Virus record (IMG/VR): IMGVR_UViG_3300044617_001027
DNA: 64,000 nt
Strand: one strand, 5' to 3'
From: an uncultured virus (IMG/VR IMGVR_UViG_3300044617_001027)
Taxonomy: Duplodnaviria > Heunggongvirae > Uroviricota > Caudoviricetes
In this document: positions 1-64,000 of the stretch, one piece after another
Position numbering within the stretch: position 1 is the stretch's first letter
Layout: every line of letters begins with the position of its first letter
Made by a program: the position numbers and the translations under genes
The notes under the pieces: generated by a model
What the model saw: the letters and a program-made list of their open reading frames with translations, nothing else
Told to the model about the DNA's origin: nothing
The model's database searches: none

Positions 1-1298
1 TATTCTTCTAATATAAAAGTATCTTTTGAATTTACTCCAGCTCTAGGTTTCTCAACAGTATGCATTGTTGAATTTATAGCTTCCCATATTATATTTCTAT
101 GTATTAATATCTTTCTAAAATCTATATAATCTCCATAATGAGATTTTATTCCATCTAAAGCTATTCCTTTTTCGTAATTCTTTCCTGTAACTTTAATTTC
201 TTTATCTCTGTAATCTCCTGCTCCATTACCTAATATAAGAATTTTTCTAGGATCGCAGGATCTAACCACTATGGAGTTACATAATGATACGGTAGAGCAT
301 CTTGGTTTTTCTGCGAATCCTACATAAACATCTCTAATTCCTGAATCTGAATCTGTATATTTAGCATATAAAGGATAGAGACAAAACTCATTTATTAATC
401 TGTCTACTACATATTGTAAAGTAAAAAACTCATCTGTAGTTGTCTGTGCGGTAGGTATTTGATCTGGGTCTGCACTTAAAGCCGTACCTTCTACGGGTTG
501 ATAAACAATTATATCACTCTTTGTTAGTTGCCCTCTAAAATTCAAATATTGTATGCCATTGCTAACTTTACCTTCATAACTTTTTTTTCTTTCGTAAGGA
601 ACTATGGTTCCATCAGGTATATCATCTGTTAAGGTGGCTCCTGATTTCTGAGCATCATATAACATCAATTCATAATATCCGTTAACTTGGGATTCTACAA
701 CTTTACTATCAAAAGTTTTATTATGTTTATAATAAAGTTTAGCATTATCCCATATTCCACTAAATCCAATATCAACGGAAGAAAAAACTTCTCCCGGTCC
801 TATAGCCTCAAAAGATAACTGGTAATAATTTTCATTTGTAGTTTGCCAGGTTCCGTAAGCTATATAACATCCTGAAACTGTATAGGAAGGGCATCCGTCA
901 AAAGGAGCGGCATAAGCCATTGTTATAGATAATTGATTTTTAGGGTCGTTAATACAAAAAACTTCAGAGTATCTTATAAAGTCAGACAGAGTATAAACTT
1001 CAATAGTTCCCCTTATTCTCATAGAAAGATTTACTAAGGACGCATCGTGTCCTATTCTTTCTATTTCGGCTCGTAATAAATTGGGTCTAGGTTTAAGGGA
1101 TCTAGGGCTATAAGTTTGCGTAAAAGTGTCTTCTCTTGTAGATACAGTTATTCCTTGTTTTTTTATAGTACAATATGCTGTATTTCTTGTTTTTGGTTTG
1201 TAATAATTCTCTGTATTACCTTTTGAGTAAAGGTTAAGTCTGCTACCAAGAACATTTTTTACAGAATCCGGTATTTTTCTTCTAAAAGGGGGTGCCAT
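1..1298 (-). CDS. Partial ORF running off the window start; putative baseplate hub/tail protein
   Basis: Missing from the ORF track. The ATG at 1298 reads MAPPFRRKIPDSVKNVLGSRLNLYSKG... and overlaps the end of the LysM-like gene. The product is inferred from position only. Confidence 0.6.
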   Translation of the reverse strand, partial: MAPPFRRKIPDSVKNVLGSRLNLYSKGNTENYYKPKTRNTAYCTIKKQGITVSTREDTFTQTYSPRSLKPRPNLLRAEIERIGHDASLVNLSMRIRGTIEVYTLSDFIRYSEVFCINDPKNQLSITMAYAAPFDGCPSYTVSGCYIAYGTWQTTNENYYQLSFEAIGPGEVFSSVDIGFSGIWDNAKLYYKHNKTFDSKVVESQVNGYYELMLYDAQKSGATLTDDIPDGTIVPYERKKSYEGKVSNGIQYLNFRGQLTKSDIIVYQPVEGTALSADPDQIPTAQTTTDEFFTLQYVVDRLINEFCLYPLYAKYTDSDSGIRDVYVGFAEKPRCSTVSLCNSIVVRSCDPRKILILGNGAGDYRDKEIKVTGKNYEKGIALDGIKSHYGDYIDFRKILIHRNIIWEAINSTMHTVEKPRAGVNSKDTFILEE

Positions 1299-1599
1299 TT
1301 ATTGATTCATTTTTTAATTGTTCTAATTCTAAATCATCTAAAGGATATGGAATTCTTAATCTTATCCCAATAGGAGGTACAATAGACCCTTTTCCTATGT
1401 CATTTTCATTAGCTAGTATCCACCAATATCTAGGATCTCCGTAGTAATCGTTGGCTAATAAATCAAGTCTATCTCCTGCTTTAGCATATATAAAAAAATC
1501 ACTAGTCTTGAAGGGTATCTTGTAGTAATATGTAGTGCTATACCTTCTAACACCTGATTCTTCTTTAATTACAGTGGTTATGTTTTCGTATCTATTCAT
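1282..1599 (-). CDS. LysM-like baseplate protein (T4 gp53 / P2 gpX-like)
   Basis: Motif GDRLDLLANDYYGDPRYWWILANEN...GIRLRIP; lies downstream of the tape measure and tube-initiator genes. Confidence 0.75.
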   Translation of the reverse strand: MNRYENITTVIKEESGVRRYSTTYYYKIPFKTSDFFIYAKAGDRLDLLANDYYGDPRYWWILANENDIGKGSIVPPIGIRLRIPYPLDDLELEQLKNESINGTPF

Positions 1600-2456
1600 T
1601 ATCCAAAAAAGTTTGATGCCACTTGAGGTTTTCTTTTACCTATATATCCAATTTCCATAGAAACATTTGTAATCATAGGTAACTCTTTATCTTCGTCCCA
1701 TACTATTTGTGAATTATCCCAATCAAAAGTTAATCCTTTTATGTAACCCATTTCTTCTGTATATAGTTTACCTATACTAAACTTAACATAAGAACCAACA
1801 AACGGTCCGTTATATACAGGAAGTGCAAGTTTAGATAATTCATTAAGTTTAGCAGTGACAGAGTCTATACTTATTCCGGATGTGATATTGGGGTATGTAA
1901 TGTTAGCTACTCTTGTAGATAATGTAGATGTTTTAGAGGCATCATTTAAGTTTATCGATACGTCTCTTGTAGCGTACTCAGTACCCGAAGCTCTTTGTAT
2001 TGAGCCGCCAATACTAACTCCCTGCTCTCCTCTAATATTAGTTAAATTACTTGTCGGTGGATCTGTTAAAATTCTAGATTTCTCAAAAGCATCTCTAGTT
2101 CTATTATTAGATTTTAGAGATAGCCTAAAGTCTAAAGGGTCTTCTGTCATATTATATAGAGGGTTTACCTCACTCTCTACTGCGACCGTAAAAGACAAAG
2201 ATATAGTTCTACTAAAACTTTTATATAATATTTTTGCATCTGCTCGTCCTATATCCAACCTTTCATCCCATTCAGGGCTAGATGAATCAGATATAGTATT
2301 TATGTATGCCATTAATAGTATTTCGTTGCCATTTTTAACGGATCCAGCAGATATTCGCTGAAATTTAAAAGTAAATGGTTTTTTTCTATCTCTTAGAGAT
2401 AGACTGCCTCCTGCTGAAGAATTTATTGTTGATTTTGCATCTACTGGAAATACCAT
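1599..2456 (-). CDS. Tail tube initiator / baseplate-tube junction protein
   Basis: Tube-like motifs GRAD...YKSFSRTISLSF and GYIKGLTFDWD...WD...LPM; lies between the tape measure and the LysM gene. Confidence 0.55.
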   Translation of the reverse strand: MVFPVDAKSTINSSAGGSLSLRDRKKPFTFKFQRISAGSVKNGNEILLMAYINTISDSSSPEWDERLDIGRADAKILYKSFSRTISLSFTVAVESEVNPLYNMTEDPLDFRLSLKSNNRTRDAFEKSRILTDPPTSNLTNIRGEQGVSIGGSIQRASGTEYATRDVSINLNDASKTSTLSTRVANITYPNITSGISIDSVTAKLNELSKLALPVYNGPFVGSYVKFSIGKLYTEEMGYIKGLTFDWDNSQIVWDEDKELPMITNVSMEIGYIGKRKPQVASNFFG

Positions 2457-2470
2457 GGGTGTGATTTATT

Positions 2471-5400
2471 TTATGGTGTACCTTTAACTCTAATATAACT
2501 CGCTGTTTGTTTTCTTCCCTCATCATTAAAAAAGGCTAAAGCCGGCTGATTTAATCTTTTTATCATTTCCTGCATTAATTTCGTTTGTTCTTGAGCCTCT
2601 TTTATTAGGGCGTCATCCGTTTTTTCTTTTTCCTTAAGAGTACTTTGCACTAAAGCAGTCGAGGCTACGCTTTTGCTTACTTTATTAATCATTACGGATT
2701 CTCTAGCTATATTTGATGTCATTCCGTAATTAGGAGAAATAGTTGACAAACTATTTGTAGGTGATTTAAAAGTAGTAGGAGTCATATCAACCATAGAGGT
2801 CTCTACAGGAGTTCCAGTTGCTTTTGGCTTATTATTGGCAACAATTGATCCAGCAGTGTTCAAACCCATACCCGCGTAAATACCATAACCTCCTGTAAAA
2901 GAAGATGATTTATTTTTATCAAAATGAGAATCTACTATAGAGGTTGAAGCAGTATTTCCAAAGTACGCTCCTAAAAGCCCTCCTACTACAGATCCTACTC
3001 CGGGTAATAGCATGGTGCCAATAGCGGCTCCAAATGCAGCTCCTCCCAAACTGCCCAAAGCTCCTGAAATGGAGCCCGCGGCAGCCTGCGCAGTAGATTG
3101 TCCCGATTCTTTTCTATTCATATAATCTAATCCTGCAAAAATAGCTGACGTAAACCCCCCTGTTTTTATTACGCTCTTTATTAGATTTCCCGCTTTAAAG
3201 TTCTTTAAATTATTTTCAAAACTTTTAAATAATCCCGGTTTAATTGTAGGAGTTGATGGCAATCTGTTTGCTTTAAATCTTCTATCCGGTAAACCTTTTT
3301 TGGTTAATCGTCCTTTTTTATTTTTACTAGTTCCTGTATCTATCCCATCTGTTAAATTATCAAGTAAATTACCTCCACTATTTTGATTACTGCCTCCGAG
3401 AGATACAACATACATAGGATTTGTCTTTGTGCCTAATGTTCCTGTTAATGTATCATAACCTTCCCTTGCTTTACCTATAACACCTCCTATTTGTTTTCCA
3501 ACAGGTCCTTTTATCATTTCTAATACTTTAGCTCCCATAACGGTTGCCATGAGAGCGCCTCCTCCCATTTGATACATATCAGGGGTTTTTATTCCTCCAC
3601 CCCCTATTGCAGCATCAGAATTAGCTCCAGTAATACCGCCTAAGTATTTTTTTACTAACTCTCCGAATTTATGTATGGCACTTGCTAATAAATCAACTAC
3701 AGGTACTACGGCTTCTAAAACAGGGGCTAAAGCGTACCTAAATGATACTGATAGTTGTTCTATGGATGTATTATATCTTTCAGCAGCTTGTACTTTATTT
3801 AATTCTGTTCTGTAAAGTTCATCATTTGTTCCTGCTATTTTTTTCAAATAGTCATCATGTCTCATGGCTAATTCTAAATCCTCAGAATTACTCAGTTTTA
3901 TTTTTTCTCGAAGATATAAACTTCTTTCTAGTTCTGATACCTCTAATCCTAAAAGATTTGCAGATAATTGTCTTTGTGCAAAATCCTGTTTTTGAAATCC
4001 TTCATACCCTCCCGGAATGGCATTCATCATTTCTGTCATAGCTCCGGCAACATCATCCTGTAAAAGCAATTCTCTAGCTTTTCCAATATCAACATGCGTA
4101 CCTAATGCTACAGATGCTTCAACTTCTGCTGTAATGCTTTGCTCAAATGACAATAGATGCTGTGTCATTTTAGATGCCTTCTGAAAATTTAATCCTAAGT
4201 TTTTTACTTGTATATTAGTTTCGATTAAATTTCTATGAGCAGATTTAGAATCTGTCTTAATCTTAGAAAAATATTTTGATGCAAATTCAGCATTTTGAGC
4301 TATATCATCTACTATGGATTGGGGAGAAAATCCTCTTTTATCTGCAAGTTCTAGTGATGCAGTCATGACATTATTCGCCTCAGTATCACCCGCCCCTTTC
4401 ATTCTTAAATTCTCATAAAATGCACCGGCAGATTCTACAGACAATCCTATATTTTTTGCATTGTCAGCTATGGCAGATAATGCTTTATCATTTGTTCTTA
4501 ATAAAATGCCAGAATCTCCTAGAATGCCTTTTTGAGCATCCATAACATCTCTTAAGCTAGCATGTAAATTTTCAAATTGAGTTTGAGCATTCATAGCATT
4601 TTTAAACATCTCATAGGATTGTCTATTTGATGTTCCTAATTCTGCTGCTATTTCCTTTATTTGAGTATTTACTTTTTGAGCTGCATTAAAAATTGTTTTA
4701 CCTAAAAGTATCCCTATGGTTGTTAATCCTGCTACTATAACGGTGAAAGGTGATACGCTGTACATTGCTTTTAGTGACGCCCACATACCTTTAAATGCGC
4801 TACCAGATGCCGCATATTTTTTATCAAATGCTTCGTACCCTTCTCGTAAAGTTTCTAAAGCACTTTTTCTAGCTTTTAATATAGCGTCGTTAAATCCTGG
4901 AATCCATCCTGCAAAAGCATCTGTCTTAGCGTATAAAAAAGTTAATTCTTGTTCTCCTTCTTTAAATATTGTCTTTAATCTTTTTCTAAAGGGGTCTGCT
5001 TCTCTTTCGGCTTTTAACTTTGCTTTATCTTCTTTAGCTTTTTTTTCTTCTTCTTTCCTCTTTTTTTCTTCTGCTTTTGCTATATTTTCTAGTGAATTAG
5101 GGTCTTCTTTATCTTTTCTCTTTTGAGCTCTTTCTGCTGCGTCGGCTTCTTTTTTCTTTTTAGCTATACTTTCGGGTGAATTAGGATCTGCTATTCTCTT
5201 TTTTTCCTTTTCTGCTTCTTTATCTTTTTTTCTTTTTTCTGCTGCTGCTTTTTTTCTTCTAGCTTCTTGCATTTTAGCTAGGTTTTCATTACTTTCTCTA
5301 CTTTTTCTTAATTCTTCGGCTAATTTATCCATATCACCTGTTCCGCCCCCTGTACTAGAAAGACCTCCTAACTCGTCTTTTAATAACTTCATAACAGATG

Positions 5401-6916
5401 GGTCTATTCCAAATAAAACCATATTTAAAGCAGGAGATGCAGAATAATAGTCTAAAGCTTTTTTCATTGCTTCATAAACTGTATTTCCTATCTTATCTAT
5501 TGCCGAATCACTAAATTCAGATGGCGCGCTTATCGGAGAATTTGAAAATTGACTAAAAGCTCTAGCAGTTCCATTAAATACCGCTTGCTCAATTATTTTA
5601 AGCATTTCATCCGATACTTCTCCTGGTGATTGTGACCCTCCTCCGTATTCAACTTTAGGCTTAACCTCTTCAATAGGTGATTGTGACCCTCCTCCGTATT
5701 CAACTTTAGGCTTAACCTCTTCAATAGGTGATTGTGACCCTCCTCCGTATTCAACTTTAGGCTTAACCTCTTCAATAGGTGATTGTGACCCTCCTCCGGA
5801 TTCATCTTTAGGCTGTACATTTTCAAGATTTGTCGTTTCGAAAGCAGACGTATCTCTAGGTTTAAATTTTGCTTCTCTATTTTTAAGAAATCTAGCTTTC
5901 ATCTCTTCCCCAATAGAATCTATTTCAGGTCTATCTCCAAATCCTCTTGTTTGTTTAATTTGCTGATATAACTCTTTTCCTGAAGTTATATTTTTTTTCT
6001 TATTACCTGAAGCTGCATATTTTATTATATCCGGGGCTAATACTCCAAAAGTATCTTCTATTTTTTTCTTGATTTCTCGCTCATTATCGGATTGCTCTCC
6101 AGAATCTATTTTTGGTTCTTGTGCTTTTATAAAAGAAATAGATGCCTTAACGGCATCTGATAATTCACTTTCTTGTATATTAGGAAGTTTTCCTCTTAGA
6201 GCAGCCTCATAAGCTTTTTGTTTATCTATTTTTTGTTGTGCTTCTAAGTTTTGCTTGCTAAAGGAAAATCCTTTTGATTTCTCGTTAGCTAGAATATTAC
6301 CTGATTTTCCTACGTCAGTTTTTAATTTATTAATTTGTGAAGACAGACTACCTGCGTCTTTAGGGTTTCCTAGAGTACTTTGTATTCCTTGTAGATAATA
6401 TTGTGGCTCTGCAAATTGAATACCTTGGTCTTTTAAAATAGGTTGTTCATGTAATAAATAAGCATTTGTGTTTGCTCTATGTACTAAATAATTAGAATTA
6501 GTGAATACAGTTTGTATAAATTCTATCAAGGAAGGTATAGCACCTGTTATTTCTTGTATTATTTGACCTCTTTTTTCCTCTTCCTTCTTAGTAGTAAGTT
6601 TATTTGCGTCTTCAATTTTTTGTATAACACTATCTATAGTTTCTATAGCTGAATCTATACTAGATAGAGCAATATCTTTTTTCCTATCCTCTTCATTTAT
6701 CAATATCTTTAATCCTCTAAGATATTTATCTACGCTTTTTCTAGTTTGCGGGATTGCATTTACTTGTTTTAACTGATTTTCATAATTAGTTTCTGTTTTC
6801 TCTGTTAATTCTCTTAGTTCTTTGTGGCCATCTTCTAAGTTTTTTTTCAATTTTCCTAAATCACCTTTAGTTGATCCTAATAAATTTTTTAAATGACCTA
6901 AATTAGCTTTATTCAT
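2471..6916 (-). CDS. Tape measure protein
   Basis: 1481 aa, helical/coiled-coil and Ala/Lys rich, with hydrophobic Gly/Ala segments (GALGSLGGAAFGAAIGTMLLPGVG). It follows the tube and chaperone genes. Confidence 0.8.
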   Translation of the reverse strand: MNKANLGHLKNLLGSTKGDLGKLKKNLEDGHKELRELTEKTETNYENQLKQVNAIPQTRKSVDKYLRGLKILINEEDRKKDIALSSIDSAIETIDSVIQKIEDANKLTTKKEEEKRGQIIQEITGAIPSLIEFIQTVFTNSNYLVHRANTNAYLLHEQPILKDQGIQFAEPQYYLQGIQSTLGNPKDAGSLSSQINKLKTDVGKSGNILANEKSKGFSFSKQNLEAQQKIDKQKAYEAALRGKLPNIQESELSDAVKASISFIKAQEPKIDSGEQSDNEREIKKKIEDTFGVLAPDIIKYAASGNKKKNITSGKELYQQIKQTRGFGDRPEIDSIGEEMKARFLKNREAKFKPRDTSAFETTNLENVQPKDESGGGSQSPIEEVKPKVEYGGGSQSPIEEVKPKVEYGGGSQSPIEEVKPKVEYGGGSQSPGEVSDEMLKIIEQAVFNGTARAFSQFSNSPISAPSEFSDSAIDKIGNTVYEAMKKALDYYSASPALNMVLFGIDPSVMKLLKDELGGLSSTGGGTGDMDKLAEELRKSRESNENLAKMQEARRKKAAAEKRKKDKEAEKEKKRIADPNSPESIAKKKKEADAAERAQKRKDKEDPNSLENIAKAEEKKRKEEEKKAKEDKAKLKAEREADPFRKRLKTIFKEGEQELTFLYAKTDAFAGWIPGFNDAILKARKSALETLREGYEAFDKKYAASGSAFKGMWASLKAMYSVSPFTVIVAGLTTIGILLGKTIFNAAQKVNTQIKEIAAELGTSNRQSYEMFKNAMNAQTQFENLHASLRDVMDAQKGILGDSGILLRTNDKALSAIADNAKNIGLSVESAGAFYENLRMKGAGDTEANNVMTASLELADKRGFSPQSIVDDIAQNAEFASKYFSKIKTDSKSAHRNLIETNIQVKNLGLNFQKASKMTQHLLSFEQSITAEVEASVALGTHVDIGKARELLLQDDVAGAMTEMMNAIPGGYEGFQKQDFAQRQLSANLLGLEVSELERSLYLREKIKLSNSEDLELAMRHDDYLKKIAGTNDELYRTELNKVQAAERYNTSIEQLSVSFRYALAPVLEAVVPVVDLLASAIHKFGELVKKYLGGITGANSDAAIGGGGIKTPDMYQMGGGALMATVMGAKVLEMIKGPVGKQIGGVIGKAREGYDTLTGTLGTKTNPMYVVSLGGSNQNSGGNLLDNLTDGIDTGTSKNKKGRLTKKGLPDRRFKANRLPSTPTIKPGLFKSFENNLKNFKAGNLIKSVIKTGGFTSAIFAGLDYMNRKESGQSTAQAAAGSISGALGSLGGAAFGAAIGTMLLPGVGSVVGGLLGAYFGNTASTSIVDSHFDKNKSSSFTGGYGIYAGMGLNTAGSIVANNKPKATGTPVETSMVDMTPTTFKSPTNSLSTISPNYGMTSNIARESVMINKVSKSVASTALVQSTLKEKEKTDDALIKEAQEQTKLMQEMIKRLNQPALAFFNDEGRKQTASYIRVKGTP
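5625..5798. repeat. 51-bp perfect tandem repeat (3 copies plus a partial) inside the tape measure gene
   Basis: The unit ggtgattgtgaccctcctccgtattcaactttaggcttaacctcttcaata starts at 5625, 5676 and 5727, with a partial copy at 5778. It encodes GGGSQSPIEEVKPKVEY. Confidence 0.95.
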
Positions 6917-6940
6917 TTTATATATTTTAGATATTTATTT

Positions 6941-7144
6941 TTATTTTAATTTTCTAAAATGTCTGTTATTAGAATCAGAATCATGTTTTAGAGATTGCAG
7001 ACGTTGTAATCTTTGAGCTCTTAGATTTTTTAATTTCTCATCTTCCTTTGCAGCATTATACATTCTACCCACCATTTTTAATTGTGTAGGGATGGCTAAT
7101 AATGAAAAAAGGGAGGAGAGAATCCCCTCCCTAACTTCTTTCAT
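6941..7144 (-). CDS. Small hypothetical protein (likely start MKEVREG at 7144)
   Basis: The ORF fills the gap between the chaperone and the tape measure. The ATG at 7144 abuts the upstream stop codon. Confidence 0.5.
   Translation of the reverse strand: MKEVREGILSSLFSLLAIPTQLKMVGRMYNAAKEDEKLKNLRAQRLQRLQSLKHDSDSNNRHFRKLK
7105..7132 (-). terminator. Intrinsic terminator-like hairpin after the tail chaperone genes
   Basis: Minus strand reads AGGGAGGGGA-TTC-TCTCCTCCCT followed by a T run. Confidence 0.6.
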
Positions 7145-7145
7145 T

Positions 7146-7355
7146 CTATCTTCTTGATTTTTTGGATGCTTTTTTATTTGCTTCATTTCTCTCTTCATAA
7201 GCTTCTAATAATCTATTGTAAAAGAATTTTCTAATAAATATAGGCATGTCCATCAAATCATTATATGTAAATCCTTTTCCATAATGAATTAGTTGAAAAA
7301 CTTCTTCATATATGTACTGTCTATCTCTCGAGGTCAGGCCAAAAAAATCTTTCAT
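7146..7355 (-). CDS. Small tail/baseplate assembly chaperone (gp51-like); possibly a frameshift extension of the upstream gene
   Basis: Motif EEVFQLIHYGKGFTYNDLMDMPIFIRKFF; overlaps the upstream ORF by 35 nt across a T7 run. Confidence 0.6.
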   Translation of the reverse strand: MKDFFGLTSRDRQYIYEEVFQLIHYGKGFTYNDLMDMPIFIRKFFYNRLLEAYEERNEANKKASKKSRR

Positions 7356-8166
7356 CGAAAACCACTGGAGTGCGAAATGGCTCCCCGGTGTACCGGTCTA
7401 TCACTTCTACGTTAAAATCTACATCCGGTTGGATTTTACTTAAGAAAGATCTGATAGCTCTACTGTCTGCTGCTAGTAAATCTGTGTCAATGTAGTTTCT
7501 AATGTACACTAAGTCAACATTATTATCAAGAGCTACAATCATGTGCTTTAATCTCAATGTTAATAAGCCCGGATCTTTTCCTACTTTTTCGTAAGATTTA
7601 ACGATAGCATCAATTTCCTTATCTTCTTTTCCTGTTAATAACTTAACATGGACTTCTTTTTTAGATTTAGGTAAAGTTAACTTAAATAAATTGCTATTCT
7701 TAGTTACTAATACGGATTCGTCAATCGGTTTAGGTTTTAATTCACTTAAATTGATTGTTGTGTCTTGTGTATTGCCTGACGGCGTGGTAACTTGGATTAC
7801 GTACTCGTCCCCATAAGCTGCAATCCTAGATGCAATCATAATGGCATTCTTGTCTCCGACTAATAAATCATCCCAATCAATCTCTGATACAAGCAAGTTG
7901 CGGAACATTCTTTCAATAGCCGTTCCTTGCATGATATAATTTTGGTTGGTTAGAATATCCTCGTCTTTAGCTGTCATGTATCTTAACTCTACTTGACCCG
8001 AGGATAGAGGGTTTTCTTTAGGGTAAAAAAGACCTCTAGATGGTAAATCTACTAATAATGTAGTCTGATTTAGTCCTTGAGGGACAGTTGGAATAACCGG
8101 AATAGGAATTTCCATACCGTCTTCACTAGGACTTTGATTAAATGTAACTTCTCTGTCTGGTTTCAT
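7321..8166 (-). CDS. T4 gp26-like baseplate hub / tail assembly chaperone
   Basis: Motifs VDLPSRGLFYP, ELRYMTAKDEDILT and LLVGDKNAIMIASRIAAYG, with C-terminal FFWP; lies between the tubes and the tape measure. Confidence 0.7.
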   Translation of the reverse strand: MKPDREVTFNQSPSEDGMEIPIPVIPTVPQGLNQTTLLVDLPSRGLFYPKENPLSSGQVELRYMTAKDEDILTNQNYIMQGTAIERMFRNLLVSEIDWDDLLVGDKNAIMIASRIAAYGDEYVIQVTTPSGNTQDTTINLSELKPKPIDESVLVTKNSNLFKLTLPKSKKEVHVKLLTGKEDKEIDAIVKSYEKVGKDPGLLTLRLKHMIVALDNNVDLVYIRNYIDTDLLAADSRAIRSFLSKIQPDVDFNVEVIDRYTGEPFRTPVVFDERFFWPDLER

Positions 8167-8187
8167 AATATTTATGTTTGTTTAATT

Positions 8188-8931
8188 TTATGCTAATCCT
8201 TGTCCTCTTAATGACGCAGGTATTATACTTTCGGGTTTTATTTTATTAAAAATAGAATCTCCGTTATATGGAAGAACCTTTCGTTCGTTAGCGTCTTTTA
8301 TTAACGCATAATCATACATAATTGTTATAGAGCAAGTAGATAAAGAATCGTCAGATAAATCTAAATCTCCCCACTTTACCGCAGAAACATACGCACCATG
8401 TATTTCCCATCTTTCGGACTGTATATTTGTTCTAGGCATTAATGTTTCTAACACTAATGTTTTCTTGTATGTTTCTAATGCGTATTCTCTGCCTCCTATA
8501 TAGTTTGAGTGCGTATTTAGTATCCACTCGTATATTAAAACAGAAGAATCGTTACTCACTTCCTCTGAGCTAGATAAAGGGTCTACAAAAGGATTATTAG
8601 CTGCTCTAGGAGAAAATCTATGTGCTGCCACAGGGTCATATAGTACTATCTCTATAGGATCCCATGTCATCTTACCTTTAAAGTTTGTCTTTGTGTTAAT
8701 GTACTGTAATTCTATATTATCGTAGGTAAATCCAGGCTTAGTGGCTGATTTTACTAAATAACTAGGTATATATATTCCTTGTACGTCTAAGTAGAGGACA
8801 AATCTATTTTTTAATTTAGGTTCAAAGTAGGCAAAAGGTCTGTATTGAGTATATTCAGAAGCACCCGTAGTATCTATAGCTACTGATCTGTCTATTTTTT
8901 TCTGTCTAAATATGGGCGTAGATTTAGCCAT
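8188..8931 (-). CDS. Tail tube protein paralog 3 (gp19-like)
   Basis: Motifs FEPKLKNRF, KGKMTWDPIEIVLYDP and WEIHGAYVSAVKWGDLD...ITIMYDYA. Confidence 0.8.
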   Translation of the reverse strand: MAKSTPIFRQKKIDRSVAIDTTGASEYTQYRPFAYFEPKLKNRFVLYLDVQGIYIPSYLVKSATKPGFTYDNIELQYINTKTNFKGKMTWDPIEIVLYDPVAAHRFSPRAANNPFVDPLSSSEEVSNDSSVLIYEWILNTHSNYIGGREYALETYKKTLVLETLMPRTNIQSERWEIHGAYVSAVKWGDLDLSDDSLSTCSITIMYDYALIKDANERKVLPYNGDSIFNKIKPESIIPASLRGQGLA

Positions 8932-8985
8932 TTCTTTTTATAATAAATATACTAAAAACTTAAAATTAATACAAAACAAGGAAAA

Positions 8986-9696
8986 CTAGTTCCTTCCGCC
9001 ACCACCTCCACCACCGCCAATCAAATTACCTAGTGCACTTATCGCACCTCCTGCAAGTGCTTGAGCGGCACCTTTTCCAATATTTATAGCTGCATCTCCT
9101 AATTGCTTTCCGAAATTAGCGCCTCCGCCATCTAATCCAGGTCCTTCAACATCAGGAAGTTTTACTTTACTACCTCTAACCATGGCATAATCATATACTA
9201 TTGTTCCTTCCATCAATACTAAATCATCACTAGACATGTCAAATTCTCCCCATTTAATAGAATCAAAAAATGCTCCTACTAATACGAAAGAATCCATGAC
9301 ATCTCCATGAGGTGATAATGATCTTAAATATAATGTTCTTTTATATTCATGTATAAAACCATCTTCTCCCGGAGTTAAAAGATTAAAAGATGTTCCCGTT
9401 GTGCCGGAATTGTGATGATAGTTATTAATGTAATCATGTAACATTTTGGCACCATTATCTTCAATTGGATCATAAAAACGTATTGTTATGGGCTGCCATC
9501 TTGATTTTCCTTTAACGTGAAATTCTGTATTTATGTAATCTACTGTGATATGATTATTCTCTAAAGTAGGTCTTTCTGCTGATTTTATGGCATACGTAGG
9601 AAAAAAAGGACCAAAAGGATCTGCCTGCATATATAACTCAAAGCGCATTTGCTGCTTTGGATTAAAATACTTAAAAGGTTTGTGTGTAAATGCCAT
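8986..9696 (-). CDS. Tail tube protein paralog 2 (gp19-like); start moved to MAFTHKPF
   Basis: Closely similar to 9751..10341 (FKYFNPKQQMR, VDYINTEF.VKGKSRWQ). The track start at 9723 lies inside a hairpin. Confidence 0.8.
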   Translation of the reverse strand: MAFTHKPFKYFNPKQQMRFELYMQADPFGPFFPTYAIKSAERPTLENNHITVDYINTEFHVKGKSRWQPITIRFYDPIEDNGAKMLHDYINNYHHNSGTTGTSFNLLTPGEDGFIHEYKRTLYLRSLSPHGDVMDSFVLVGAFFDSIKWGEFDMSSDDLVLMEGTIVYDYAMVRGSKVKLPDVEGPGLDGGGANFGKQLGDAAINIGKGAAQALAGGAISALGNLIGGGGGGGGRN

Positions 9697-9710
9697 GTGT
9701 ATTTTATAAG

Positions 9711-9738
9711 CACAGAGGTGCATTTATGCACCTCTGTG
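9711..9738. terminator. Perfect 13-bp inverted repeat between tube paralogs 1 and 2 (terminator, attenuator or stability hairpin)
   Basis: cacagaggtgcat-tt-atgcacctctgtg. Confidence 0.65.
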
Positions 9739-9750
9739 GTTTATTAATAA

Positions 9751-10341
9751 TTACCCTGCGTTAGGTCTTGTTACAGGTACCGATGCGTCTACGTCACGAA
9801 CCAGCACATTTGCATTCTGTACAGCTGGCATGGTTGCGTAATCATAAGTTATAGTTAAATCCAACATGTTTAAATCATCCGAAGATAAATCCATGTTGCC
9901 CCACTTAGCATCTGCAATAAAAGCTCCGTATAATAGGAACTGATCTACAGCATCTCCATGAGGACTAACCGCTTCAAATCTTAATGTTCTCTTATATTCC
10001 CAGATATATCCATCTTCTCCCGGGGTTACTAATCCTGTGCCAGGTTGGAGTAATCCGGAGTTATGGTGAAGTTTACTAATCCAGTCGTGCAGAAGTCTAG
10101 CACCGTTTACTTCAATTGGGTCATATAATGTTACAGAGATATCTTGCCACCTAGATTTACCTTTAACCTTAAATTCTGTATTGATATAATCTACAGTTAC
10201 TGGATTTTGATCTAGCGAGGGTCTATCCGCTGTTTTAACCATATAAGTAGGGATGTCCATTCCTCTATCATTGATATAGAGGACGTATCTCATCTGCTGC
10301 TTAGGGTTAAAATATTTAAATGGGGAGTTTATAAATGCCAT
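9751..10341 (-). CDS. Tail tube protein (gp19-like), probably the major one
   Basis: Directly after the sheath gene; motifs KGKSRWQDISVTLYDP and LYGAFIADAKWGNMD...LTITYDYA. Confidence 0.85.
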   Translation of the reverse strand: MAFINSPFKYFNPKQQMRYVLYINDRGMDIPTYMVKTADRPSLDQNPVTVDYINTEFKVKGKSRWQDISVTLYDPIEVNGARLLHDWISKLHHNSGLLQPGTGLVTPGEDGYIWEYKRTLRFEAVSPHGDAVDQFLLYGAFIADAKWGNMDLSSDDLNMLDLTITYDYATMPAVQNANVLVRDVDASVPVTRPNAG

Positions 10342-10360
10342 TTTAGTCTATTTTTTTTGT

Positions 10361-12223
10361 TTATTCTGTATCACCAGGGAAAGAAGCTCCTGTAGGTAAC
10401 ACAAAGAAATCTAAGATTATGAATTCCGCGGTTCTAGTAGGTTTTAAATAAATAGCACCTCTTAACTCATTTCTGTCAAGAACATCGGGAGTATTATTGG
10501 ATTCATCCATAATTACTCTAAAATCATATAAACCTTGATTTCTTCTAACGCTTTCCAAGTAAGGTTCAACAATACTTAAGAATCTAAGTCTTGTTTCTTT
10601 TGTATTTTGTTCGAATACTAGATACCTAGAAGATGATGCAATGAATTTTTTAGCAGTGATTAATAGCCTTCTTACGTTAATCCTATCAAGTGCAGATCTT
10701 TTCTTCTGTAAAGTCTTCTGTCCCCATACAACTACACCTTCTCTTGGATAAGTAGCAATAGGATTAATATTGTAAGTATAAAGTCTATCTCTATCTCCTA
10801 AAGTTAATTTTCTCTCTGCCTGTAGAGCTACGTCAATGGCACCTCTATTTAAACCGGCTGGAGCATACCAAGGAAACTGTACGTAGTCATTGAATGCAAT
10901 AACTCCTGATACTACAGTGGATGGTGGAACCCATACATTTCTTCCTAAGTCAGCGTCAGCTATTTGTACCCATGGATAGTAGTAAGCAGCATAAGAAGTA
11001 TTTCTTGCTAAGGCTGCGTTTATAGCTTGTCCAATAGTATCACCGTATCTAGTTGGGTCAATCACCATGAAAATATCTCCTCTATTTTCAATCATGGCAA
11101 TCGCTTTTGTTATAATTTCACCATGTTGTTCACCTACTCCGTCAATAATTCCAGGCATGAGTAACATGTTGATATCATATTCATCTGCATTGGCTAAAAT
11201 GTCAATAGCATCCATATAAGCAGTTGAACCAGAAGCTCCGCCTGCTAAATCATCTAAATTGAATCCCTGGCTGTTTTGTCCACTAATTTTATCAAAGAAT
11301 GATCTTGGGTGTTTTACATATCCATCGGAACCTCCGGAGAAAGTACCAGATACTTCAGCGGGCAAACTACTAGAGAATGCAGCAACTCTTATCTGTCCAT
11401 TTTCATTTAAGTAGTTATAATTTTCTTTAAATACCTCTACTCGGATATATCTTGATCTGTTAGGGAAAGATCCGCTTAACTGCAAGAAAGGAATACCATC
11501 AGAATCATACCTTAATGTGTACATTTGATCTCCGATAACTCTACCGATGTAGTTAGTATCGTTAGGGTCTAAAGTTAAATCATTGTACTGCTCTACAATT
11601 ACTTTTCTGTTGTGTCTGTCGTCTCCTCTTCTTATGTACAAATCAAAAGTACCTAAATCAGTGTTAACGTCTCTTACTTCCCATCTTAAATTCTCTCTGT
11701 TTCCTATGTTCAACACTCCTCCTGTAGAGTCATCATTAGGGTTTCCTATTCCATTATTAGAGGCAATAGAAGTCAGTGATGTATTTACATAATTACCCGG
11801 AGATACTACAGTGAGTTTAAAAGTTTGTTGAGCGGCTGTAAAGTAAGAGCCTGTTAATCGAGTCTTAATACCAGCAGGAGCAGCAGCATAAGCGCCTCTA
11901 GTTACTACATTTGAACTTGCGTACTGATAATTACCGGCTAGTACCCTAACTACGGTTAAATTTTCAGCATATCTCAAATATTCTTGTGCTACATAGTCTG
12001 TTAAGAACTTGTACTGTCTTTCGGATGTACCAGAACCCGAACTAAAGGCTCCACCAAAAGCTCTAAGGTATTCCTCATAAGAGGAGATTGTAGAAGGAAC
12101 GAACGCGGGTCCTTTTAAAGTAGGACCTACAACCGCCGCTCCTATAGCTTGTATTTCTAAAGGTAAAAAACTAAGGTCTTTTTCTCTTGTAAATACGCCA
12201 GGACTGACTATTCTTTCTGCCAT
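10361..12223 (-). CDS. gp18: Tail sheath protein
   Basis: Motifs SPGVFTREKDLS, PWYAPAGLNRG, INPIATYPREGVVVWGQKTLQ, DRINVRRLL and KPTRTAEFI. Confidence 0.95.
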   Translation of the reverse strand: MAERIVSPGVFTREKDLSFLPLEIQAIGAAVVGPTLKGPAFVPSTISSYEEYLRAFGGAFSSGSGTSERQYKFLTDYVAQEYLRYAENLTVVRVLAGNYQYASSNVVTRGAYAAAPAGIKTRLTGSYFTAAQQTFKLTVVSPGNYVNTSLTSIASNNGIGNPNDDSTGGVLNIGNRENLRWEVRDVNTDLGTFDLYIRRGDDRHNRKVIVEQYNDLTLDPNDTNYIGRVIGDQMYTLRYDSDGIPFLQLSGSFPNRSRYIRVEVFKENYNYLNENGQIRVAAFSSSLPAEVSGTFSGGSDGYVKHPRSFFDKISGQNSQGFNLDDLAGGASGSTAYMDAIDILANADEYDINMLLMPGIIDGVGEQHGEIITKAIAMIENRGDIFMVIDPTRYGDTIGQAINAALARNTSYAAYYYPWVQIADADLGRNVWVPPSTVVSGVIAFNDYVQFPWYAPAGLNRGAIDVALQAERKLTLGDRDRLYTYNINPIATYPREGVVVWGQKTLQKKRSALDRINVRRLLITAKKFIASSSRYLVFEQNTKETRLRFLSIVEPYLESVRRNQGLYDFRVIMDESNNTPDVLDRNELRGAIYLKPTRTAEFIILDFFVLPTGASFPGDTE

Positions 12224-12326
12224 TTTTTTGTTTTTGTCAATTAAATATTATACCAAGAATTATTAATAAATTCTCATTTGTTATAAATATGTTTTAAAAA
12301 TCTCAAACAATTAAAAAAATATGAAA

Positions 12327-13103
12327 TTACGTTAATCTTTCTGACATTGCTACCTTTTTAATAGATAATGCTTTTTGAATAGATGATTTTCTCTCTACAA
12401 ATGCCGGCATGAGTGTAGCTAATACTCTTAATCTTGTAGATGCTTTTACAATTCTTTCTTGTTTTGATATATTGACTGCGGAAAATGTAAAATCTTCGAT
12501 GTGTGTAACAAATTGATAATCATTTCCCCACACAAAATTATTGACAGGTATAAATTGCTCTATTACTTTATTTAACTGTTCATTAAAATCTGTCCAAATG
12601 CTTAAATCATAGTACACATAGTAGTATTCAGGAATTAGAGATATGTAGACTTCTTTTTGTGGTAAATCTGTATTGCCCCTATTGTTAGATCCATACCGGG
12701 CATTATTTTGAGTGTACACATCTCTGTAATATACCCTGCTAGAAACTCTGTTGTTTACATCTAACTTAGCGAAGGCTTTATATTCTTCCATTCTTGTCCG
12801 AGATAATGTAATTACAGGACAAAGAAGTTTGTTTTTTTCGTCTCGCATAAAACCATTTGATTGAATTTGAGACCAGAGTTCTCCGCTACCATACATCACA
12901 GGAACATCAATCATTCTATCTCTATCTTGAACTTCAGGTTTGATGTTATTTCTAATGTATTGAAGTATAGAGTAATCTACATCATATATTGTAATTTCAG
13001 GAATCTTAATGTAATCATCGTCCTCTCTAGTCTGCTCTCCTCTATTTACTTGATTTCTATAGAGTTGATTATATACCGTAGGATTTATCGTAGATTTAGC
13101 CAT
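12327..13103 (-). CDS. Tail completion / sheath stabiliser (gp15-like)
   Basis: Motifs IDVPVMYGSGELW and YDLSIWTDFNEQLNKVIEQ; lies between the neck genes and the sheath. Confidence 0.65.
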   Translation of the reverse strand: MAKSTINPTVYNQLYRNQVNRGEQTREDDDYIKIPEITIYDVDYSILQYIRNNIKPEVQDRDRMIDVPVMYGSGELWSQIQSNGFMRDEKNKLLCPVITLSRTRMEEYKAFAKLDVNNRVSSRVYYRDVYTQNNARYGSNNRGNTDLPQKEVYISLIPEYYYVYYDLSIWTDFNEQLNKVIEQFIPVNNFVWGNDYQFVTHIEDFTFSAVNISKQERIVKASTRLRVLATLMPAFVERKSSIQKALSIKKVAMSERLT

Positions 13104-13104
13104 T

Positions 13105-13641
13105 TTAATATTTGTTTAGTTCATCATACGCGTCATTAATTCCGGATCTATAATCAGTGGTAGTTAAGTTTGTTTTTCTACTTAAGTGTGCTTGCGCTAT
13201 GACTGATATATTATAACCAAATTCAGATTCTTCTCCTAAGACATGGGGTATATATGTTTCAGGATTTCTTCCAAACCATGCATTATCAGAGAATACATTG
13301 TTTAGTTCATAAAAATCCATATCAAAGAATACATAGTCGCCGGGTTCTATAACCAAGTCTCTCTCTAATAAATCATCTCTTAGAAAGTAAAATGTAGCTT
13401 CTCTTTCAAAATCTAATCCAAAGTCAGTGTCGATAGTTTCTTTGGTACCTCTTTTTATGATACAGTTTAGTCTAGTAGCATTATAGAATACTTTACTAGG
13501 TGCTTCCCTATATATGTTCTCTCTAGTATCTTCCCTAGATAATTTATAAAGTTCAACCTCTAAGGCCATCACTTTATTCACTCTTTCTCTGTTTATACTC
13601 CTAACTAAAGAAGCATCTCTACCACTTCCAAATAGTGCCAT
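13105..13641 (-). CDS. Neck / head-closure protein (gp14-like)
   Basis: Motifs ENIYREA and LVIEPGDYVFFDMDFYEL; synteny after the gp13-like gene. Confidence 0.6.
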   Translation of the reverse strand: MALFGSGRDASLVRSINRERVNKVMALEVELYKLSREDTRENIYREAPSKVFYNATRLNCIIKRGTKETIDTDFGLDFEREATFYFLRDDLLERDLVIEPGDYVFFDMDFYELNNVFSDNAWFGRNPETYIPHVLGEESEFGYNISVIAQAHLSRKTNLTTTDYRSGINDAYDELNKY

Positions 13642-14801
13642 TATCCTACGTATATTTTAAGTGGAATTACTGCTAAAAATTTTTCGTGAGCTTCGGATTC
13701 TGCCATCTTTCTTTCTAATTGAGATTGACGGCTAAATTGATCTAACTCTATCCTAAGAACATCTATTAATCTTTGTTTCTCCTCATTTACCGAATACATT
13801 AAATCTTCAGTATTTAAAACAATATCATCCTCTAGTCCGGGTAAAGTCTTGTACTTTCCTCTAACATAAGCAAGCATTTCTTTAGATAGGACAAGCGTAT
13901 ATTTTTTTATCCACTGTTTACCTATGTCATTGATACTAGAATAAGGTAGAGTGAAATAAGGAATAGTAGCATGGCTATTTATTTTACCTGTACCTCCTTT
14001 ATTCGCATTTTTGTATTCGGAATCTAAAGTGTATTCAAACCATATTCTATATTCTCTAACCGGTGTAGGGAATATTCTTATTCTATTATTAATTATCTCG
14101 AAGCCGTATGCAGATTTTCTTATTTGGTCATTAAATTCTATCGCCTGCATCCTAAGAATATCATGGTGCATAGGCATTAATAAGAAATTAACTCCGGGGC
14201 TAAAATTACCGAATCCAAATTGGTCAAGTAAGTTTTGACTACCTAATCCTGTTCCTACAAAGGGGTCAAAGTATTTTACAATAGCCGGCGGTGCATTGTG
14301 AAACATTTTTCTTATTACGAACTTGTCTGTAGCGGGATTTCCGGACTCTAAAGAAACTCTAGTGGGGTCTAGTAAGCTATAAACTTGTTTTCCTTCTTTT
14401 ACCAATATAGAGCCTGTATAAAATGTAGTTCTACCACCTACTCCAATTTCTGTGCCGTATTCCGCAGATATTTCTAATACGCCTGCTATTGAATTGGTAA
14501 CTAATTCTTTTTCTAATCTAAGGGAACCTGTATTGAATCCCATTAATCCTAGTATATTGTCTTTAGCAGAATGGGCATTAACTTGATTGCTATACTCGGA
14601 GATAGACTCTTCAAAAGCGGTATAGAAGTTTATATCTTGTAATTCCACGTCGCTAAGAGGATAACCTAATCTTCTAGCGCACCATACGGCTACTTTAGGG
14701 GCATCCTTTTGAAAATTTCTATCTTTGTCAAATATTCCGAAAGGCGTAGATCCAGATACTGCGCTACCACTTCCAGGCCAAATAGGTATGTGAACTGCCA
14801 T
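13641..14801 (-). CDS. Neck / head-tail adaptor protein (gp13-like)
   Basis: Motifs WCARRLGYPLSDVEL and WIKKYTLVLSKEMLAYVRGKY, with C-terminal PLKIYVG. Confidence 0.75.
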   Translation of the reverse strand: MAVHIPIWPGSGSAVSGSTPFGIFDKDRNFQKDAPKVAVWCARRLGYPLSDVELQDINFYTAFEESISEYSNQVNAHSAKDNILGLMGFNTGSLRLEKELVTNSIAGVLEISAEYGTEIGVGGRTTFYTGSILVKEGKQVYSLLDPTRVSLESGNPATDKFVIRKMFHNAPPAIVKYFDPFVGTGLGSQNLLDQFGFGNFSPGVNFLLMPMHHDILRMQAIEFNDQIRKSAYGFEIINNRIRIFPTPVREYRIWFEYTLDSEYKNANKGGTGKINSHATIPYFTLPYSSINDIGKQWIKKYTLVLSKEMLAYVRGKYKTLPGLEDDIVLNTEDLMYSVNEEKQRLIDVLRIELDQFSRQSQLERKMAESEAHEKFLAVIPLKIYVG

Positions 14802-14848
14802 CTGCTGTTTACAATAAATAGTATTAAAAAAGTCTTTTATTTCACTTT

Positions 14849-17131
14849 TTAATATACTTGTCTTATAAAGGATACGAGAACATATCTAACTCCGGAAGTT
14901 ACAGGTCTTGCACCATGCCTATGTGTTATCTGTCCCGGATGTATTGTTAACTCACCTACTTCTCCTTTAACTAATTTCTTTTGTTTTGAAAACCATGTAC
15001 CTCCTCCCTCGTATTCATCATTCAAAGTAAGTACGGTAGAGAATGCAGAATCATCATGGTGTAGGGATAAGTGCCCTTGATTTTCCGGTGTGTATTTTAT
15101 AATAAAGTTTTCGGAGCTAAATTTCTTCCATTTATCTCCAGTAAGTACAAAATTAGATTTTACGAGAGGATATATGTAAGTATTTAAAAACATGTCATAA
15201 GCATCATGTAATTGAAATTCATTGATAAGCATGTCATGAGTTGGATAATAATAATGTCTATCTTTTGTCCATTTTCCACATTCTTCTGCTAATCTTATAA
15301 CTTCATTGCAAAATTCTTTTTTAAATGCATGTAAATGTAAGACATCAGGTATAGGTTCATCTACAATTAAATCATATTCTTTATTCTTTAATGCAGGATT
15401 GATATACATGGATGACCATTTATCTACATCTTTTGTTAGATAGATGTTAGATGCAAATGAGTTACTTGATGTTTTACTTGTTTTTGCATTACTTGTTTGA
15501 CTTACTATAGATTCTTTTAAACTATATGCAGTAATGTCTTTCCATATAAATGCTAAATCTAATCTTTCATTGTTGTTTGAGTATGTTGATGCTATGAAGT
15601 CATCTACTGGTAAGATGTATTTTTCAAAGTTCTGTTCTATTATTCTTTCTATGCCTACTTTTGATAACATGTAGGCATGAGATAACCATGAGTATCCTGG
15701 ATGTATATATAATTCATTTTGTATGTCTATGTCCCCGCCGATTTTTTGTCTTCCTAAATATAATAGTCCCCAATCGTATAATGCTATTTCTTTCGCGGGG
15801 AACTCTCCATTTACTTTAAAATCATCCTCTAAAATTAAAATAGAATCATAATTTTTCTTTTTAGCATCTTTCCATACAGATAAATGAGATAAAGCACATC
15901 CAATCTCTCCAGGCAATATATCTCGGTTATAATATGAATTACTATGATTATCTATTTTCCAACTATTGTATAAAGACCAATCAAAATCTACTTTAACATT
16001 TCTACCATCTATAGCTTTAAATAAATGAAACTCACCCGGTATGATACCTAGTTTATTAAATTCGGCGGTGTATCTATTAATAGCTTCATCAGATACATCA
16101 AAAGTAATCACATAGACAGCATCTATCTTTAATCTATTTTCCATGACATTAATATTTATAAATTCTTTAGCAATCATTTTAGGATTAAAAGCATCATATA
16201 CATTTAAATTTGATGTAGATGAATTAGTAAGCATTTTAAAATTATCATTAGACAATACACATGATAACCATGAATCAAAATCAATATAATTAAATACAGT
16301 TTCTTTTAATCCTGCTCTTAATCTTGTTATAGGAATCAATCCTAACATTTGCATTTCAACAGCAGATACACAAAATGTCTCATCATAATTAGAAGGATAT
16401 AACCAATACTTTTTATTACTCGCAAAAGTCATTAAAGCATCTTTACTCATAGATCCATGATAGTACACATTTTTATACGTGCTTTTAACATAAGAAAAAT
16501 GCTTCTCATAGAATTTTTCTCCGTATTTTGGCGTTACTATGTATAAAGATGATTGAGGTCTATGATATAAAATCTGTCTCCAATGTATCAATATTTCTCT
16601 TAATCCTCTTTCTGCATGAGATATATAAATGTAAGAATCATCAATAATTAATTTATCTGACTTTTCTATATGTTTTACTGCATTGTATAACATGATAGAA
16701 GGAACATTCGGAAAATGTTTATCAAATTCTCCCTTATGGTACTTAGATACACAAATAACACTTTCAAATTTAAGATGATTAAATACTTTATCCTGTAAAT
16801 TATCAATCTCCTCCCCCTTATAGAAATTGTAGAAGAAAGGGTCTGTGTTGTGTATCCAAAAATAAGATTTATCGTAACTATTCTCTGATATTAAATCTAT
16901 GTAATGAGTGTAATTTAGAGCAATTAGGATATCAGACCCTACATTATAATCCTTCGTGTAAATAACGCCATTTAAAGCGTTCTCCTGCACTATCTCTCCC
17001 GTGATATATACTTCGTGACCTAAGGATGCAAAAGCCTCTGCAAGATGACGTAAGGCCCATTCAGTGCCAGCGAAGTTATCTCCGCTGGCATGAAATTGAG
17101 AGTAGTATCCAACATAAAACTTAATTATCAT
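14849..17131 (-). CDS. Three-domain enzyme: GT-B (GT4-like) glycosyltransferase + GT25 (COLGALT-like) + PLOD-like 2OG-Fe(II) lysyl hydroxylase
   Basis: GT-B motifs AGTEW and YPSNYDETFCVSAVE. GT25 motifs AIDG, GEIGCALSH, ILEDD, LLYLGR and LPVDDF. Hydroxylase motifs HHDDS, YEGGGT and HPGQITHRHGARPVTSGVRYVLVSF. Confidence 0.85.
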   Translation of the reverse strand: MIIKFYVGYYSQFHASGDNFAGTEWALRHLAEAFASLGHEVYITGEIVQENALNGVIYTKDYNVGSDILIALNYTHYIDLISENSYDKSYFWIHNTDPFFYNFYKGEEIDNLQDKVFNHLKFESVICVSKYHKGEFDKHFPNVPSIMLYNAVKHIEKSDKLIIDDSYIYISHAERGLREILIHWRQILYHRPQSSLYIVTPKYGEKFYEKHFSYVKSTYKNVYYHGSMSKDALMTFASNKKYWLYPSNYDETFCVSAVEMQMLGLIPITRLRAGLKETVFNYIDFDSWLSCVLSNDNFKMLTNSSTSNLNVYDAFNPKMIAKEFININVMENRLKIDAVYVITFDVSDEAINRYTAEFNKLGIIPGEFHLFKAIDGRNVKVDFDWSLYNSWKIDNHSNSYYNRDILPGEIGCALSHLSVWKDAKKKNYDSILILEDDFKVNGEFPAKEIALYDWGLLYLGRQKIGGDIDIQNELYIHPGYSWLSHAYMLSKVGIERIIEQNFEKYILPVDDFIASTYSNNNERLDLAFIWKDITAYSLKESIVSQTSNAKTSKTSSNSFASNIYLTKDVDKWSSMYINPALKNKEYDLIVDEPIPDVLHLHAFKKEFCNEVIRLAEECGKWTKDRHYYYPTHDMLINEFQLHDAYDMFLNTYIYPLVKSNFVLTGDKWKKFSSENFIIKYTPENQGHLSLHHDDSAFSTVLTLNDEYEGGGTWFSKQKKLVKGEVGELTIHPGQITHRHGARPVTSGVRYVLVSFIRQVY

Positions 17132-17134
17132 AAA

Positions 17135-17800
17135 TTACAGTGAGTTGGGGTATAAATACTTGAATATATCGTCTAATGCTTCGTGTCTGTGATTAGTGGA
17201 AAGCCTTACGCAATTAACATATTTACTCTGGTCAACTATAGGTACTAGCTTAATTGCAGATTGCTCTTTATTTCTTAAGTCTATCTGATTCTCATCCCCT
17301 GTAAATATCATAATCGTATTTTTACCAAGTCGGCTTATACACATAGAAAGCTGTTCTTTTGTCAAGTTCTGGAATTCATCTATAATACAAATAGCGTCGT
17401 CAAAAGTTCTACCTCTAAAGTGAGCTAAAGAAACGAGTTCAACAGATTTGTCACTATATAATCTTTCTACAGCTGATTGCTTTGCGTATGCTTTAGATAT
17501 GTTGTCTTTTATAGGAACTATCCAAGGTTCTAATTTTTCCTCAAATGTTCCGGGTAAAAATCCCATTTCTTCGGTAGCAACCATCGGTCTAGTAATGACT
17601 ATCTTATTTATTTCTCTTCTAAAAAACTTGTCGAGAGCTATCTGAGTTGCGAGTAATGTTTTGCCACTCCCGGGTTTACCTAAGACAAAATTAACAGGGT
17701 GTAATAATATTTTGTCTTTCGCTTCTTTTTGGTCGTTTGATAATTGGATATCAAATTTTACCGGATTCTTCGGCAACCTCTTTTCTGTGTTTTCCGCCAT
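17135..17800 (-). CDS. phoH: PhoH-family ATPase
   Basis: Motifs GKPGSGKT, ITRPMV, MGFLPG, FRGRTF, IIDEFQN, GDENQID and HRH. Confidence 0.93.
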   Translation of the reverse strand: MAENTEKRLPKNPVKFDIQLSNDQKEAKDKILLHPVNFVLGKPGSGKTLLATQIALDKFFRREINKIVITRPMVATEEMGFLPGTFEEKLEPWIVPIKDNISKAYAKQSAVERLYSDKSVELVSLAHFRGRTFDDAICIIDEFQNLTKEQLSMCISRLGKNTIMIFTGDENQIDLRNKEQSAIKLVPIVDQSKYVNCVRLSTNHRHEALDDIFKYLYPNSL

Positions 17801-17830
17801 GTAGTTTTTATAATAAATACGTTTTACAAT

Positions 17831-18097
17831 TTAGTATTTGCTAATATAGTTGCCATCTTTTTTTACAGCAGGAGATCTTTTTAATTTAATATAAGGATCG
17901 TCAATAGTTTTATGAATGTACAGGTAATTAATATTAGATAAAAATTTTTCAATCAATGTTTTTTCATTTGACAATGCAGTTAATTTTTGATTTATGTAAG
18001 CCTCCTTATCCGGATTTTCTAGTAATGCTTTTCCTAAATCATTAATTTTCTCATCAATCTTTTTTAAATCTTTAATTTTTCTGTTTACGTTTGTCAT
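17831..18097 (-). CDS. Hypothetical protein
   Basis: 88-aa ORF with an A-rich start context; fills the gap after the capsid terminator. Confidence 0.55.
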   Translation of the reverse strand: MTNVNRKIKDLKKIDEKINDLGKALLENPDKEAYINQKLTALSNEKTLIEKFLSNINYLYIHKTIDDPYIKLKRSPAVKKDGNYISKY

Positions 18098-18147
18098 GAT
18101 TTTTATTTTTTAAAACAAAGTAGATATAGATTAAGTTCAGTCTAAAT

Positions 18148-18179
18148 AAAAAAGGCGGGGCTTTTTAGAAGCCCCGCCT
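18148..18179 (-). terminator. Intrinsic terminator after the major capsid gene
   Basis: Minus strand reads AGGCGGGGCTT-CTAAA-AAGCCCCGCCT-TTTTT, 30 nt after the capsid stop codon. Confidence 0.9.
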
Positions 18180-18209
18180 GTATATCAATAAATTATGAAC
18201 ACTTTAATA

Positions 18210-19853
18210 TTATAGAGAATCTAATCCGTGAACATAAATCTTTCCGTAGTATTCAGGACGAACCATTTTCTTGGCATACCTCGTCATGATACCTTTTCTT
18301 GGAGTGAAGTTTTCCGGATCATATACTAGAGGAGTCATAATTAACGGAATATATGGTGCGTAAACAGCTCCTGTTTCTAGGAATTGAGCGCCTCTATAGC
18401 CCATTAACAATAAGTTCTCGGTCATATATGGATTCTTGTATACAGTAAATCTGCTATTTAACAAACCTACTTTCTGTACACCCATTGCAAATTTAGCTTG
18501 ATCACCATTAGTGTCAGCTGCGTATCCTGGGATTGATTCAAGGATAGTAGCAATCGTTGGAGATGTAACAATAAAGTTAGCACCACCTCTCATTGTTAAT
18601 CGGTGAATTTCATTGGATACTTTCTGCATTTTAGTTCCGATTGTTTGGAACCAAGTGCCTTGATTGTAGAATTGACCAGTTGTGGCTGCATTTGTGAAAT
18701 TAGTTGAACCAGGATCATATTGGAATCCAATCCTTGCTGACCATCTCTCTACTGTTTGAGCTTCTGAAACTAACATGTCTAAAATCTCCAAATCAATTTC
18801 CTGAGAAATATATTCTGAAAGCATAGAAGTTAATTCAGCCTCTGCGTCAATAGAGTGATATGCGTTAAGATCCTGCGCGAATTCTGGTGTCCATTTAGCT
18901 TTTAACTTACGTGTTTTAGACGTAATGGCCTCAGAGCGCATTTCCAAATTGATTTCTGGAATTGGTAAATCCTCTTTATTACCTCCCGCTTGAGTTTTAC
19001 CCTCTTCGAAGTCACCTCTAGTAAGGTCGGTAGGTTGTTTGTGATAATTTACTTTTACATTAGACATTGTGGTAGAACCAGAAACAATGAATACGATTCT
19101 ATTGTTAGTCAAGTCATAAGACGTAAACTGTTGGAATGTATCGTTAATGTTAGTTCCTGTTACTGTAAATGCTCTAACTCCTAGTGGATCAAATCCTGAA
19201 ACAGAGTCAGTAGATACAAATACTTTACGTAACTTTGTATTGCTCTTGTATGATGCAGAGAAGTTAGTATCGTAGTTAATATCAGAAGTCATGTTAACAG
19301 ATCCTGTAAAGAACTTAGTGGTATTAATTCTATTTATACTACCTGTGAAAGACAGAGTAGAACTTGAATAGTCATTAATAGAATAGCTAAATCTTCCAGC
19401 ACCGTAAAGACCTTGAGTACCTGCTGTACCTCCCTTATCTGAATCAGTAATACCAAATAGAGAGTCTTTCTGAGAATTTTTACCTTGATTGGCAAAGAAT
19501 CCTGGTTGTGATGTACCGTATTTGAAATCTAAGAAGAATACTAGACCTGAAGGTAAGTTCATCGGCTGGATGCTAACAAAATCTTTAGCCGCAATAGAAG
19601 AGAAAATTCTTCGTACTAAAGGTAATGCTACACCTGCCCATTCTTCTGAATTAGAAGCAGTGCCAGTTCTGTTAGCTTCTGTTACGATTTGACGAGCTTG
19701 ATTTTCCAAAAGTACTGCTAAGTGCGGTTTCTCTCTTTTTTCATCCAAGCCCTCAAGTAAACCAGTGGGTTCCCACTTGGTTATGTATTTCATCGCCTCC
19801 GCTTTTTGTGTCCTGTTATAGTCATGCGGAAGCATGTGGTCTAAATTTCCCAT
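18210..19853 (-). CDS. gp23: Major capsid protein (T4 gp23-like)
   Basis: Motifs IQPMNLPSGLVFFL, KTRKLKAKWTPEFAQDLNAYHSIDAEAELT, YAPYIPL and FTPRKGIMTRY. Confidence 0.96.
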   Translation of the reverse strand: MGNLDHMLPHDYNRTQKAEAMKYITKWEPTGLLEGLDEKREKPHLAVLLENQARQIVTEANRTGTASNSEEWAGVALPLVRRIFSSIAAKDFVSIQPMNLPSGLVFFLDFKYGTSQPGFFANQGKNSQKDSLFGITDSDKGGTAGTQGLYGAGRFSYSINDYSSSTLSFTGSINRINTTKFFTGSVNMTSDINYDTNFSASYKSNTKLRKVFVSTDSVSGFDPLGVRAFTVTGTNINDTFQQFTSYDLTNNRIVFIVSGSTTMSNVKVNYHKQPTDLTRGDFEEGKTQAGGNKEDLPIPEINLEMRSEAITSKTRKLKAKWTPEFAQDLNAYHSIDAEAELTSMLSEYISQEIDLEILDMLVSEAQTVERWSARIGFQYDPGSTNFTNAATTGQFYNQGTWFQTIGTKMQKVSNEIHRLTMRGGANFIVTSPTIATILESIPGYAADTNGDQAKFAMGVQKVGLLNSRFTVYKNPYMTENLLLMGYRGAQFLETGAVYAPYIPLIMTPLVYDPENFTPRKGIMTRYAKKMVRPEYYGKIYVHGLDSL

Positions 19854-19857
19854 ATTT

Positions 19858-20775
19858 TTACTTAATTATACCTGCAAGCTCTTGTAATCTTGCACGTAGA
19901 TTGTTTGATTCGTTTACAATATTTGATTTAGTGGCAGCAGAAGGAGCTGTACTGTTAGTTGGTTTTGAAGCAAAAGATTCGGTAATATTTTTAGATTTTT
20001 TACCTTTGTTTGCATCTACACCTTCATGTACTTTAGCATAAGTCGAATATAATAATTTAGCCTCTCTGATTGTGACTACACGCTCAAAGTTTTCTAAAAT
20101 ATCTTTCTTCTGATTTTCTGATAAAGCGTAGTTACGGAAAAGTTTAGAAGTGTAAAGTAATTTAGAATTTAACAGATTAACTTCTTGAAGCATTCCTTTA
20201 AGTTGATTTACAACTTCATAAGCTTCTTTTAATTCGTTTTGCATCCGTTTCATGTCTTTATTTTCTTCCTCTTCGCCATCTTCTTCTTCTCCTTCTCCAA
20301 TAGCTTGTGAAAACATAGACTCTAAAGCACCCACGACTTCTTTACGAGTAAAATACTTAGGACCTTGAGGGTCTTCTGTGTCGCTGTCGTAATTGTCCAT
20401 TTTGTTGTCCCCAGTTCCAATGTTAGAAGATTTTAACTCTTCCTCTAATTCAGCTAAGATTTCTTCTATAGAAGCAGATTCATTTTCTTGCTCTTTATCA
20501 TCTTCTTCGCCGTCATAAGCCTCTTCTACTTCGTCTTCTTCTTCGGCTTCCTGCATCTTAGATTTTGTATCACCGTGGCCTTTCTTCTTTTGAAGCCAAG
20601 GTGGTTGTTCTCCTTCTTCCATTTTTTTATCTTTTTCTTCTTCTTCTTCTTTACTTTCAAGAAGTGGAGATACTTTGTAGAAGATTGACTCTTCTAAAGT
20701 TGCTTTTGCATTTTGCATTGCCGTATCTTTTATGGCTTTTGCATCTGCAATTGCGGATTTTAATAAATCGTTCAT
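19858..20775 (-). CDS. Prohead core / scaffold protein (gp22-like)
   Basis: Acidic coiled coil directly upstream of the capsid gene, with many (L/I)xE sites. Confidence 0.7.
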   Translation of the reverse strand: MNDLLKSAIADAKAIKDTAMQNAKATLEESIFYKVSPLLESKEEEEEKDKKMEEGEQPPWLQKKKGHGDTKSKMQEAEEEDEVEEAYDGEEDDKEQENESASIEEILAELEEELKSSNIGTGDNKMDNYDSDTEDPQGPKYFTRKEVVGALESMFSQAIGEGEEEDGEEEENKDMKRMQNELKEAYEVVNQLKGMLQEVNLLNSKLLYTSKLFRNYALSENQKKDILENFERVVTIREAKLLYSTYAKVHEGVDANKGKKSKNITESFASKPTNSTAPSAATKSNIVNESNNLRARLQELAGIIK

Positions 20776-20945
20776 GTTACTATTTTGATTGTAAGACTAT
20801 TATAAATCTTAAATATATTTTCTAATCGTTTAATCTTATATTAAACAAGATATTGTTATCAATAAATATTATTGTTTTTTACTAAAATGCTATTTTTTAT
20901 GTAAAACGTCTATTTTTATTTCTTATTAAAGCAAAAAACCGTTTT

Positions 20946-22241
20946 TTATGGAAAATAAGAGTACAATAATTCTCTGTCAGCGTATCCTAAAACTTGTTTT
21001 CCATTTTCATGATTTCTCTTTATTTCTTTTAGTTTTTTTACGTATGATCTTAATTGAGGGCCGGAAGAAGATGATATAAGTATGCTTAATGTTTCAACCA
21101 TAGATGTATAAATTTCGGCTCTTCTACCTTTTCCATATATTCTCTTAGTGTCAAAAGAAGCTATAACAGATATTGATGACATCCACTTATCTCCTGCACT
21201 ATTATAGGAAGGTCTTTTGTAGTTAAAAACATCTCCTGTAAATTCTATACTTTTTATATTAGATACATATAGGAATCTCCATCCCGGTCTATCCTCGGGA
21301 TTATTTGTGTCACCTTTTTTTAACCAGGCTCTTATAGCCAATCCTTTTGCAGGACTTTTTTTAGACTGTCCTAAAGCTACGGGTTCTATTAATCTTACTC
21401 CTGTAGCTAATTCTTCGGATTTACTATCGCTTACATATTTTATTTTTATTAACAACTTATTTACAATAGCTATTTTTAAATCTTTCACCATATTACCTGT
21501 GGGGGTAAATATAATTTTAGCGTTTGCCTTAGCTTTTTTTTGTATTTGTATTGCCTCGTTTATTGTAGTTTCTTCGTCCGCCTCTTCTTCTTTTTTTAAA
21601 ACATCAGCAACTCCCCTATATTCAGAAACTCCTGCGGGAGCACTTGCTAATGCGTCCCCTAATTCATAATCTATAAAACTACTTTTGTCTCCTTTATCTA
21701 CTTGTGTTTTAAATCCAGGACCTGATTCAGAACTCTTTATATATTGCTCTCTTGTATTTGATACTAAATCGACAAAAGAGCTTTCGTTTAGTACCTTATC
21801 TATATCGTACTTATAAAGAAGTAAATAACTTCTTATTGTTATACTGTTTCTTTCTCCTACTTTTATTAATCTAGCTATAAAAGTATCTCTATTCACACCT
21901 CCGGGGGCAGACTTTTTCCTGAATAATTTTCTAGTTTCTAAATCAGATACTATTATGATTTTACTATTTTTTATAATAGAATCAGCATTTTTATAGAAAT
22001 TTTCTAAACTTGTAACTATTTTAACGCTTTTTTTTGAATCTACCCCTCTTTTGTTTTTTATAGAAGATTTAAATTCTTTTTCTATTATTTCTGTTTCCTT
22101 TTTCAATAATCCTTTTAGTCTATCCTCCATCTGTACTCGTACATACCCAGGAGACCTTTCTTTATTACCCATGGATTTAAATCTTTCATTCAATTCTTTA
22201 GTGAAAGTAAAATCCGGAGATAAAAATATAATAGATGCCAT
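20946..22241 (-). CDS. Protein with a C-terminal WYL-like domain
   Basis: IKIKYV...GVRLIEPVALG...LAIRAW...PGWRFLYVSNIKSI resembles the WYL (SH3-like) fold pattern. Confidence 0.6.
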   Translation of the reverse strand: MASIIFLSPDFTFTKELNERFKSMGNKERSPGYVRVQMEDRLKGLLKKETEIIEKEFKSSIKNKRGVDSKKSVKIVTSLENFYKNADSIIKNSKIIIVSDLETRKLFRKKSAPGGVNRDTFIARLIKVGERNSITIRSYLLLYKYDIDKVLNESSFVDLVSNTREQYIKSSESGPGFKTQVDKGDKSSFIDYELGDALASAPAGVSEYRGVADVLKKEEEADEETTINEAIQIQKKAKANAKIIFTPTGNMVKDLKIAIVNKLLIKIKYVSDSKSEELATGVRLIEPVALGQSKKSPAKGLAIRAWLKKGDTNNPEDRPGWRFLYVSNIKSIEFTGDVFNYKRPSYNSAGDKWMSSISVIASFDTKRIYGKGRRAEIYTSMVETLSILISSSSGPQLRSYVKKLKEIKRNHENGKQVLGYADRELLYSYFP

Positions 22242-22855
22242 TACAGTATTTTTGACATATTTAGGATTTCGTCAGCTAGTGTATCAACATTTACAAAATA
22301 ACTTTTAGATTCTTTCATTACTACAGGCGACATGAATGCTCCCTGTGTAGATGGATTAGATACGAAGTCAAAAGCAACCATTTCATAATCTTCTCCAACT
22401 TCATAGTAAGGTGCGCCATTTCTAAGTCCAGCTTCCCTTAAAGTTCCAACTCCTCGAGAACTTATTCCTGCCGTGTGTCCCTTATCAAAATATTGTTTTA
22501 GTAAATTACCCTTTGGTGTCCAGTCTAAAATTTCAGCAATACCATATATGTCATCTCCGTCCCACCAAATTTCTCTAATTATGTGAGATGCCTCAGATAG
22601 CCAGGTATCAGCTCTTTCCGGATGATCTAATTCTCCGTAAGCTATACCTTCTTTTATTTTATCCTGATATTTTTTAACTTGCTCATCCATCAATTTTCGA
22701 GGGTACATCCTTTTATTGTGGTTTATGGAATCTGCTCTTTGTAATATCCCTTTAACTAATAATCCGCCGTTTTTACCTTTGGATTCTTTTAATACGCAGC
22801 TAACGGGATTAAAAGTTGATATGGAGTCTATTAGGAGTACTCTATTTTGTGCCAT
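22241..22855 (-). CDS. gp21: Prohead protease (gp21-like)
   Basis: Motifs GILQRADSINHNKRMYP, YGELDHP, GISSRGVG and FDFVSNPSTQGA. Confidence 0.93.
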   Translation of the reverse strand: MAQNRVLLIDSISTFNPVSCVLKESKGKNGGLLVKGILQRADSINHNKRMYPRKLMDEQVKKYQDKIKEGIAYGELDHPERADTWLSEASHIIREIWWDGDDIYGIAEILDWTPKGNLLKQYFDKGHTAGISSRGVGTLREAGLRNGAPYYEVGEDYEMVAFDFVSNPSTQGAFMSPVVMKESKSYFVNVDTLADEILNMSKIL

Positions 22856-23216
22856 TATTTATATTTTTTAAGAATTCGTCTATGAAATTTATTACGGATT
22901 CTTGTTTTAAAAATGGAGTGGATTTTTGTTTTTCTTTATCCCTCTCTATTTTATTGAAAGTTGTTTTCTTTATGAACTTGTAAGGTTTTTCCTTTGTCTC
23001 AGGTTTTCTTCTTTTGAATACTAGAGGAGTTCTTGGAGGGCCTTCACCACCATCCAGATTACTTGTTACATTCATTTCAGTTTTAACTCCATCCTCGTCG
23101 TCAATAGGTAAGTATTTGGAAGAAGATTCGGCGGGGCCACCCACTTTAAAACTTTTATTTAAAGACTCAAATAGGTATTTCATGAATGCTTCTTTATTAT
23201 TTTTTATATTTTTCAC
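22842..23216 (-). CDS. Hypothetical head-module protein
   Basis: Overlaps both neighbours in an operon-like arrangement. Confidence 0.55.
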   Translation of the reverse strand: MKNIKNNKEAFMKYLFESLNKSFKVGGPAESSSKYLPIDDEDGVKTEMNVTSNLDGGEGPPRTPLVFKRRKPETKEKPYKFIKKTTFNKIERDKEKQKSTPFLKQESVINFIDEFLKNINNGTK

Positions 23217-24046
23217 TTTGATATAACATTTACAAACTCATAATATTTCATAATAACATGTATATGATTTTCTGTAATATATTTTGCATTATTAACTTGA
23301 TCTAAAACATCAATCATTTCATTTAATTTATTTGCTGATGCTACATTTTCAACATTAGGAATAATGCTATTAATGGATTCTTTCAATCTACTTGTTTCAG
23401 ATGTAATAAATGTTTTAAATTCATCCGATGACGTCTCCATGTTTATATAATTGCCTAATAATGTTTTTTGCTCACTTAATAGACCATTGTATTTATCATT
23501 ATACTTTTCAATCATTATCTCAAATGCTGACAATCTAATATCTTCTGATTCTGTTAAGTATTCAGATGACATGGTATTAGATGATTCTACATTGCATATA
23601 CATTCTATTAGATTTTGTTTATTTGAAACCATTACTGGAGGATTATCCGATTGATTGTATTCGAATAATGTATAGATGCTAGCATAGTTTTGATAGTTCT
23701 CTACTTTTATGTCAAAGAAAGAATCCCCGCCGAAATATGATGTAATGTCTTTGTATAATCTATATTTCTCCTTATTCAATTTTTCGAGGTCTAAGGAGTT
23801 TCTAGCTTCTTTTATGGATTCAATTAATTCATTAGCGAGGTTAGGACTTTTTACTTTCTCTTTAGTTAACATTTGGTAGAACGTCAACTCCTGTCTAATC
23901 TGTGAATTGTTTGAAAAGTGTTTTTTTATAATTGAGGATATTTCATTTATCCCTTCTCCTTGTAATACATTGCTAGTCATTTTTTTCACTAGCATTTCAA
24001 AAATCAATCCCGTATTCCGGTGCTTTTTGTGTTTTATTTTCTTCAT
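23213..24046 (-). CDS. Hypothetical head-module protein (between portal and protease)
   Basis: 277-aa helical ORF with a basic N-terminus (KIKHKKHRNTGLIFE). Confidence 0.65.
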   Translation of the reverse strand: MKKIKHKKHRNTGLIFEMLVKKMTSNVLQGEGINEISSIIKKHFSNNSQIRQELTFYQMLTKEKVKSPNLANELIESIKEARNSLDLEKLNKEKYRLYKDITSYFGGDSFFDIKVENYQNYASIYTLFEYNQSDNPPVMVSNKQNLIECICNVESSNTMSSEYLTESEDIRLSAFEIMIEKYNDKYNGLLSEQKTLLGNYINMETSSDEFKTFITSETSRLKESINSIIPNVENVASANKLNEMIDVLDQVNNAKYITENHIHVIMKYYEFVNVISK

Positions 24047-24113
24047 TTTTTATAGTTGTGAATTTCTTATTAAAAGAAATTATTTTAAATAAATATTGTA
24101 ATGTTTATCTAAA

Positions 24114-26039
24114 TCACTCTAAATCTAACAAGTTATTTTCACTTAGCAAATCTGTGCCTGCCACTTTTTCGTTTTCTTTAAATGATTTTTCGATAATTAG
24201 ATTCTTGTTTCCTATAGCACTATCAAATTGCCTCTTAAGAGAATTTACTAGTTTTGACTCTAAATTTACCGGATTCTCTCTTTTTCTAGCTTTTAAAGGG
24301 TCTCTTTCTCCTTCTAAGTTAGATTTCATATCCCGGTCTCCCATAGAATCTCTACCATTAACTGTGTCATCTTTTGTGCCGAATGTACCAATTCTCTTAG
24401 GTCTTCCTCGATTATCCTCCTTGTCTGCAAATTCTAACTCTTCTCCATCGTCAAATGACATTGCATCTACTTCATTTCCTTTAGAAGCTAACTTTAATGA
24501 CATCATATCATGTGGAGTACCAAAACTTTGTCCTGATAGTTTGGGATCATTGCCCTCCGTTTCTATTTGAGAGTGTCTAAAGGTAGTCATCAAATCCTCA
24601 ATAATCAATTCTTCCTCTGTTAATCTTTCTGATTCTGATAATTTAAATAAGTTTTCATGTATATATTTCCTAGAGAATAATTTAGAATCTTGCATAACTA
24701 AAGCTAAATTCATTTTCTCTGTCAATATTTCTACCTTCTGTCTTTCATAAACTAAAGATGGATTATTTAGAGAAAGAGAAAAATCAATCAATTCCTCATT
24801 TTTATATCCTTGAGTGTATAAGTGAATGATAGCAATCTTATTTAACTCCGATACAATTATTTTCTGAATCCTTTCGATAGTTCTAGCAAATCTAACGTCC
24901 TCGGCAGCAATCATAGACTTACCTTCCGTGTCTTTATCATACCCTAAAAATGGCTTAGGGATTTTTAAGGCAGCCATCATTCTATTTCTGACGTATTCAA
25001 TATCATCCATGAAACCTTGATTGCCTAAACCCGGTAATGTTGTTATTTCACTACTCGCATCTTTTCCTCTAACCGGTAGGTAATAATCCTCTAACATGTT
25101 CTGAAGATTAAATTTTAGGTTATAATCTCCTGTTTTTTCATCGACATAAGGGGTTTTCTTCATTGCCGATATAATAGTAGACATGTAGTTATCTACTTCA
25201 TTAGGCGGAATACTTCCTACATTTATCTTGAAAATTCTTCTTTCCGGGGCTCTCATGATTCTATGAATTAACATAGCGTCCTCCATCAAAGTAAGCATTT
25301 TAAAAATCTTTCTTGCAGGTTCTATTTGACTTCTACCGTAAGGTAAAAAATTACTATCAGATAATAATCTAAAATGGGCTATTTCATGATAATCTAATTC
25401 TTTATTTTTTCTTTCATCATTTCTATATACAATCGGACTCATTTGAGTAGTGTGTAATCCTTCGTATATAAATTTAACTTCATAAGGATTTTCTGGGTTT
25501 GTTCCTTCCATCCTTCTAACTTCGTAGGCTGATAAAGGAACAACGTTTTTTATACCAAGACCTTCTTCGATATCTAAATACAAATAGAAATCTCCATATT
25601 TACATAGAGATCTTGTCCAACTCCATAAGTTGTAATCTATATTTAAAATGTCGTAAAATAAATTATAGAGTATTTTTTTAATATTCTCATTTGGAGTACT
25701 AATATTTAACAAATCTCCCTCTACAGACATTACCGTACTTTCGTCTGCATAAATATCCAATGCAGACGCTATGATTGGATCTGTGTCCATGGCTTCATAG
25801 TCTGTAAATATCTGTAACTTTGAAGAGTGGAAATTTATGGTGTTGTTGTTAGGAGAATACCCGTATTGCCTAGATGTATGTAAACCAGAGAATCTGTCAG
25901 CGTATCCGACTTTATCTTTAGTACCTGCGCCTTGTAGCCTAGAGGTATCAATAACTTTAATCCTGTCTTTTCCGATTCTTCTAACAATAACTTGTGTAGA
26001 AAATAATCTTTTTAGTTTTGCCTGTATTGAATTATCCAT
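24114..26039 (-). CDS. gp20: Portal protein (gp20-like)
   Basis: Motifs LMEDAMLIHRIMRAPERRIFKINVG, NMLEDYYLP, EITTLPG and ALKIPK. Confidence 0.95.
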   Translation of the reverse strand: MDNSIQAKLKRLFSTQVIVRRIGKDRIKVIDTSRLQGAGTKDKVGYADRFSGLHTSRQYGYSPNNNTINFHSSKLQIFTDYEAMDTDPIIASALDIYADESTVMSVEGDLLNISTPNENIKKILYNLFYDILNIDYNLWSWTRSLCKYGDFYLYLDIEEGLGIKNVVPLSAYEVRRMEGTNPENPYEVKFIYEGLHTTQMSPIVYRNDERKNKELDYHEIAHFRLLSDSNFLPYGRSQIEPARKIFKMLTLMEDAMLIHRIMRAPERRIFKINVGSIPPNEVDNYMSTIISAMKKTPYVDEKTGDYNLKFNLQNMLEDYYLPVRGKDASSEITTLPGLGNQGFMDDIEYVRNRMMAALKIPKPFLGYDKDTEGKSMIAAEDVRFARTIERIQKIIVSELNKIAIIHLYTQGYKNEELIDFSLSLNNPSLVYERQKVEILTEKMNLALVMQDSKLFSRKYIHENLFKLSESERLTEEELIIEDLMTTFRHSQIETEGNDPKLSGQSFGTPHDMMSLKLASKGNEVDAMSFDDGEELEFADKEDNRGRPKRIGTFGTKDDTVNGRDSMGDRDMKSNLEGERDPLKARKRENPVNLESKLVNSLKRQFDSAIGNKNLIIEKSFKENEKVAGTDLLSENNLLDLE

Positions 26040-26043
26040 GTTT

Positions 26044-27624
26044 TTATTTTATAAGCCAAGTTAAGCTCTCTGATTCATTGCTTCTAGTTTTCATAGACCA
26101 AGAGTCATGTACTTTATTTGAGTTACTTGGAGTGTATATCGTTTTTGTTGTATTATTTAGCAAAGACCTAGAGAAACTTAAGCCCAAAGTTTTCATTTTC
26201 AAGGAAGTGTCTCTAACCCAAAGTCCAATAGCGAAAGACATAACTAAGTCGTCGTTATATCCATCTCTAGCTTCTGCTTTGTGGTCTTTCCAAACAAAAG
26301 TAAACAATTCCTGTATCAATCTCTTACTATATACTATTGGAGATTTTTCTCTATAATATGTCTCTAATTTAGAAATCATTACGGGTCTTGTTTTTGTAGA
26401 AGTAGTAAATCCCGGAACCATGTTATCCTTAAGTAAATAGTCTTGATTTATGTTAACATGTACATCAGGGTCTACAAAAGGATCGTTTCTGAAAGTATAA
26501 TACAGATTTTGATATCCTAAATCTATAATAGTTTGCAGAACTGCCCAGCCAACATACGCATTCTCAATGGCAAGTAAAGCTCCGTTGTATTCAGAAGCTA
26601 TACTCATTAATAAATGTCCAAATTCGGTGGTGCCAATCATACTCTTAAATTCTGCAACTTGTTCTAATGTTTCTATATTTAAAACATGAAAAGCAGAAAA
26701 GTCAGAAGAATCTCCCCTAGATACATCTGCACATACAACATAAGTACAATCACTTTCAGGATACTTCCAGACCCATAAATCTCCAGTCTCACCTCTTTTT
26801 TCTATTGGATCTTTTACGTAATTATTCTCATACCATACTAAAATACTACCATCTACCACAGTATGTCCAGATGTCAAGAAGTCACCATCACATTCCTGGG
26901 CTGCTGCTTTTTCTCCTAGTAATATGTCTTGTTCCTTTCGCCACTTCCAATCTCTTTCCGGGTGGACAGTCCATGGTAAAAATATAGAAGTAAAATCTCC
27001 CCCATTTAAAGATTCTTGCCAAACTCTATGAAATAAATTACCTACTCCATTAGGTGTGGATAGTAATATACAACTACCTCCCGTCGCTAATGTAGATTGT
27101 GCAGCTGTCCAAATTTCTTCCGAATTAGAAATGTGAGCTGCCTCATCTATAACTAGTAAAGACAATGCTTCAGATCTTGCAGAATCAGGACTTGATGATA
27201 CTGCTTTAACACTAGATCCATTATTTTTAAATCTAAGCATCATTTTATTGTCCTCCAATGTCTCTTGTTTTAGCCATGAAGGTAAAAAATCATGCATCAA
27301 TCTAATCTTATGGACTAAATTTTTTGCTACATCTTGTTTGGTTGCAATAATAAGAACTTTATACCCGCTGTTAAATATCATACTATGCAAAATGAATGCA
27401 GCTGATAAAGTTGATATTCCTAACTGCCTTCCTTTGTTTATGATAATATACCTTTCATTATGCATCTTTTCTAATGTGGTCTCTTGGAATGGATAAAGAC
27501 CAAATAATATACGTCCTTTTGTAGGATGCTCTATTTTGCAGTATTTTTTAGTGAAATAAGTTGAATCTTTTGCACATTTTTTATACTCCTGAGCTATTGC
27601 TAGTTTTACTTTATTTGTTGACAT
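26044..27624 (-). CDS. gp17: Terminase large subunit
   Basis: Motifs KGRQLGIST, LLVIDEAAHI and LSTPNG; nuclease motifs ADVSRGDSSDFS and GYNDDLVMS. Confidence 0.95.
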   Translation of the reverse strand: MSTNKVKLAIAQEYKKCAKDSTYFTKKYCKIEHPTKGRILFGLYPFQETTLEKMHNERYIIINKGRQLGISTLSAAFILHSMIFNSGYKVLIIATKQDVAKNLVHKIRLMHDFLPSWLKQETLEDNKMMLRFKNNGSSVKAVSSSPDSARSEALSLLVIDEAAHISNSEEIWTAAQSTLATGGSCILLSTPNGVGNLFHRVWQESLNGGDFTSIFLPWTVHPERDWKWRKEQDILLGEKAAAQECDGDFLTSGHTVVDGSILVWYENNYVKDPIEKRGETGDLWVWKYPESDCTYVVCADVSRGDSSDFSAFHVLNIETLEQVAEFKSMIGTTEFGHLLMSIASEYNGALLAIENAYVGWAVLQTIIDLGYQNLYYTFRNDPFVDPDVHVNINQDYLLKDNMVPGFTTSTKTRPVMISKLETYYREKSPIVYSKRLIQELFTFVWKDHKAEARDGYNDDLVMSFAIGLWVRDTSLKMKTLGLSFSRSLLNNTTKTIYTPSNSNKVHDSWSMKTRSNESESLTWLIK

Positions 27625-28243
27625 CTATATTTAAATCTTCTTCTTTTATATTATATGTTCCCATGATATCATCTCTTAAATTACTAAAATCAGATCTAAT
27701 CTTATCTAAAAATGATTCTTTATTTTCAATTGACCATTTTTCAATAGATCCGTCTGCATGAGAATATCCCATGTTATCAAATGATCTTAATAAAATTTCT
27801 ACTTCTTTAGATGCCTCTTTTAAAAATGATACCGCATTCTCTTTCTTTTTATCATGAACATAAGTATCAAATTTTCCATTTAGCTTCAAGTCTGCTTCAT
27901 ATTTTATTGTACATTCTAAACATCTTCCTGTCTTTTTTCCCAATTTATAATCTGCTTGACCGAAAAGTTTGCCGTCACATGTATCTAAACAATTAGGAAA
28001 TTTACTTATGCTATCTAATTCTTTTAGTATTTCTCTAACTCCCTTAGATCTTTTTACTTTATACCCATCTCTTTGTTCCCATTCGGTTACATGACCCATA
28101 GGTGAAACATCTTCCCATATATCTCCTACTTTTCTTATTTCGGAATCTTCCTTCTTTCTATATCCTATAGTTGTTCTGTTCTGGGTTTTGTGTTCTCCTA
28201 TTAGAAGTTTTTTTACCGCTTCTACATTTCTTAATTTACTCAT
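27611..28243 (-). CDS. Hypothetical protein with two CxxxC/CxxC pairs
   Basis: CLDTC...RCLEC; directly upstream of the terminase. Confidence 0.6.
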
Positions 28244-31200
28244 AGTTTTCTCCTTTTTCTAATTTTGTAACTCTTTTAGTTAAATCCTTTATTAAATCAT
28301 ATAATTCCTGTATAGCTTTTAGATTATAAACCGAAAGTTTATCATAGTTAACAGCTAGAACTCCTTTTTGTCCTTCTATCTTAAACTCTTTTAATAAACC
28401 TGTTTTAAGTCCGTCGGTTATATCTTGAGCTATAATACCTACTTCTTTACCCTCTAAGTTAGATGGAATCCTATGAGATGAAGATGTTTTATTTACTTCT
28501 AAAATAACACCTTTCATTTCATCTGTATTCCAATTATAATTAACAGGTTTTATCGTATATAGTTGCTCTAATACAGAATCTATTTCCTCTATATCTTTTT
28601 TTAGTCTCCTATCTGAGAATGCTGGAAATGGACCTCCTGATGAGCTTCCTTTTTGCCCTTTCTCTCCTTTGAATCCGGTTGGACCAGTTGGACCGGGAGG
28701 GCCCGGAGGGCCGGGGTCTCCTGGCAATCCTTGTTCTCCTGCTCCCGTAGGACCTATTGAACCTTGCGGACCGGGTCCGCCGGAAGGGCCGGGAGGGCCG
28801 GGTCCACCGGGAGGGCCAGTAGGGCCAGGGGTACCTGAACCGGTTGGACCGGTAAATCCTTGAGGACCAGTAGGGCCAGGTCCTCCGGGAGTACCTGTGC
28901 CAGTAGGGCCGGTAAATCCTTGAGGTCCGGGTCCACCACTAGGTCCAGTAAATCCTTGAGGTCCGGGTCCACCACTAGGTCCAGTAAATCCTTGAGGTCC
29001 GGGTCCACCACTAGGTCCAGTAAATCCTTGAGGTCCGGGTTCTCCGGTAAATCCTTGAGGACCTATACCTGCTAATCCAGTAAATCCTTGAAATCCTTGG
29101 TTGCCTTGCGGGCCAGCCACAGAGCTTGGATTACCTGTAGGTCCTTGGTTGCCTTGCGAGCCCTGAAAACCTTGAGGACCGGGAGCTCCCGGAGGGCTTA
29201 TTATACTAGGTCCTTGTCTTCCTTGAAAACCCTGTGTACCTACTGTGCCTTGTAGTCCTGTTGGACCTTGGTTTCCTTGAGGTCCCGGTCCGCCGGGTTC
29301 TCCTGTAGGGCCTTGAAGTCCTACTCCTGACAAACCTGTAGGGCCTTGATTACCTTGTGTACCTGCTGTTCCTTGAAAACCTGTTGGTCCTTGATTACCT
29401 TGTGGTCCTTGCCTTCCTTGAAAACCCTGTGTACCTACTGTGCCTTGTAGTCCTGTTGGACCTTGGTTTCCTTGAGGTCCTATATCCCCTTTCTGACCTT
29501 TGTCGCCTGTTAAACCAGGTTGGCCTTTAAATCCTATACTTCCTTTAGTCCCTTTATCGCCTTCACTTCCCTTATCTCCTTTATATCCTTTATAGCCAAT
29601 TTCCCCTTTACTTCCTTTAAAATCTCCTTTAATTCCTTTATCTCCTTTAACTCCTTTATCTCCCTTACTCCCCGTAGGTCCAGGAGGACCTATTTTAGAA
29701 CTTGGTATAGGAGATGGACTAGGAGCAAAAATTCCTATATTTTCAGGAGATGACATATTATGTACTAACACATCTTCTACAAAAAAATTTTCATTTTTCT
29801 CTACGCTTAAATTATATACAGTACTAGATGTTGCGTATGAATAAATATTAGATATCTTTTCATAAGATAGTGTTTTGTAATTAAAGAGTTCATCGTTTAC
29901 AGATAAATCTTTAGCTTTTTTCCAATATTTATCATACCATCCTTTAACGTAAAATGGATGTTCTTCAGTACATTGTATATTATTATTTATAACATATAAA
30001 TAATTTGATTTTCCTACATGTTTATATATTATAGTATCTTCTTGTAGTGTTTTATTATCTATGTTATAAGACATGATTGATTGACCTACTAAAGCTTCCT
30101 CTATTGTTATGTAAACATTATTCAATGTTAATATTTTAGTAGACGGAATAAAACAAGTTGGGCCTACTGATCCTGAAAATCCTTTGTCTCCTTTGTCTCC
30201 TATTTCTCCTTTATCTCCTACACTGCCCTTCTGACCTATAGTTCCTTGTAGACCCGTTATGCCTTGATTACCCTGAGGTCCTTGATTACCCTGAAATCCG
30301 GTAAAACCTTGTAGTCCTTGATTACCCTGATTACCTTGCGGTCCTTGATTGCCTTGGAAACCTTGTGTACCTACTATTCCTTGAAAACCTTGTGTACCTA
30401 CTGTACCTTGTATGCCCTGTATTCCCTGATTACCTTGCGGTCCTTGGTTGCCCTGCGGCCCTTCTACAGAACTTGGATTACCGGTAAGACCTTGGTTTCC
30501 TTGTAGTCCTTGATTGCCTTGTGTGCCAATTGTTCCTTGAATACCTGTCGGACCTTGATTTCCTTGTGAGCCTTGATTACCCTGCGCTCCGGTAGTACCC
30601 TGTAGTCCAGTAGGGCCTTGATTACCTTGCGGTCCTTGATTGCCTTGGAAACCTTGAGTTCCTACTGTTCCTTGAATACCTGTCGGACCTTGATTTCCCT
30701 GTAAGCCTATAGTTCCTTGTAAACCTGTTGGTCCTTGATTGCCTTGTGTGCCAATTATTCCTTGAATACCTGTCGGACCTTGATTTCCCTGTGAGCCTAT
30801 AGTTCCTTGTAAACCTATTGGTCCTTGATTGCCTTGAGAGCCTTTGAAGTTTCCTTTTTCTCCTTTCGGCCCTTTTTCACCACCGCCAGCTATAGAAACA
30901 AATCCTTTAAAACATTCTCCAAAAGTTATTTCTATAGTATTTTCGTCTATGGCAGTATAATTTTCGGGGATAACGGAGTTCCCGTCATAGGAGTATATAG
31001 TAAATACAGGGTATTGTATTCCTGTACCGTGGTTAATTGTAATAACATTACAACTATTTAAAGAACCAGTAAATACGGTATCTCCTAATTCACCTTTAGA
31101 CCCACTTATTCCCTTAAGCCCTTCCTCCCCCTTCTGTCCTTTGCTTCCTTTAAAATTTCCTTTTTCTCCTTTGTTACCCTTTCCGGAGGAGCTAGCTATT

Positions 31201-33215
31201 AGAGCTTGAAATGCGGGGCTACTATTGAACGTGTTTATTAAAAGCTGTTCGTCAATAGTAACATCAACATTAACTTTAACTCCATAGATGGTTGTAGAAA
31301 AATTAGCAGAAACTCCGTTAGCATTTAAATATTCTATTTCAAAAATATATTCAGTATCTATTTTTGCTATTGGTAAATTATCCAATGGAATATCAATACA
31401 AAATTCATTAGGAGTTCCTCCGTCTGATGCACTTGGAAATATATCAATGTCAGAAACATTCCATTGCCCTGCATTTATAATAAAATTAGGCTTTATATTA
31501 TCTTCAGATGTGGCTTTAAATGTAAAAGTCTTCTTTATTTCAGACTTATTATTACCGCCTATTAAAGATCCTAAGAAAGTACCAAAGGAGTTCTTTTCTG
31601 ATGTGCCAGATGGGGATGATGCATTTACCTTATTTATAGATAATGGAGATTTTTCTACATCCGGTCCTTGAATGTATATGTCAAGTTGTGGAGTTTTTCC
31701 ATTAGCGTCTTTTTCGGAAAATGCAGATATTTGTACAGTATATTCAGTGTTAGGAACTGATTTGGATAAGAAAGAATCTTTTACTGTTATATTTACTACT
31801 TCATTTTCTTGCTTATTGTGCTGTACGTCTAAGGCGTTTATTATATTTCCGCTGTTGGCAGATGTAGTTACTCCCCCAGCACCTAAGTTTTGATAAGATG
31901 AATTTTGCTTTCTAAACTTATTAATATCAAAATAGCTAGATATGTCAGAGCTGTCCTTTATATTTCCTACTTTCTTATTCTCTATACCCCCATTAGCAGA
32001 AAAATCATAAGAAGTAGGATCTGTTAATTTACTTGTTTTGGGTATTTTAAATTCTCCTAAACTAACTGGACTTCCTACCCCTCCGGCGGCTTTTGCCGAA
32101 ACTTTTACTCTATCAACATCTCCGGAAACAGGTTTAGCATTTTTAACACATATTTTAGCGTATCCTGTTTTCTTTTGTCCATCGCTTGTATTTGGACTTT
32201 TAAAATAGTCTATACATATATTTGATGAATCGAATTTTGTAATATAAATTTCAGATGGTTCTCTTTTTTTATTTACATAGGACTCTCTATAGAAAAACTG
32301 TTTATCTACCTTTATTTGAGTACTACTAATTACCTCTACGATGGTTGCTGTGTAAGAAGGAACTGTTGGGGAATAACCAGAAGGTAAATCTCCGGGTAAA
32401 TACTTGGAAATGTTAGGAGTTAAAGAGATAGTTCCTTTCTCCATTTCTTTTTTAAATGGAGCGCCGGTATTAGCTACTATTGTGCTAAGGTTATTTGCGT
32501 CAGTTGTTATAGAAAAGTTACCGGAATTAGCTAAACTTCCCGATGTATTTACGGTAGGTGAGGATTCAATAGGTACTCCTTCAAATAATGTAGGTATATT
32601 AGAGGAATAGTTGGAAGAATATTGAGAAGGGGGTGCGGAGGATACATAAGATAAACTAACTGCATGACAACTTCCTGTAGCTCTGCTTCCGGAAAAGTTT
32701 TGAAAAGCTCTTGTTTCAGGAGTTAAATCTACTTTGGGAGGTATAGTATATTTTATATCTCCTACTGTTTTTTTCTTAATATTACACAACAATTTACCTA
32801 CCCATATAATATTAGGTGACGATAAATTTGTTACTTTTCTATTTCTTAGTACATCGAAATTAGCTGTACCTGCTATATAAATTTCACAATTTCCTATGGG
32901 TACCTTATCTCCTATGGTAACAGTTACAATAGCGGATCCATTAGAATTTGCAACATTTTTTATTTCGTGTGGAATTAAATTGCCCTCCGAATCATAGACT
33001 TCAACAAAAACTTGAGTTCCTTTAACTAAGTTTTGCGTTGGGTTGATTCCTATTTCATTAGACCCTTTTAAAAATTCCGCAGGTAGAGATAAGCCAAAAT
33101 AATTAGAACTTAAAGCATCACCATCAAAAAGAGTAAATTCATTTATATAGCTCTTTATCCCAGAGCTAGTTAATTTTTTATTATATTCAGATGATGATGT
33201 TACTCCAGAAGCCAT
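28236..33215 (-). CDS. Giant collagen-like fibre with an internal Hint domain and a C-terminal S74 autocleaving chaperone
   Basis: Long Gly-X-Y tracts; Hint CFIPSTKI...[22 protein letters not shown]74 [13 protein letters not shown]...VGIIAQDI...VNYDKL...AIQEL. Confidence 0.88.
29757..30155 (-). other. Hint (intein-like) domain, 133 aa, without a homing endonuclease
   Basis: Starts at Cys (CFIPST), has block B CTEEHPFY and ends His-Asn. The +1 residue is Met. Confidence 0.85.
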
Positions 33216-33218
33216 TTA

Positions 33219-36200
33219 TTATGATATTAATTGGGAATGTCCGTTATCCTTTACAATAAATAGTTCCTTTGCTACATAATCTTTAACTACATCTAAATGT
33301 GATATGCATAATATAAATCTAAAATATGAAGTAAGCTCTTCCAAGAATAATCCTACGTTAGCAATATTATCAGAATCTAATACACCAAATCCCTCATCTA
33401 TGAAAAAGAAGTCAGGTTTTGGGAGTACAGTAACATGATTTAATGCTGCTCTTATGGCTAAGGATGATATAAATCTTTCCATGCCAGATGCTAAAGATAG
33501 AGGCCATTTAGGTCCATTTACATAAGATATAAATACTTCCAATGTTTTATCAGATAACTCAAATTGAATATTGAATGCTGCTACATTTTTTAGAGCATCA
33601 TTGACAACATTTTCTAATACAGGTAAATAATTTTTAATAATGAAAAGAGGAATTCCATCTCTTCTAGTAGCCTTCTCAAAAACAAAATAATTATTATAAG
33701 TTAAAGTGTCATCCTTAAACTTTTTAATTTTTATTTTGATGTCTTTGATTTTTGATTCATTGCTAGTTATTGTAGATTTATGCCCTCCGATAGTATAAGC
33801 TAATTGATATACAGCATCATCTATTAATTTTTTCTCATCTAATAATTTGGCTATTTCTCTATCTATCTCAGCGTTTTTCTGCTCTATGTCCTTGTAGGAT
33901 TCTTGCTCTTTTAGCTTTTCGGAGTAATCTAAAATCAAGTTTTTTGAGATTTGTATTTTCTCCTTAATAATATTTGCTTGGCTTTCTATATTGTCTAAAT
34001 TAGATTTAAGCCTATCTGTTTCATTTTTCTTATCGTTGTACTTTTTATATAGAGAGTCTGCTGTTTCTAAATTCTTTACAATTTCTCCTAATTCGTTTTT
34101 ACTTTGTTTGAGTTTATCTAGTTTGTTTAGTAACTCCGGATATTCTTTTTTAGCTTTTTCTCCATCTAATGCGTACTTGTTGTTTTTTACGCAATACACA
34201 CAGTTAGGATCATGCTCGTAACCTTGTAGATGGTCTATTAACTTACCACTAGATTTTATTTCAGATTCAGCTACTGCAATGTCCCTGTCAAAATCAGATA
34301 ATGTTTTTCTTATCGTAACTAAATCAGAAGATACGTCAGCTACTTCTCCCATAGATTCTAATTCGGATAAATGCGTTTTAAGGGCATTTCTAGCCTCTAC
34401 AAACGACTTTCTCTTATCTTCTAAGGATGAACTAAGGGTTGCCTCATTTCTGCTCTCCTCGTCTATTTTTGTGGCGTAGTTTACAGATTGCTTAGGGTAT
34501 GGAGTAAGTTCCTTTCTTTTGTTTTCTATTTGTATGGACAGGACATCAGAACTCTTTTTATTTAACTCTAAGCTAGTTTCAACTTGTGTTAGCTTAGACT
34601 TTATATCTATTATGTTATTTTCATACTCCGTTACAGATTCGTTGTATTTTTGTTTTTGGTGATTCTCAATTTCATATTTTAATTGTTTGAGATGCTCTTT
34701 AGATGTATCATTTAATTTCTCAAAGATGTCTATATCAAAATACTTGTACAATAAATCCTTTTTGTCTTTTTGAGTCTTGTCAATAAAGTCAGATTTATTA
34801 TGTTGATCATACATTGTTATAAGCATGAAATTCTCATAACTTCCTAGATACTTTCTAATGCTGTCATTTGTTTCATATCTTTGCTCGCCGTTTAAAGAAG
34901 TTCCATCCTCTTTATAGAAATTAACGATAACTTTTACTTTCCCATCTTTTCCTTTCTTGCCATTACGCTCTATAAAATAAGACTCTCCTGCAACGGATAA
35001 TTCTAATTTACAGGAAAAGAAATCAGAAGATGTATTCATTACTTCGGCTCCACTACTTGTTTTACTACATTTGTCAAAAATACAGTAAGTCATAGCGTCT
35101 AATAAAGTAGATTTTCCAGAAGCATTTGGTGAGAATAATCCAACTAGTCCTCCTAACTCTCCTAAATTAAATACATTGCCCTCTCCGTAGGAAAACATAT
35201 TAGAAAATTCAAATCGTATAGGCTTCCATGTTACACCTATAAACTCGGAAGGCTCATCTAATTCTAAGGAAGCTGTTTTATGTATATCTAAGAATTTATC
35301 CGCTTGGTATTCCTGTTTTAACTCGTTTTGAACATATCTCTCTAGCATTGAGTGTCTCCATTCGAAGTCTCTTATTATGTTCTCTTTGTCTAGTGATACT
35401 TCTCCTTTACCATTGTCTATAATAAATTTAGTTACTTTTGGTTTTTTTATACGGAGAACATTATATTTTTTTTCTAAGGCTAAACAAAAGGAGTCTATAA
35501 ATTCTTGAGTGCAATTTTCGGCGGTGATAGCTACATTAAGATTATATGGTAAATCTCCAGGTATTTTTTCAGCTACTTTATCATTTTTCAATTTAAATGT
35601 ATAATATCCATTTGAAGATGCTATCTTAATGAACTCACTTGTATTCTTATTTAAATCCCATTCTATAATTCCATGTGTTAAATCTTCTCCAAAGTTCTGT
35701 TGTATTAAACTAGATGGATAAGCTGCTGTCTTTTCTAAATTGAGATATTGATGTTTATGAATGTCTCCCAATAATATGTAATCATAATCTGCATGTTCTA
35801 ATACATCTAAATAATTTCCTTCTAATAGATATCCGTATGCTGTTGCCGAGTTCTTTACCGGTCCATGATACATTAATATCTTGGTTTCTGCATCAAAAGA
35901 TTTTGCGGGGATTACATTTTCAATTTTATCTTTGACATGTAATAAACTAAATCCTATTTGTTCATATTGATATACATTTGTTTCATTCAAGAAATGTAAT
36001 GTAGGTAAATTTAAAGTATTTATGATAGGAGTTAATGCATCTAATCTTGTTTTATTATTTAGATTTAAGTCATGATTTCCTAATATTACTATGGTAGGAA
36101 GCATGTTACATAATGTAGATAATAGATTAGATACTACTGAGAATAATTCTGGAGACATGTTTGTTTTTGAATGTACTATATCCCCGCCCAAAAATATAAT

Positions 36201-36350
36201 AGAATTAGGCGTCATTCTCTCCTCAATGATTTTATACAATTTTTCAAACACTTCTATGTATTCCTCATGCCTTTGATAATTGTAAACATGAATATCTGAA
36301 ATGTGGAAAATCTTATCGACTTTTCTTCCTGTGTCCTTTATTAGAATCAT
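33219..36350 (-). CDS. Fused Mre11/SbcD phosphoesterase and Rad50/SbcC ATPase (gp47-gp46-like)
   Basis: Phosphoesterase motifs HISDIH, GGDIVH, GNHD and LGDIH. ATPase motifs NASGKST (Walker A), CVYC zinc hook in a coiled coil, ASGME signature, FFIDEGFGVLD and ISH. Confidence 0.92.
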   Translation of the reverse strand: MILIKDTGRKVDKIFHISDIHVYNYQRHEEYIEVFEKLYKIIEERMTPNSIIFLGGDIVHSKTNMSPELFSVVSNLLSTLCNMLPTIVILGNHDLNLNNKTRLDALTPIINTLNLPTLHFLNETNVYQYEQIGFSLLHVKDKIENVIPAKSFDAETKILMYHGPVKNSATAYGYLLEGNYLDVLEHADYDYILLGDIHKHQYLNLEKTAAYPSSLIQQNFGEDLTHGIIEWDLNKNTSEFIKIASSNGYYTFKLKNDKVAEKIPGDLPYNLNVAITAENCTQEFIDSFCLALEKKYNVLRIKKPKVTKFIIDNGKGEVSLDKENIIRDFEWRHSMLERYVQNELKQEYQADKFLDIHKTASLELDEPSEFIGVTWKPIRFEFSNMFSYGEGNVFNLGELGGLVGLFSPNASGKSTLLDAMTYCIFDKCSKTSSGAEVMNTSSDFFSCKLELSVAGESYFIERNGKKGKDGKVKVIVNFYKEDGTSLNGEQRYETNDSIRKYLGSYENFMLITMYDQHNKSDFIDKTQKDKKDLLYKYFDIDIFEKLNDTSKEHLKQLKYEIENHQKQKYNESVTEYENNIIDIKSKLTQVETSLELNKKSSDVLSIQIENKRKELTPYPKQSVNYATKIDEESRNEATLSSSLEDKRKSFVEARNALKTHLSELESMGEVADVSSDLVTIRKTLSDFDRDIAVAESEIKSSGKLIDHLQGYEHDPNCVYCVKNNKYALDGEKAKKEYPELLNKLDKLKQSKNELGEIVKNLETADSLYKKYNDKKNETDRLKSNLDNIESQANIIKEKIQISKNLILDYSEKLKEQESYKDIEQKNAEIDREIAKLLDEKKLIDDAVYQLAYTIGGHKSTITSNESKIKDIKIKIKKFKDDTLTYNNYFVFEKATRRDGIPLFIIKNYLPVLENVVNDALKNVAAFNIQFELSDKTLEVFISYVNGPKWPLSLASGMERFISSLAIRAALNHVTVLPKPDFFFIDEGFGVLDSDNIANVGLFLEELTSYFRFILCISHLDVVKDYVAKELFIVKDNGHSQLIS

Positions 36351-37255
36351 AGTAAATTTGTTATTGCTGAATACTCGTTAATTTCAACTGCTCCTTCTAT
36401 AGCATGCCATGTATCATCATATCCTAAATCACTAGGATCTTTTGTTCCCAAGTCAACTAGTTTGGTAGGAATACCGATAGCTCCTAATTCCAAACAATAC
36501 TTTATCGCTTGTTTCTTTTTATCCGGGTCAATGGCAACATATACTAACGGAGTTTCTTCCATGAGTAGTCTGTGTTTTAACTTCTCTGATATTATACTCC
36601 CCGTTAAATAAGTCACATTTCTTTTTACCGATACGCTGTCGAAAAAACCCTCTACGATAACTATGGGGAATTTAAAATCTAGGAAAAATTCATTGACTAT
36701 AATATCATTTATCTTAACAGGAGCACCTAAATATTTATAAGGCGAAAGACCTGTAAAATCCCTGCCTTCAAAAAAATTAAGTGTGCCATTTTTATCATAA
36801 GAGGGTAAAATAATTCTTCCTGCGTACTTACCTGTTAAGCAATACCCAACCTTATGTCTTACTATGTCCTGAGTTGTGAATGAAGGCTTAAACCTCCTTA
36901 AGAAGTTCAATACGGATTTGTGAGGAACCTTATCTAATGATACATATTCATCGGGCAACTTCAATAAAGTGTTGGGAATGTCTACTTGAGTATCATCTTT
37001 CATTTGATAATACTCTAAAACATTCCTAAGTTGATCAATTTGATTCTTTGTTGCACCATATTTGTAGAAAAGATTACTTATACTTCTCCCCTTAGTTTCG
37101 CAAATCCAACAATGGTACTTTTGATTAGTTAAATTTACACTTAACTTCTTTTTGTGGTGATTACAGAAGGGGCAGTGAAATACAATGTCTGATTTACCCG
37201 CTGATTCCGAAGAACCTAGCACTTCCTCTAAAACCGATAATAATCTAAAACGCAT
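36347..37255 (-). CDS. DNA primase (Zn finger + TOPRIM)
   Basis: Motifs CPFCNHHK...HCWIC, GRIILP, IVEGFFD, IDPD and KDPSD. Confidence 0.85.
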   Translation of the reverse strand: MRFRLLSVLEEVLGSSESAGKSDIVFHCPFCNHHKKKLSVNLTNQKYHCWICETKGRSISNLFYKYGATKNQIDQLRNVLEYYQMKDDTQVDIPNTLLKLPDEYVSLDKVPHKSVLNFLRRFKPSFTTQDIVRHKVGYCLTGKYAGRIILPSYDKNGTLNFFEGRDFTGLSPYKYLGAPVKINDIIVNEFFLDFKFPIVIVEGFFDSVSVKRNVTYLTGSIISEKLKHRLLMEETPLVYVAIDPDKKKQAIKYCLELGAIGIPTKLVDLGTKDPSDLGYDDTWHAIEGAVEINEYSAITNLL

Positions 37256-37261
37256 ATATAG

Positions 37262-37687
37262 TTATTTTTTTTCTTCAAACCATTGCTTAGGTATCGAATA
37301 AGCCGCCCATTTTATATTGTGTTTATTGCACCACTCGGCGTAAGTGGTTTTAGCTCCTTTTGAAATTCTTACATGAGGATCCTGGAATACAATCCTAATA
37401 TCTAAATGAGGGTTACATGAAATAATGTCCATCATCTTTTTTCGTTCTTCTAAAGTCCATCTTCCTTTAGCTTCTATGATAATATTATTAGGTAACTCAA
37501 AATCTGCTAAATAAGTTCTAGGAGTTTCCGGTTTTATATACTTAATAACTTTTTTCTCATACAAATCTTTAGGGTCTACTCCCAAAGATCCCGATATTTG
37601 TAAAGCAATTGACTTCTCGAAATTGGATCTATAACCTTCTTTCTGTGCTAGTCTAGTCTTAAATGAATTGTTAAAAAATCCTGCCAT
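37262..37687 (-). CDS. T7 gp3-like endonuclease I (Holliday junction resolvase); likely start MAGFF
   Basis: Motifs YRSNFE, YLADFELPNNIIIEAKGRW, LDIRIVF and KTTYAEWC. Confidence 0.88.
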   Translation of the reverse strand: MAGFFNNSFKTRLAQKEGYRSNFEKSIALQISGSLGVDPKDLYEKKVIKYIKPETPRTYLADFELPNNIIIEAKGRWTLEERKKMMDIISCNPHLDIRIVFQDPHVRISKGAKTTYAEWCNKHNIKWAAYSIPKQWFEEKK

Positions 37688-37688
37688 G

Positions 37689-39344
37689 TTAATAATCAAA
37701 TTTTACAATAACATTTAAATCTACATCATCTCTTTTCTTTATAGCTTGTCCCATTTTACCTACTGCAATTAGTTCGTTAGATTTGTTATACAAGCCGATG
37801 GTAGTTATATAAGGAGATAAAGAACCTGTGAAATCATCTAAATACTCTGCACTCTTAACAGTTTTAGTAGAGGAAGGGTTCAATGTGAGATTAAAATCAC
37901 CCCTCTTAATTCTACATAACATCTCAAACTCATACAAAGTTAAGCTATTTTTATAATATAACAACCAATTATTAGATAAAATTTCATGATATTTTTTATC
38001 TACGCTTGTAATTACTAAGTTACCTGTTCTATAAAATACATTTCCTACTCTACTTGTCTGGTAACATGAGATAGAAGATGTATTATAAAGACTTGTTACA
38101 TTTTGAGATGTTGCCGCTTTATTATAAAATCTTAATTCATCAATAAGTCCTGTATATCCATTTCTTCCATCAAAAGAAGATGCTCCTATCATGATATCAC
38201 TTACATTGACAGTTTCATCTTTGACATCCGCTCTCGATGAATTTAATGCTCCATCAACATATAATCTAACATTTGAACCTGTCTTAACTAAACATACATG
38301 ATGAAAATTATTATCTAAAATGGAATTAGAAGATGTTAATTGTAATGTTGAAAACCCATCTGACCTACTAAAAGATAGTTTTCCTGGTTGTGGATGGGTG
38401 TGATTATGTACCGAAAACTCATAAGGGTAGTAATCCACTGGGTAGTATTTAAAGGAAGAAGATGAAAAAACATCGGTTACTACTAGATTCCCTTTATTTA
38501 CTCTTTTTAATCTTCCGAATTCTTCTCTGTATAATATGGATTTTTTGTCAAGTATTGTATTTTTATTACTAGTCAATACGCTTTGAGATACCGGTGCCTT
38601 TAACCAAAAACTTATGGTGAAATTGTCTGCTGATTCAAAACTGACGGTATCAAAGTTTTTAGTGTGAATATAACCATCCCCATAAAATTCCGCAGCTAAT
38701 CCTGTTCTAGTTCCGTTAATAGGAATACCACTTGAATAGGCTACTTGGTATGACTTTGATTTTTCTTGTGGTTCAATTACTTCGCTTTCGTATCTTATAA
38801 ACAAAGTCTTTTTTCCTCCTCTGCCGTATCTATAAGCTTTATGCGCATCCTGGAATCCCCAATATCCACATAAATTATCTGTATTTAGGAAAGAACTTGT
38901 ATTTATATTCTTGTCATATAAGTTATTGTGTCCATCGTCTACTAAAAGTACATTGTTGTTTAGTCCTTTTAAATATAATGTGGTTTCTTTAATCTTGTCT
39001 CCGTAATTTAAAGAAGGAATAGAAAGTAAACTAGCTGTTAAAAATAAATTCTTAGTAGTTCTATTTCTGTCCCATCCCTCTAAAGAATTAGCCCATGCAA
39101 AACCTCTCTTATAATACAAGTGGTTTAGTGAATTATAAACAATATACTTATAAGACCCATCTGTATTTTTAGGATAAGTGATATCTTTTGATGAACTGAT
39201 ATGAATAGGGCCTTTATAGTAAAGACCTTGCTGTACTTGATAACCTTGTTTTGAATAACTTCCGGTGAGGATATAATACTCCTTGTTTACTTCAAACGGG
39301 GTAATATTAAAATCCTCACCTCTTATTGGCGCGAATGTACTCAT
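37689..39344 (-). CDS. Baseplate/tail protein with a LamG (concanavalin-like) domain
   Basis: Motifs FTISFWLK, FHHVCLV...LYVDG and GLIDELRFYNKA; C-terminal YITTIGLYN...LIAVGK. Confidence 0.75.
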   Translation of the reverse strand: MSTFAPIRGEDFNITPFEVNKEYYILTGSYSKQGYQVQQGLYYKGPIHISSSKDITYPKNTDGSYKYIVYNSLNHLYYKRGFAWANSLEGWDRNRTTKNLFLTASLLSIPSLNYGDKIKETTLYLKGLNNNVLLVDDGHNNLYDKNINTSSFLNTDNLCGYWGFQDAHKAYRYGRGGKKTLFIRYESEVIEPQEKSKSYQVAYSSGIPINGTRTGLAAEFYGDGYIHTKNFDTVSFESADNFTISFWLKAPVSQSVLTSNKNTILDKKSILYREEFGRLKRVNKGNLVVTDVFSSSSFKYYPVDYYPYEFSVHNHTHPQPGKLSFSRSDGFSTLQLTSSNSILDNNFHHVCLVKTGSNVRLYVDGALNSSRADVKDETVNVSDIMIGASSFDGRNGYTGLIDELRFYNKAATSQNVTSLYNTSSISCYQTSRVGNVFYRTGNLVITSVDKKYHEILSNNWLLYYKNSLTLYEFEMLCRIKRGDFNLTLNPSSTKTVKSAEYLDDFTGSLSPYITTIGLYNKSNELIAVGKMGQAIKKRDDVDLNVIVKFDY

Positions 39345-39345
39345 A

Positions 39346-42300
39346 TTAATACTTAAGTTTTACAGTAAATATAGATTCTTCTGTAAAGTTTTTTAGTATG
39401 GGTTTAGCTAGTTTTCCCACTGCAACAAGTTCTCTTTGAGCATTATAAAGACCTACTGTAGTGATATAAACTTGAGGATTATTTACAAAATTCTCATAAA
39501 TTTCTCCATTGGTTTCTGTAAGTCTTTTGGTAAGTTCCATACCTTCTAGTGAATTAGGGTCTAATGGCATAGATAAGTCTCCCGGTCTTCTAGAATCCTC
39601 TTTCTTATTGTAAATAAAGTAACTGTTATTATTTGTAAAATTAAATTCTCTGTTATTAATTCGGATAAAATAGTAATCGTTGTATTCTCTGATTACTCTT
39701 CTAGCTTTCATTCCTAAATAATCCCCGCTAATATCCTGTACTAATGCAGATCCCGAAAATGATTTATATAACTTAATTGCATTATATCCTTCAATTTCCG
39801 ATGCGTTAGATGTTGCAAAAGATGCCGACAAGTCTAATTTATTTCCATCTAAAATGACTACACCTAAAGAAGGAATTAATTTACCGTAATAATGAGGTTT
39901 AGATTCATTATAAACTCCTGTTTCTAAAGTTCCTGAAACTATATTATAAGAATATCCTACATCTGTATAGTCTGGATTTATATTTATTTTAGAATCGTCT
40001 ATCAATCTAAGAACTCTATTAGTACCTGCTAATTTTACATTAGAGCCGGTGTGTGTAGCTCTAGTTCCTCCACCTGCCAAGAATCTAGATCCGGATAGAT
40101 GTGCAATATTTAGTTCTAAAACACCTGCATCTAACCTATCTTTCAATCTCTTCGACTGATAATTTATAACATATATACTATCAGTTTCTTTTCCTGTAAG
40201 ATTGAATTTAATATCAGGTCTACCTAAAACTAAATTTCTATACTGGCTATAAATAGCTCTAGTAGGAGTTATATTAATTTTATTTCCTTCGTCTAAAGAT
40301 CCGGAACCTCCACTATGACCATAGGCTATGCTAAATTGAATAGAAGATGTTAATGATGTTTTAGGATTTTCATCATATACATGTGTATAATATCTACTAT
40401 AATTCTCAGAAGTACTACCTGTAAAGAAAGTAACTAAATTTCTTTCGTCATTTGAAAAAAGACCTTCTGTAATATCAAATATATATTTTCTATTGTCTAT
40501 AGGATTAATTCTTTTTAACCAAAAAGTTTCCGGAACCCTTAGCGTGGTAGTAGTAGTAGTAGTCGTTGGAGAAGGTGGCGTAGGACTAGGGCCGCTAGGC
40601 CCTGGTCCAGGAGAAGGGGAGGGCCCTTCAGGTTCAGGAGAAGGGGAGGGCCCTTCAGGTTCAGGAGAAGGAGGTGATCCACCTCCAGTTGTTCCAGTTG
40701 TTCTAGTGTATCTGAATAGATAATAATTACCGAACTGTCTTGTTCCCGGAGGAGCATTATCTTCGGGTCTTTGTAAAGAAAAAGTGAACGGAGAAGGAGT
40801 AATCCATCCGGGAATAGTGCTAAAAGTTAATGTATTAATAGTTGACGAATTTACGAAATAGCTTTTATTGTCTATTTCGTATGTGTAAGAAGAAGCTGAA
40901 GGACCAAGTTTTAGTAAATTAGAATCAATAAAAGAAGGCAAAGGTTTGCTTCCATTTACATTTACCGCAGGTCTAAGTTGTGTAGTTGCATCAACTATTA
41001 ATCCATTTTCTACAAATTGTATTTGAACTTTTAAAGTACCTGTCTTTATTTCACCTGTTTTATCTCCTTCTCCTTCCGGTCCTAGACAAGTTGGATCAGA
41101 TGGATATGAACCAATATTGTATCTTGGGTTTTTTCCTCCTTTATCTGTAACGTTCTCTTTTATAACGGAGTCTATAGAAGCTTGAAATATATCGTATGGT
41201 TTGCTGTTATCAAAAGCAACATTTGCGATAAGTCTATTAACTTTGTTATTTGCGTCACAGAAAGATATATATACTTCCCTAATCTTAGGTCCTCCGCATG
41301 TAGGGTCAGGAGGATTTTGGTCTATACCGATTGATACTTTTGGGTCATTTATAGATAATCTAACGCTTGTTAAAATACCATTTTGACCAAGTAATTGTTG
41401 TTTATACTGATTTAATTTAGTATTAAAATCATTTTCATTTGTATAAGCAATTATATTTGTTACTGTTTTTACAACTCCATTGTCGCAGTATTTAAGAATT
41501 ACTTCTTTTGCTTTTGATAAGTTATCTGTTGGTGATGTGGATCCGCAAGAGGCGTCTCTATTAAAAGGAGTAAAATCAGTTTCAGGACTTGTGAAACCTA
41601 AACCTCTAAGAGTATTTTCATAATCTAGTTTTTTTCTATTTTTTTCATCTACATTATTAGATATAATTGTAGTCTGACTCTTTTGTGGAGAACCTTTATC
41701 GCAATAAATGGCATATAAAGTGTCAGAATTTCCGGTTTGACAATTAGGAAATGATAATGGAGGGGTAAAATCTACATATACTCCCTTGTATTGAGTTTCT
41801 AGTTCTCTTTGTATTGAAACTCTTTGCCTACTCTTATCATCGTTTATTTTAGTAGGGTCTGATGATACTGATATTGTTCTTAATTCAGTTTTTACTTGAT
41901 CCCCATTGCAATATACAATATACAAAGATACATTTTGTGAAGATGGAGGCGGAGTGGGTGTGGTAGAGCATGGTACTGTATTTACGGGGATAACTGAAGG
42001 ACTACTCCTAATAGATAAGGGGTCAACACCCGAGGTATTAATTAATTTTTCATAAATACTAAGAGCGGCTTGATTCCTGTCTGTACTTAACGGGAATGTT
42101 TGTTCGGAGGTGGTTGCAACTCCTCTTAAGCAATAACCATAATATAAAGTAAAGGTGCTAGATGGAGGAGGGCCGGGTAAAGTAACTGTAGTAGAAATAC
42201 AGGGAAATGGAGCGGCTGGTTCATCTATTCCTACCGTATAAGTGTAGTCTGTGTTTAATGGTTTTTGAGAGTCAAAAGTATTTAAAAAACTATTTACTTT

Positions 42301-42540
42301 ATTATCTATGTCAAAAGAAGTTCCTGATATAACAAAAGAATTATTTATCAGATTTCCATTTGAACATGCTCTTATATTTATTGTTTTAGTTACACTATTA
42401 GTTATAGGGTTATTGGGATTAGAGAACCATGTATTATAAGAGATTAAATAATCCACCCTATTAAAACCTATACTATTTAAATAGCTTTGTTTATCTTCTT
42501 CTGATAAATAATAATATACTTCAAAGTCCATAAAATCCAT
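39346..42540 (-). CDS. Baseplate/tail protein with Cys-containing repeats, a Pro/Thr linker and a C-terminal domain paralogous to 42575..43672
   Basis: Shares QFSIAYG...GSGS.DEG, TPTRAIY.QY and VYITTVG.Y with the adjacent ORF. Confidence 0.7.
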   Translation of the reverse strand: MDFMDFEVYYYLSEEDKQSYLNSIGFNRVDYLISYNTWFSNPNNPITNSVTKTINIRACSNGNLINNSFVISGTSFDIDNKVNSFLNTFDSQKPLNTDYTYTVGIDEPAAPFPCISTTVTLPGPPPSSTFTLYYGYCLRGVATTSEQTFPLSTDRNQAALSIYEKLINTSGVDPLSIRSSPSVIPVNTVPCSTTPTPPPSSQNVSLYIVYCNGDQVKTELRTISVSSDPTKINDDKSRQRVSIQRELETQYKGVYVDFTPPLSFPNCQTGNSDTLYAIYCDKGSPQKSQTTIISNNVDEKNRKKLDYENTLRGLGFTSPETDFTPFNRDASCGSTSPTDNLSKAKEVILKYCDNGVVKTVTNIIAYTNENDFNTKLNQYKQQLLGQNGILTSVRLSINDPKVSIGIDQNPPDPTCGGPKIREVYISFCDANNKVNRLIANVAFDNSKPYDIFQASIDSVIKENVTDKGGKNPRYNIGSYPSDPTCLGPEGEGDKTGEIKTGTLKVQIQFVENGLIVDATTQLRPAVNVNGSKPLPSFIDSNLLKLGPSASSYTYEIDNKSYFVNSSTINTLTFSTIPGWITPSPFTFSLQRPEDNAPPGTRQFGNYYLFRYTRTTGTTGGGSPPSPEPEGPSPSPEPEGPSPSPGPGPSGPSPTPPSPTTTTTTTTLRVPETFWLKRINPIDNRKYIFDITEGLFSNDERNLVTFFTGSTSENYSRYYTHVYDENPKTSLTSSIQFSIAYGHSGGSGSLDEGNKINITPTRAIYSQYRNLVLGRPDIKFNLTGKETDSIYVINYQSKRLKDRLDAGVLELNIAHLSGSRFLAGGGTRATHTGSNVKLAGTNRVLRLIDDSKININPDYTDVGYSYNIVSGTLETGVYNESKPHYYGKLIPSLGVVILDGNKLDLSASFATSNASEIEGYNAIKLYKSFSGSALVQDISGDYLGMKARRVIREYNDYYFIRINNREFNFTNNNSYFIYNKKEDSRRPGDLSMPLDPNSLEGMELTKRLTETNGEIYENFVNNPQVYITTVGLYNAQRELVAVGKLAKPILKNFTEESIFTVKLKY

Positions 42541-42574
42541 TGCACACTATGTTTTTGCTATTAAATATTGATTC

Positions 42575-43672
42575 TTAGAAATCCAATTTTACTTTCAAAA
42601 GAGCTTCTCTGGTAAAACTTTTCTGTAAAGGTTTTGACAGTTTAGCTACTGCGAGTAATTCATAAGAATCAGAATACATGCCTACTGTTGTAATATATAC
42701 TTTAGGATCATTTATAAAAGTGGGTTGTGAGAAGTCTCCTTCTGAACCTGTTATAAATGTTGGATTGTTGCTAAAATTATATCTGTCATTCCTAATTCTT
42801 ACAAAATAGTGAGTAGATTTCACTTTTTCAGAACTTCTAGCTTGAAATCCTAATTTATCTCCTGATAAATCTTGGAATTTAGCAGAACCGGACATAGACC
42901 TGTATAATTTAAAAGCATTATCTCCGGCGACTTCAGAACCTGATACTGTTCCGAACGAAGCGGATTTGTCAAGTGCTGTACCGTCCATTACAACAATACC
43001 TAAGTTAGGAAATACTAAACCAAATTTTTGAGGATTGCTAGGATTATATACACCTGATTCTAAGGATCCTGATACTAAGTTGTAAACTTTTCCAGCTGTA
43101 GTTACAGAGGCGGGATTGGATTTAGAGTCATCAATTAGCCTCATGTATCTCCCATTTCCGGCTAGTCTAACATTAGATCCGGTATGCGTAGAATTTTGTC
43201 CGGGTCCATTAATAAATTGAGATCCAGATAAATGAGCTATGTTAATTTCTAAAGTGCCTACATCTAATGATTCTCTTAATCTAGCTCTATTTACATTAAT
43301 TACGTAAATACTGTCTGTTGATTTTCCATTAACCGTAAATTTTCTCTCACCAGGATCTAGACATAATTGTTTGTATTGACCATAAATAGCTCGAGTAGGA
43401 GTGTCGTTTATTTGACCTCCTTCATCAGCAGAGCCAGAGCCATTATATTGACCGTAAGCAATGCTAAATTGAGCTTCGGAGCCTAGGGCATTTGAAGAGC
43501 TATTAAAAATTTCGTAATAATATCTCTTTTGAGTAGCCGTTTGTCCGGAAGATGTAAAAAAAGTTGTTAAATTACCGTCATTATTTGAAAATAAAGCTCT
43601 AGTAATTACTTCCTCTTGGTTAGGTACAATATCGGCTGTATTGAATGTAGTAAATATATCTGTATTTGCCAT
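42575..43672 (-). CDS. Baseplate/tail structural protein
   Basis: Paralog of the downstream ORFs; C-terminal VYITTVGMY...LLAVAKLSKP. Confidence 0.7.
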   Translation of the reverse strand: MANTDIFTTFNTADIVPNQEEVITRALFSNNDGNLTTFFTSSGQTATQKRYYYEIFNSSSNALGSEAQFSIAYGQYNGSGSADEGGQINDTPTRAIYGQYKQLCLDPGERKFTVNGKSTDSIYVINVNRARLRESLDVGTLEINIAHLSGSQFINGPGQNSTHTGSNVRLAGNGRYMRLIDDSKSNPASVTTAGKVYNLVSGSLESGVYNPSNPQKFGLVFPNLGIVVMDGTALDKSASFGTVSGSEVAGDNAFKLYRSMSGSAKFQDLSGDKLGFQARSSEKVKSTHYFVRIRNDRYNFSNNPTFITGSEGDFSQPTFINDPKVYITTVGMYSDSYELLAVAKLSKPLQKSFTREALLKVKLDF

Positions 43673-43686
43673 TTTTATTTTATTGT

Positions 43687-44370
43687 TTATTCAGTTATTC
43701 CAGCTCCAGGAGTTGTTCCTGTAGTAATTCTATTCACTGTTAAGCTAATGGATACTCTACCTCCGGTTTCGTTTCCTACTATTGCTAACGTAGCCTTTCT
43801 TTGATTTAGCGTAGAACCCTTTGCTTTTAAAGTGAATCCTAATCCAGTTACGCTTATAGCTTGTGCAGCTTCTGTATCTGTAATCGTTCTAGGCGTTGAA
43901 GGAGCTACGTCTTGACCATTATTTTGTGCCGGAGTTCTAGTTACACCAACAAAGGAAGCAACATCGCTATCAGATAAAGTTGCGGTATATCCAAAAGTAG
44001 TATTTCCGCCTTCAAAATTTATAGTTCTTGGAGATATTGTTATTTCTTCTCCGTTTGTTAGAGTCACTGCTGTTTGACCTACAGATATAATTGGTATTCT
44101 AACCGTTCTCTTAGGTAATGTAACCAATTTATACTTCATCATTTGAGTTTCATCCACTACAGCTTCTGTTAATGGCATGTTCTCTAAGGTAATTCCATAA
44201 TATGCCGTACCTAGTGGATGATCTGTATTCCATAATGAATAATCAATTTCATCATCGGCTAATGCAAAATGTGTAATTTGGAATTCATTTCTTCCTCGTG
44301 CAAGTAATTCCCGTCCTCTGCGGGTTAAAATAGCATCTACTGTTATTTGGTTATTGTTTAGGTATCCCAT
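43687..44370 (-). CDS. Baseplate/tail-collar-like structural protein
   Basis: AILTRRGRELLA...ITHFALADD resembles the N-terminus of tail-collar fibre proteins. Confidence 0.6.
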   Translation of the reverse strand: MGYLNNNQITVDAILTRRGRELLARGRNEFQITHFALADDEIDYSLWNTDHPLGTAYYGITLENMPLTEAVVDETQMMKYKLVTLPKRTVRIPIISVGQTAVTLTNGEEITISPRTINFEGGNTTFGYTATLSDSDVASFVGVTRTPAQNNGQDVAPSTPRTITDTEAAQAISVTGLGFTLKAKGSTLNQRKATLAIVGNETGGRVSISLTVNRITTGTTPGAGITE

Positions 44371-44409
44371 TTTGTTTGTTTTATAATAAATACTTTGAAA
44401 TATAATATT

Positions 44410-47400
44410 TTACACTATTATTTGATTCGCGCTAACTTCTCTGTATTCTACCACAGGTCCACCGTCAATAGTGTCCGTTGTATCCACATTAAAATCTAAT
44501 CCGGTTAATTTACAGCCAGTGAATCTAAGTCTATTAGGTACAGAGTCTTCAACGTATTGGTAGTTAGTAGGAACTAGAGAAGATGAATAGTAATTTTTTG
44601 TGTTTATCAATGTCGCCAGGTTTAGATTTTTTTGATATTGTGAAGAATAATTTACGGCGGTGCTAGATGAGTAATGATATACTACTTTTTTATATGCTAA
44701 ATTAGTTTTTTCAGATTCTATAATAGATTGAGTAACATACAATTTATTCCTATAAATATTTCCAGCATCATTTATTACATATTCATTCTTATATAAATAT
44801 TCTTTTAGTTGCAATTTAGTTAGTGTAGAATTAAAATTATGGAAACTAGATGACAAAACATAACTATATGCATTGTTGGCATTGTAAAAATTATTGATAT
44901 TGAAATTAGTAACTTTACCCACTATATTTTCTATCTTATAACATGATGAATCCAATTTAAAATCATTTGATATTACATTTGTGTTTCCATCATAAAAATT
45001 AATCTTTCTTCTATTTAATATTCTATCTTTGTATGTTCCATTTCTTTTAAATCTATAAGCAATGTTTTCTTCTGTAGATCCGCTAACATGCAACACATTT
45101 CCTATAAACGATAAATGCCTGTTTAAAGTTGCGTATGTTTCAATTAAATTCCTTTCATCATCAAAATAGTATAATGATTCCATGTTTGAATTAATGTCAT
45201 TTTCATCATTTATTCCATTTGTATTATATAAGCTGATGATTCCTTTTACATAATCTAATGTTCCTATGTTTGATATGTTAGAGATGTTATTTAGATGTAA
45301 AGATGAATTTTCTGAATCTACATTGAATACATCATTATCTAGATTGATTGTTGATTGTATTTCTTCTAATTTTCCATTTTCTGATATAGAGTACATGTAT
45401 TTCATATCTCTATTCATTTCTATGGTGTCCATTAGATTTTCATATTTGTATAAGTATGTTTCCCCGCCAAATTCATATAATTTTCCATTTTGATTCACTT
45501 TATGAGAATCTAAATCTGAAAATAATAAAGAGTATCCATCATAATAATCTAAAGTGGATGTTATTTTCTCATGCTTAAAGTCGGGAGTCACAGTTACAGG
45601 CAATTCTGATTTATATTTTCTGTACTCTAATTCCACGTCAGGAGGCATGTCCGTACTCGTGCTATATTTTATTTGTTCAAAATCAGGTAATAGGTTAAAA
45701 TCTAAGGATGCTGTATATTTTTTATGTGATATTTCTACCGGAGGTGCATAGCTTATAGAACCTGTGTACAAAATATATTCTCCTACTTGACTATCGGTTT
45801 TTATGATTGTTTTTTCATATTGCGGATTAGTCATAGAAGGGTTTTTTCTTGCGACTTTAGCCCTTTCTAATATATTTTCCTCTAATAAAATACCTGCAAT
45901 AAGATTTGCTCTAGCTGGAACTAATTGCTTTATCTGCTCGAATATAGAATAATCATACAGTGAAAATATTTCTATGTATTTGTTGTAGTTGTTTCTATTT
46001 TTATACTTCTTCCAATAATTTTCTCTGTTTATTCTAAGGTTATTGTATTCATCCCTATATAAATCAGAAGGGTCTCCAATCAAATTATCCAAATCTATAC
46101 CTCCATATTGATTTGCTATATCTCTATTTACTTGATCCGTTGGGCTAAACACTACGGCTAACTTATTTGAATCAACAGGGTCTGTATCAAAGGTGTTTAT
46201 CTGTACTCTTTTTTCCGGAGATAATTGATTAGTATAAAAAGATTCTTCTATTCGTATCTTGTCGCTTTTTATGACACTTGCTCCTATGGAAGGTGAGTAG
46301 CTGTAATAAATTTCTGAATAAGGTTTATATTGATTTTCTTGAGACCCCGTAAATCCTCTAAAACTAGCTGTAGTGTATTGTGATTTTAGTCTATTAGGAT
46401 GACTAGAAGATACGAATCTATAAGTAGAATGGTCATATCTAAGAGCATCTACACCCATAGGATAAAACCTATTTAATGTGTCAAAAGATGATGTATAAGA
46501 AGAACCATGATAAGCTGCTGGATTTAGTGTATGTTCTTCAAATACTTTTTCTGAATATATATCACTGTAGTCCTTATATGCTTGTAAAAATCCTCTATAT
46601 CTACTTGCTCTAACTCCTGCGTGTTGACTACCCGTAGATCCTCCTAATATGATATTGTGAGGAGTAGACAAAGAACTTGTAGAACCCCAAGAAAATGCTA
46701 TATCAGAAGATGCAGTAACAATCATGGAACCAGAAAAACTAATCCAATTTTCAAAATTACCGCTAGATTTTTTCCATTCAATATGTATTGAACCTGTTTT
46801 TTTAGTATTTGTTATATTTCTATCTGTATATATCCTAACATTCCAAGCGTCTCCATCAAAAAATGGATAATATTGGGATTGTATTGTTTTTATAGAAAAA
46901 GAAGATGTTGAATTAGATGTGCTTTGTGCGTTCTTATATCTTAAAAAGCCGTAAGCATAACTTCCACTCCTCGATGAAGTAGAAAAAGCTCTGTAACTTA
47001 CTAATTCTAAATTACTATATACTTTATTACTATTTTTAGAATCCTCTATAGACCATAAACTCATACTAAGACTAGATGAATTCGATGTATTGAATCTAAA
47101 TTCTGAAACTCTAGGGGCGGATACTTGATTTTCGTTAGGGGATATAGATTGTCCCCACGGAATTTTAACGAATTGATTTCCGTCAAATTTTAACAAGTAT
47201 TGATACCTATAACTTTTATGCGTAGGATTATATTTAGGAGGTCTTGCTCCGCCATACTCCTTAATACTAATTAATGTTTGAGGAATACCATATATAGATA
47301 GTAATGATTTTAAACTTCGTTCCGTACCTTTTGTTTTTAGGAGAGTAGGTATATTATTTACTATTCTCCTCCAAATTTGATGTGTTAAATATTCATGGGC

Positions 47401-48987
47401 CTGAGAAGCTAAAGTTCCTGTCTCTAAAAAACTTCCTGTATTATCTGTTCCTAATTTATATAACCAAAGATTACTAAGTTGATATCCATTATTTACCTCC
47501 CAACCTAAAGACTTAGCATAGGTCTTTAAAAGTTCATTAGGAATACCTCTTTTAGGATGTTCGTCTCTCCTGTGAATGGATGTTAATTCTTTGGTGAAAG
47601 CATACAAATTATCAAAATGCTGACCAATCATATCAAGAAAAACAAAGTATTCCGAATTGTCTGAGTCATTGACAATGTGACCTGGAGTTGCTTCGTATAA
47701 TGTGTTGTAATTTGTACTATCAAACTTTCTAGCTTTCGACAAAGATGACGAATACCAATAATTGTATGCAGAAGATGTTATATGATAATTGTAATATTTA
47801 TTTTGAGCTATATACTTTGGCGCCGGAGTAATACTGCCTGTTATGTCATAGGAAAAAATACTTCCAGAAGAATAGTATAGATAATTCTCAAATTCATCGA
47901 AACTATTCTTAACTTGATAAGATCTTTTTACTATTTTGTTATGGTCCGCAATACCAAAATTACTTCCTGAAGAATTGCTTGATTTTATTGCATTACTTTG
48001 ACTATTGTAAAATTCAATTAATTGTAGTTTATAATTATAGTTTTTTAACCTTTCTTGTGCTGATCCGTAAAATACAAAATTAGAAAACGTAGAGTAATCT
48101 ATATTTAAAGGAACAGAAGCTGATGAAGATATAACTCTATTTATAATTGTATTAGCTGTTTCATAATTTGAATCTAATAGAGTATCCCAATAATGGTAAA
48201 TATTTTCGTCTTTAGAAGGGAGTAAGCTATTCCATGTATTATAATTAGTAGATTCACCACTTGGAGTATTTACGGAATAATTAGGTGTTAAAGTCCTAGG
48301 CTCACTAACTATTTCAGGAGAAGTAACCGTAAAGGAATCAAAATAATCCTCGGCTACTTTATAGCAAATATGTAATAAATTTCCTGTTTTTAAATTTTCT
48401 ATAGGCCTTAATAATTTAACATAAATAACATACTCATTATCACAATCAACTTTTATGTTTATAATTGAGTAAATTTTATTTTCTCCTAAATTTAGTACAA
48501 TATTATTAATAAAGCCTAAAGTTCTTAAATAAGAAACTTTATTTTTGAATAATTCTAGTTTACTTATTACATCCGGATTATTTTTTAAATAGGTCGGCCG
48601 AATAGCTAATTTTAATTCTAACTCATCTGGGCTAATCTCTTGAATATAAAAATACTGATTATCTATGTTTCCAAAAATGTTATAAAGAAAGTTAAAACAA
48701 ATTTTATAAGTTCCCTCAAATATTTCTGAATCAAAAAATAATTTACATACATCAAAATTTATATCATCGTAAGTAGAATCAAAATCATTTCTTACATTAT
48801 AAGCTGACTTAACTAAATCATAACTTGTATTATAAACATGGGAATCTATGGAGAATGGATTTTTTATTTCATCTACTATTGCTTTTGATATGTCCAAACT
48901 CATGAATGGCTCATAATCGAATGATACTCCTTCAATTAATGATGACGAATCTTTTATCTTATCTTTATTTACGAATCTATCTATCAT
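44410..48987 (-). CDS. Large baseplate wedge protein (gp7 / P2 gpI-like core)
   Basis: LKTYAKSLGW...IWRRIVNNIPTLLKTKGTERSLKSLLSIYG; lies in the baseplate cluster. Confidence 0.65.
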   Translation of the reverse strand: MIDRFVNKDKIKDSSSLIEGVSFDYEPFMSLDISKAIVDEIKNPFSIDSHVYNTSYDLVKSAYNVRNDFDSTYDDINFDVCKLFFDSEIFEGTYKICFNFLYNIFGNIDNQYFYIQEISPDELELKLAIRPTYLKNNPDVISKLELFKNKVSYLRTLGFINNIVLNLGENKIYSIINIKVDCDNEYVIYVKLLRPIENLKTGNLLHICYKVAEDYFDSFTVTSPEIVSEPRTLTPNYSVNTPSGESTNYNTWNSLLPSKDENIYHYWDTLLDSNYETANTIINRVISSSASVPLNIDYSTFSNFVFYGSAQERLKNYNYKLQLIEFYNSQSNAIKSSNSSGSNFGIADHNKIVKRSYQVKNSFDEFENYLYYSSGSIFSYDITGSITPAPKYIAQNKYYNYHITSSAYNYWYSSSLSKARKFDSTNYNTLYEATPGHIVNDSDNSEYFVFLDMIGQHFDNLYAFTKELTSIHRRDEHPKRGIPNELLKTYAKSLGWEVNNGYQLSNLWLYKLGTDNTGSFLETGTLASQAHEYLTHQIWRRIVNNIPTLLKTKGTERSLKSLLSIYGIPQTLISIKEYGGARPPKYNPTHKSYRYQYLLKFDGNQFVKIPWGQSISPNENQVSAPRVSEFRFNTSNSSSLSMSLWSIEDSKNSNKVYSNLELVSYRAFSTSSRSGSYAYGFLRYKNAQSTSNSTSSFSIKTIQSQYYPFFDGDAWNVRIYTDRNITNTKKTGSIHIEWKKSSGNFENWISFSGSMIVTASSDIAFSWGSTSSLSTPHNIILGGSTGSQHAGVRASRYRGFLQAYKDYSDIYSEKVFEEHTLNPAAYHGSSYTSSFDTLNRFYPMGVDALRYDHSTYRFVSSSHPNRLKSQYTTASFRGFTGSQENQYKPYSEIYYSYSPSIGASVIKSDKIRIEESFYTNQLSPEKRVQINTFDTDPVDSNKLAVVFSPTDQVNRDIANQYGGIDLDNLIGDPSDLYRDEYNNLRINRENYWKKYKNRNNYNKYIEIFSLYDYSIFEQIKQLVPARANLIAGILLEENILERAKVARKNPSMTNPQYEKTIIKTDSQVGEYILYTGSISYAPPVEISHKKYTASLDFNLLPDFEQIKYSTSTDMPPDVELEYRKYKSELPVTVTPDFKHEKITSTLDYYDGYSLLFSDLDSHKVNQNGKLYEFGGETYLYKYENLMDTIEMNRDMKYMYSISENGKLEEIQSTINLDNDVFNVDSENSSLHLNNISNISNIGTLDYVKGIISLYNTNGINDENDINSNMESLYYFDDERNLIETYATLNRHLSFIGNVLHVSGSTEENIAYRFKRNGTYKDRILNRRKINFYDGNTNVISNDFKLDSSCYKIENIVGKVTNFNINNFYNANNAYSYVLSSSFHNFNSTLTKLQLKEYLYKNEYVINDAGNIYRNKLYVTQSIIESEKTNLAYKKVVYHYSSSTAVNYSSQYQKNLNLATLINTKNYYSSSLVPTNYQYVEDSVPNRLRFTGCKLTGLDFNVDTTDTIDGGPVVEYREVSANQIIV

Positions 48988-49007
48988 ATCTAATTATTGA
49001 AGTAATT

Positions 49008-51260
49008 TTAATTATTCTTTCGGGAGAATGGATCGTAAGGAGGATTACCTCTACTACCTCCTGTACCACTACTGCCACCTGTACTACGGCCATTCGTTCG
49101 CATGAATGGAATGGGTCCACCACCGCCCGTGCTACCACCACCTGTGCCACCACCACCTGTATTATCACCGCCTGTATTATTACCAATATTTTGATAACTT
49201 AGAAAGTCTATGGTATTTCCCGGAATGCCTCGTGTTAAATCTATGGAACTAGTATCTTGTCCTCCACTACCTCCCCCTCCGCCAGGAGTTTCTGTTGTAG
49301 GGCAGTTAAAATTATTTAAATCTATGAAAACATTAACTAAAGGAGGAGCTTGATTTCTATCTATAAGAGTAGAATTACCTCTATATTGGTAACTCTTATT
49401 TCCGCTATTTAAAAATAAAGTGCAGATTTGATTAATACTACCTATACTTAGAGAAGTGTATATTTTATCATTTTCGTCAGTACAAGATACAAGTTCATAT
49501 ATTACTATTTTAGTAGTATCTCCGCCGCCGCCTGAAGGGCCTCCACCTCCAATGCCCGGACAATTTGTAACTCCTTTTATTTCTAGTAAATCAGTAAGTA
49601 TTGCTATAGCTAGTGTGGTGGGATAGAAATTTGGTTCTAATTCATCCCAATAATAAGAAAGACGTTTTGTAACGCTATAATAAATTTGATTAGCTTTAGG
49701 TTGTGTGGCGATATACCCAGGTATATCATTTGAATTACATGGAATCATTCTCCAGTATTTATTACCTGCTCCTGTACTAGTACCTCCTGTTCCTCCACCT
49801 GTATCTGTTCCTCCTCCGGTACTAGGACCTGTTCCTCCACCTGTATCTGTTCCTCCTCCGGTACCAGGACCTGTTCCTCCACCTGTATCTGTTCCTCCAC
49901 CTGTATTTCCTCCTCCGGTACCAGGACCTGTTCCTCCACCTGTATTATCTTTAGGGCATTCAGGACAAAGAGAATTAGTTCCAGATGCTCCTGTAGGTCC
50001 AGCAGGTCCTTGCGGTCCTATGGGACCAAGTCCGCCAAGTTGACCATTTTGTCCCGGCTGACCATTCTGTCCGGGTAATCCGTTAGTTCCATTCTGTCCA
50101 TTAACTCCGGGTTGTCCATTAGCTCCAGCAGGTCCATTAGCTCCATCTTTACCATCCTTGCCATCTTTACCATCTTTACCGGCGGGTCCAGCAGGTCCTT
50201 GAGGTCCAGGTAAAGGTATTGAGCCTCCTCCTACTACATTCAATCCATCTTTACCGTCTTTACCAGGTCTTCCTTCAGAGCCACTAACGATAATAACAAA
50301 AGGTTCTGCCGGGATGTTATTAATAATTGTCGAAGGTATGTTATTAATAATTGGAACCATAGGGTCAATAATGTTTCTTACTTTTTTCCTAACAGCAGGT
50401 GTCCAAGATGAAGATAAGTCAAGACAATTCCCATTATTATTTGTGTTTATAAAATAGTAAGTGTATCCTTCCAAGGGTCTTGCTCCAACTTCAGCAATTT
50501 TAACAAATGTACCTAATGGGTAAGTAGCTAATTCGGAGAAATCTACTCGTTCAATAGATACTACGTCGTTATATGTTTTATTTCTTTCAAACATCATAAC
50601 TTCTAATGTCTCATTGTTAGGAATAAGACATACCGAGATATCTGTTAATGCTTGATTATTACCTCCAATAAAATAATTAAAATTTGCATCAATTATTTTA
50701 GAAAGTATAAAATCAGAAACGATAACTTTTTCAGGTCTTATAAAATAATACCCAGGATCTACAGATAAGGTAGTCCCTTGTAATTTGTAACTTATTGGAA
50801 CATATTTTATTCCTTTAAGATTTACTTTTAATTTTGGTTTATTGGCTTTTTTTATATCTTCAGTGGAATATCTATTTTTATTTTGTCCCTCTATTTCAGG
50901 CAATCTTTCATTTATTGTTCCGAAGATGACTTTTTCTACATTCCCTTCGTATCTTCTAACAATTTTATAATTTACATAATCATCAGTTTCACTAGATGTG
51001 TTAATTTCATTTTTTGGGACGGGAAGAGATATTTCTAATTTATTATTTACATCTAATGCATCTCCAATTTTTATTAATTCTTTAGACTCTTCCGTAGTAA
51101 ATCTTCCGGACATGTATTTTCCATACTCGTCTACATGATATTGACCTTTATATATGTCTCCATTTAAATAAGTAAAATCTCCAGTAGATAAGTTAGGACC
51201 TGATCTTTTATTGTTTGGATCTGATAATCTATGTATATTTATGATATTATTCTCTTCCAC
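49008..51260 (-). CDS. Structural protein with a collagen-like tract and Gly/Thr-rich repeats
   Basis: GPQGPAGPAGKDGKDG...GQNGQPG tract and GGGTDTGGGTGP repeats. Confidence 0.75.
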   Translation of the reverse strand: MEENNIINIHRLSDPNNKRSGPNLSTGDFTYLNGDIYKGQYHVDEYGKYMSGRFTTEESKELIKIGDALDVNNKLEISLPVPKNEINTSSETDDYVNYKIVRRYEGNVEKVIFGTINERLPEIEGQNKNRYSTEDIKKANKPKLKVNLKGIKYVPISYKLQGTTLSVDPGYYFIRPEKVIVSDFILSKIIDANFNYFIGGNNQALTDISVCLIPNNETLEVMMFERNKTYNDVVSIERVDFSELATYPLGTFVKIAEVGARPLEGYTYYFINTNNNGNCLDLSSSWTPAVRKKVRNIIDPMVPIINNIPSTIINNIPAEPFVIIVSGSEGRPGKDGKDGLNVVGGGSIPLPGPQGPAGPAGKDGKDGKDGKDGANGPAGANGQPGVNGQNGTNGLPGQNGQPGQNGQLGGLGPIGPQGPAGPTGASGTNSLCPECPKDNTGGGTGPGTGGGNTGGGTDTGGGTGPGTGGGTDTGGGTGPSTGGGTDTGGGTGGTSTGAGNKYWRMIPCNSNDIPGYIATQPKANQIYYSVTKRLSYYWDELEPNFYPTTLAIAILTDLLEIKGVTNCPGIGGGGPSGGGGDTTKIVIYELVSCTDENDKIYTSLSIGSINQICTLFLNSGNKSYQYRGNSTLIDRNQAPPLVNVFIDLNNFNCPTTETPGGGGGSGGQDTSSIDLTRGIPGNTIDFLSYQNIGNNTGGDNTGGGGTGGGSTGGGGPIPFMRTNGRSTGGSSGTGGSRGNPPYDPFSRKNN
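49788..49943. repeat. Degenerate tandem repeats encoding GGGT(D/G)T/GPGT
   Basis: Repeated cctgttcctccacctgtatctgttcctcc units. Confidence 0.8.
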
Positions 51261-52384
51261 TATTTACTAACTTTAAAATATATAGAATCATCAATTGTTT
51301 TTTCAATGTCTCCTCCATCCATCTTCACTTTAATTAGAACTTTATAATATCGATTAGGAAGGAATGTATTAAAATCTAATTTGAAATAATTTCCTTTATT
51401 GTCACAACTTATTACATTTCTATCATCAAATGGAACAACATACATAGATGTTTGTTCATCTTGTATTGCATAATAAGAAGATGTTGGTAATCTTTTACTT
51501 GACATGTAATTTGATGATGTAGAATATGTCTTAACTGGGATTCTATCTCTTACTAAGAATCTAAACTTTGTTTTATCTGTTGGGTAGTAAGATGCTTTTT
51601 TATTTTTGAAATGTAGAATGAAATCTTCGTTTGGTACTTGAGAGAATAAGGATGTTCCTGAAAAGTCTGTATCATTCCATACAATGTCTAATCTTGGAAT
51701 GAATATAGTATTAGTTTCCCTGCTGAAAAATTTAATAGATCCCATTACTTCACAACTTTTCTCATCGCTGTCACTTCTTTTTAAGATAAGACCATTATTC
51801 GGAATGGAGCCTGAAATCCATTTATGAACAATTCTAGTGATATCCATTCTTAAATCCGGACTTTCTTGATCAAAAGATTGCGACGCTACGAAACCACTTT
51901 GATGATACCACGTACCACCTCCCTTTTGTGTTACGTATGAGCCGGTAGTTCCTGCGACAAATGAACCGGAAGTCCACCGTTTACCTGTCATATTAAAAGA
52001 GCCATTTCTATAAGTCCATGAAACACCCTCTTTAATTTGAGGAGAAGAGTTGTAGTATCCTTTTCCTTGACTCCAAGATTCGCTAACAGGATATGCGTAT
52101 AAAGAGTAAGTCAAAGCTAAATTATCGGCCTGTGCTGAAAATAAATTTAAATAGTATTTGCTTGACTTTCCAATAGTTCCATTCTGAATTAATTTATTTA
52201 TTTCGTTAGAATCTATTTGGAGTAATATCCTAGAATTATAATTGTAATTATAGAAAATATCATTAGCATCTGCAACATTATGAGATATCTTTTCTAACTC
52301 TATTATTGAATCTAAACCTGAATTTAAATCAGGTTTCCCTTCATATATAGTGGCGTCTCTTATTGGATATACTGAATACTGCAT
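51260..52384 (-). CDS. Virion structural protein with a DNRLRE-like domain
   Basis: Motifs YPIRDATIYE, SRILLQ, YPVSESW.QG, GGGTW, MDIT..V..W, NNGLILK and PRLDIVW. Confidence 0.55.
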   Translation of the reverse strand: MQYSVYPIRDATIYEGKPDLNSGLDSIIELEKISHNVADANDIFYNYNYNSRILLQIDSNEINKLIQNGTIGKSSKYYLNLFSAQADNLALTYSLYAYPVSESWSQGKGYYNSSPQIKEGVSWTYRNGSFNMTGKRWTSGSFVAGTTGSYVTQKGGGTWYHQSGFVASQSFDQESPDLRMDITRIVHKWISGSIPNNGLILKRSDSDEKSCEVMGSIKFFSRETNTIFIPRLDIVWNDTDFSGTSLFSQVPNEDFILHFKNKKASYYPTDKTKFRFLVRDRIPVKTYSTSSNYMSSKRLPTSSYYAIQDEQTSMYVVPFDDRNVISCDNKGNYFKLDFNTFLPNRYYKVLIKVKMDGGDIEKTIDDSIYFKVSK

Positions 52385-52385
52385 T

Positions 52386-54272
52386 TTATGTCAAATTTAC
52401 TACTCTTCCTAATATGTCTCTGTTCTTATACTTAACTTCAAAAATTGAAGGATCTAATGCGGGGTATAATATATTATTCCTAGTTGCTGTAGCTATATCA
52501 TAGTAATTACCGGAATATCCTTCATCCTCCTTGTATTTATTATGTATATCAAATGCTAGTATATTTTTCACTCCCTGTACATCTTTGATTAAGCACATAA
52601 CTTCACTTATATAAATAGGTTGACCTATCTGCATTTTATCATTAGAAAAGTAATCTCTAAGATTAGATAAGCATTGTAAAAGAACTTCATTTGAATTATA
52701 TGTAGCGGATGTTAATATTTCAAAACTTATAGCTATGTTTATAATAAAAGCATCTCTTATATTTATAGCGTCAGTTAACATCCTGTATTGTAATAGATAA
52801 TTTTTAAGATTCATTTTTACTGCCATATTTAAAGGGCTAAAGTTCTTATTATTATCGTATCCTAATAAATACAAATTAAGTGATAATGGATTTGGAATAA
52901 AATCAAATGTTCCATAAGCTCTAGTTTGAGCATCCCTTTCAATGTGAGCTTTAGCTACTGCTCCAAACTTCGGAGGCAAAGTGTAACATCTGACCATGTA
53001 GTCATCTTTTGTTACTGCTCTGTTCTGAGAAGCAAAGTGATTTATAGCTTCTTCTCTTAATGTTTCTATTGGTTTATCTGATATACCTCCTCTAGCTGGT
53101 TCCGGATTGTTTATGACAAGGGAACCTATAGATGCATTATATAAAGTCGAGTCTAAAGCACCTAAAGGAGTTAGTACGTTTATTGATGATATAGTAGTTA
53201 TTGAGTTTGCTGAAACGTTATCCGGAATACCGCCTCCGATGGCGTATTGTACTGTAAGAGTGGTGTTAGAAGGAGCTGACCCGTAAGTTTTTGTGTATAA
53301 AAAATTTTCCGGGGATATACTTAAATCAACAACTCTTTCAAAATAATTTAATCCAGACCCTACATTAAAAGGATTAGGAACAATTTCTTCATCGACTTCA
53401 CTGCTAACGCCACCTCCAAATTGTATTTCAGTTCTATCATCTAATCTAAGCCTAGTTACAAATCTTCTTTCTGTTTGTAAATAAGTTAATAAGTAAGGTG
53501 CAGAATCTCTGTATTGCGACAAATTTTGGTCGTTATGCGGTAAATTTTGTACAGGAATTGGTATGGTATCTTGAGCTAAATAAGGCACTTCATACCACTT
53601 ATTTCCATCTGAATCTGTTACGCTTAATATTTCAAGAACATTATTTTCAGGTAAGGTGATTTTATCATAAGGTTTAGGTGCTGCAAAACTAAACTGTCTT
53701 GATAAAATAGTTCCAGATACTGCTTTTACTTTTTTCCTAAATAGATAATTTTCTACTTCTCCTGCATTATCAATAGAATAAACAGATATTTCGGTAGGGT
53801 CTAAAGAAGAACTGTACCTAAAATCGACAGATTCAATTGTTCTAAATGTTATATTTTCTCCACTTGTAGCTACTAAACTAGAATCTATAGATAAAGCATA
53901 CTTGAAATCAGGTTTGTTATTAGGTCCATTTCCGGTAGAAGGAACTACTTGATAGATATCTAAATCTACTGATGCTCCTGTTATTAAAGATGGCTTAAAT
54001 CCTAAAGAGTTAGCAATATTGTATAAATTTATTTTTTCTTGTACAGTGGATAATAATGATTCTCTTAACTGAATATCAGTGTAAAATGATAGAACATCTC
54101 CTACATAAGAAGCTAGTTCTATAAACATCATACCTGGAGAGGCTTCATTAAAATCATTATATGTATCAGGAAAGTAATTTTTAGAAAAATCTATTAAAGA
54201 TTGTCTGAATTCTCCAAAATCTTTATTTACATATTTTACATCCTTACTAATTAAATTACTTCTTTTACTCAT
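52386..54272 (-). CDS. Baseplate wedge protein (gp6 / baseplate J-like)
   Basis: Motifs NKDFGEFRQSLI, YNDFNEASPGMMFIELASYVGDVLSFY and QNRAVTKDDY. Confidence 0.88.
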   Translation of the reverse strand: MSKRSNLISKDVKYVNKDFGEFRQSLIDFSKNYFPDTYNDFNEASPGMMFIELASYVGDVLSFYTDIQLRESLLSTVQEKINLYNIANSLGFKPSLITGASVDLDIYQVVPSTGNGPNNKPDFKYALSIDSSLVATSGENITFRTIESVDFRYSSSLDPTEISVYSIDNAGEVENYLFRKKVKAVSGTILSRQFSFAAPKPYDKITLPENNVLEILSVTDSDGNKWYEVPYLAQDTIPIPVQNLPHNDQNLSQYRDSAPYLLTYLQTERRFVTRLRLDDRTEIQFGGGVSSEVDEEIVPNPFNVGSGLNYFERVVDLSISPENFLYTKTYGSAPSNTTLTVQYAIGGGIPDNVSANSITTISSINVLTPLGALDSTLYNASIGSLVINNPEPARGGISDKPIETLREEAINHFASQNRAVTKDDYMVRCYTLPPKFGAVAKAHIERDAQTRAYGTFDFIPNPLSLNLYLLGYDNNKNFSPLNMAVKMNLKNYLLQYRMLTDAINIRDAFIINIAISFEILTSATYNSNEVLLQCLSNLRDYFSNDKMQIGQPIYISEVMCLIKDVQGVKNILAFDIHNKYKEDEGYSGNYYDIATATRNNILYPALDPSIFEVKYKNRDILGRVVNLT

Positions 54273-54274
54273 TT

Positions 54275-54787
54275 TTATAATATTTCAGCGGCTAAATCAT
54301 TACCCGAATTATAGATTACTACTGTTCTATTGGCGCCTCGTTCTGTAACAGAAAATGTTATTCTCACATTAACTGAATTTTCTTGCTCTGAATACCCGTA
54401 GTTTTGATTACCTCCAATACCTACACTTAAATCTTTAAGAACTATATAAGGAAGCCAAAATCCTATATCTTCCTCTAGTGAAGACTCTAAAAAACCTCTA
54501 TTAAACGAACTGTTTTGCTCAAAAACAAAATCTCTGAGAATTGTTCCAAAATTAGGTTGCATATATCGCTCACTTTTTCTAGTCATTAGTAAATTTATTA
54601 AATTACTAATTGCTTGCTCTTCGGTAGTGTAGGATAGTTTAAAAGGTCCTACATCTCTTGATGGTTTTTTGTTGTAAGCTTCTAAAGCACTTTTAACAAA
54701 TGTATTTCTATTAAAAGGTAATAAAATTCCAACGGCTTTGTCTAATTTCGTATCAGGCGGATATGCCTTGTATATTATTCTAGCCAT
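54275..54787 (-). CDS. Baseplate wedge / sheath initiator (gp25-like)
   Basis: NLINLLMTRKSERYMQPNFGT.L...FE...WLPYI. Confidence 0.88.
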   Translation of the reverse strand: MARIIYKAYPPDTKLDKAVGILLPFNRNTFVKSALEAYNKKPSRDVGPFKLSYTTEEQAISNLINLLMTRKSERYMQPNFGTILRDFVFEQNSSFNRGFLESSLEEDIGFWLPYIVLKDLSVGIGGNQNYGYSEQENSVNVRITFSVTERGANRTVVIYNSGNDLAAEIL

Positions 54788-55185
54788 TATTTTATTTTTT
54801 CTGCTTTTTTCAATATCGGTGTATAATTTCTAGAAAGTAATTTACTCATTAGATTACCTCCTTCTGATGAAGGTAATACAACTTTTCCATCCATATCAAC
54901 TAAAGGTTCGTGTGAATAGTTAGATATACTCATATTTTCAGTAGTTACTGAAGGACCATAATCCATATCCGAACTGTTAAAAGGCGTAGTTCCTGATAGA
55001 AGAGAGTCTAAAGAACTATTAGATTTAATTGGTCTTTGTTCTCTAGTATAAGTATTTTCTACTACCTTGCTTGTATTTTTACTATTTAAATTATTAAATT
55101 CTTCTCTAATTATAGATTTTATCTCCTTTTTTAATTCTTGAGATATTTCTTTTACTAAGTATTTTATAAGTGAATTCTTTTCCAT
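54787..55185 (-). CDS. Hypothetical protein
   Basis: 132-aa ORF in the operon, with the TATTTAT motif upstream. Confidence 0.6.
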   Translation of the reverse strand: MEKNSLIKYLVKEISQELKKEIKSIIREEFNNLNSKNTSKVVENTYTREQRPIKSNSSLDSLLSGTTPFNSSDMDYGPSVTTENMSISNYSHEPLVDMDGKVVLPSSEGGNLMSKLLSRNYTPILKKAEKIK

Positions 55186-55218
55186 GTTTATAATAAATAT
55201 TTAAACTGTATAATAAAT

Positions 55219-57237
55219 TTAAAAATTAACCTCTACTATTTTATTTAAGTCCACTAATTCGTGAGATAAATGAGCGTAATTATCTTCGTATAAAGTAACT
55301 TCTAGTTCTTTTCTTATACAATCTGAATTAACTAATATCTTTTTTTCTACAAGCATTGATTCTTCTAGTATAAACAAGTTGGTTGAAAGTAATTTTTCTA
55401 TATCTGTATTATACTTGAATTTATCTCCTACTATATACCAACCAGGTTTACAATTTTCTTTTATAACTAATATCAAATAAACAACATCTGATACTATTGC
55501 TAAGGTTCTTTTACTTTTAAGAATAGAAACTATCTTAAATAAATGACCATAGCATTTACCATCAGGGTATATGAAATCTACCGGTATATTAATTAAATCA
55601 GTTTCCGGATTAAAAGGAGTACCGGGAAATCCAGGTCCACCCGGTCCGTTAGGTCCACCCGGTCCGCCGGGCTGTCCGGGAGCGCTATCCGGATTACCTG
55701 TTCCGGGTCCGCTAGGTCCTCCGGGTTCACTAGGTCCACTAGGATTTCCGGGAGTTCCAGGTGGTATAGCTGTTCCTTCACCTTGAGGCGTATCGGGCAA
55801 ATTAGCAGGAGAACCGTCCGGTTCCGTAGAGCTACCTGCGACTTCCGGAATAGGCTCTGTATTAGAATTACTAGCACCTTCGGGAGTTCCCGGCGGTTTC
55901 ATTTTGGGGAGAGCGTTGTTAGGATTAATAGAAAAACTAGGTAAGTCGACAGATGGATTACCTATTGAATTTGCAATAGAATCGGTACCTCCGGGCATAT
56001 CAGGAGATGAGGTTATAGAACCTCCTGTTTTGCCATCCATTCCCGGTATGCTATTTGTAAAGCCTGTAGGAGCTACTCTAGATAATCCGTCAGTTCCTAA
56101 TTTAAAATTTGTGGGTAATGAGGGAGGTTGTGGAAATCCTTGCGAACATCCCCCACCCCAAACACCTTTGCTAGGATTTAGAGTGTACTTAGGTCTTAAT
56201 GATATAATACTAGGTAGTCGTGGGGAAACTAAAGAAGGCCCTCCAAGAGGTGATGTAGTTATACCTCCTGGTCCGGCTAATGCTTGTACTTCGCTATGTA
56301 AGCCTAAAACAAAATCTACAAGGTCATCAAAATCTACATCATGTTTATCTGTAGTTAGTCGTATTTTTGAAGCAGATAAATACATTGTTTTTTTTGCAAT
56401 CAACATCATATTATCCGTCTTTGCTTGCATTACAATTCTATCCGCATTTGTAGCTGATTGAGCTTTAGTGGAACTTGGAATACTAGACAAAGGCGAAGGA
56501 CATGCTCTAACCGAAACAAATCTTGATAAAGCTTGGTCAGAAGTCCAATAAGTAGTAGAGAAATCATTAGCTGCGTCTTCTATGGCATAGGATAATGAAT
56601 CTTTTATTTCTCTATTTGGTATATCTTTTACTTCATTGGGTAATGGTTTACTCGGTCCTACAGGTTTATTAGCCACTATAGTTATTGGATTTCCTGCTTT
56701 TCCTGATTTCCATGTGGGTTGAACCTCATGTTGTGGATGAGGACCCGAACCTATACCTAATCTTATCGAAGACCCGCCTCTACCAGTGAAAGTAGTGTCA
56801 CCTTCAAAGGGTTGCATAAAGTTGGCAGTATATGGTCTCTTAGGGAAAGTATTTCCAGGAGTAACAAAAGGAGGTGCCGGTTTATTATCAGATGACTTAG
56901 ATCTATTAGAAGCGTGAGGTATTTGATTTATTACAGAATCATTAGTTGAATTAATAGGTAGAGGAATATAGTATAGTACTTTATCTAAATTTGGAGCATC
57001 TGTACCATCATATCCAGTAAGCTCAAAAACAACTACATGTTCTCCTCGTAAAGGTATATTTCTAAAGTTAGTGAATAAAGGTCTAGCATAGTGAGCGCGA
57101 ACATTACCTATTAAAGAATTGGGATGTAATTTAATTTTTACAGAGCCTAATGGAAGTGTTCTACCTTTTTCATCTTTTTGATTTTTACCATACGCCTTAG
57201 AGGTCTCTATCACTTCCGCCGATACTAAATAGCCCAT
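55219..57237 (-). CDS. Putative central spike / baseplate hub (gp5/VgrG-like N-terminus) with a Pro/Gly-rich extension
   Basis: Motifs [16 protein letters not shown]...[10 protein letters not shown] and NADRIV..AK; lies just upstream of the gp25- and gp6-like genes. Confidence 0.55.
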
Positions 57238-57649
57238 CTTCTAATTGTTTATCTATGTCTTGAAATTCATCTAATAAGTTATCTTCCGCTTTTTGTAGCA
57301 TCTTTAATTCAGTCAACTCCTTTTGCGTTTCTTGAGATAACTCTTGAAGTAGCATTTCTTTTTCTTCTTCTGTTAAGTTAAAATCGCCACTTGAAATAGA
57401 TGCTGCTTTACTATACATTCTTTGTACAATAGCTGCCATTTTTATAAGTTGATCGTCATTTTTAACCATCACATCAAAAAATTCTTTAACAACCGGTAGA
57501 ATAACTACTGCATCATTTACACTTTGTACAACTCCATCTAATCCTTTTAATGTCTTATCTAATTCTTTTGATCTTTTTTTAGAATTGCCATAAATTTCTT
57601 TCAAGAGATTTGACATGCTAAAATCATCAAATAATTTTATATCTTCCAT
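57197..57649 (-). CDS. Helical hypothetical protein (distant small-terminase candidate)
   Basis: 150-aa helical ORF with KNDDQLIKMAAIVQR. The function is a guess. Confidence 0.5.
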   Translation of the reverse strand: MEDIKLFDDFSMSNLLKEIYGNSKKRSKELDKTLKGLDGVVQSVNDAVVILPVVKEFFDVMVKNDDQLIKMAAIVQRMYSKAASISSGDFNLTEEEKEMLLQELSQETQKELTELKMLQKAEDNLLDEFQDIDKQLEDGLFSIGGSDRDL

Positions 57650-57650
57650 A

Positions 57651-58331
57651 TTATTTCTTCATGTATTTATTAAATTGCAAATCAAAATCTTCTTTAAATA
57701 TTTTTACTATCTTAGTGATTCTGTTTGTATTTGTCATGGGAATATTGGATCTTTCTCTTATTAATACATATAATGCTTTCTTATTAAATGCGTATAAAGA
57801 TTTTCGATGCTTAAAAATGTCAATGATAGAATCTGCTATGGCTTTATCTAAATTATTTTTAAAAGTGCATCTTAATTTTTCATATAATTCTTCGGTCCAT
57901 AAATTCATAAAGTCATCTAAAGAATCTTTATAATGTCTAGTGACTACTTCATTTATTATATCTCTTTCTTCATCTATTTCCCACAATTCCGCTTCTCCGA
58001 CTCTATTCTTATACCCTTTCTTATTTTCCATGATAAGATAATTTATAGCAATCCGGGTAAAAAAAGAATACGCTTTAGCCCTTTCTTCATTATATCTGTG
58101 CATTTTTATAGTCAGCATGGAAACTACTTGACAATGTAAATCCTCATACGGTAAATCAATGTACATATATTTACCCATGTTTATTAAATTCTCAGCTAGT
58201 TTACAAAATGCAGGATATATATTTAATTCGTATAAGTTATTTTTTTCTTTTTGTGAATCTAGTTTATTATATTCTACTATTGCATTTTGTACTGTGTCAT
58301 CAAAGTACATTTTTTTCTTTAATTTTTTCAT
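57651..58331 (-). CDS. Late-transcription sigma factor (T4 gp55-like); likely start 58331 or 58310
   Basis: MYFD...AI.EY, KLAENLI and KAYSFFTRIAINY match the gp55-type sigma region 2 pattern. The track start at 58355 is inside a terminator hairpin. Confidence 0.7.
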   Translation of the reverse strand: MKKLKKKMYFDDTVQNAIVEYNKLDSQKEKNNLYELNIYPAFCKLAENLINMGKYMYIDLPYEDLHCQVVSMLTIKMHRYNEERAKAYSFFTRIAINYLIMENKKGYKNRVGEAELWEIDEERDIINEVVTRHYKDSLDDFMNLWTEELYEKLRCTFKNNLDKAIADSIIDIFKHRKSLYAFNKKALYVLIRERSNIPMTNTNRITKIVKIFKEDFDLQFNKYMKK

Positions 58332-58342
58332 ATTATATCTAT

Positions 58343-58373
58343 AAAAAAAAGCCATCTTAAAAGATGACTTTTT
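58343..58373 (-). terminator. Intrinsic terminator upstream of the sigma gene
   Basis: Minus strand reads AAGTCATCTT-TT-AAGATGGCTT-TTTTTT (one G-U pair). Confidence 0.65.
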
Positions 58374-58379
58374 GTGTTA

Positions 58380-58682
58380 CTACTTCTTATCTGCTGTAAA
58401 AAGTAAATCTAGTTCCTCTATTGTATGACTTAATTGCTTAAATACTGTTCCAACTTCATCGTCTGATTCAAATGCACCTATTCTATCTAAGGTTCTCATT
58501 GTGTCTAGCGAATCTCTTACTCTTGATCTTATGGATAGTATTATATTAAAGTAATTATCATTTTCTTTTTCTAAATCATTTAAGTATTTCTCTGACTCAA
58601 TTAGTAATTTTTCATTTTTAGAGAAGTTTACTATGGCTATGTATAAAAGTATTATGTTTATTATTATTGATAGTATTAGCAT
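58380..58682 (-). CDS. Small protein with an N-terminal transmembrane helix and a coiled coil (likely start MLILSII)
   Basis: Hydrophobic LILSIIINIILLYIAIV; motif GAFESDDEVG. Confidence 0.6.
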   Translation of the reverse strand: MLILSIIINIILLYIAIVNFSKNEKLLIESEKYLNDLEKENDNYFNIILSIRSRVRDSLDTMRTLDRIGAFESDDEVGTVFKQLSHTIEELDLLFTADKK

Positions 58683-58692
58683 GTTTTGTTTT

Positions 58693-59292
58693 TTATGAAG
58701 AAACCATTTGTCTTGCTGCATCTGTAGATGCCATGATGATAGATCCTAAAGTTACTTTTTTTGTTTCTGGGATTTGTAAATATTTGGATGCTGAATCATC
58801 GTATAGCCCCGCTTGAATTTTTATTGCCACGTATTCATTGTATGATAAAGTCACATATTTTTGAAGTAAGTATAGGGATTTATCAGAAGCTACTAAGAAT
58901 TTAGCTGCATCGTTAAATTTATATCCTCTGTTTAGATTTTTTTTATGCCAGTCAGAAGTTTCCTCTACAAAGAAAGGGTCTTCGTCTACTCCGCACAACC
59001 CGATAGAATTAAACAATGAAGCTACCGTAAATTCCTCTAAATTAAAATCTAATGCAATGTCGGTAGACTTATACAATTTACAAAGACCTAATCCAAAATT
59101 ATAGGTATTAATTGAAAACTGCAACAATCCTCCTTCGTAACAATAGTTATTGTCTAAAAACATTGAAGCAGGAGCGCTTTTTAATGTAGTTTCATAGTCT
59201 GCTAGTAACTTTAGGAAGTTTTCTTTTCTTCCGCCGGCTACGCGTAAATCTAATAAATCTGTAAATTCTTTAAACAATTCTTCCGATTTCAT
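58693..59292 (-). CDS. Degenerate HD-domain (YhaM-like) protein
   Basis: The scaffold APAS...YEGGLL..S, L.YNE..AI and GLYD is present, but the metal-binding His/Asp residues are missing. Confidence 0.6.
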   Translation of the reverse strand: MKSEELFKEFTDLLDLRVAGGRKENFLKLLADYETTLKSAPASMFLDNNYCYEGGLLQFSINTYNFGLGLCKLYKSTDIALDFNLEEFTVASLFNSIGLCGVDEDPFFVEETSDWHKKNLNRGYKFNDAAKFLVASDKSLYLLQKYVTLSYNEYVAIKIQAGLYDDSASKYLQIPETKKVTLGSIIMASTDAARQMVSS

Positions 59293-59374
59293 AAAACTTT
59301 TTTTTGTGTAACAATTTATTATAAGATTTTGTTTATTTCATTCCACTCTTTTATCTGAGCTGGAGACATGTTTC

Positions 59375-60880
59375 TTAGCTCCGATTCAGAAAGTTTTTTT
59401 TTACATTAGCTTTAGGCTCTCTATAATTTCTACTTTTTGATTTATTTATAGAAGGTATTATTATAATTTCTTCTTCCGGTTCTCCTGAAGATATATCGTA
59501 ATCTTCATCTATTGCCTCAAATGTAATATCTTCTACTACATCTGATTCTATTTCTTCTTGTGTAATGTTTTCAAAACTTCCGGTAACTACTTCTTCTAAT
59601 CTAACTTGTTCTGCAAGTGCTGTATCGGAATATGAGTAAACTTCATTAAAAGATCCTTTTACTATGGTCATATCTTCAAATTCATTAATAGACTCTATAC
59701 TATTATTTTTTACTTTATTCTTACTTCCTGTAGGTCTTCCTCTTCTTTTTGGTTTTAGGAATGCCTTCATTGACCTCGACCATGAAAAATCACCTTGGAA
59801 GTTATTTGGATTTGTAGGAACTATTGAACCTAATGTCGGTTCTTCAATAGAACTTGTAAAATCTGAAAAAGAACTAGTGAATTTTACCTTTTCATTAAAA
59901 TCATCAATATACTTTGTATCTTCTTTTGTCAAATCATCCGAGTAAAATTCTGCTAAAGGGCTTCTCTCTTTCGGTTTTTCTGGAATAGGATTCTCTTCAA
60001 TATTATCAGAATCTTTTTCATCTTCTTCTAGTATTACTTTTTGTGTGAAATGATAGGCGGTTAAAAGAGCAATAGCCAAGGGGTCCGCTAAAAATACAAT
60101 AACCATTAGAAACCAAAATAGTACCTTGTCTAAACTTGTATTAGTAACTTCGGAAAGGTAAATTAGAGGACCAAGTTCTACAGCTACTTCATTACTTGAT
60201 TTTATTTCTATAATCTTTGTTTCGTAGCTAAATATAGAATCGGAAATGTTTGTGATGTCCACATATACTCCGTCTCTTCTGCTCTCCATTTTTCCAATGT
60301 CAGAGTTAAGACCTTCTACTTGTTGTAAATAATCCTTTCTTGTGGATGCATTTGATTTTGATGATGTCCTTCCTCTGCTATCTACATAAACATCTTTTGA
60401 ATCACTCATCATTCCAGAGGATGTTGTGTTCCTTTGCAATCTTGTTTGAGCAATGTCAGAAATAATTTGCTTATATTCATTTTGCAGATCATTCTTTTTA
60501 TCGATGAAGAATTTCTTTTTCTCTTCAACTAATGCAACTTCCGATTTAGATGCCATGAGCTTATTCTTATTCTCGGTATATGCTTGAGAAAGAATGCCAT
60601 AGACTCCGGAAGATGTTACAAAGATGACAAGGAATAAGAAAATTAATCCCCCCACTTTATATCCTAATGTTAGTTTATGCCAGTATCTATGAAGGAATGA
60701 TGCGATGACAAGTTTTGATATTTCTATTCCGGCGCCTAAAAGAATTATTGCCATGCCTGCTCCGGCGAAAACTTGGGCTAATCCTTTTACAGAGAAAAAA
60801 CCTACAACGGAAGCTAGGAAAATAGCGCAGGTTAAAAGAAGATAAGATATTCTTTTTTGTGTTTTTAAGTCTTTGGTCAT
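59375..60880 (-). CDS. Multi-pass membrane protein with a coiled coil and acidic tail (likely start MTKDLK)
   Basis: Three N-terminal hydrophobic helices, a coiled coil, ELGPLIYL and a further TM segment (DPLAIALL). Confidence 0.7.
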   Translation of the reverse strand: MTKDLKTQKRISYLLLTCAIFLASVVGFFSVKGLAQVFAGAGMAIILLGAGIEISKLVIASFLHRYWHKLTLGYKVGGLIFLFLVIFVTSSGVYGILSQAYTENKNKLMASKSEVALVEEKKKFFIDKKNDLQNEYKQIISDIAQTRLQRNTTSSGMMSDSKDVYVDSRGRTSSKSNASTRKDYLQQVEGLNSDIGKMESRRDGVYVDITNISDSIFSYETKIIEIKSSNEVAVELGPLIYLSEVTNTSLDKVLFWFLMVIVFLADPLAIALLTAYHFTQKVILEEDEKDSDNIEENPIPEKPKERSPLAEFYSDDLTKEDTKYIDDFNEKVKFTSSFSDFTSSIEEPTLGSIVPTNPNNFQGDFSWSRSMKAFLKPKRRGRPTGSKNKVKNNSIESINEFEDMTIVKGSFNEVYSYSDTALAEQVRLEEVVTGSFENITQEEIESDVVEDITFEAIDEDYDISSGEPEEEIIIIPSINKSKSRNYREPKANVKKNFLNRS

Positions 60881-60893
60881 GTTATTTTTTTTA

Positions 60894-60923
60894 CAAAGGT
60901 AGTCAATTTTTTTGAACAATCAA
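60894..60923 (-). promoter_or_regulatory. Bacteroidota-type housekeeping promoter (-33/-7)
   Basis: Minus strand reads TTG-N19-TACCTTTG, ending 13 nt before the ATG at 60880. Confidence 0.7.
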
Positions 60924-61110
60924 CTTTTTTTGCATTTTTTTTTAGTATCTACATGTTTTTACATGAATGCTATGTAATATAAAGAAAACAATTACATATA
61001 TAATTATGTTAGATTTGCATGTTATTGATGTTATCATTTTGTTTTAAAGATATAAAAGAGCATTAAACATGAATATACATTTAGACATGGTGCATGTTAA
61101 CATAATTTTT

Positions 61111-61139
61111 TTGACAATGGTTGACTGTTGATGTATAAT
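61111..61139 (+). promoter_or_regulatory. Perfect sigma70-type -35/-10 consensus
   Basis: TTGACA (61111-61116), 17 nt, TATAAT (61134-61139), upstream of the plus-strand genes. Confidence 0.45.
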
Positions 61140-61315
61140 CATGAAATTTTAACATTTTATTAACATGTAGATTTTTGGAGGGGATGCTAAAAACAAAATC
61201 ATACCCCCCAGTAAAATAAAAAAAAATTAAAAAAGACATGTAAAATCTATTTATAGTAAAACATGTAACAAACATTTATTGATAATTGATTATAAATTAA
61301 AACACATTACACATT

Positions 61316-61675
61316 ATGACAACAATGATAAAAGCATTATCAGATTTTGAACACATGGGCCACATGGTATATCTAAAAAAGATATTCCCGGAAGCATTCT
61401 TTAAAATAAAATCATTTACAGTACATTTTAAAGAGAAAGAAAATTTAATACCCGTAGGAGGAGACGATGGAGAGGTTAGAGCAGAAATAACATTATGTCC
61501 ATCTATAAAATGTCAATTCTACATTTATGCGAATAAAGATGTTTTTGACAATAAGGGAAACGCCCTGGTACCGTACCTTATAGATTTGGATGTAGATGAG
61601 AACAATGATGTAGAAGATTTGTTAGATAAACTAAAACAAATGCTACAGGATGAATTTAAAGAAAAAATTGAATGA
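61316..61675 (+). CDS. Hypothetical protein
   Basis: First plus-strand ORF after the strand switch. Confidence 0.65.
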   Translation: MTTMIKALSDFEHMGHMVYLKKIFPEAFFKIKSFTVHFKEKENLIPVGGDDGEVRAEITLCPSIKCQFYIYANKDVFDNKGNALVPYLIDLDVDENNDVEDLLDKLKQMLQDEFKEKIE

Positions 61676-62210
61676 CACATTATCTTTCATGTCGGAGCAT
61701 GATAGAGTATTGTTTCTTTACAACAACATCTTACTAAAAAATCCCGACGAAAATTTTGATTTAAATAGGGAGACATTTAACATGCTATTTTCTGCTGATC
61801 CCGAGAATTCTGACATTTTTGACAACATGTCGGGAGATGCCACTGAAGCAGATGACTTTTTTACATTCTTAGACGACAATGAGGAGTCTTTTGATGCTTT
61901 CTCTTACTCTGATGAAGAACTAGATGGTTTTTTAGATGGGATTGATGATGAATTAGATTATATAGAGTCCGAAGATGATGTACAAGTAGAAGTTTTAGTA
62001 CATGGAAACATCTTGGTTTTGTTTTCCAATTCCGAAGATGACATAAATTCATATATCTATAATTACTGCTTTTTAGAAGGGTATATTTTCACAAAGATAG
62101 CTGATTCTGAAGTAAAAAACATAAAGTCTTTTGATGTAGTAACCGGATACAAGCATAAAACAGTTTTAAAAGTACACGGAAAATTAGAAGATGATATATG
62201 TTACAATTAA
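61650..62210 (+). CDS. Very acidic hypothetical protein
   Basis: The central region is dominated by Asp/Glu with interspersed Phe/Tyr. Confidence 0.65.
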   Translation: MNLKKKLNDTLSFMSEHDRVLFLYNNILLKNPDENFDLNRETFNMLFSADPENSDIFDNMSGDATEADDFFTFLDDNEESFDAFSYSDEELDGFLDGIDDELDYIESEDDVQVEVLVHGNILVLFSNSEDDINSYIYNYCFLEGYIFTKIADSEVKNIKSFDVVTGYKHKTVLKVHGKLEDDICYN

Positions 62211-62282
62211 TTTAACATAAAATGGCATATAATTTGAACATCTCAATATAGTTATTATTAGTTAACTCTTAAAATTAATAAA

Positions 62283-62663
62283 ATGGCAAATTTTGATGAT
62301 TTAGGTTACGACGAAGTGGTAGACACTATCTGCGACGTAATTGACTTAGGAAAAAATGTAAAAAACGTATTTGCTGACGGATTCCAAGTAATTCCTGATC
62401 TTATCGCGTTGACTCCTGAATTCTTTAAAGTTCAAGAGATTATTTCTGACGCTCCCTTGGCAATCAACCAACTTAAAAATTTGAGTGTGGAAGAAGCTAA
62501 AAAGGCACACGCAGAAATTTCAAAACGTACAGGTGTAGCTCAAGACAAAGTAGTTGATACAGTTACTAAGGGCTTCGGCATTGTAGTAGAATTGTATGAA
62601 GTATTCGCTTGGAATCAGGCGAAGTTCTATGCAATCAAGACAAAAATACAGGACTTAGCTTAA
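62283..62663 (+). CDS. Hypothetical helical protein
   Basis: A-rich start context and its own terminator. Confidence 0.7.
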   Translation: MANFDDLGYDEVVDTICDVIDLGKNVKNVFADGFQVIPDLIALTPEFFKVQEIISDAPLAINQLKNLSVEEAKKAHAEISKRTGVAQDKVVDTVTKGFGIVVELYEVFAWNQAKFYAIKTKIQDLA

Positions 62664-62681
62664 CCTAACGACTAACTTTAC

Positions 62682-62712
62682 GCCCCGCTAAAAAAATTTG
62701 GCGGGGCTTTTT
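62682..62712 (+). terminator. Intrinsic terminator
   Basis: GCCCCGCTAAA-AAAA-TTTGGCGGGGC-TTTTT. Confidence 0.85.
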
Positions 62713-62751
62713 AATTAATACATTATGCAATATTTATACTAAAGGTTAATC

Positions 62752-63888
62752 ATGCTAATTTACAGGCCTACTATTATTTCTGGTTCGGGATATTACTCCG
62801 GGTCTTTTGATGGAGACGGGTCTAGGTTATATAACATACCATCATCTTCCTACGCTATAACTGCCTCCTATGCTTTAAATGGAGGAACCGGAGGTGGTGA
62901 AAAAGGTGATAAAGGAGAAATGGGAGATTCTGTTTTTACCTCCTCTTTACAAGGAGTATTAGTAACAGTTAATCACAATTTAGATTTAGAATATCCTGTT
63001 TACAATATTTATGATAATTTAGGAAAAGAGGTAATACCTAAGGAATTTACCATAATTAATCCAAATTCCGTACAAGTAAATTTCGGCATACCATTTACCG
63101 GCTCTATAAGTATTTCCGCTGGTCAACAAGGTTTTAAAGGACAAAAAGGGAGTAAAGGAGAAGTTGGTGTCAAGGGAAATAAAGGAGAGTTAGGAGAAGC
63201 TGTTTATAGTTCATCTATTCAAGGCACTGTTATTTCTGTGGCTCATAATTTAGATATTCAATATCCTGTTTTTACTATTTATGATAATTTAGGAGATAAT
63301 ATAATACCTAAATCTTTTTCTGTTATAAATGATAATACCGTTGAAGTTGATTTCGGTATTGGATTTACTGGCTCTATAAGCATTGCAAGCGGTATAAAAG
63401 GGCAAAAAGGAGAACCTTACAATGGATCTGTAATATATGAGAGCGGTAGTAAAATAGGTATAGGCATTCCAAATCCTACATTTCAATTACAATTATCTAC
63501 AAATAGTGCAGGTAAACCAACTGGAGGATCTTGGTCGGATTCTTCGGATATAAGGTTAAAGACAGATATAAAAGACATAGATAATCCACTACATATATTA
63601 AAAAAAATAAGAGGAGTTACTTTTAGATGGAAAGATGGTTTACGAGATGATTGTAACTCCGGAGGTTTTATAGCAGATGAATTAGAGAATGTATTCCCCT
63701 CTTGGGTCACAATACAAGAGTCTTCTGAGAAAGAAAAACTGTATATAGAAGACAATAAAGTAAAAACTATCTCGCTACCCTTTTATTTTGATGCTATTAT
63801 AGTTGAATCAATAAAAAAACAGCAAGAAGAAATAGAAATGCTAAAAACTAGTATTTTAGAATTAGAACTACTTATTAAAAATACATAA
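62752..63888 (+). CDS. Short fibre protein with Gly-X-Lys collagen segments, two tandem beta domains and an S74 chaperone
   Basis: GEKGDKGEMG and GFKGQKGSKGEVGVKGNKGELG; two copies of HNLD..YPV..IYD; SDIRLKTDIKDI...GFIADEL. Confidence 0.8.
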   Translation: MLIYRPTIISGSGYYSGSFDGDGSRLYNIPSSSYAITASYALNGGTGGGEKGDKGEMGDSVFTSSLQGVLVTVNHNLDLEYPVYNIYDNLGKEVIPKEFTIINPNSVQVNFGIPFTGSISISAGQQGFKGQKGSKGEVGVKGNKGELGEAVYSSSIQGTVISVAHNLDIQYPVFTIYDNLGDNIIPKSFSVINDNTVEVDFGIGFTGSISIASGIKGQKGEPYNGSVIYESGSKIGIGIPNPTFQLQLSTNSAGKPTGGSWSDSSDIRLKTDIKDIDNPLHILKKIRGVTFRWKDGLRDDCNSGGFIADELENVFPSWVTIQESSEKEKLYIEDNKVKTISLPFYFDAIIVESIKKQQEEIEMLKTSILELELLIKNT

Positions 63889-63893
63889 TTATA

Positions 63894-64000
63894 ATGAGGA
63901 TACTATTCCCTACAATATTTTCTGGTTCTGGGTATTTTTCTGGTTCTTTTGATGGAAACGGGTCAAGACTTAAGGGTATATTGACATCTTCTATTGTTAA
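63894..64000 (+). CDS. Partial ORF; N-terminus paralogous to 62752..63888
   Basis: MRILFPTIFSGSGYFSGSFDGNGSRL versus MLIYRPTIISGSGYYSGSFDGDGSRL. Confidence 0.75.
   Translation, partial: MRILFPTIFSGSGYFSGSFDGNGSRLKGILTSSIV

What the first reader, a model, noticed from the sequence alone, without database searches (positions are those of the whole stretch)
14849..17131. Candidate phage collagen-modification system: lysyl hydroxylase and two glycosyltransferases in one protein
Seen: the C-terminal ~190 aa read WSSMYINP...IVDEPIPDV...FCNEVI..AE.CGKW...PTHD...FIIKYTPENQGHLSLHHDDS...YEGGGT...HPGQITHRHGARPVTSGVRYVLVSF. The middle domain has GEIGCALSH..VW, ILEDDF, W.LLYLGR, YSW..HAY.LS..G and LPVDDF. 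The N-terminus looks like a GT-B glycosyltransferase. Established: as I recall them, these patterns follow the catalytic domain of animal procollagen lysyl hydroxylases (PLOD/LH3; HxD...H triad and 2OG-binding Arg) and the GT25 domain of collagen galactosyltransferase COLGALT1. Those enzymes act in sequence on Gly-X-Lys to give hydroxylysine and then Gal-hydroxylysine; mimivirus L230 is a viral precedent. Inference: this phage hydroxylates and glycosylates its own collagen fibres, with the GT-B domain possibly adding a second sugar. The gene is in the late head/neck operon with a TATTTAT motif upstream. I do not know of this being described for a bacteriophage.
Basis: partly seen in the sequence, partly recalled or inferred. 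Interest (0 to 1): 0.95.

Follow-up and report, generated by a model that had tools for sequence, protein, structure and literature searches.

The report
Phage collagen lysine hydroxylase-glycosyltransferase fusion
A freshwater T4-like bacteriophage encodes one 760-residue protein that joins two sugar-adding enzymes to a close relative of the animal and mimivirus collagen lysine hydroxylase, and comparison with other phages suggests that it decorates the phage's own collagen-like fibres.

Summary
ORF 14849-17131 (minus strand, 760 aa) has three domains: a GT4-like GT-B glycosyltransferase, a GT25 domain and a lysyl-hydroxylase (LH) domain.

- **LH domain:** the only 2OG oxygenases it matches in the PDB are human LH3 (profile E 9e-40) and mimivirus L230 (2e-38; model TM 0.84). 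It keeps L230's Fe and 2OG residues.
- **GT25 domain:** it is far closer to human COLGALT1 (5.5e-31) than to a bacterial GT25 (3e-6). It keeps the Mn site, the uridine-binding motif and the catalytic base.
- **Substrate evidence is comparative only.** The window encodes collagen-like fibres with Lys at the Y position of Gly-X-Y. In 31 of 31 distant relatives with enough flank, a giant Lys-rich collagen gene lies directly upstream of the enzyme gene. Within one portal lineage, enzyme and collagen are present together or absent together.
- **Caveats:** in this phage the nearest collagen gene is 11 kb away. Bacterial homologues are not next to collagen genes. One acceptor residue of COLGALT1 is not kept. 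Nothing has been measured biochemically.

My literature searches found no description of this in phages. This scan has already noted the same kind of enzyme on other DNA. I class it as a new variant of a known kind, with confidence about 0.7.

The parts
14849..17131 (-). 760-aa three-domain enzyme gene (GT4-like GT-B + GT25 + lysyl-hydroxylase-like 2OG oxygenase); stop codon at 14849-14851
   Evidence: ORF; domains
16142..17131 (-). Residues 1-330: GT-B fold, GT4-like glycosyltransferase domain with invariant E251...E259 (EX7E spacing)
   Evidence: Best Foldseek GT-B hits are alpha-1,2-glucosyltransferase tll1591 (7fga_B, E 6e-12, TMt 0.63), glycogen synthase, BshA and PimA. The profile hits the GT4 enzyme 7qsg at 1.7e-4. 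Pfam PF00534 scores 23.3 bits, below its cut-off of 26.4.
15482..16129 (-). Residues 335-550: GT25 (GT-A) domain, COLGALT1 catalytic-lobe-like, with G408/G411/C412, E435-D436-D437 and D510-D511
   Evidence: PF01755 E 8.6e-18; COLGALT1 profile E 5.5e-31; residue alignment; roles of the human residues from passages
14852..15430 (-). Residues 568-760: collagen lysyl-hydroxylase-like 2OG/Fe(II) oxygenase domain with Y680, H691, D693, H739 and R749
   Evidence: LH3 E 1.8e-23 and L230 2.2e-20. Against L230 chain 6ax6_B the model gives TMt 0.84, rmsd 1.7 A and 30% identity over 197 columns.
28236..33215 (-). 1659-aa collagen-like fibre protein, the likely main substrate. It has 197 Gly-X-Y triplets, with Lys at Y in 28 and at X in 0, and a C-terminal Peptidase_S74 chaperone domain.
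   Evidence: (PF01391 E 9e-72; PF13884)
62752..63888 (+). 378-aa tail-fibre-like protein with short collagen segments (13 triplets, Lys at Y in 7) and a Peptidase_S74 domain; likely second substrate
49008..51260 (-). 750-aa protein with 39 Gly-X-Y triplets whose six lysines sit at X (GKD repeats), not at Y. It is collagen-like but not an expected lysyl-hydroxylase substrate.
17135..17800 (-). PhoH-like gene immediately upstream. Its stop lies 3 nt before the enzyme's ATG, so the two are probably co-transcribed.
13641..14801 (-). Head-tail adaptor/neck-like gene immediately downstream
   Evidence: phrog_211, E 1e-9

Best explanation
The gene encodes a single-chain collagen-lysine modification enzyme that acts in the infected cell on the phage's own collagen-like fibre proteins before they trimerise. 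The main candidate substrates are the 1659-aa and 378-aa proteins.

Step 1: the C-terminal domain uses Fe(II), 2-oxoglutarate and O2 to hydroxylate lysines at the Y position of Gly-X-Lys. The homology and catalytic residues are shown; the substrate is inferred.

Step 2: the GT25 domain, an inverting GT-A with an E-D-D Mn2+ site and an Asp general base as in COLGALT1, transfers a hexose from a UDP-sugar to the new hydroxyl. The motifs are shown; the identity of the sugar is not known.

Step 3: the N-terminal GT4-like GT-B domain, which belongs to a retaining family, adds a second sugar. This would give a disaccharide analogous to Glc-Gal-Hyl. It is the weakest step, and I put it at about 0.4.

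The likely benefit is stabilisation, hydration or protection of a hydroxyproline-free triple helix, or altered adhesion of the fibre. That benefit is inferred.
For: **Domain identity**
- By phmmer against 177,635 PDB sequences, the only oxygenases matched are LH3 (1.8e-23) and L230 (2.2e-20).
- A family profile gives LH3 9.2e-40, L230 2e-38 and COLGALT1 5.5e-31. A bacterial GT25 (8xlz) scores only 2.9e-6.
- The AlphaFold model has mean pLDDT 88.8. Foldseek against L230 gives TMt 0.84 and rmsd 1.7 A.

**Catalytic residues**
- Y680, H691, D693, H739 and R749 match L230 Y814, H825, D827, H877 and R887 (paper passage). All five are invariant or at least 90% conserved in 25 and in 84 homologues.
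- G408, G411, C412, E435-D436-D437 and D510 align without gaps to human COLGALT1 G408, G411, C412, the E435-D436-D437 Mn site and the catalytic base D522.

**Substrate link**
- The window holds collagen-like fibres with Lys at Y in 28 and 7 triplets and at X in none.
- Among 37 distant loci (21 clusters at 90% identity), all 31 with at least 2.9 kb of upstream sequence have a same-strand collagen ORF of 701-2238 aa. It ends 40-1944 nt before the enzyme gene.
- In 17 cluster representatives, 2223 of 5621 triplets have Lys at Y and 27 have Lys at X.
- In the portal-defined lineage, 21 loci have at least 9.4 kb downstream. Of these, 19 have both genes, 2 have neither and none is discordant.
- Whole records agree. 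Two genomes that are 98-100% complete lack both genes. Four that are 91-100% complete have both.
- Nine of 9 enzyme-bearing phage records hold PF01391 collagen.
- Cyanophages S-CAM9, S-PRM1 and S-8S55 and Roseobacter phage CRP-6 carry GT25+GT_PLOD+LH genes just downstream of collagen-bearing tail-fibre genes.

**Second sugar**
- Among 76 LH-family representatives, 14 carry a GT4-type domain and 23 carry a PLOD-type GT domain. None carries both.
Against: - No biochemical or proteomic measurement exists.
- In this window the nearest collagen gene starts 11.1 kb from the enzyme gene. None of the 23 close relatives L001-L023 has a large collagen ORF within 10 kb.
- None of 9 bacterial-genome loci has a collagen ORF within 10 kb. 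However, 5 of 5 of those genomes that I tested have collagen elsewhere, against 4 of 14 control genomes.
- COLGALT1's acceptor residues W495 and K470 align to L483 and Q462 and are not kept.
- Some family members are fused to Peptidase_C39 or TPR domains, which suggests other substrates for those members.
- Lys at Y is favoured in collagen helices in general (my recollection), so the positional bias is not specific.
- The loci counted are not phylogenetically independent.
- The window protein's GT4 and 2OG Pfam hits fall below the gathering cut-offs.
Confidence: 0.7

Rival explanations
1. The hydroxylase and GT25 domains do act on collagen lysines, but the GT4 domain does not extend the Hyl-linked sugar. 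Instead it glycosylates another acceptor, such as Thr or Ser of the fibre or another virion protein, or it serves as a scaffold. This is a variant of the core reading.
For: Two-domain GT25+LH forms of about 431 aa are common, so a single sugar suffices in many phages. GT4+LH forms without GT25 also exist (P0121, P0130, P0155), so GT4 can partner with LH on its own. The Y position of the window's large fibre holds Thr in 33 triplets.
Against: GT4 and the PLOD-type GT domain are mutually exclusive among the 76 representatives scanned (14 and 23, none with both). In LH3 the PLOD-type GT is the retaining glucosyltransferase that extends Gal-Hyl (paper passage). This pattern fits replacement of one second-step enzyme by another. 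The EX7E glutamates are invariant in 84 homologues, so the domain is probably catalytic.
Confidence: 0.25
2. The enzyme hydroxylates and glycosylates a non-collagen protein or peptide, such as another virion protein or a host protein.
For: The gene lies between phoH and a neck gene, not beside a collagen gene. Bacterial homologues are not beside collagen genes (0 of 9). Some LH-family members are fused to Peptidase_C39 or TPR domains. COLGALT1's W495 is not conserved.
Against: Collagen synteny is perfect in 31 of 31 informative distant loci. Enzyme and collagen are present or absent together within one portal lineage. The nearest solved relatives are all collagen enzymes. Every enzyme-bearing record or genome I examined holds collagen, 14 of 14.
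Confidence: 0.1
3. The protein remodels the host cell envelope (LPS or capsule), as the database names of GT25 and GT4 suggest, and the oxygenase modifies a sugar or lipid.
For: Source annotations read 'GR25 family glycosyltransferase involved in LPS biosynthesis' or 'cell wall biosynthesis'. Pfam names PF01755 an LPS biosynthesis family.
Against: The GT25 domain is about 25 orders of magnitude closer to COLGALT1 than to the solved bacterial GT25. It is permanently fused to a lysyl-hydroxylase-type domain. It tracks collagen genes. Those names are automatic family labels, not tests.
Confidence: 0.04
4. The protein hypermodifies phage DNA by base hydroxylation followed by glycosylation, as in the hmC-glucose or base-J type systems.
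For: Phages are known to pair oxygenases with glycosyltransferases for DNA modification (my own knowledge). The second PHROG hit carries the label 'DNA endonuclease' (phrog_2297, 1.7e-13).
Against: No TET/JBP, AlkB or other nucleic-acid oxygenase appears among the PDB matches, even with a profile at E 0.01 or below. The fold matches L230 at TM 0.84. The gene lies among structural genes.
Confidence: 0.01

Closest known systems
Acanthamoeba polyphaga mimivirus L230 (collagen lysyl hydroxylase / hydroxylysine glucosyltransferase; LH domain PDB 6ax6, 9nev)
   Same: Both are virus-encoded enzymes for a virus-encoded collagen. The LH domains share about 30% identity and superpose at TM 0.84 and rmsd 1.7 A. 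The Fe triad and the Tyr/Arg 2OG binders match with the same spacings.
   Different: L230 is from a giant virus of amoebae. According to the review passage and the listings, its sugar-adding part is a PLOD-type GT-A domain that puts glucose directly on Hyl. The phage protein instead carries a GT25 domain and a GT4 GT-B domain, and it has no PF25342 match.
Human LH3/PLOD3 with GLT25D1/COLGALT1 (Lys to Hyl to Gal-Hyl to Glc-Gal-Hyl)
   Same: The LH domain matches LH3 at profile E 9e-40 and the GT25 domain matches the catalytic C-lobe of COLGALT1 at 5.5e-31. The E-D-D Mn site, the GxxGC uridine motif and the Asp base are conserved. Both combine one hydroxylase with one inverting and one retaining-family transferase.
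   Different: The animal system is two proteins that form a complex in the ER. COLGALT1 has an extra non-catalytic N-lobe, and LH3 has GT-A and accessory domains. Here everything is in one 760-aa chain, with a non-homologous GT-B in place of LH3's GT-A. COLGALT1's W495 and K470 are not conserved. The enzyme would act in the cytoplasm of a bacterium.
Cyanophage S-CAM9 gp218 / S-PRM1 gp162 / S-8S55 and Roseobacter phage CRP-6 gp58 (annotated 'hypothetical' or '2OG-Fe(II) oxygenase')
   Same: These are phage proteins with GT25 and an LH-like domain. They lie just downstream of tail-fibre genes with Gly-X-Lys collagen segments: 22-26 Lys at Y among 55-99 triplets.
   Different: Their second transferase is a PLOD-type GT domain (PF25342; E 7.5e-47 and 4.5e-28) placed between GT25 and LH, not an N-terminal GT4. 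They share only about 28% identity with the window protein.
Bacterial GT25 LPS glycosyltransferases (Pfam PF01755; solved example 8xlz/8xc8)
   Same: Same Pfam family and the same GT-A fold.
   Different: The similarity is much weaker (profile E 2.9e-6 against 5.5e-31 for COLGALT1). They are not fused to an oxygenase, and their acceptor is a glycan rather than a protein side chain (from the family description).
Modification of bacterial collagen-like proteins (Bacillus BclA glycosylation, B. anthracis prolyl 4-hydroxylase)
   Same: A prokaryotic-world collagen-like protein is modified after translation (review passages).
   Different: The chemistry and the enzymes differ: glycans on BclA and prolyl hydroxylation, with no hydroxylysine. 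The review also states that most prokaryotic collagens are unmodified.

Membership tests
Collagen lysyl hydroxylase (LH/PLOD, L230 LH domain) | Fe(II) facial triad His-x-Asp...His | tested here: met
   H691, D693 and H739 align to L230 H825, D827 and H877. They are invariant in 84 homologues.
Collagen lysyl hydroxylase (LH/PLOD, L230 LH domain) | 2OG C-5 carboxylate binders Tyr and Arg | tested here: met
   Y680 lies 11 residues before H691 and R749 lies 10 residues after H739. These are the same spacings as L230 Y814 and R887. Y680 is invariant and R749 at least 90% conserved.
Collagen lysyl hydroxylase (LH/PLOD, L230 LH domain) | Closer in sequence and fold to LHs than to prolyl, nucleic-acid or other 2OG oxygenases | tested here: met
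   LH3 and L230 are the only oxygenases matched in the PDB, both by single sequence (E up to 1) and by profile (E up to 0.01). Foldseek TMt to L230 is 0.84.
Collagen lysyl hydroxylase (LH/PLOD, L230 LH domain) | 5-hydroxylation of Lys in X-Lys-Gly of unfolded collagen chains | not testable with these tools
   This needs an enzyme assay or mass spectrometry.
Collagen lysyl hydroxylase (LH/PLOD, L230 LH domain) | Homodimer through the LH domain, required for activity | not tested
   I ran no complex prediction.
LH3-type multifunctional PLOD (GT-A + accessory + LH) | N-terminal PLOD-type GT domain (PF25342) | tested here: not met
   The window protein has no PF25342 match. Cyanophage and CRP-6 relatives do have one. 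The window protein is therefore not an LH3 orthologue in architecture.
GT25 / collagen galactosyltransferase (COLGALT1 catalytic lobe) | Pfam PF01755 above the gathering score | tested here: met
   65.4 bits against a cut-off of 24, E 8.6e-18.
GT25 / collagen galactosyltransferase (COLGALT1 catalytic lobe) | Glu-Asp-Asp Mn2+/UDP motif and the GxxGC uridine-binding helix | tested here: met
   E435-D436-D437 and G408/G411/C412 align without gaps to the same-numbered human residues (roles). E435 is invariant and D437 at least 90% conserved.
GT25 / collagen galactosyltransferase (COLGALT1 catalytic lobe) | Catalytic base Asp of the 'DE' motif (human D522-E523) | tested here: met
   D510-D511 in LPVDDF aligns to human LPVDEF. 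D510 is at least 90% conserved, and the family consensus is PVDEF.
GT25 / collagen galactosyltransferase (COLGALT1 catalytic lobe) | Acceptor-cleft residues K470 and the Y494-W495 'YW' motif that hold Hyl-Gly | tested here: not met
   These align to Q462 and W482-L483, and the family consensus there is Y-N. A one-residue shift cannot be excluded from sequence alone.
GT25 / collagen galactosyltransferase (COLGALT1 catalytic lobe) | Non-catalytic N-lobe (GT1/NGT) of COLGALT1 | tested here: not met
   The COLGALT1 match covers only chain residues 311-533. The phage N-terminus is a GT-B domain.
GT25 / collagen galactosyltransferase (COLGALT1 catalytic lobe) | UDP-Gal-specific transfer to hydroxylysine | not testable with these tools
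   Donor and acceptor specificity need assays.
GT4 (GT-B, retaining glycosyltransferases) | Two-Rossmann GT-B fold | tested here: met
   Foldseek hits to tll1591, glycogen synthase, BshA, PimA, AviGT4 and a B. anthracis GT4 enzyme, E 6e-12 to 4e-9.
GT4 (GT-B, retaining glycosyltransferases) | EX7E motif (I recall this as the family signature) | tested here: met
   E251 and E259 are eight residues apart and invariant in 84 sequences.
GT4 (GT-B, retaining glycosyltransferases) | Pfam GT4/GT1 models above the gathering score | tested here: not met
   In the window protein PF00534 scores 23.3 against 26.4 and PF13439 scores 16.9 against 28.5. Homologues do pass.
Virus-encoded collagen modification system (enzyme plus substrate) | Gly-X-Lys collagen encoded by the same genome | tested here: met
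   The window holds fibres with 28 and 7 Y-position Lys. Nine of 9 enzyme-bearing phage records hold PF01391.
Virus-encoded collagen modification system (enzyme plus substrate) | Enzyme gene adjacent to the collagen gene | tested here: not met
   In this window the gap is 11.1 kb, and the close relatives L001-L023 have no nearby collagen gene. The feature is met in 31 of 31 informative distant loci.

The most novel reading that the evidence does not exclude
Bacteriophages of lakes and oceans widely carry out the whole 'animal' collagen lysine pathway (Lys to hydroxylysine to glycosyl-hydroxylysine to diglycosyl-hydroxylysine) on their own fibres. They have assembled it into a single polypeptide at least twice, by different routes: GT4+GT25+LH here, and GT25+PLOD-GT+LH in cyanophages and a roseophage. 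If so, glyco-hydroxylysine collagen chemistry is not an invention of animals and giant viruses. It would be a common trait of the prokaryotic virosphere, and its enzymes are the nearest microbial relatives of LH3 and COLGALT1.
Probability: 0.35. Interest if true: 0.85.

Novelty: new variant of a known kind. Interest (0 to 1): 0.78.

Why it matters
Hydroxylysine and its Glc-Gal glycan are regarded as hallmarks of animal collagen, and mimivirus is the one measured viral exception. The review passages say that most prokaryotic collagens are unmodified.

If this phage enzyme works as predicted, it would place the chemistry in bacterial viruses. It would explain how Hyp-free phage collagen fibres of up to 2,200 residues are stabilised or protected. 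It would also supply compact single-chain, cytoplasm-compatible enzymes for making hydroxylated and glycosylated recombinant collagen in bacteria.

The family is large. There were 408 matching stretches in IMG/VR and 2,771 cluster representatives with an LH-like domain at E 1e-3 or below. Cultured cyanophages and a roseophage carry related forms, so the prediction can be tested directly at the bench.

Tried and rejected
**Searches that gave nothing**
- Whole-genome access: no assembly is held for this window, so genome-wide statements rest on the 64-kb window and on related records.
- Megablast of 8 kb against 50,697 phage records gave no match.
- Notes of this scan, searched by place and by sequence, gave nothing.
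- NCBIfam gave only a far-sub-threshold generic dioxygenase hit (22.6 bits against a cut-off of 143).

**Promoter idea**
- TATTTATA occurs 21 times against 18.5 expected.
- Sigma-70-like sites number 30 against 30.7 expected.
- I rejected both as evidence of a promoter.

**RNA evidence**
- One freshwater metatranscriptome gave a single 203-nt contig inside the gene, plus several contigs over the capsid gene.
- DNA carry-over cannot be excluded, and the uncovered parts say nothing.
- Run X19 is probably DNA. I make no claim of expression.

**Tree of 137 LH domains**
- This was a FastTree with no outgroup.
- Architectures cluster more than shuffled labels do: GT4 needs 9 changes against 21.8, and GT_PLOD needs 5 against 19.3.
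- The architecture groups are not single clades, and without a root the tree gives no donor or direction of transfer. I use it only to say that the window's LH domain sits among three-domain and two-domain phage-type forms.

**Not done or not usable**
- I considered a complex prediction (LH dimer, or enzyme with fibre) and did not run it.
- In the collagen search, an E cut-off of 1e-10 wrongly emptied record G011. I repeated the search at 1e-6.
Full report
**Observation.** One search finds one ATG-started ORF at exactly 14849..17131 on the minus strand (760 aa).

The window is the structural module of a distant T4-like myovirus. It encodes terminase, portal, prohead protease, a gp23-like capsid protein, sheath, three tube paralogues and baseplate wedge proteins. 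The nearest capsid proteins are those of Microcystis phage Mel-JY01 (59%) and Flavobacterium phage vB_FspM_immuto (54%).

The gene starts 3 nt after the stop of a PhoH-like gene and is followed by a neck/adaptor-like gene. Near-identical DNA occurs in lake and freshwater metagenomes dated 2016-2024. One 2,253-nt contig from a 2016 run covers two thirds of the gene without a single difference.

**What the three domains are.** Pfam gives GT25 (PF01755) at residues 339-445, with 65.4 bits against a cut-off of 24. It also gives sub-threshold GT1/GT4 and 2OG-oxygenase hits.

Against the sequences of all PDB chains, residues 571-756 match human LH3/PLOD3 (E 1.8e-23) and the mimivirus L230 lysyl hydroxylase (2.2e-20). 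Residues 367-547 match human COLGALT1 (3.6e-11).

A profile of 25 homologues sharpens this:
- LH3 scores 9.2e-40 and L230 2e-38.
- COLGALT1 scores 5.5e-31 and mimivirus R655 3.3e-8.
- A bacterial GT25 scores 2.9e-6.
- A few GT4/GT5 enzymes score 1.7e-4 to 7e-3.
- No prolyl hydroxylase, AlkB, TET/JBP or other oxygenase appears at E 0.01 or below.

An AlphaFold model built on 84 homologues has mean pLDDT 88.8. Its only weak segment is residues 555-558, between GT25 and LH. By Foldseek, the C-terminal domain superposes on L230 (6ax6_B) at TMt 0.84, rmsd 1.7 A and 30% identity over 197 columns. The N-terminal 330 residues match GT-B enzymes of retaining families: alpha-1,2-glucosyltransferase tll1591, glycogen synthase, BshA, PimA and AviGT4.

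**Catalytic residues.**
- *LH domain.* Passages of Guo et al. 2018 (PMC5802723) name the L230 Fe triad (H825, D827, H877) and the 2OG binders (Y814, R887). The phage protein has Y680, H691, D693, H739 and R749 with matching spacings. These residues are invariant or at least 90% conserved in 25 and in 84 homologues.
- *GT25 domain, conserved.* Passages of two COLGALT1 structure papers (PMC12003778; PMC12987934) name the unusual E435-D436-D437 Mn site, the uridine contacts G408, G411 and C412, and the catalytic base D522 with E523. In the gap-free part of the alignment the phage residues are G408, G411, C412 and E435-D436-D437; the numbers coincide by chance. D510-D511 aligns to D522-E523.
- *GT25 domain, not conserved.* The acceptor-cleft residues K470 and W495 align to Q462 and L483, with W482 in the place of Y494. 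Acceptor recognition may therefore differ in detail.
- *GT-B domain.* E251 and E259 are invariant. I recall this spacing as the EX7E signature of GT4 enzymes.

**The family.** The protein search found 244 homologues of comparable length. Most are 745-850 aa with the same three domains, and all come from metagenomes.

IMG/VR holds 408 stretches that encode a relative. The LH domain alone finds 2,771 cluster representatives at E 1e-3 or below and 83 at 1e-30 or below.

I scanned 76 of those representatives, chosen as the best hits of at least 280 aa that fitted the size limit of one call; 62 others were left out. Of these 76:
- 42 carry GT25 and 23 carry the PLOD-type GT domain PF25342.
- 47 carry at least one of the two.
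- 14 carry GT4-type domains, and GT4 never occurs together with PF25342.

Among 50,697 deposited phage records, 15 match and none covers 80% of the query. The best are cyanophages S-CAM9, S-PRM1 and S-8S53/55/56 and Roseobacter phage CRP-6. The S-CAM9 and CRP-6 proteins are GT25 + PLOD-GT + LH.

**What it acts on.** The window encodes three collagen-like proteins.
- The 1659-aa protein (28236-33215) has 197 Gly-X-Y triplets, with Lys at Y in 28 and at X in none. It ends in a Peptidase_S74 self-cleaving chaperone domain typical of trimeric fibres.
- The 378-aa tail-fibre-like protein (62752-63888) has 13 triplets, 7 with Lys at Y.
- The 750-aa protein has its lysines at X (GKD repeats) and is not an expected substrate.

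The strongest evidence comes from relatives.

*Synteny in distant relatives.* Among 37 loci with enzymes 32-42% identical to the window's (21 clusters at 90% identity), all 31 with at least 2.9 kb of upstream sequence have a same-strand collagen ORF of 701-2238 aa. It ends 40-1944 nt before the enzyme gene. A further locus has a truncated collagen ORF. The other five have less than 1.8 kb of upstream sequence. In 17 cluster representatives, 2223 of 5621 triplets have Lys at Y and 27 have Lys at X. These phages are of a different type, with the gene order terminase, portal, small gene, collagen, enzyme, virion proteins.

*Presence and absence within one lineage.* I used the portal of that type as a lineage marker and kept 80 loci, of which 21 have at least 9.4 kb downstream. 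Nineteen of the 21 have both collagen and enzyme, two have neither, and none is discordant. Whole-record searches agree. Five enzyme-less records, two of them 98-100% complete, have no PF01391 match and no enzyme. Four records that are 91-100% complete have both, which also serves as the positive control.

*Other enzyme-bearing records.* Five further enzyme-bearing records, including an 82%-complete 142.6-kb relative of the window phage, all hold collagen.

*Cultured phages.* In the cyanophages and in CRP-6, the enzyme gene follows tail-fibre genes that contain 55-99 triplets with 22-26 Lys at Y.

**Evidence against, and limits.**
- In this phage the enzyme gene is 11.1 kb from the nearest collagen gene. 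None of its 23 close relatives has a large collagen ORF within 10 kb.
- The nine loci from bacterial genomes or MAGs have no collagen ORF within 10 kb. The five genomes I tested all have collagen elsewhere, against 4 of 14 control genomes.
- Many of the counted loci are near-copies of one another.
- Lys at Y is generally favourable in collagen (recalled).
- A few LH-family members are fused to Peptidase_C39 or TPR domains.
- Nothing has been measured.

**Mechanism proposed.** The LH domain hydroxylates Y-position lysines of nascent fibre chains. The GT25 domain adds a hexose to the hydroxyl by an inverting mechanism. The GT4 domain probably adds a second sugar.

The last step is inferred from the retaining family of its structural relatives. 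It also rests on the mutual exclusivity of GT4 with the PLOD-type GT, which in LH3 performs the retaining glucosylation of Gal-Hyl (passage). The identities of the sugars are unknown.

**Novelty.** Seven full-text searches found no paper that describes a phage lysyl hydroxylase or hydroxylysine glycosylation in phage fibres (and 48 for the COLGALT1 papers).
- Iyer et al. 2010 (PMC2938197, passages) predicted that other bacterial dioxygenase families modify collagen-like and tail-collar proteins.
- A 2022 review (PMC8968730, passages) credits such chemistry among viruses to mimivirus only.
- Luther et al. 2011 was seen only as a citation there.
- The papers on mimivirus R699 and on giant-virus glycans were seen only as listings and abstracts.
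- I did not open any supplements.

This scan's own notes already describe the same kind of enzyme on other genomes. Those notes are not independent evidence.

**Transcription.** The TATTTAT motif is at chance frequency. A strong terminator-like hairpin follows the capsid gene (18153-18179), so the gene need not share the capsid transcript.

Noticed in passing
window 29757-30155 (-), residues 1021-1153 of the 1659-aa collagen protein: A non-collagen insert of about 133 aa with Hint/intein-like similarity interrupts the Gly-X-Y repeats. Pfam gives Intein_splicing at 33.3 bits (below the cut-off of 35.8) and a weak PT-HINT hit. The insert begins with Cys (CFIPSTKIL) and ends with VLVHN, but it is followed by Met rather than Cys, Ser or Thr. 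It could be a mini-intein or an intein-like self-cleaving domain inside a fibre gene.
   Followed up: partly
window 18153-18179 (-): A strong terminator-like hairpin lies right after the major capsid gene. It has an 11-bp stem with 8 G-C pairs followed by a T-run. It lies upstream of the small ORF, phoH and the enzyme gene.
   Followed up: no
L035 9450-10004 and 12328-12927; L061 6761-7926: In relatives, the enzyme gene is flanked by further small genes. There is a DUF6445 protein (PHROG label 'minor coat protein') between the collagen and enzyme genes, and stand-alone PF13640-type 2OG oxygenases beside it, two in tandem in the cyanophages. One representative (P0140) is a DUF6445+LH fusion. 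These may be further fibre-modifying enzymes, for instance acting on proline.
   Followed up: partly
P0144 and P0132 (LH-family representatives): LH-like domains are found fused to a Peptidase_C39 domain (607 aa) and to TPR repeats (570 aa). Some members of the family may therefore act on peptides other than collagen.
   Followed up: no
window 49008-51260 (-): This 750-aa collagen-like protein has GKD repeats that put Lys at the X position and none at Y, unlike the other two fibres.
   Followed up: partly
window 8188-10341 (-): Three consecutive paralogous tail-tube genes (247, 245 and 196 aa) all match phrog_4542.
   Followed up: no
window 55219-57237 (-), residues about 490-545: A Pro/Gly-rich low-complexity linker in a 672-aa ORF reads as Gly-X-Y on the opposite strand. 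It is an antisense artefact and not a collagen gene.
   Followed up: yes
L091, L140 and records G002, G004: Phages of the same portal lineage that lack the enzyme also lack any collagen gene. Something else must follow the portal gene in them, and I did not look at what replaces the fibre.
   Followed up: partly

Follow-up and report, generated by a model that had tools for sequence, protein, structure and literature searches.

The question raised by this locus is whether the lysines of a collagen-like phage tail fibre are placed there as substrates for hydroxylation and glycosylation by an enzyme of the same phage, or serve the collagen helix by their charge alone. The lysyl hydroxylase target is the Y-position Lys in X-Lys-Gly. 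Hydroxylysine and its glycosides have been regarded as marks of animal collagen, with mimivirus L230 as the known outlier (PMC9614988, PMC9546862), and a full-text literature search gave no description of a phage lysyl hydroxylase or of hydroxylysine in a phage fibre. The window, i.e. the whole stretch of 64,000 nucleotides that was analysed, comes from an uncultured virus of the Caudoviricetes and encodes a large fibre, P0001, a second fibre protein, P0002, and an enzyme of three domains; on balance, the sequence points to the Lys-Y blocks of P0001, together with the short ones of P0002, as substrates of this enzyme. The large fibre has the following layout.

28236-33215, minus strand: P0001 tail-fibre gene, 1659 aa (ORF; PHROGs tail-fibre families)
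28640..31190, minus strand: collagen region, aa 676-1525, with 200 Gly-X-Y triplets
30882..31070, minus strand: small beta-rich domain, about aa 716-778
29757..30155, minus strand: Hint/BIL-like domain, aa 1021-1153, with Cys at the start, His-Asn at the end and Met next
28419..28616, minus strand: Peptidase_S74 intramolecular chaperone domain, aa 1534-1599 (Pfam)

The N-terminal domain (aa 1-675) is followed by the collagen part (aa 676-1526), which is split by two folded domains, and by the C-terminal S74 domain (PF13884; E 6.6e-10, 39.6 bits at a cut-off of 22). The Pfam Collagen match has E 9.2e-72, and membership of this family (PF01391) is in keeping with the 200 triplets, in tracts of up to 41, for which a triple helix is predicted. 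The small beta domain gave no Pfam match and no meaningful PDB sequence match (best E 0.066). The Hint-like domain stayed below the Pfam cut-offs for both Intein_splicing (E 5e-8, 33.3 bits vs 35.8) and PT-HINT (E 7.9e-5, 23.4 bits vs 27.7); as a canonical intein it was rejected, since it has Cys1021 and His-Asn 1152-1153, yet the next residue is Met instead of a Cys, Ser or Thr nucleophile, and we take it to resemble a bacterial intein-like domain. A tblastn search with P0001 (50,697 phage records were used for the companion megablast) hit nothing beyond short stretches of S74, Hint or collagen sequence.

Counting triplets by the regular expression (G..){3,}, Lys occupies the X position in none and the Y position in 30 of the 200 triplets of P0001, and where the frame breaks, Lys stands immediately ahead of Gly four more times (SGKG, NFKG twice, DFKG). 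Gln is likewise found mostly in Y (X 5, Y 77), and Pro mostly in X (X 48, Y 20). The compositional zoning of the Gly-X-Y region described by the first-pass annotation is real, the strings quoted there, including GPPGPPGPT, being all present, and the zoning of Lys exceeds chance: there are 15 adjacent pairs of Lys-bearing triplets, whereas 100,000 permutations gave 4.35 on average and never more than 13. The Lys-rich blocks were also correctly placed by it beside the beta, Hint and S74 domains, and five of them, with the spacer, can be delimited.

31095..31190, minus strand: Lys block 1, aa 680-707 (676-707 including SGKG), at the junction of the N-terminal and small beta domains
30855..30881, minus strand: Lys block 2, aa 779-787, GEKGPKGEK, immediately C-terminal of the beta domain
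30237..30842, minus strand: Gln-rich spacer, aa 792-993, free of Lys
30183..30236, minus strand: Lys block 3, aa 994-1011, immediately N-terminal of the Hint-like domain and kept in the orthologue
29490..29672, minus strand: Lys block 4, aa 1182-1242, with 14 Y-Lys, past the Hint-like domain and likewise kept in the orthologue
28650..28676, minus strand: Lys block 5, aa 1514-1522, GFKGEKGQK, adjoining the S74 domain on its N-terminal side

As read from the coordinates, each block lies at the end of a collagen segment, adjoining a folded part, and the short non-collagen breaks within the Gln- and Pro-rich tracts are, as read from the sequence, without Lys. However, the zoning as a conserved trait is ruled out by the orthologue L222 (91% identity in the N-terminal domain), where the Gln-rich spacer is swapped for Lys-rich collagen with Y-Lys throughout (59 Lys in 158 triplets). 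The expectation that modification would be concentrated in patches along the fibre does not, therefore, hold as a general feature; any such patchiness would be particular to this phage, Lys-Y spreading in L222 through the former Gln-rich spacer.

The first-pass annotation had presumed a lysyl hydroxylase in the same phage, and one is indeed encoded in the window, as a domain similar to LH3 and L230 that shares its chain with a COLGALT-like GT25 domain and a putative GT-B domain.

14849-17131, minus strand: gene of the three-domain enzyme, 760 aa (Pfam, PDB sequence matches, structure model with Foldseek)
16142-17131, minus strand: putative GT-B (GT4-like) domain, about aa 1-330
15491-16129, minus strand: GT25 domain, about aa 335-547
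14852-15427, minus strand: lysyl hydroxylase domain, about aa 569-760

In the PDB sequence search, the C-terminal domain (query aa 571-756) matched human LH3 at E 1.8e-23 and mimivirus L230 at E 2.2e-20, and the middle domain matched human COLGALT1 at E 3.6e-11 (chain residues 341-533), while no prolyl hydroxylase was among the 12 PDB matches of the enzyme at E <= 0.01. The residues H691, D693, H739 and R749 do not vary across 16 sequences and line up with the iron-binding His-x-Asp...His triad and the Arg for 2-oxoglutarate in LH3. In the structure model (mean pLDDT 82.4), the double-stranded beta-helix of the lysyl hydroxylase domain was superposed by Foldseek on the L230 chain 6ax6_B with a target-normalised TM of 0.87, rmsd 2.3 A over 207 columns and 30% identity. 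Enzymes of this type are active as dimers. The GT25 domain was recognised by Pfam PF01755 (65.4 bits, cut-off 24) and by Foldseek (9evj_A, E 2.2e-15), and its E435 and D437, candidates for the acidic metal-binding motif, are the same in all aligned members of the family. For the GT-B domain, the best Foldseek matches were GT4-type retaining enzymes, e.g., 7fga_B (E 2e-11, TM 0.62); its Pfam matches were below the cut-off (Glycos_transf_1, 23.3 bits vs 26.4), and its relatives carry PF13439 or PF00534. The gene lies among head and tail genes of the same strand, 11 kb from the P0001 gene; the stretch 14849-20000 had no megablast match among 50,697 phage records, and the T4 late-promoter motif TATAAATA was not enriched (21 matches vs 18 expected). 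Source names of homologues include 'GR25 family glycosyltransferase involved in LPS biosynthesis', and the PHROGs class of the matches is 'moron, auxiliary metabolic gene'; the family is now mislabelled, being filed under LPS glycosyltransferases or generic 2OG oxygenases.

Relatives of the enzyme are present in at least 424 IMG/VR contigs of several phage lineages, one cultured cyanophage among the carriers (of 461 stretches matched by pattern, 424 were positive, and 80 loci were retained). In 40 of the 52 distant loci, whose enzymes share 34-43% identity with that of the window and seven of which are without upstream DNA, a collagen ORF of the same strand ends 41-1952 nt upstream of the enzyme gene. 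The 80 enzymes fall into 15 clusters at 70% identity, and by our own reading the arrangement recurs in 10 of the 15. At locus L029, the gene between collagen and enzyme (DUF6445) had no PDB sequence match. In five loci with a two-domain enzyme, the sole collagen nearby is small and of the Lys-Gly-Asp/Glu type (9/9, 8/8 and 5/5 in the three distinct sets scored). Orthologues of P0001 are accompanied by the enzyme in two further contigs, G011 and G013, at the same spacing.

For composition, 37 distinct enzyme-linked collagen sets (10,823 triplets) were compared with a control sample of 107 viral contigs drawn blind to Lys (9,493 triplets). Lys was counted 31 times in X and 3,699 times in Y in the enzyme-linked collagens, which are of related lineages (5 clusters at 50% identity), so that the counts are not independent, and 138 and 311 times, respectively, in the controls; Arg shows no preference for Y in the former (X 114, Y 37; controls X 143, Y 165). 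Up to 55% Y-Lys is reached in the collagens adjoining the enzyme. Two contigs of the Lys-blind sample, L177 and L195, were found to carry the enzyme, with together 205 Y-Lys in 428 triplets; the Y-Lys density is the highest of the sample in L177 and among the higher in L195. However, among the controls with at least 5 Lys, 9 of 35 contigs hold 90% or more of their Lys in Y, and a whole-record search of four records, 85-100% complete, revealed no enzyme, yet 79-100% of their collagen Lys is in Y. The Y-Lys density of P0001, 0.15, is below that of 33 of the 37 enzyme-linked sets and is reached by 15 of the 107 controls, most of which were checked for the enzyme in flanks of 6-10 kb, so that a spacing of 11 kb like that in the window would escape. 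Because the bias is common in enzyme-free phage collagens, it points by itself to no substrate, and position or density of Lys as a sufficient criterion was discarded, the enzyme-free collagens overlapping P0001 on both. The first-pass annotation had proposed comparing Lys in X and Y with the collagens of phages lacking the enzyme; in that comparison the bias and the G-X-K blocks carry no weight by themselves, and what differs is the sequence context after the Lys. In the controls, Gly-Asp/Glu comes after Y-Lys in 251 of 304 cases (per-contig median 0.94, 19 contigs), as against 1260 of 3305 in the enzyme-linked sets (median 0.36, 37 sets; Mann-Whitney p 2e-7). P0001 has 13 of 30 (binomial p 1e-6 vs 0.83), and its orthologue 24 of 61. 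By this context, the Y-Lys of P0001 fit the enzyme-linked and not the enzyme-free class, and Y-Lys without a following Gly-Asp/Glu may be a simple sequence signature that predicts modification.

It is against these figures that the strongest alternative is to be weighed, namely that the Lys blocks are electrostatic clamps and nothing else, in which inter-chain Lys-Gly-Asp/Glu salt bridges stabilise and nucleate the helix in a phage unable to form hydroxyproline, with the hydroxylase either leaving them alone or acting on them to no effect. Lys-Gly-Glu/Asp stabilises collagen peptides, all five blocks abut folded domains and are kept in the orthologue while the spacer is replaced, and 12 of the 30 Y-Lys of P0001 have Asp or Glu in their own X position, besides the 13 followed by Gly-Asp/Glu. 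Similar blocks are also common away from the enzyme: of 58 scorable contigs with G-X-K runs of at least 5, 47 are of the Lys-Gly-Asp/Glu type, and in none of the 47 is the enzyme within 10 kb. We nevertheless consider this explanation unlikely, since in the other 17 of the 30 cases the Gly after the Y-Lys leads on to a residue other than Asp or Glu (Asn, Gln, Ser, Ile, Val, Tyr, Thr, Phe or Pro), 13/30 being far from the enzyme-free 0.83-0.94; the phage has a lysyl hydroxylase/GT25 fusion with an intact catalytic triad; and it is left unexplained why relatives of the enzyme adjoin collagens so rich in Y-Lys.

Two further collagen proteins of the window bear on the choice of substrate.

62752..63888, plus strand: P0002, second S74 fibre protein, 378 aa, with short Lys-Y collagen segments around two small beta domains
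49971..50285, minus strand: collagen tract of the GKD type (GKDGKDGKD) in the structural protein P0124 (gene 49008-51260)

The P0124 tract has its Lys in X only (X 6, Y 0), and the Lys-Y bias is therefore no genome-wide habit; judged by its sequence, this tract is an internal contrast that offers no X-Lys-Gly substrate. P0002 carries its collagen Lys in Y only, in 9 G-X-K-G sites, five of them followed by Asp or Glu, and is likely a second substrate of the enzyme. By eye and unaligned, its two beta domains look like the small beta domain of P0001. An enzyme that modifies collagen might, then, have its main substrate elsewhere, in P0002 (62752-63888) or in a collagen outside the window, the Lys of P0001 being an inherited composition of its modules; the P0001 gene is not adjacent to that of the enzyme, and the window is part of a genome, the nearest record being 22% complete. 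This appears quite improbable, given that, of the 39 X-Lys-Gly collagen sites counted in the window, 30 belong to P0001, that orthologues of this fibre accompany the enzyme in G011 and G013, and that the lysyl hydroxylases tested to date accept varied X-Lys-Gly peptides (PMC9614988). That the fusion is an auxiliary gene for host or phage glycans or small molecules, unconnected with collagen, as the source names, the PHROGs class and a Pfam 2OG-FeII_Oxy_3 match below its cut-off would have it, is very improbable with best PDB matches specifically to the collagen enzymes LH3, L230 and COLGALT1 and a collagen gene directly upstream in most of the distant loci.

P0001 is thus probably a substrate of the phage enzyme, and we infer for it a modification with the following order of steps, sugars and effect on the fibre. 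The C-terminal 2-oxoglutarate/Fe(II) domain would hydroxylate the Lys of X-Lys-Gly on the unfolded fibre chains inside the infected cell; the first hexose would be placed on the new hydroxyl by the GT25 domain, and a further sugar might be added by the N-terminal GT4-like GT-B domain; the S74 domain would then trimerise the chains, the triple helix would zip, and the S74 domain would cleave itself off. Through their Lys-Gly-Asp/Glu pairs, the Lys blocks may at the same time clamp the helix by charge and stabilise it beside the folded domains, the roles of clamp and substrate being compatible, as in animal collagen. A wider reading is put forward tentatively: phages may carry the complete animal-type pathway of collagen Lys modification (lysyl hydroxylase, first and second sugar transferase in one polypeptide) and use it on tail fibres, with a widespread class of phage collagens with free Y-lysine, distinct from the salt-bridged ones, and, in this phage, sugar patches at every junction of collagen and folded domain. 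If phage fibres are likewise modified, the pathway reaches the viruses of bacteria, beyond animals and the giant viruses of eukaryotes, and the glycosylation of hydroxylysine becomes accessible to study in a phage-bacterium system. Sugar patches could alter the stability, protease resistance or adsorption of the fibres, and a soluble single-chain enzyme active in the bacterial cytoplasm would help in making modified recombinant collagen, an aim already raised for the mimivirus enzymes (PMC9546862).

Among the known systems, the fibres with collagen and an endosialidase chaperone described in PMC12220804 represent the unmodified state: such S74 collagen fibres of phages and prophages share with P0001 the Gln, Thr and Pro preferences in Gly-X-Y, the Lys-Gly-Asp/Glu blocks and the S74 end, but 83-94% of their Y-Lys are followed by Gly-Asp/Glu and no lysyl hydroxylase gene is nearby, whereas P0001 has 43% and the enzyme is encoded. 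Prokaryotic Gly-rich collagen-like or tail-collar proteins were predicted by Iyer et al. 2010 (PMC2938197) to be hydroxylated by co-encoded 2OG/Fe(II) dioxygenases; the passages of that paper on these proteins mention neither a PLOD-type lysyl hydroxylase fused to GT25 nor a phage fibre as substrate. The human complex of LH3 (PLOD3) and COLGALT1 for collagen Lys O-glycosylation (PDB 6fxk, 9evj, 8zgc) has the same two catalytic families and the same Fe(II)/2-oxoglutarate residues, and it acts on the X-Lys-Gly motif that is presumed for the phage enzyme too, at a low identity to the phage enzyme (13-14% over the whole-model Foldseek alignments). It consists, however, of two proteins, with the second sugar added by the GT-A domain of LH3, whereas GT25 and lysyl hydroxylase form one chain in the phage, and the candidate for the second transfer there is the GT-B domain, unrelated to the GT-A domain of LH3.

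In the cultured Synechococcus phage S-CAM9 (KU686206, N161109_027 to N161109_031), a tail-fibre gene (product AOV60630.1) with Lys-Y collagen (X 0, Y 22; 6 of 22 followed by Gly-Asp/Glu) is likewise followed by oxygenase genes and then, about 1.5 kb downstream of the collagen, by a GT25 and lysyl hydroxylase homologue. This homologue has 28% identity to the enzyme of the window, no match to the N-terminal GT-B domain and is annotated as hypothetical; two further 2OG oxygenase genes stand between fibre and enzyme, and the phage is of another family (Kyanoviridae). The closest likeness is that to L230 of mimivirus, which combines the activities of a collagen lysyl hydroxylase and a glucosyltransferase, with glucose as donor. 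It is also a viral fusion of a GLT25D1-like glycosyltransferase with a C-terminal lysyl hydroxylase domain and acts on Gly-X-Y proteins of the virus itself, often with Lys in Y (PMC9614988), L71, R240 and others being the collagen-like proteins of that system. The host is an amoeba there and a bacterium here; the phage enzyme, known from its sequence, has the extra, putative N-terminal GT4-like GT-B domain, and it would act on a tail fibre that carries Hint-like and S74 domains. With these differences, the window appears to encode a phage version of the L230 system.

The collagen region examined lies in a tail-fibre protein that is assigned by PHROGs to tail-fibre families and that gives in Pfam a Collagen match (E 9.2e-72) as well as a Peptidase_S74 match (aa 1534-1599; 39.6 bits against a cut-off of 22). 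The region highlighted by the first-pass annotation corresponds to aa 676-1525 of this fibre, where all its quoted strings were found. The features concerned are as follows.

28236-33215 (-): tail-fibre gene, a 1659-aa ORF
fibre aa 680-707, 779-787, 994-1011, 1182-1242, 1514-1522: five Lys blocks
fibre aa 686-692, 788-794, 1197-1203 (window about 31140-31160, 30834-30854, 29607-29627): copies of a frame break, G-[N/D]-F-K-G-S
29757-30155 (-): Hint/intein-like domain, aa 1021-1153, mid collagen region of the fibre
62752-63888 (+): P0002, second fibre protein, S74 at its end, short collagen segments with Lys in Y only
49008-51260 (-): P0124, 750-aa structural protein, GKDGKDGKD-type collagen tract at 49971-50285
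14849-17131 (-): enzyme gene, 760 aa, flanked by genes for PhoH and a head-tail adaptor-like protein

By the rule (G..){3,}, the fibre contains 200 Gly-X-Y triplets with Lys never in X and 30 times in Y, Gln being found 5 times in X and 77 times in Y; four extra Lys immediately precede a Gly at one-residue frame breaks. Lys triplets form 15 adjacent pairs, where 100,000 permutations averaged 4.35 and never gave more than 13; this confirms the zoned blocks of Y-position Lys that had been described from the first reading. Each block forms the end of a collagen segment that adjoins a folded part, namely the N-terminal domain, the small beta domain and the Hint-like domain (both on either side), and the S74 domain. 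The one-residue frame break G-[N/D]-F-K-G-S has all three of its copies inside Lys blocks and is retained in close orthologues, of which L222 keeps the third copy only. The Hint-like domain, conserved in the fibre orthologues, gives two Hint-type Pfam matches (aa 1035-1153), both under their cut-offs; it has Cys first, a T-x-x-H block (CTEEHPF) and His-Asn last, and the Met right after deprives canonical splicing of its nucleophile. The domain may be able to cleave itself, or to pass the N-terminal part of the fibre to some other nucleophile.

With its N-terminal domain, orthologues of the fibre were found in three contigs. The L221 orthologue, with 95% identity over that domain, has identical zoning, and L222 (G011:C1:66700-71700; 91% identity), whose contig also encodes the enzyme, retains the Lys blocks beside its folded domains nearly unchanged in sequence, while Lys-rich collagen takes the place of the Gln-rich spacer (window 30237-30842), with 0 Lys in X and 59 in Y over 158 triplets. 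Thus, the junction blocks are conserved modules and the spacer is exchangeable; patchy zoning as a general trait does not hold, being particular to this phage, since the L222 spacer is itself Lys-rich. Such a wholesale swap between close relatives suggests a recombining, fast-changing fibre shaft. The collagen segments of P0002 border two copies of seemingly the same small beta domain as that of the fibre. The P0124 tract, unlike the fibre and P0002, has 6 Lys in X and none in Y, where Asp stands, so that Y-only Lys is particular to certain proteins and not genome-wide. P0124 belongs to no Pfam family and has PHROGs matches to collagen-type tail-fibre families only; Gly/Thr-rich repeats (GGGTDTGGGTGP...) follow its collagen tract.

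The window belongs to a myovirus-like phage genome of low GC content (about 32%), whose head and tail genes are of T4 type (Gp23, Portal_T4, S77 prohead protease, tail sheath, gp25); its major capsid protein shares 54-60% identity with those of Microcystis phage Mel-JY01 and of the Flavobacterium 'immuto' phages. No close DNA relative was found among 50,697 phage records, and the nearest virus record has 59% of sampled words in common. One 1043-aa ORF (33219-36350, (-)) unites calcineurin-like phosphoesterase (Mre11-like) and AAA_23/SMC_N (Rad50-like) domains, functions that T4 has on two separate proteins.

The enzyme gene lies inside the structural gene block and on its strand. In Pfam its product gives Glyco_transf_25 (65.4 bits against a cut-off of 24) and sub-threshold Glycos_transf_1 and 2OG-FeII_Oxy_3; a comparison with PDB sequences aligned aa 571-756 with human LH3 (E 1.8e-23) and with the lysyl hydroxylase (LH) domain of mimivirus L230 (E 2.2e-20), and aa 367-547 with human COLGALT1 (E 3.6e-11). 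H691, D693, H739 and R749, invariant in an alignment with 15 relatives, match the iron and 2-oxoglutarate residues of LH3. The AlphaFold2 model (mean pLDDT 82.4) has as best Foldseek matches LH3 (E 3e-20), COLGALT1 (E 2e-15) and the L230 LH domain (TM 0.87, rmsd 2.3 A), and for its N-terminal third GT4-type GT-B enzymes, such as an alpha-1,2-glucosyltransferase. These matches together place GT-B, GT25 and LH domains on one protein, whose GT4-like domain would attach a second, alpha-linked sugar. When aa 340-760 were used as query, a word-indexed protein search returned 235 proteins at E <= 1e-5; among the 120 matches listed were forms of about 750-850 aa and of about 430 aa, almost only from metagenomes and named there as LPS glycosyltransferases. 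An enzyme relative is encoded by 424 of 461 pattern-matched IMG/VR stretches, from which 80 loci were kept; 15 records of the phage isolate collection, nine of them Synechococcus phages, match the enzyme, none over 80% of its length.

The 28 closest loci have no collagen ORF inside their flanks, in agreement with the 11 kb that separate fibre and enzyme in the window. Among the 52 distant loci (34-43% identity to the window enzyme), 40 have a same-strand collagen ORF ending 41-1952 nt upstream of the enzyme gene, five have as sole collagen ORF a small one 1.3-2.4 kb downstream, and seven, whose upstream DNA is shorter than 1.8 kb, are unable to show an upstream collagen. Clustering sorts the 80 enzymes into 15 groups at 70% identity and into 5 at 50%, and by our reading of the locus and cluster lists the upstream arrangement occurs in 10 of the 15. 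The cultured cyanophage S-CAM9 has a tail-fibre gene (N161109_027; 59-triplet tract, Lys 0 in X, 22 in Y) followed by two 2OG oxygenase genes and a GT25+LH homologue annotated as hypothetical, and contig G029, with a two-domain enzyme, has a collagen ORF (127 triplets, Lys 0 in X, 37 in Y) lying by coordinates about 16-20 kb from the enzyme gene. Small extra genes stand between collagen and GT25-LH genes at L029:9444-9998, a DUF6445 protein for which no PDB sequence match was found, and at 10761-11926 in S-CAM9, the two annotated 2OG-Fe(II) oxygenases; they may be further collagen-modifying enzymes. The enzyme-adjacent collagen of L029 (5819-9358; 360 triplets, 115 Y-Lys) has Arg 19 times in X and never in Y, with a recurring GEKGR/GDKGR motif, the reverse of the usual preference of collagen Arg for Y.

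Control collagens were chosen on viral contigs regardless of Lys, via a periodic Gly-codon pattern (137 loci, 115 contigs with tracts); with six giant-virus contigs and two enzyme carriers taken out, 107 remained. The carriers, met blind, were L177 (contig shared with L071) and L195 (GT25+LH ORF adjoining the collagen), with 205 Y-Lys and no X-Lys in 428 triplets. The controls hold 9,493 triplets with 138 Lys in X and 311 in Y (3.3% of triplets), against 31 and 3,699 (34%) in the 10,823 triplets of 37 distinct enzyme-linked sets. Among the 35 controls with at least five Lys, nine have at least 90% of them in Y and 11 have half or fewer; the fibre density of 0.15 is reached by 15 of the 107. 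Searches of the whole records gave no enzyme for L199 (95% complete), L181 (100%), L179 (90%) and L081 (85%), nor for L084, L142, L110 and L201. The L095 contig gave a GT25 match only, a stand-alone ORF without LH domain (G017:C1:21799-22392; 252 aa, E 7e-16); the Y positions of the collagen on this contig are rich in Thr (125 of 221 triplets), and the ORF could glycosylate something else than hydroxylysine.

Conversely, contigs were chosen for five consecutive G-X-K triplets, 58 being scorable with flanks. Forty-seven were of the Lys-Gly-Asp/Glu type, none with the enzyme within 10 kb; of the other 11, two had an LH match in the locus (Fisher p 0.033) and three more, in whole-record searches, weak matches only, to ORFs of about 200 aa. 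Such searches covered all the remaining six but L279 and gave no enzyme match for L266, L282, L289, L253 and L276 (records 5-37% complete), and there was none for L340 and L321 (short flanks, outside the 58; records 6% and 24% complete). By themselves, blocks of Y-position Lys are thus nothing unusual in phage collagens: in the comparison with enzyme-free phages proposed in the first-pass annotation, Y-Lys was in excess beside the enzyme, and the findings that go against the reasoning of that annotation, Y bias and blocks being frequent without the enzyme, were equally clear.

What separates enzyme-linked from control collagens is the residue context. Y-Lys is followed by Gly-Asp/Glu in 251 of 304 cases in controls (per-set median 0.94, 19 contigs) against 1260 of 3305 in enzyme-linked collagens (0.36, 37 sets; Mann-Whitney p 2e-7). 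The fibre has 13 of 30 such sites (binomial p 1e-6 against 0.83), the L222 orthologue 24 of 61 and P0002 5 of 9. The basic residue in Y of enzyme-linked collagens is specifically Lys, Arg being found 114 times in X and 37 in Y there and 143 and 165 times in controls. Exceptions are the small collagens by the two-domain enzymes of L064, L067 and L078, wholly of the Lys-Gly-Asp/Glu type, and the low-scoring controls are L133 (0.50) and L207 (0.40; its record, 84% complete, gave no enzyme). On the best-supported account, the X-Lys-Gly sites of the fibre are probably substrates of the L230-like enzyme of this phage, with the junction blocks doubling as charged clamps. That the blocks are purely such clamps would explain their positions and the 13 of 30 sites, but is unlikely, as it leaves both the context signature and the enzyme-collagen neighbourhoods unexplained.

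The putative modification of these substrate sites may act on helix stability without hydroxyproline, on protection from proteases or self-association, or on host binding. Procollagen hydroxylases work on unfolded chains only, and the regions beside the nucleating end fold first; by analogy, Lys blocks next to trimerising domains might be less modified than spacer sites would be. A full-text literature search, with subscription journals largely outside its scope, yielded no phage lysyl hydroxylase or hydroxylysine in phage fibres. According to a review (PMC8968730), prokaryotic collagens in most cases lack both hydroxylation and glycosylation. Among known precedents, a 2010 paper (PMC2938197) predicted modification of collagen-like proteins by other bacterial dioxygenases. 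The others are those of mimivirus, L230 and the glucosyltransferase R699 (PMC9614988, PMC9546862); L230, in which the order of GT25 and LH domains is identical to that of the phage enzyme, is there described as hydroxylating Lys and then glucosylating the product on mimivirus collagen-like proteins (PMC9614988).
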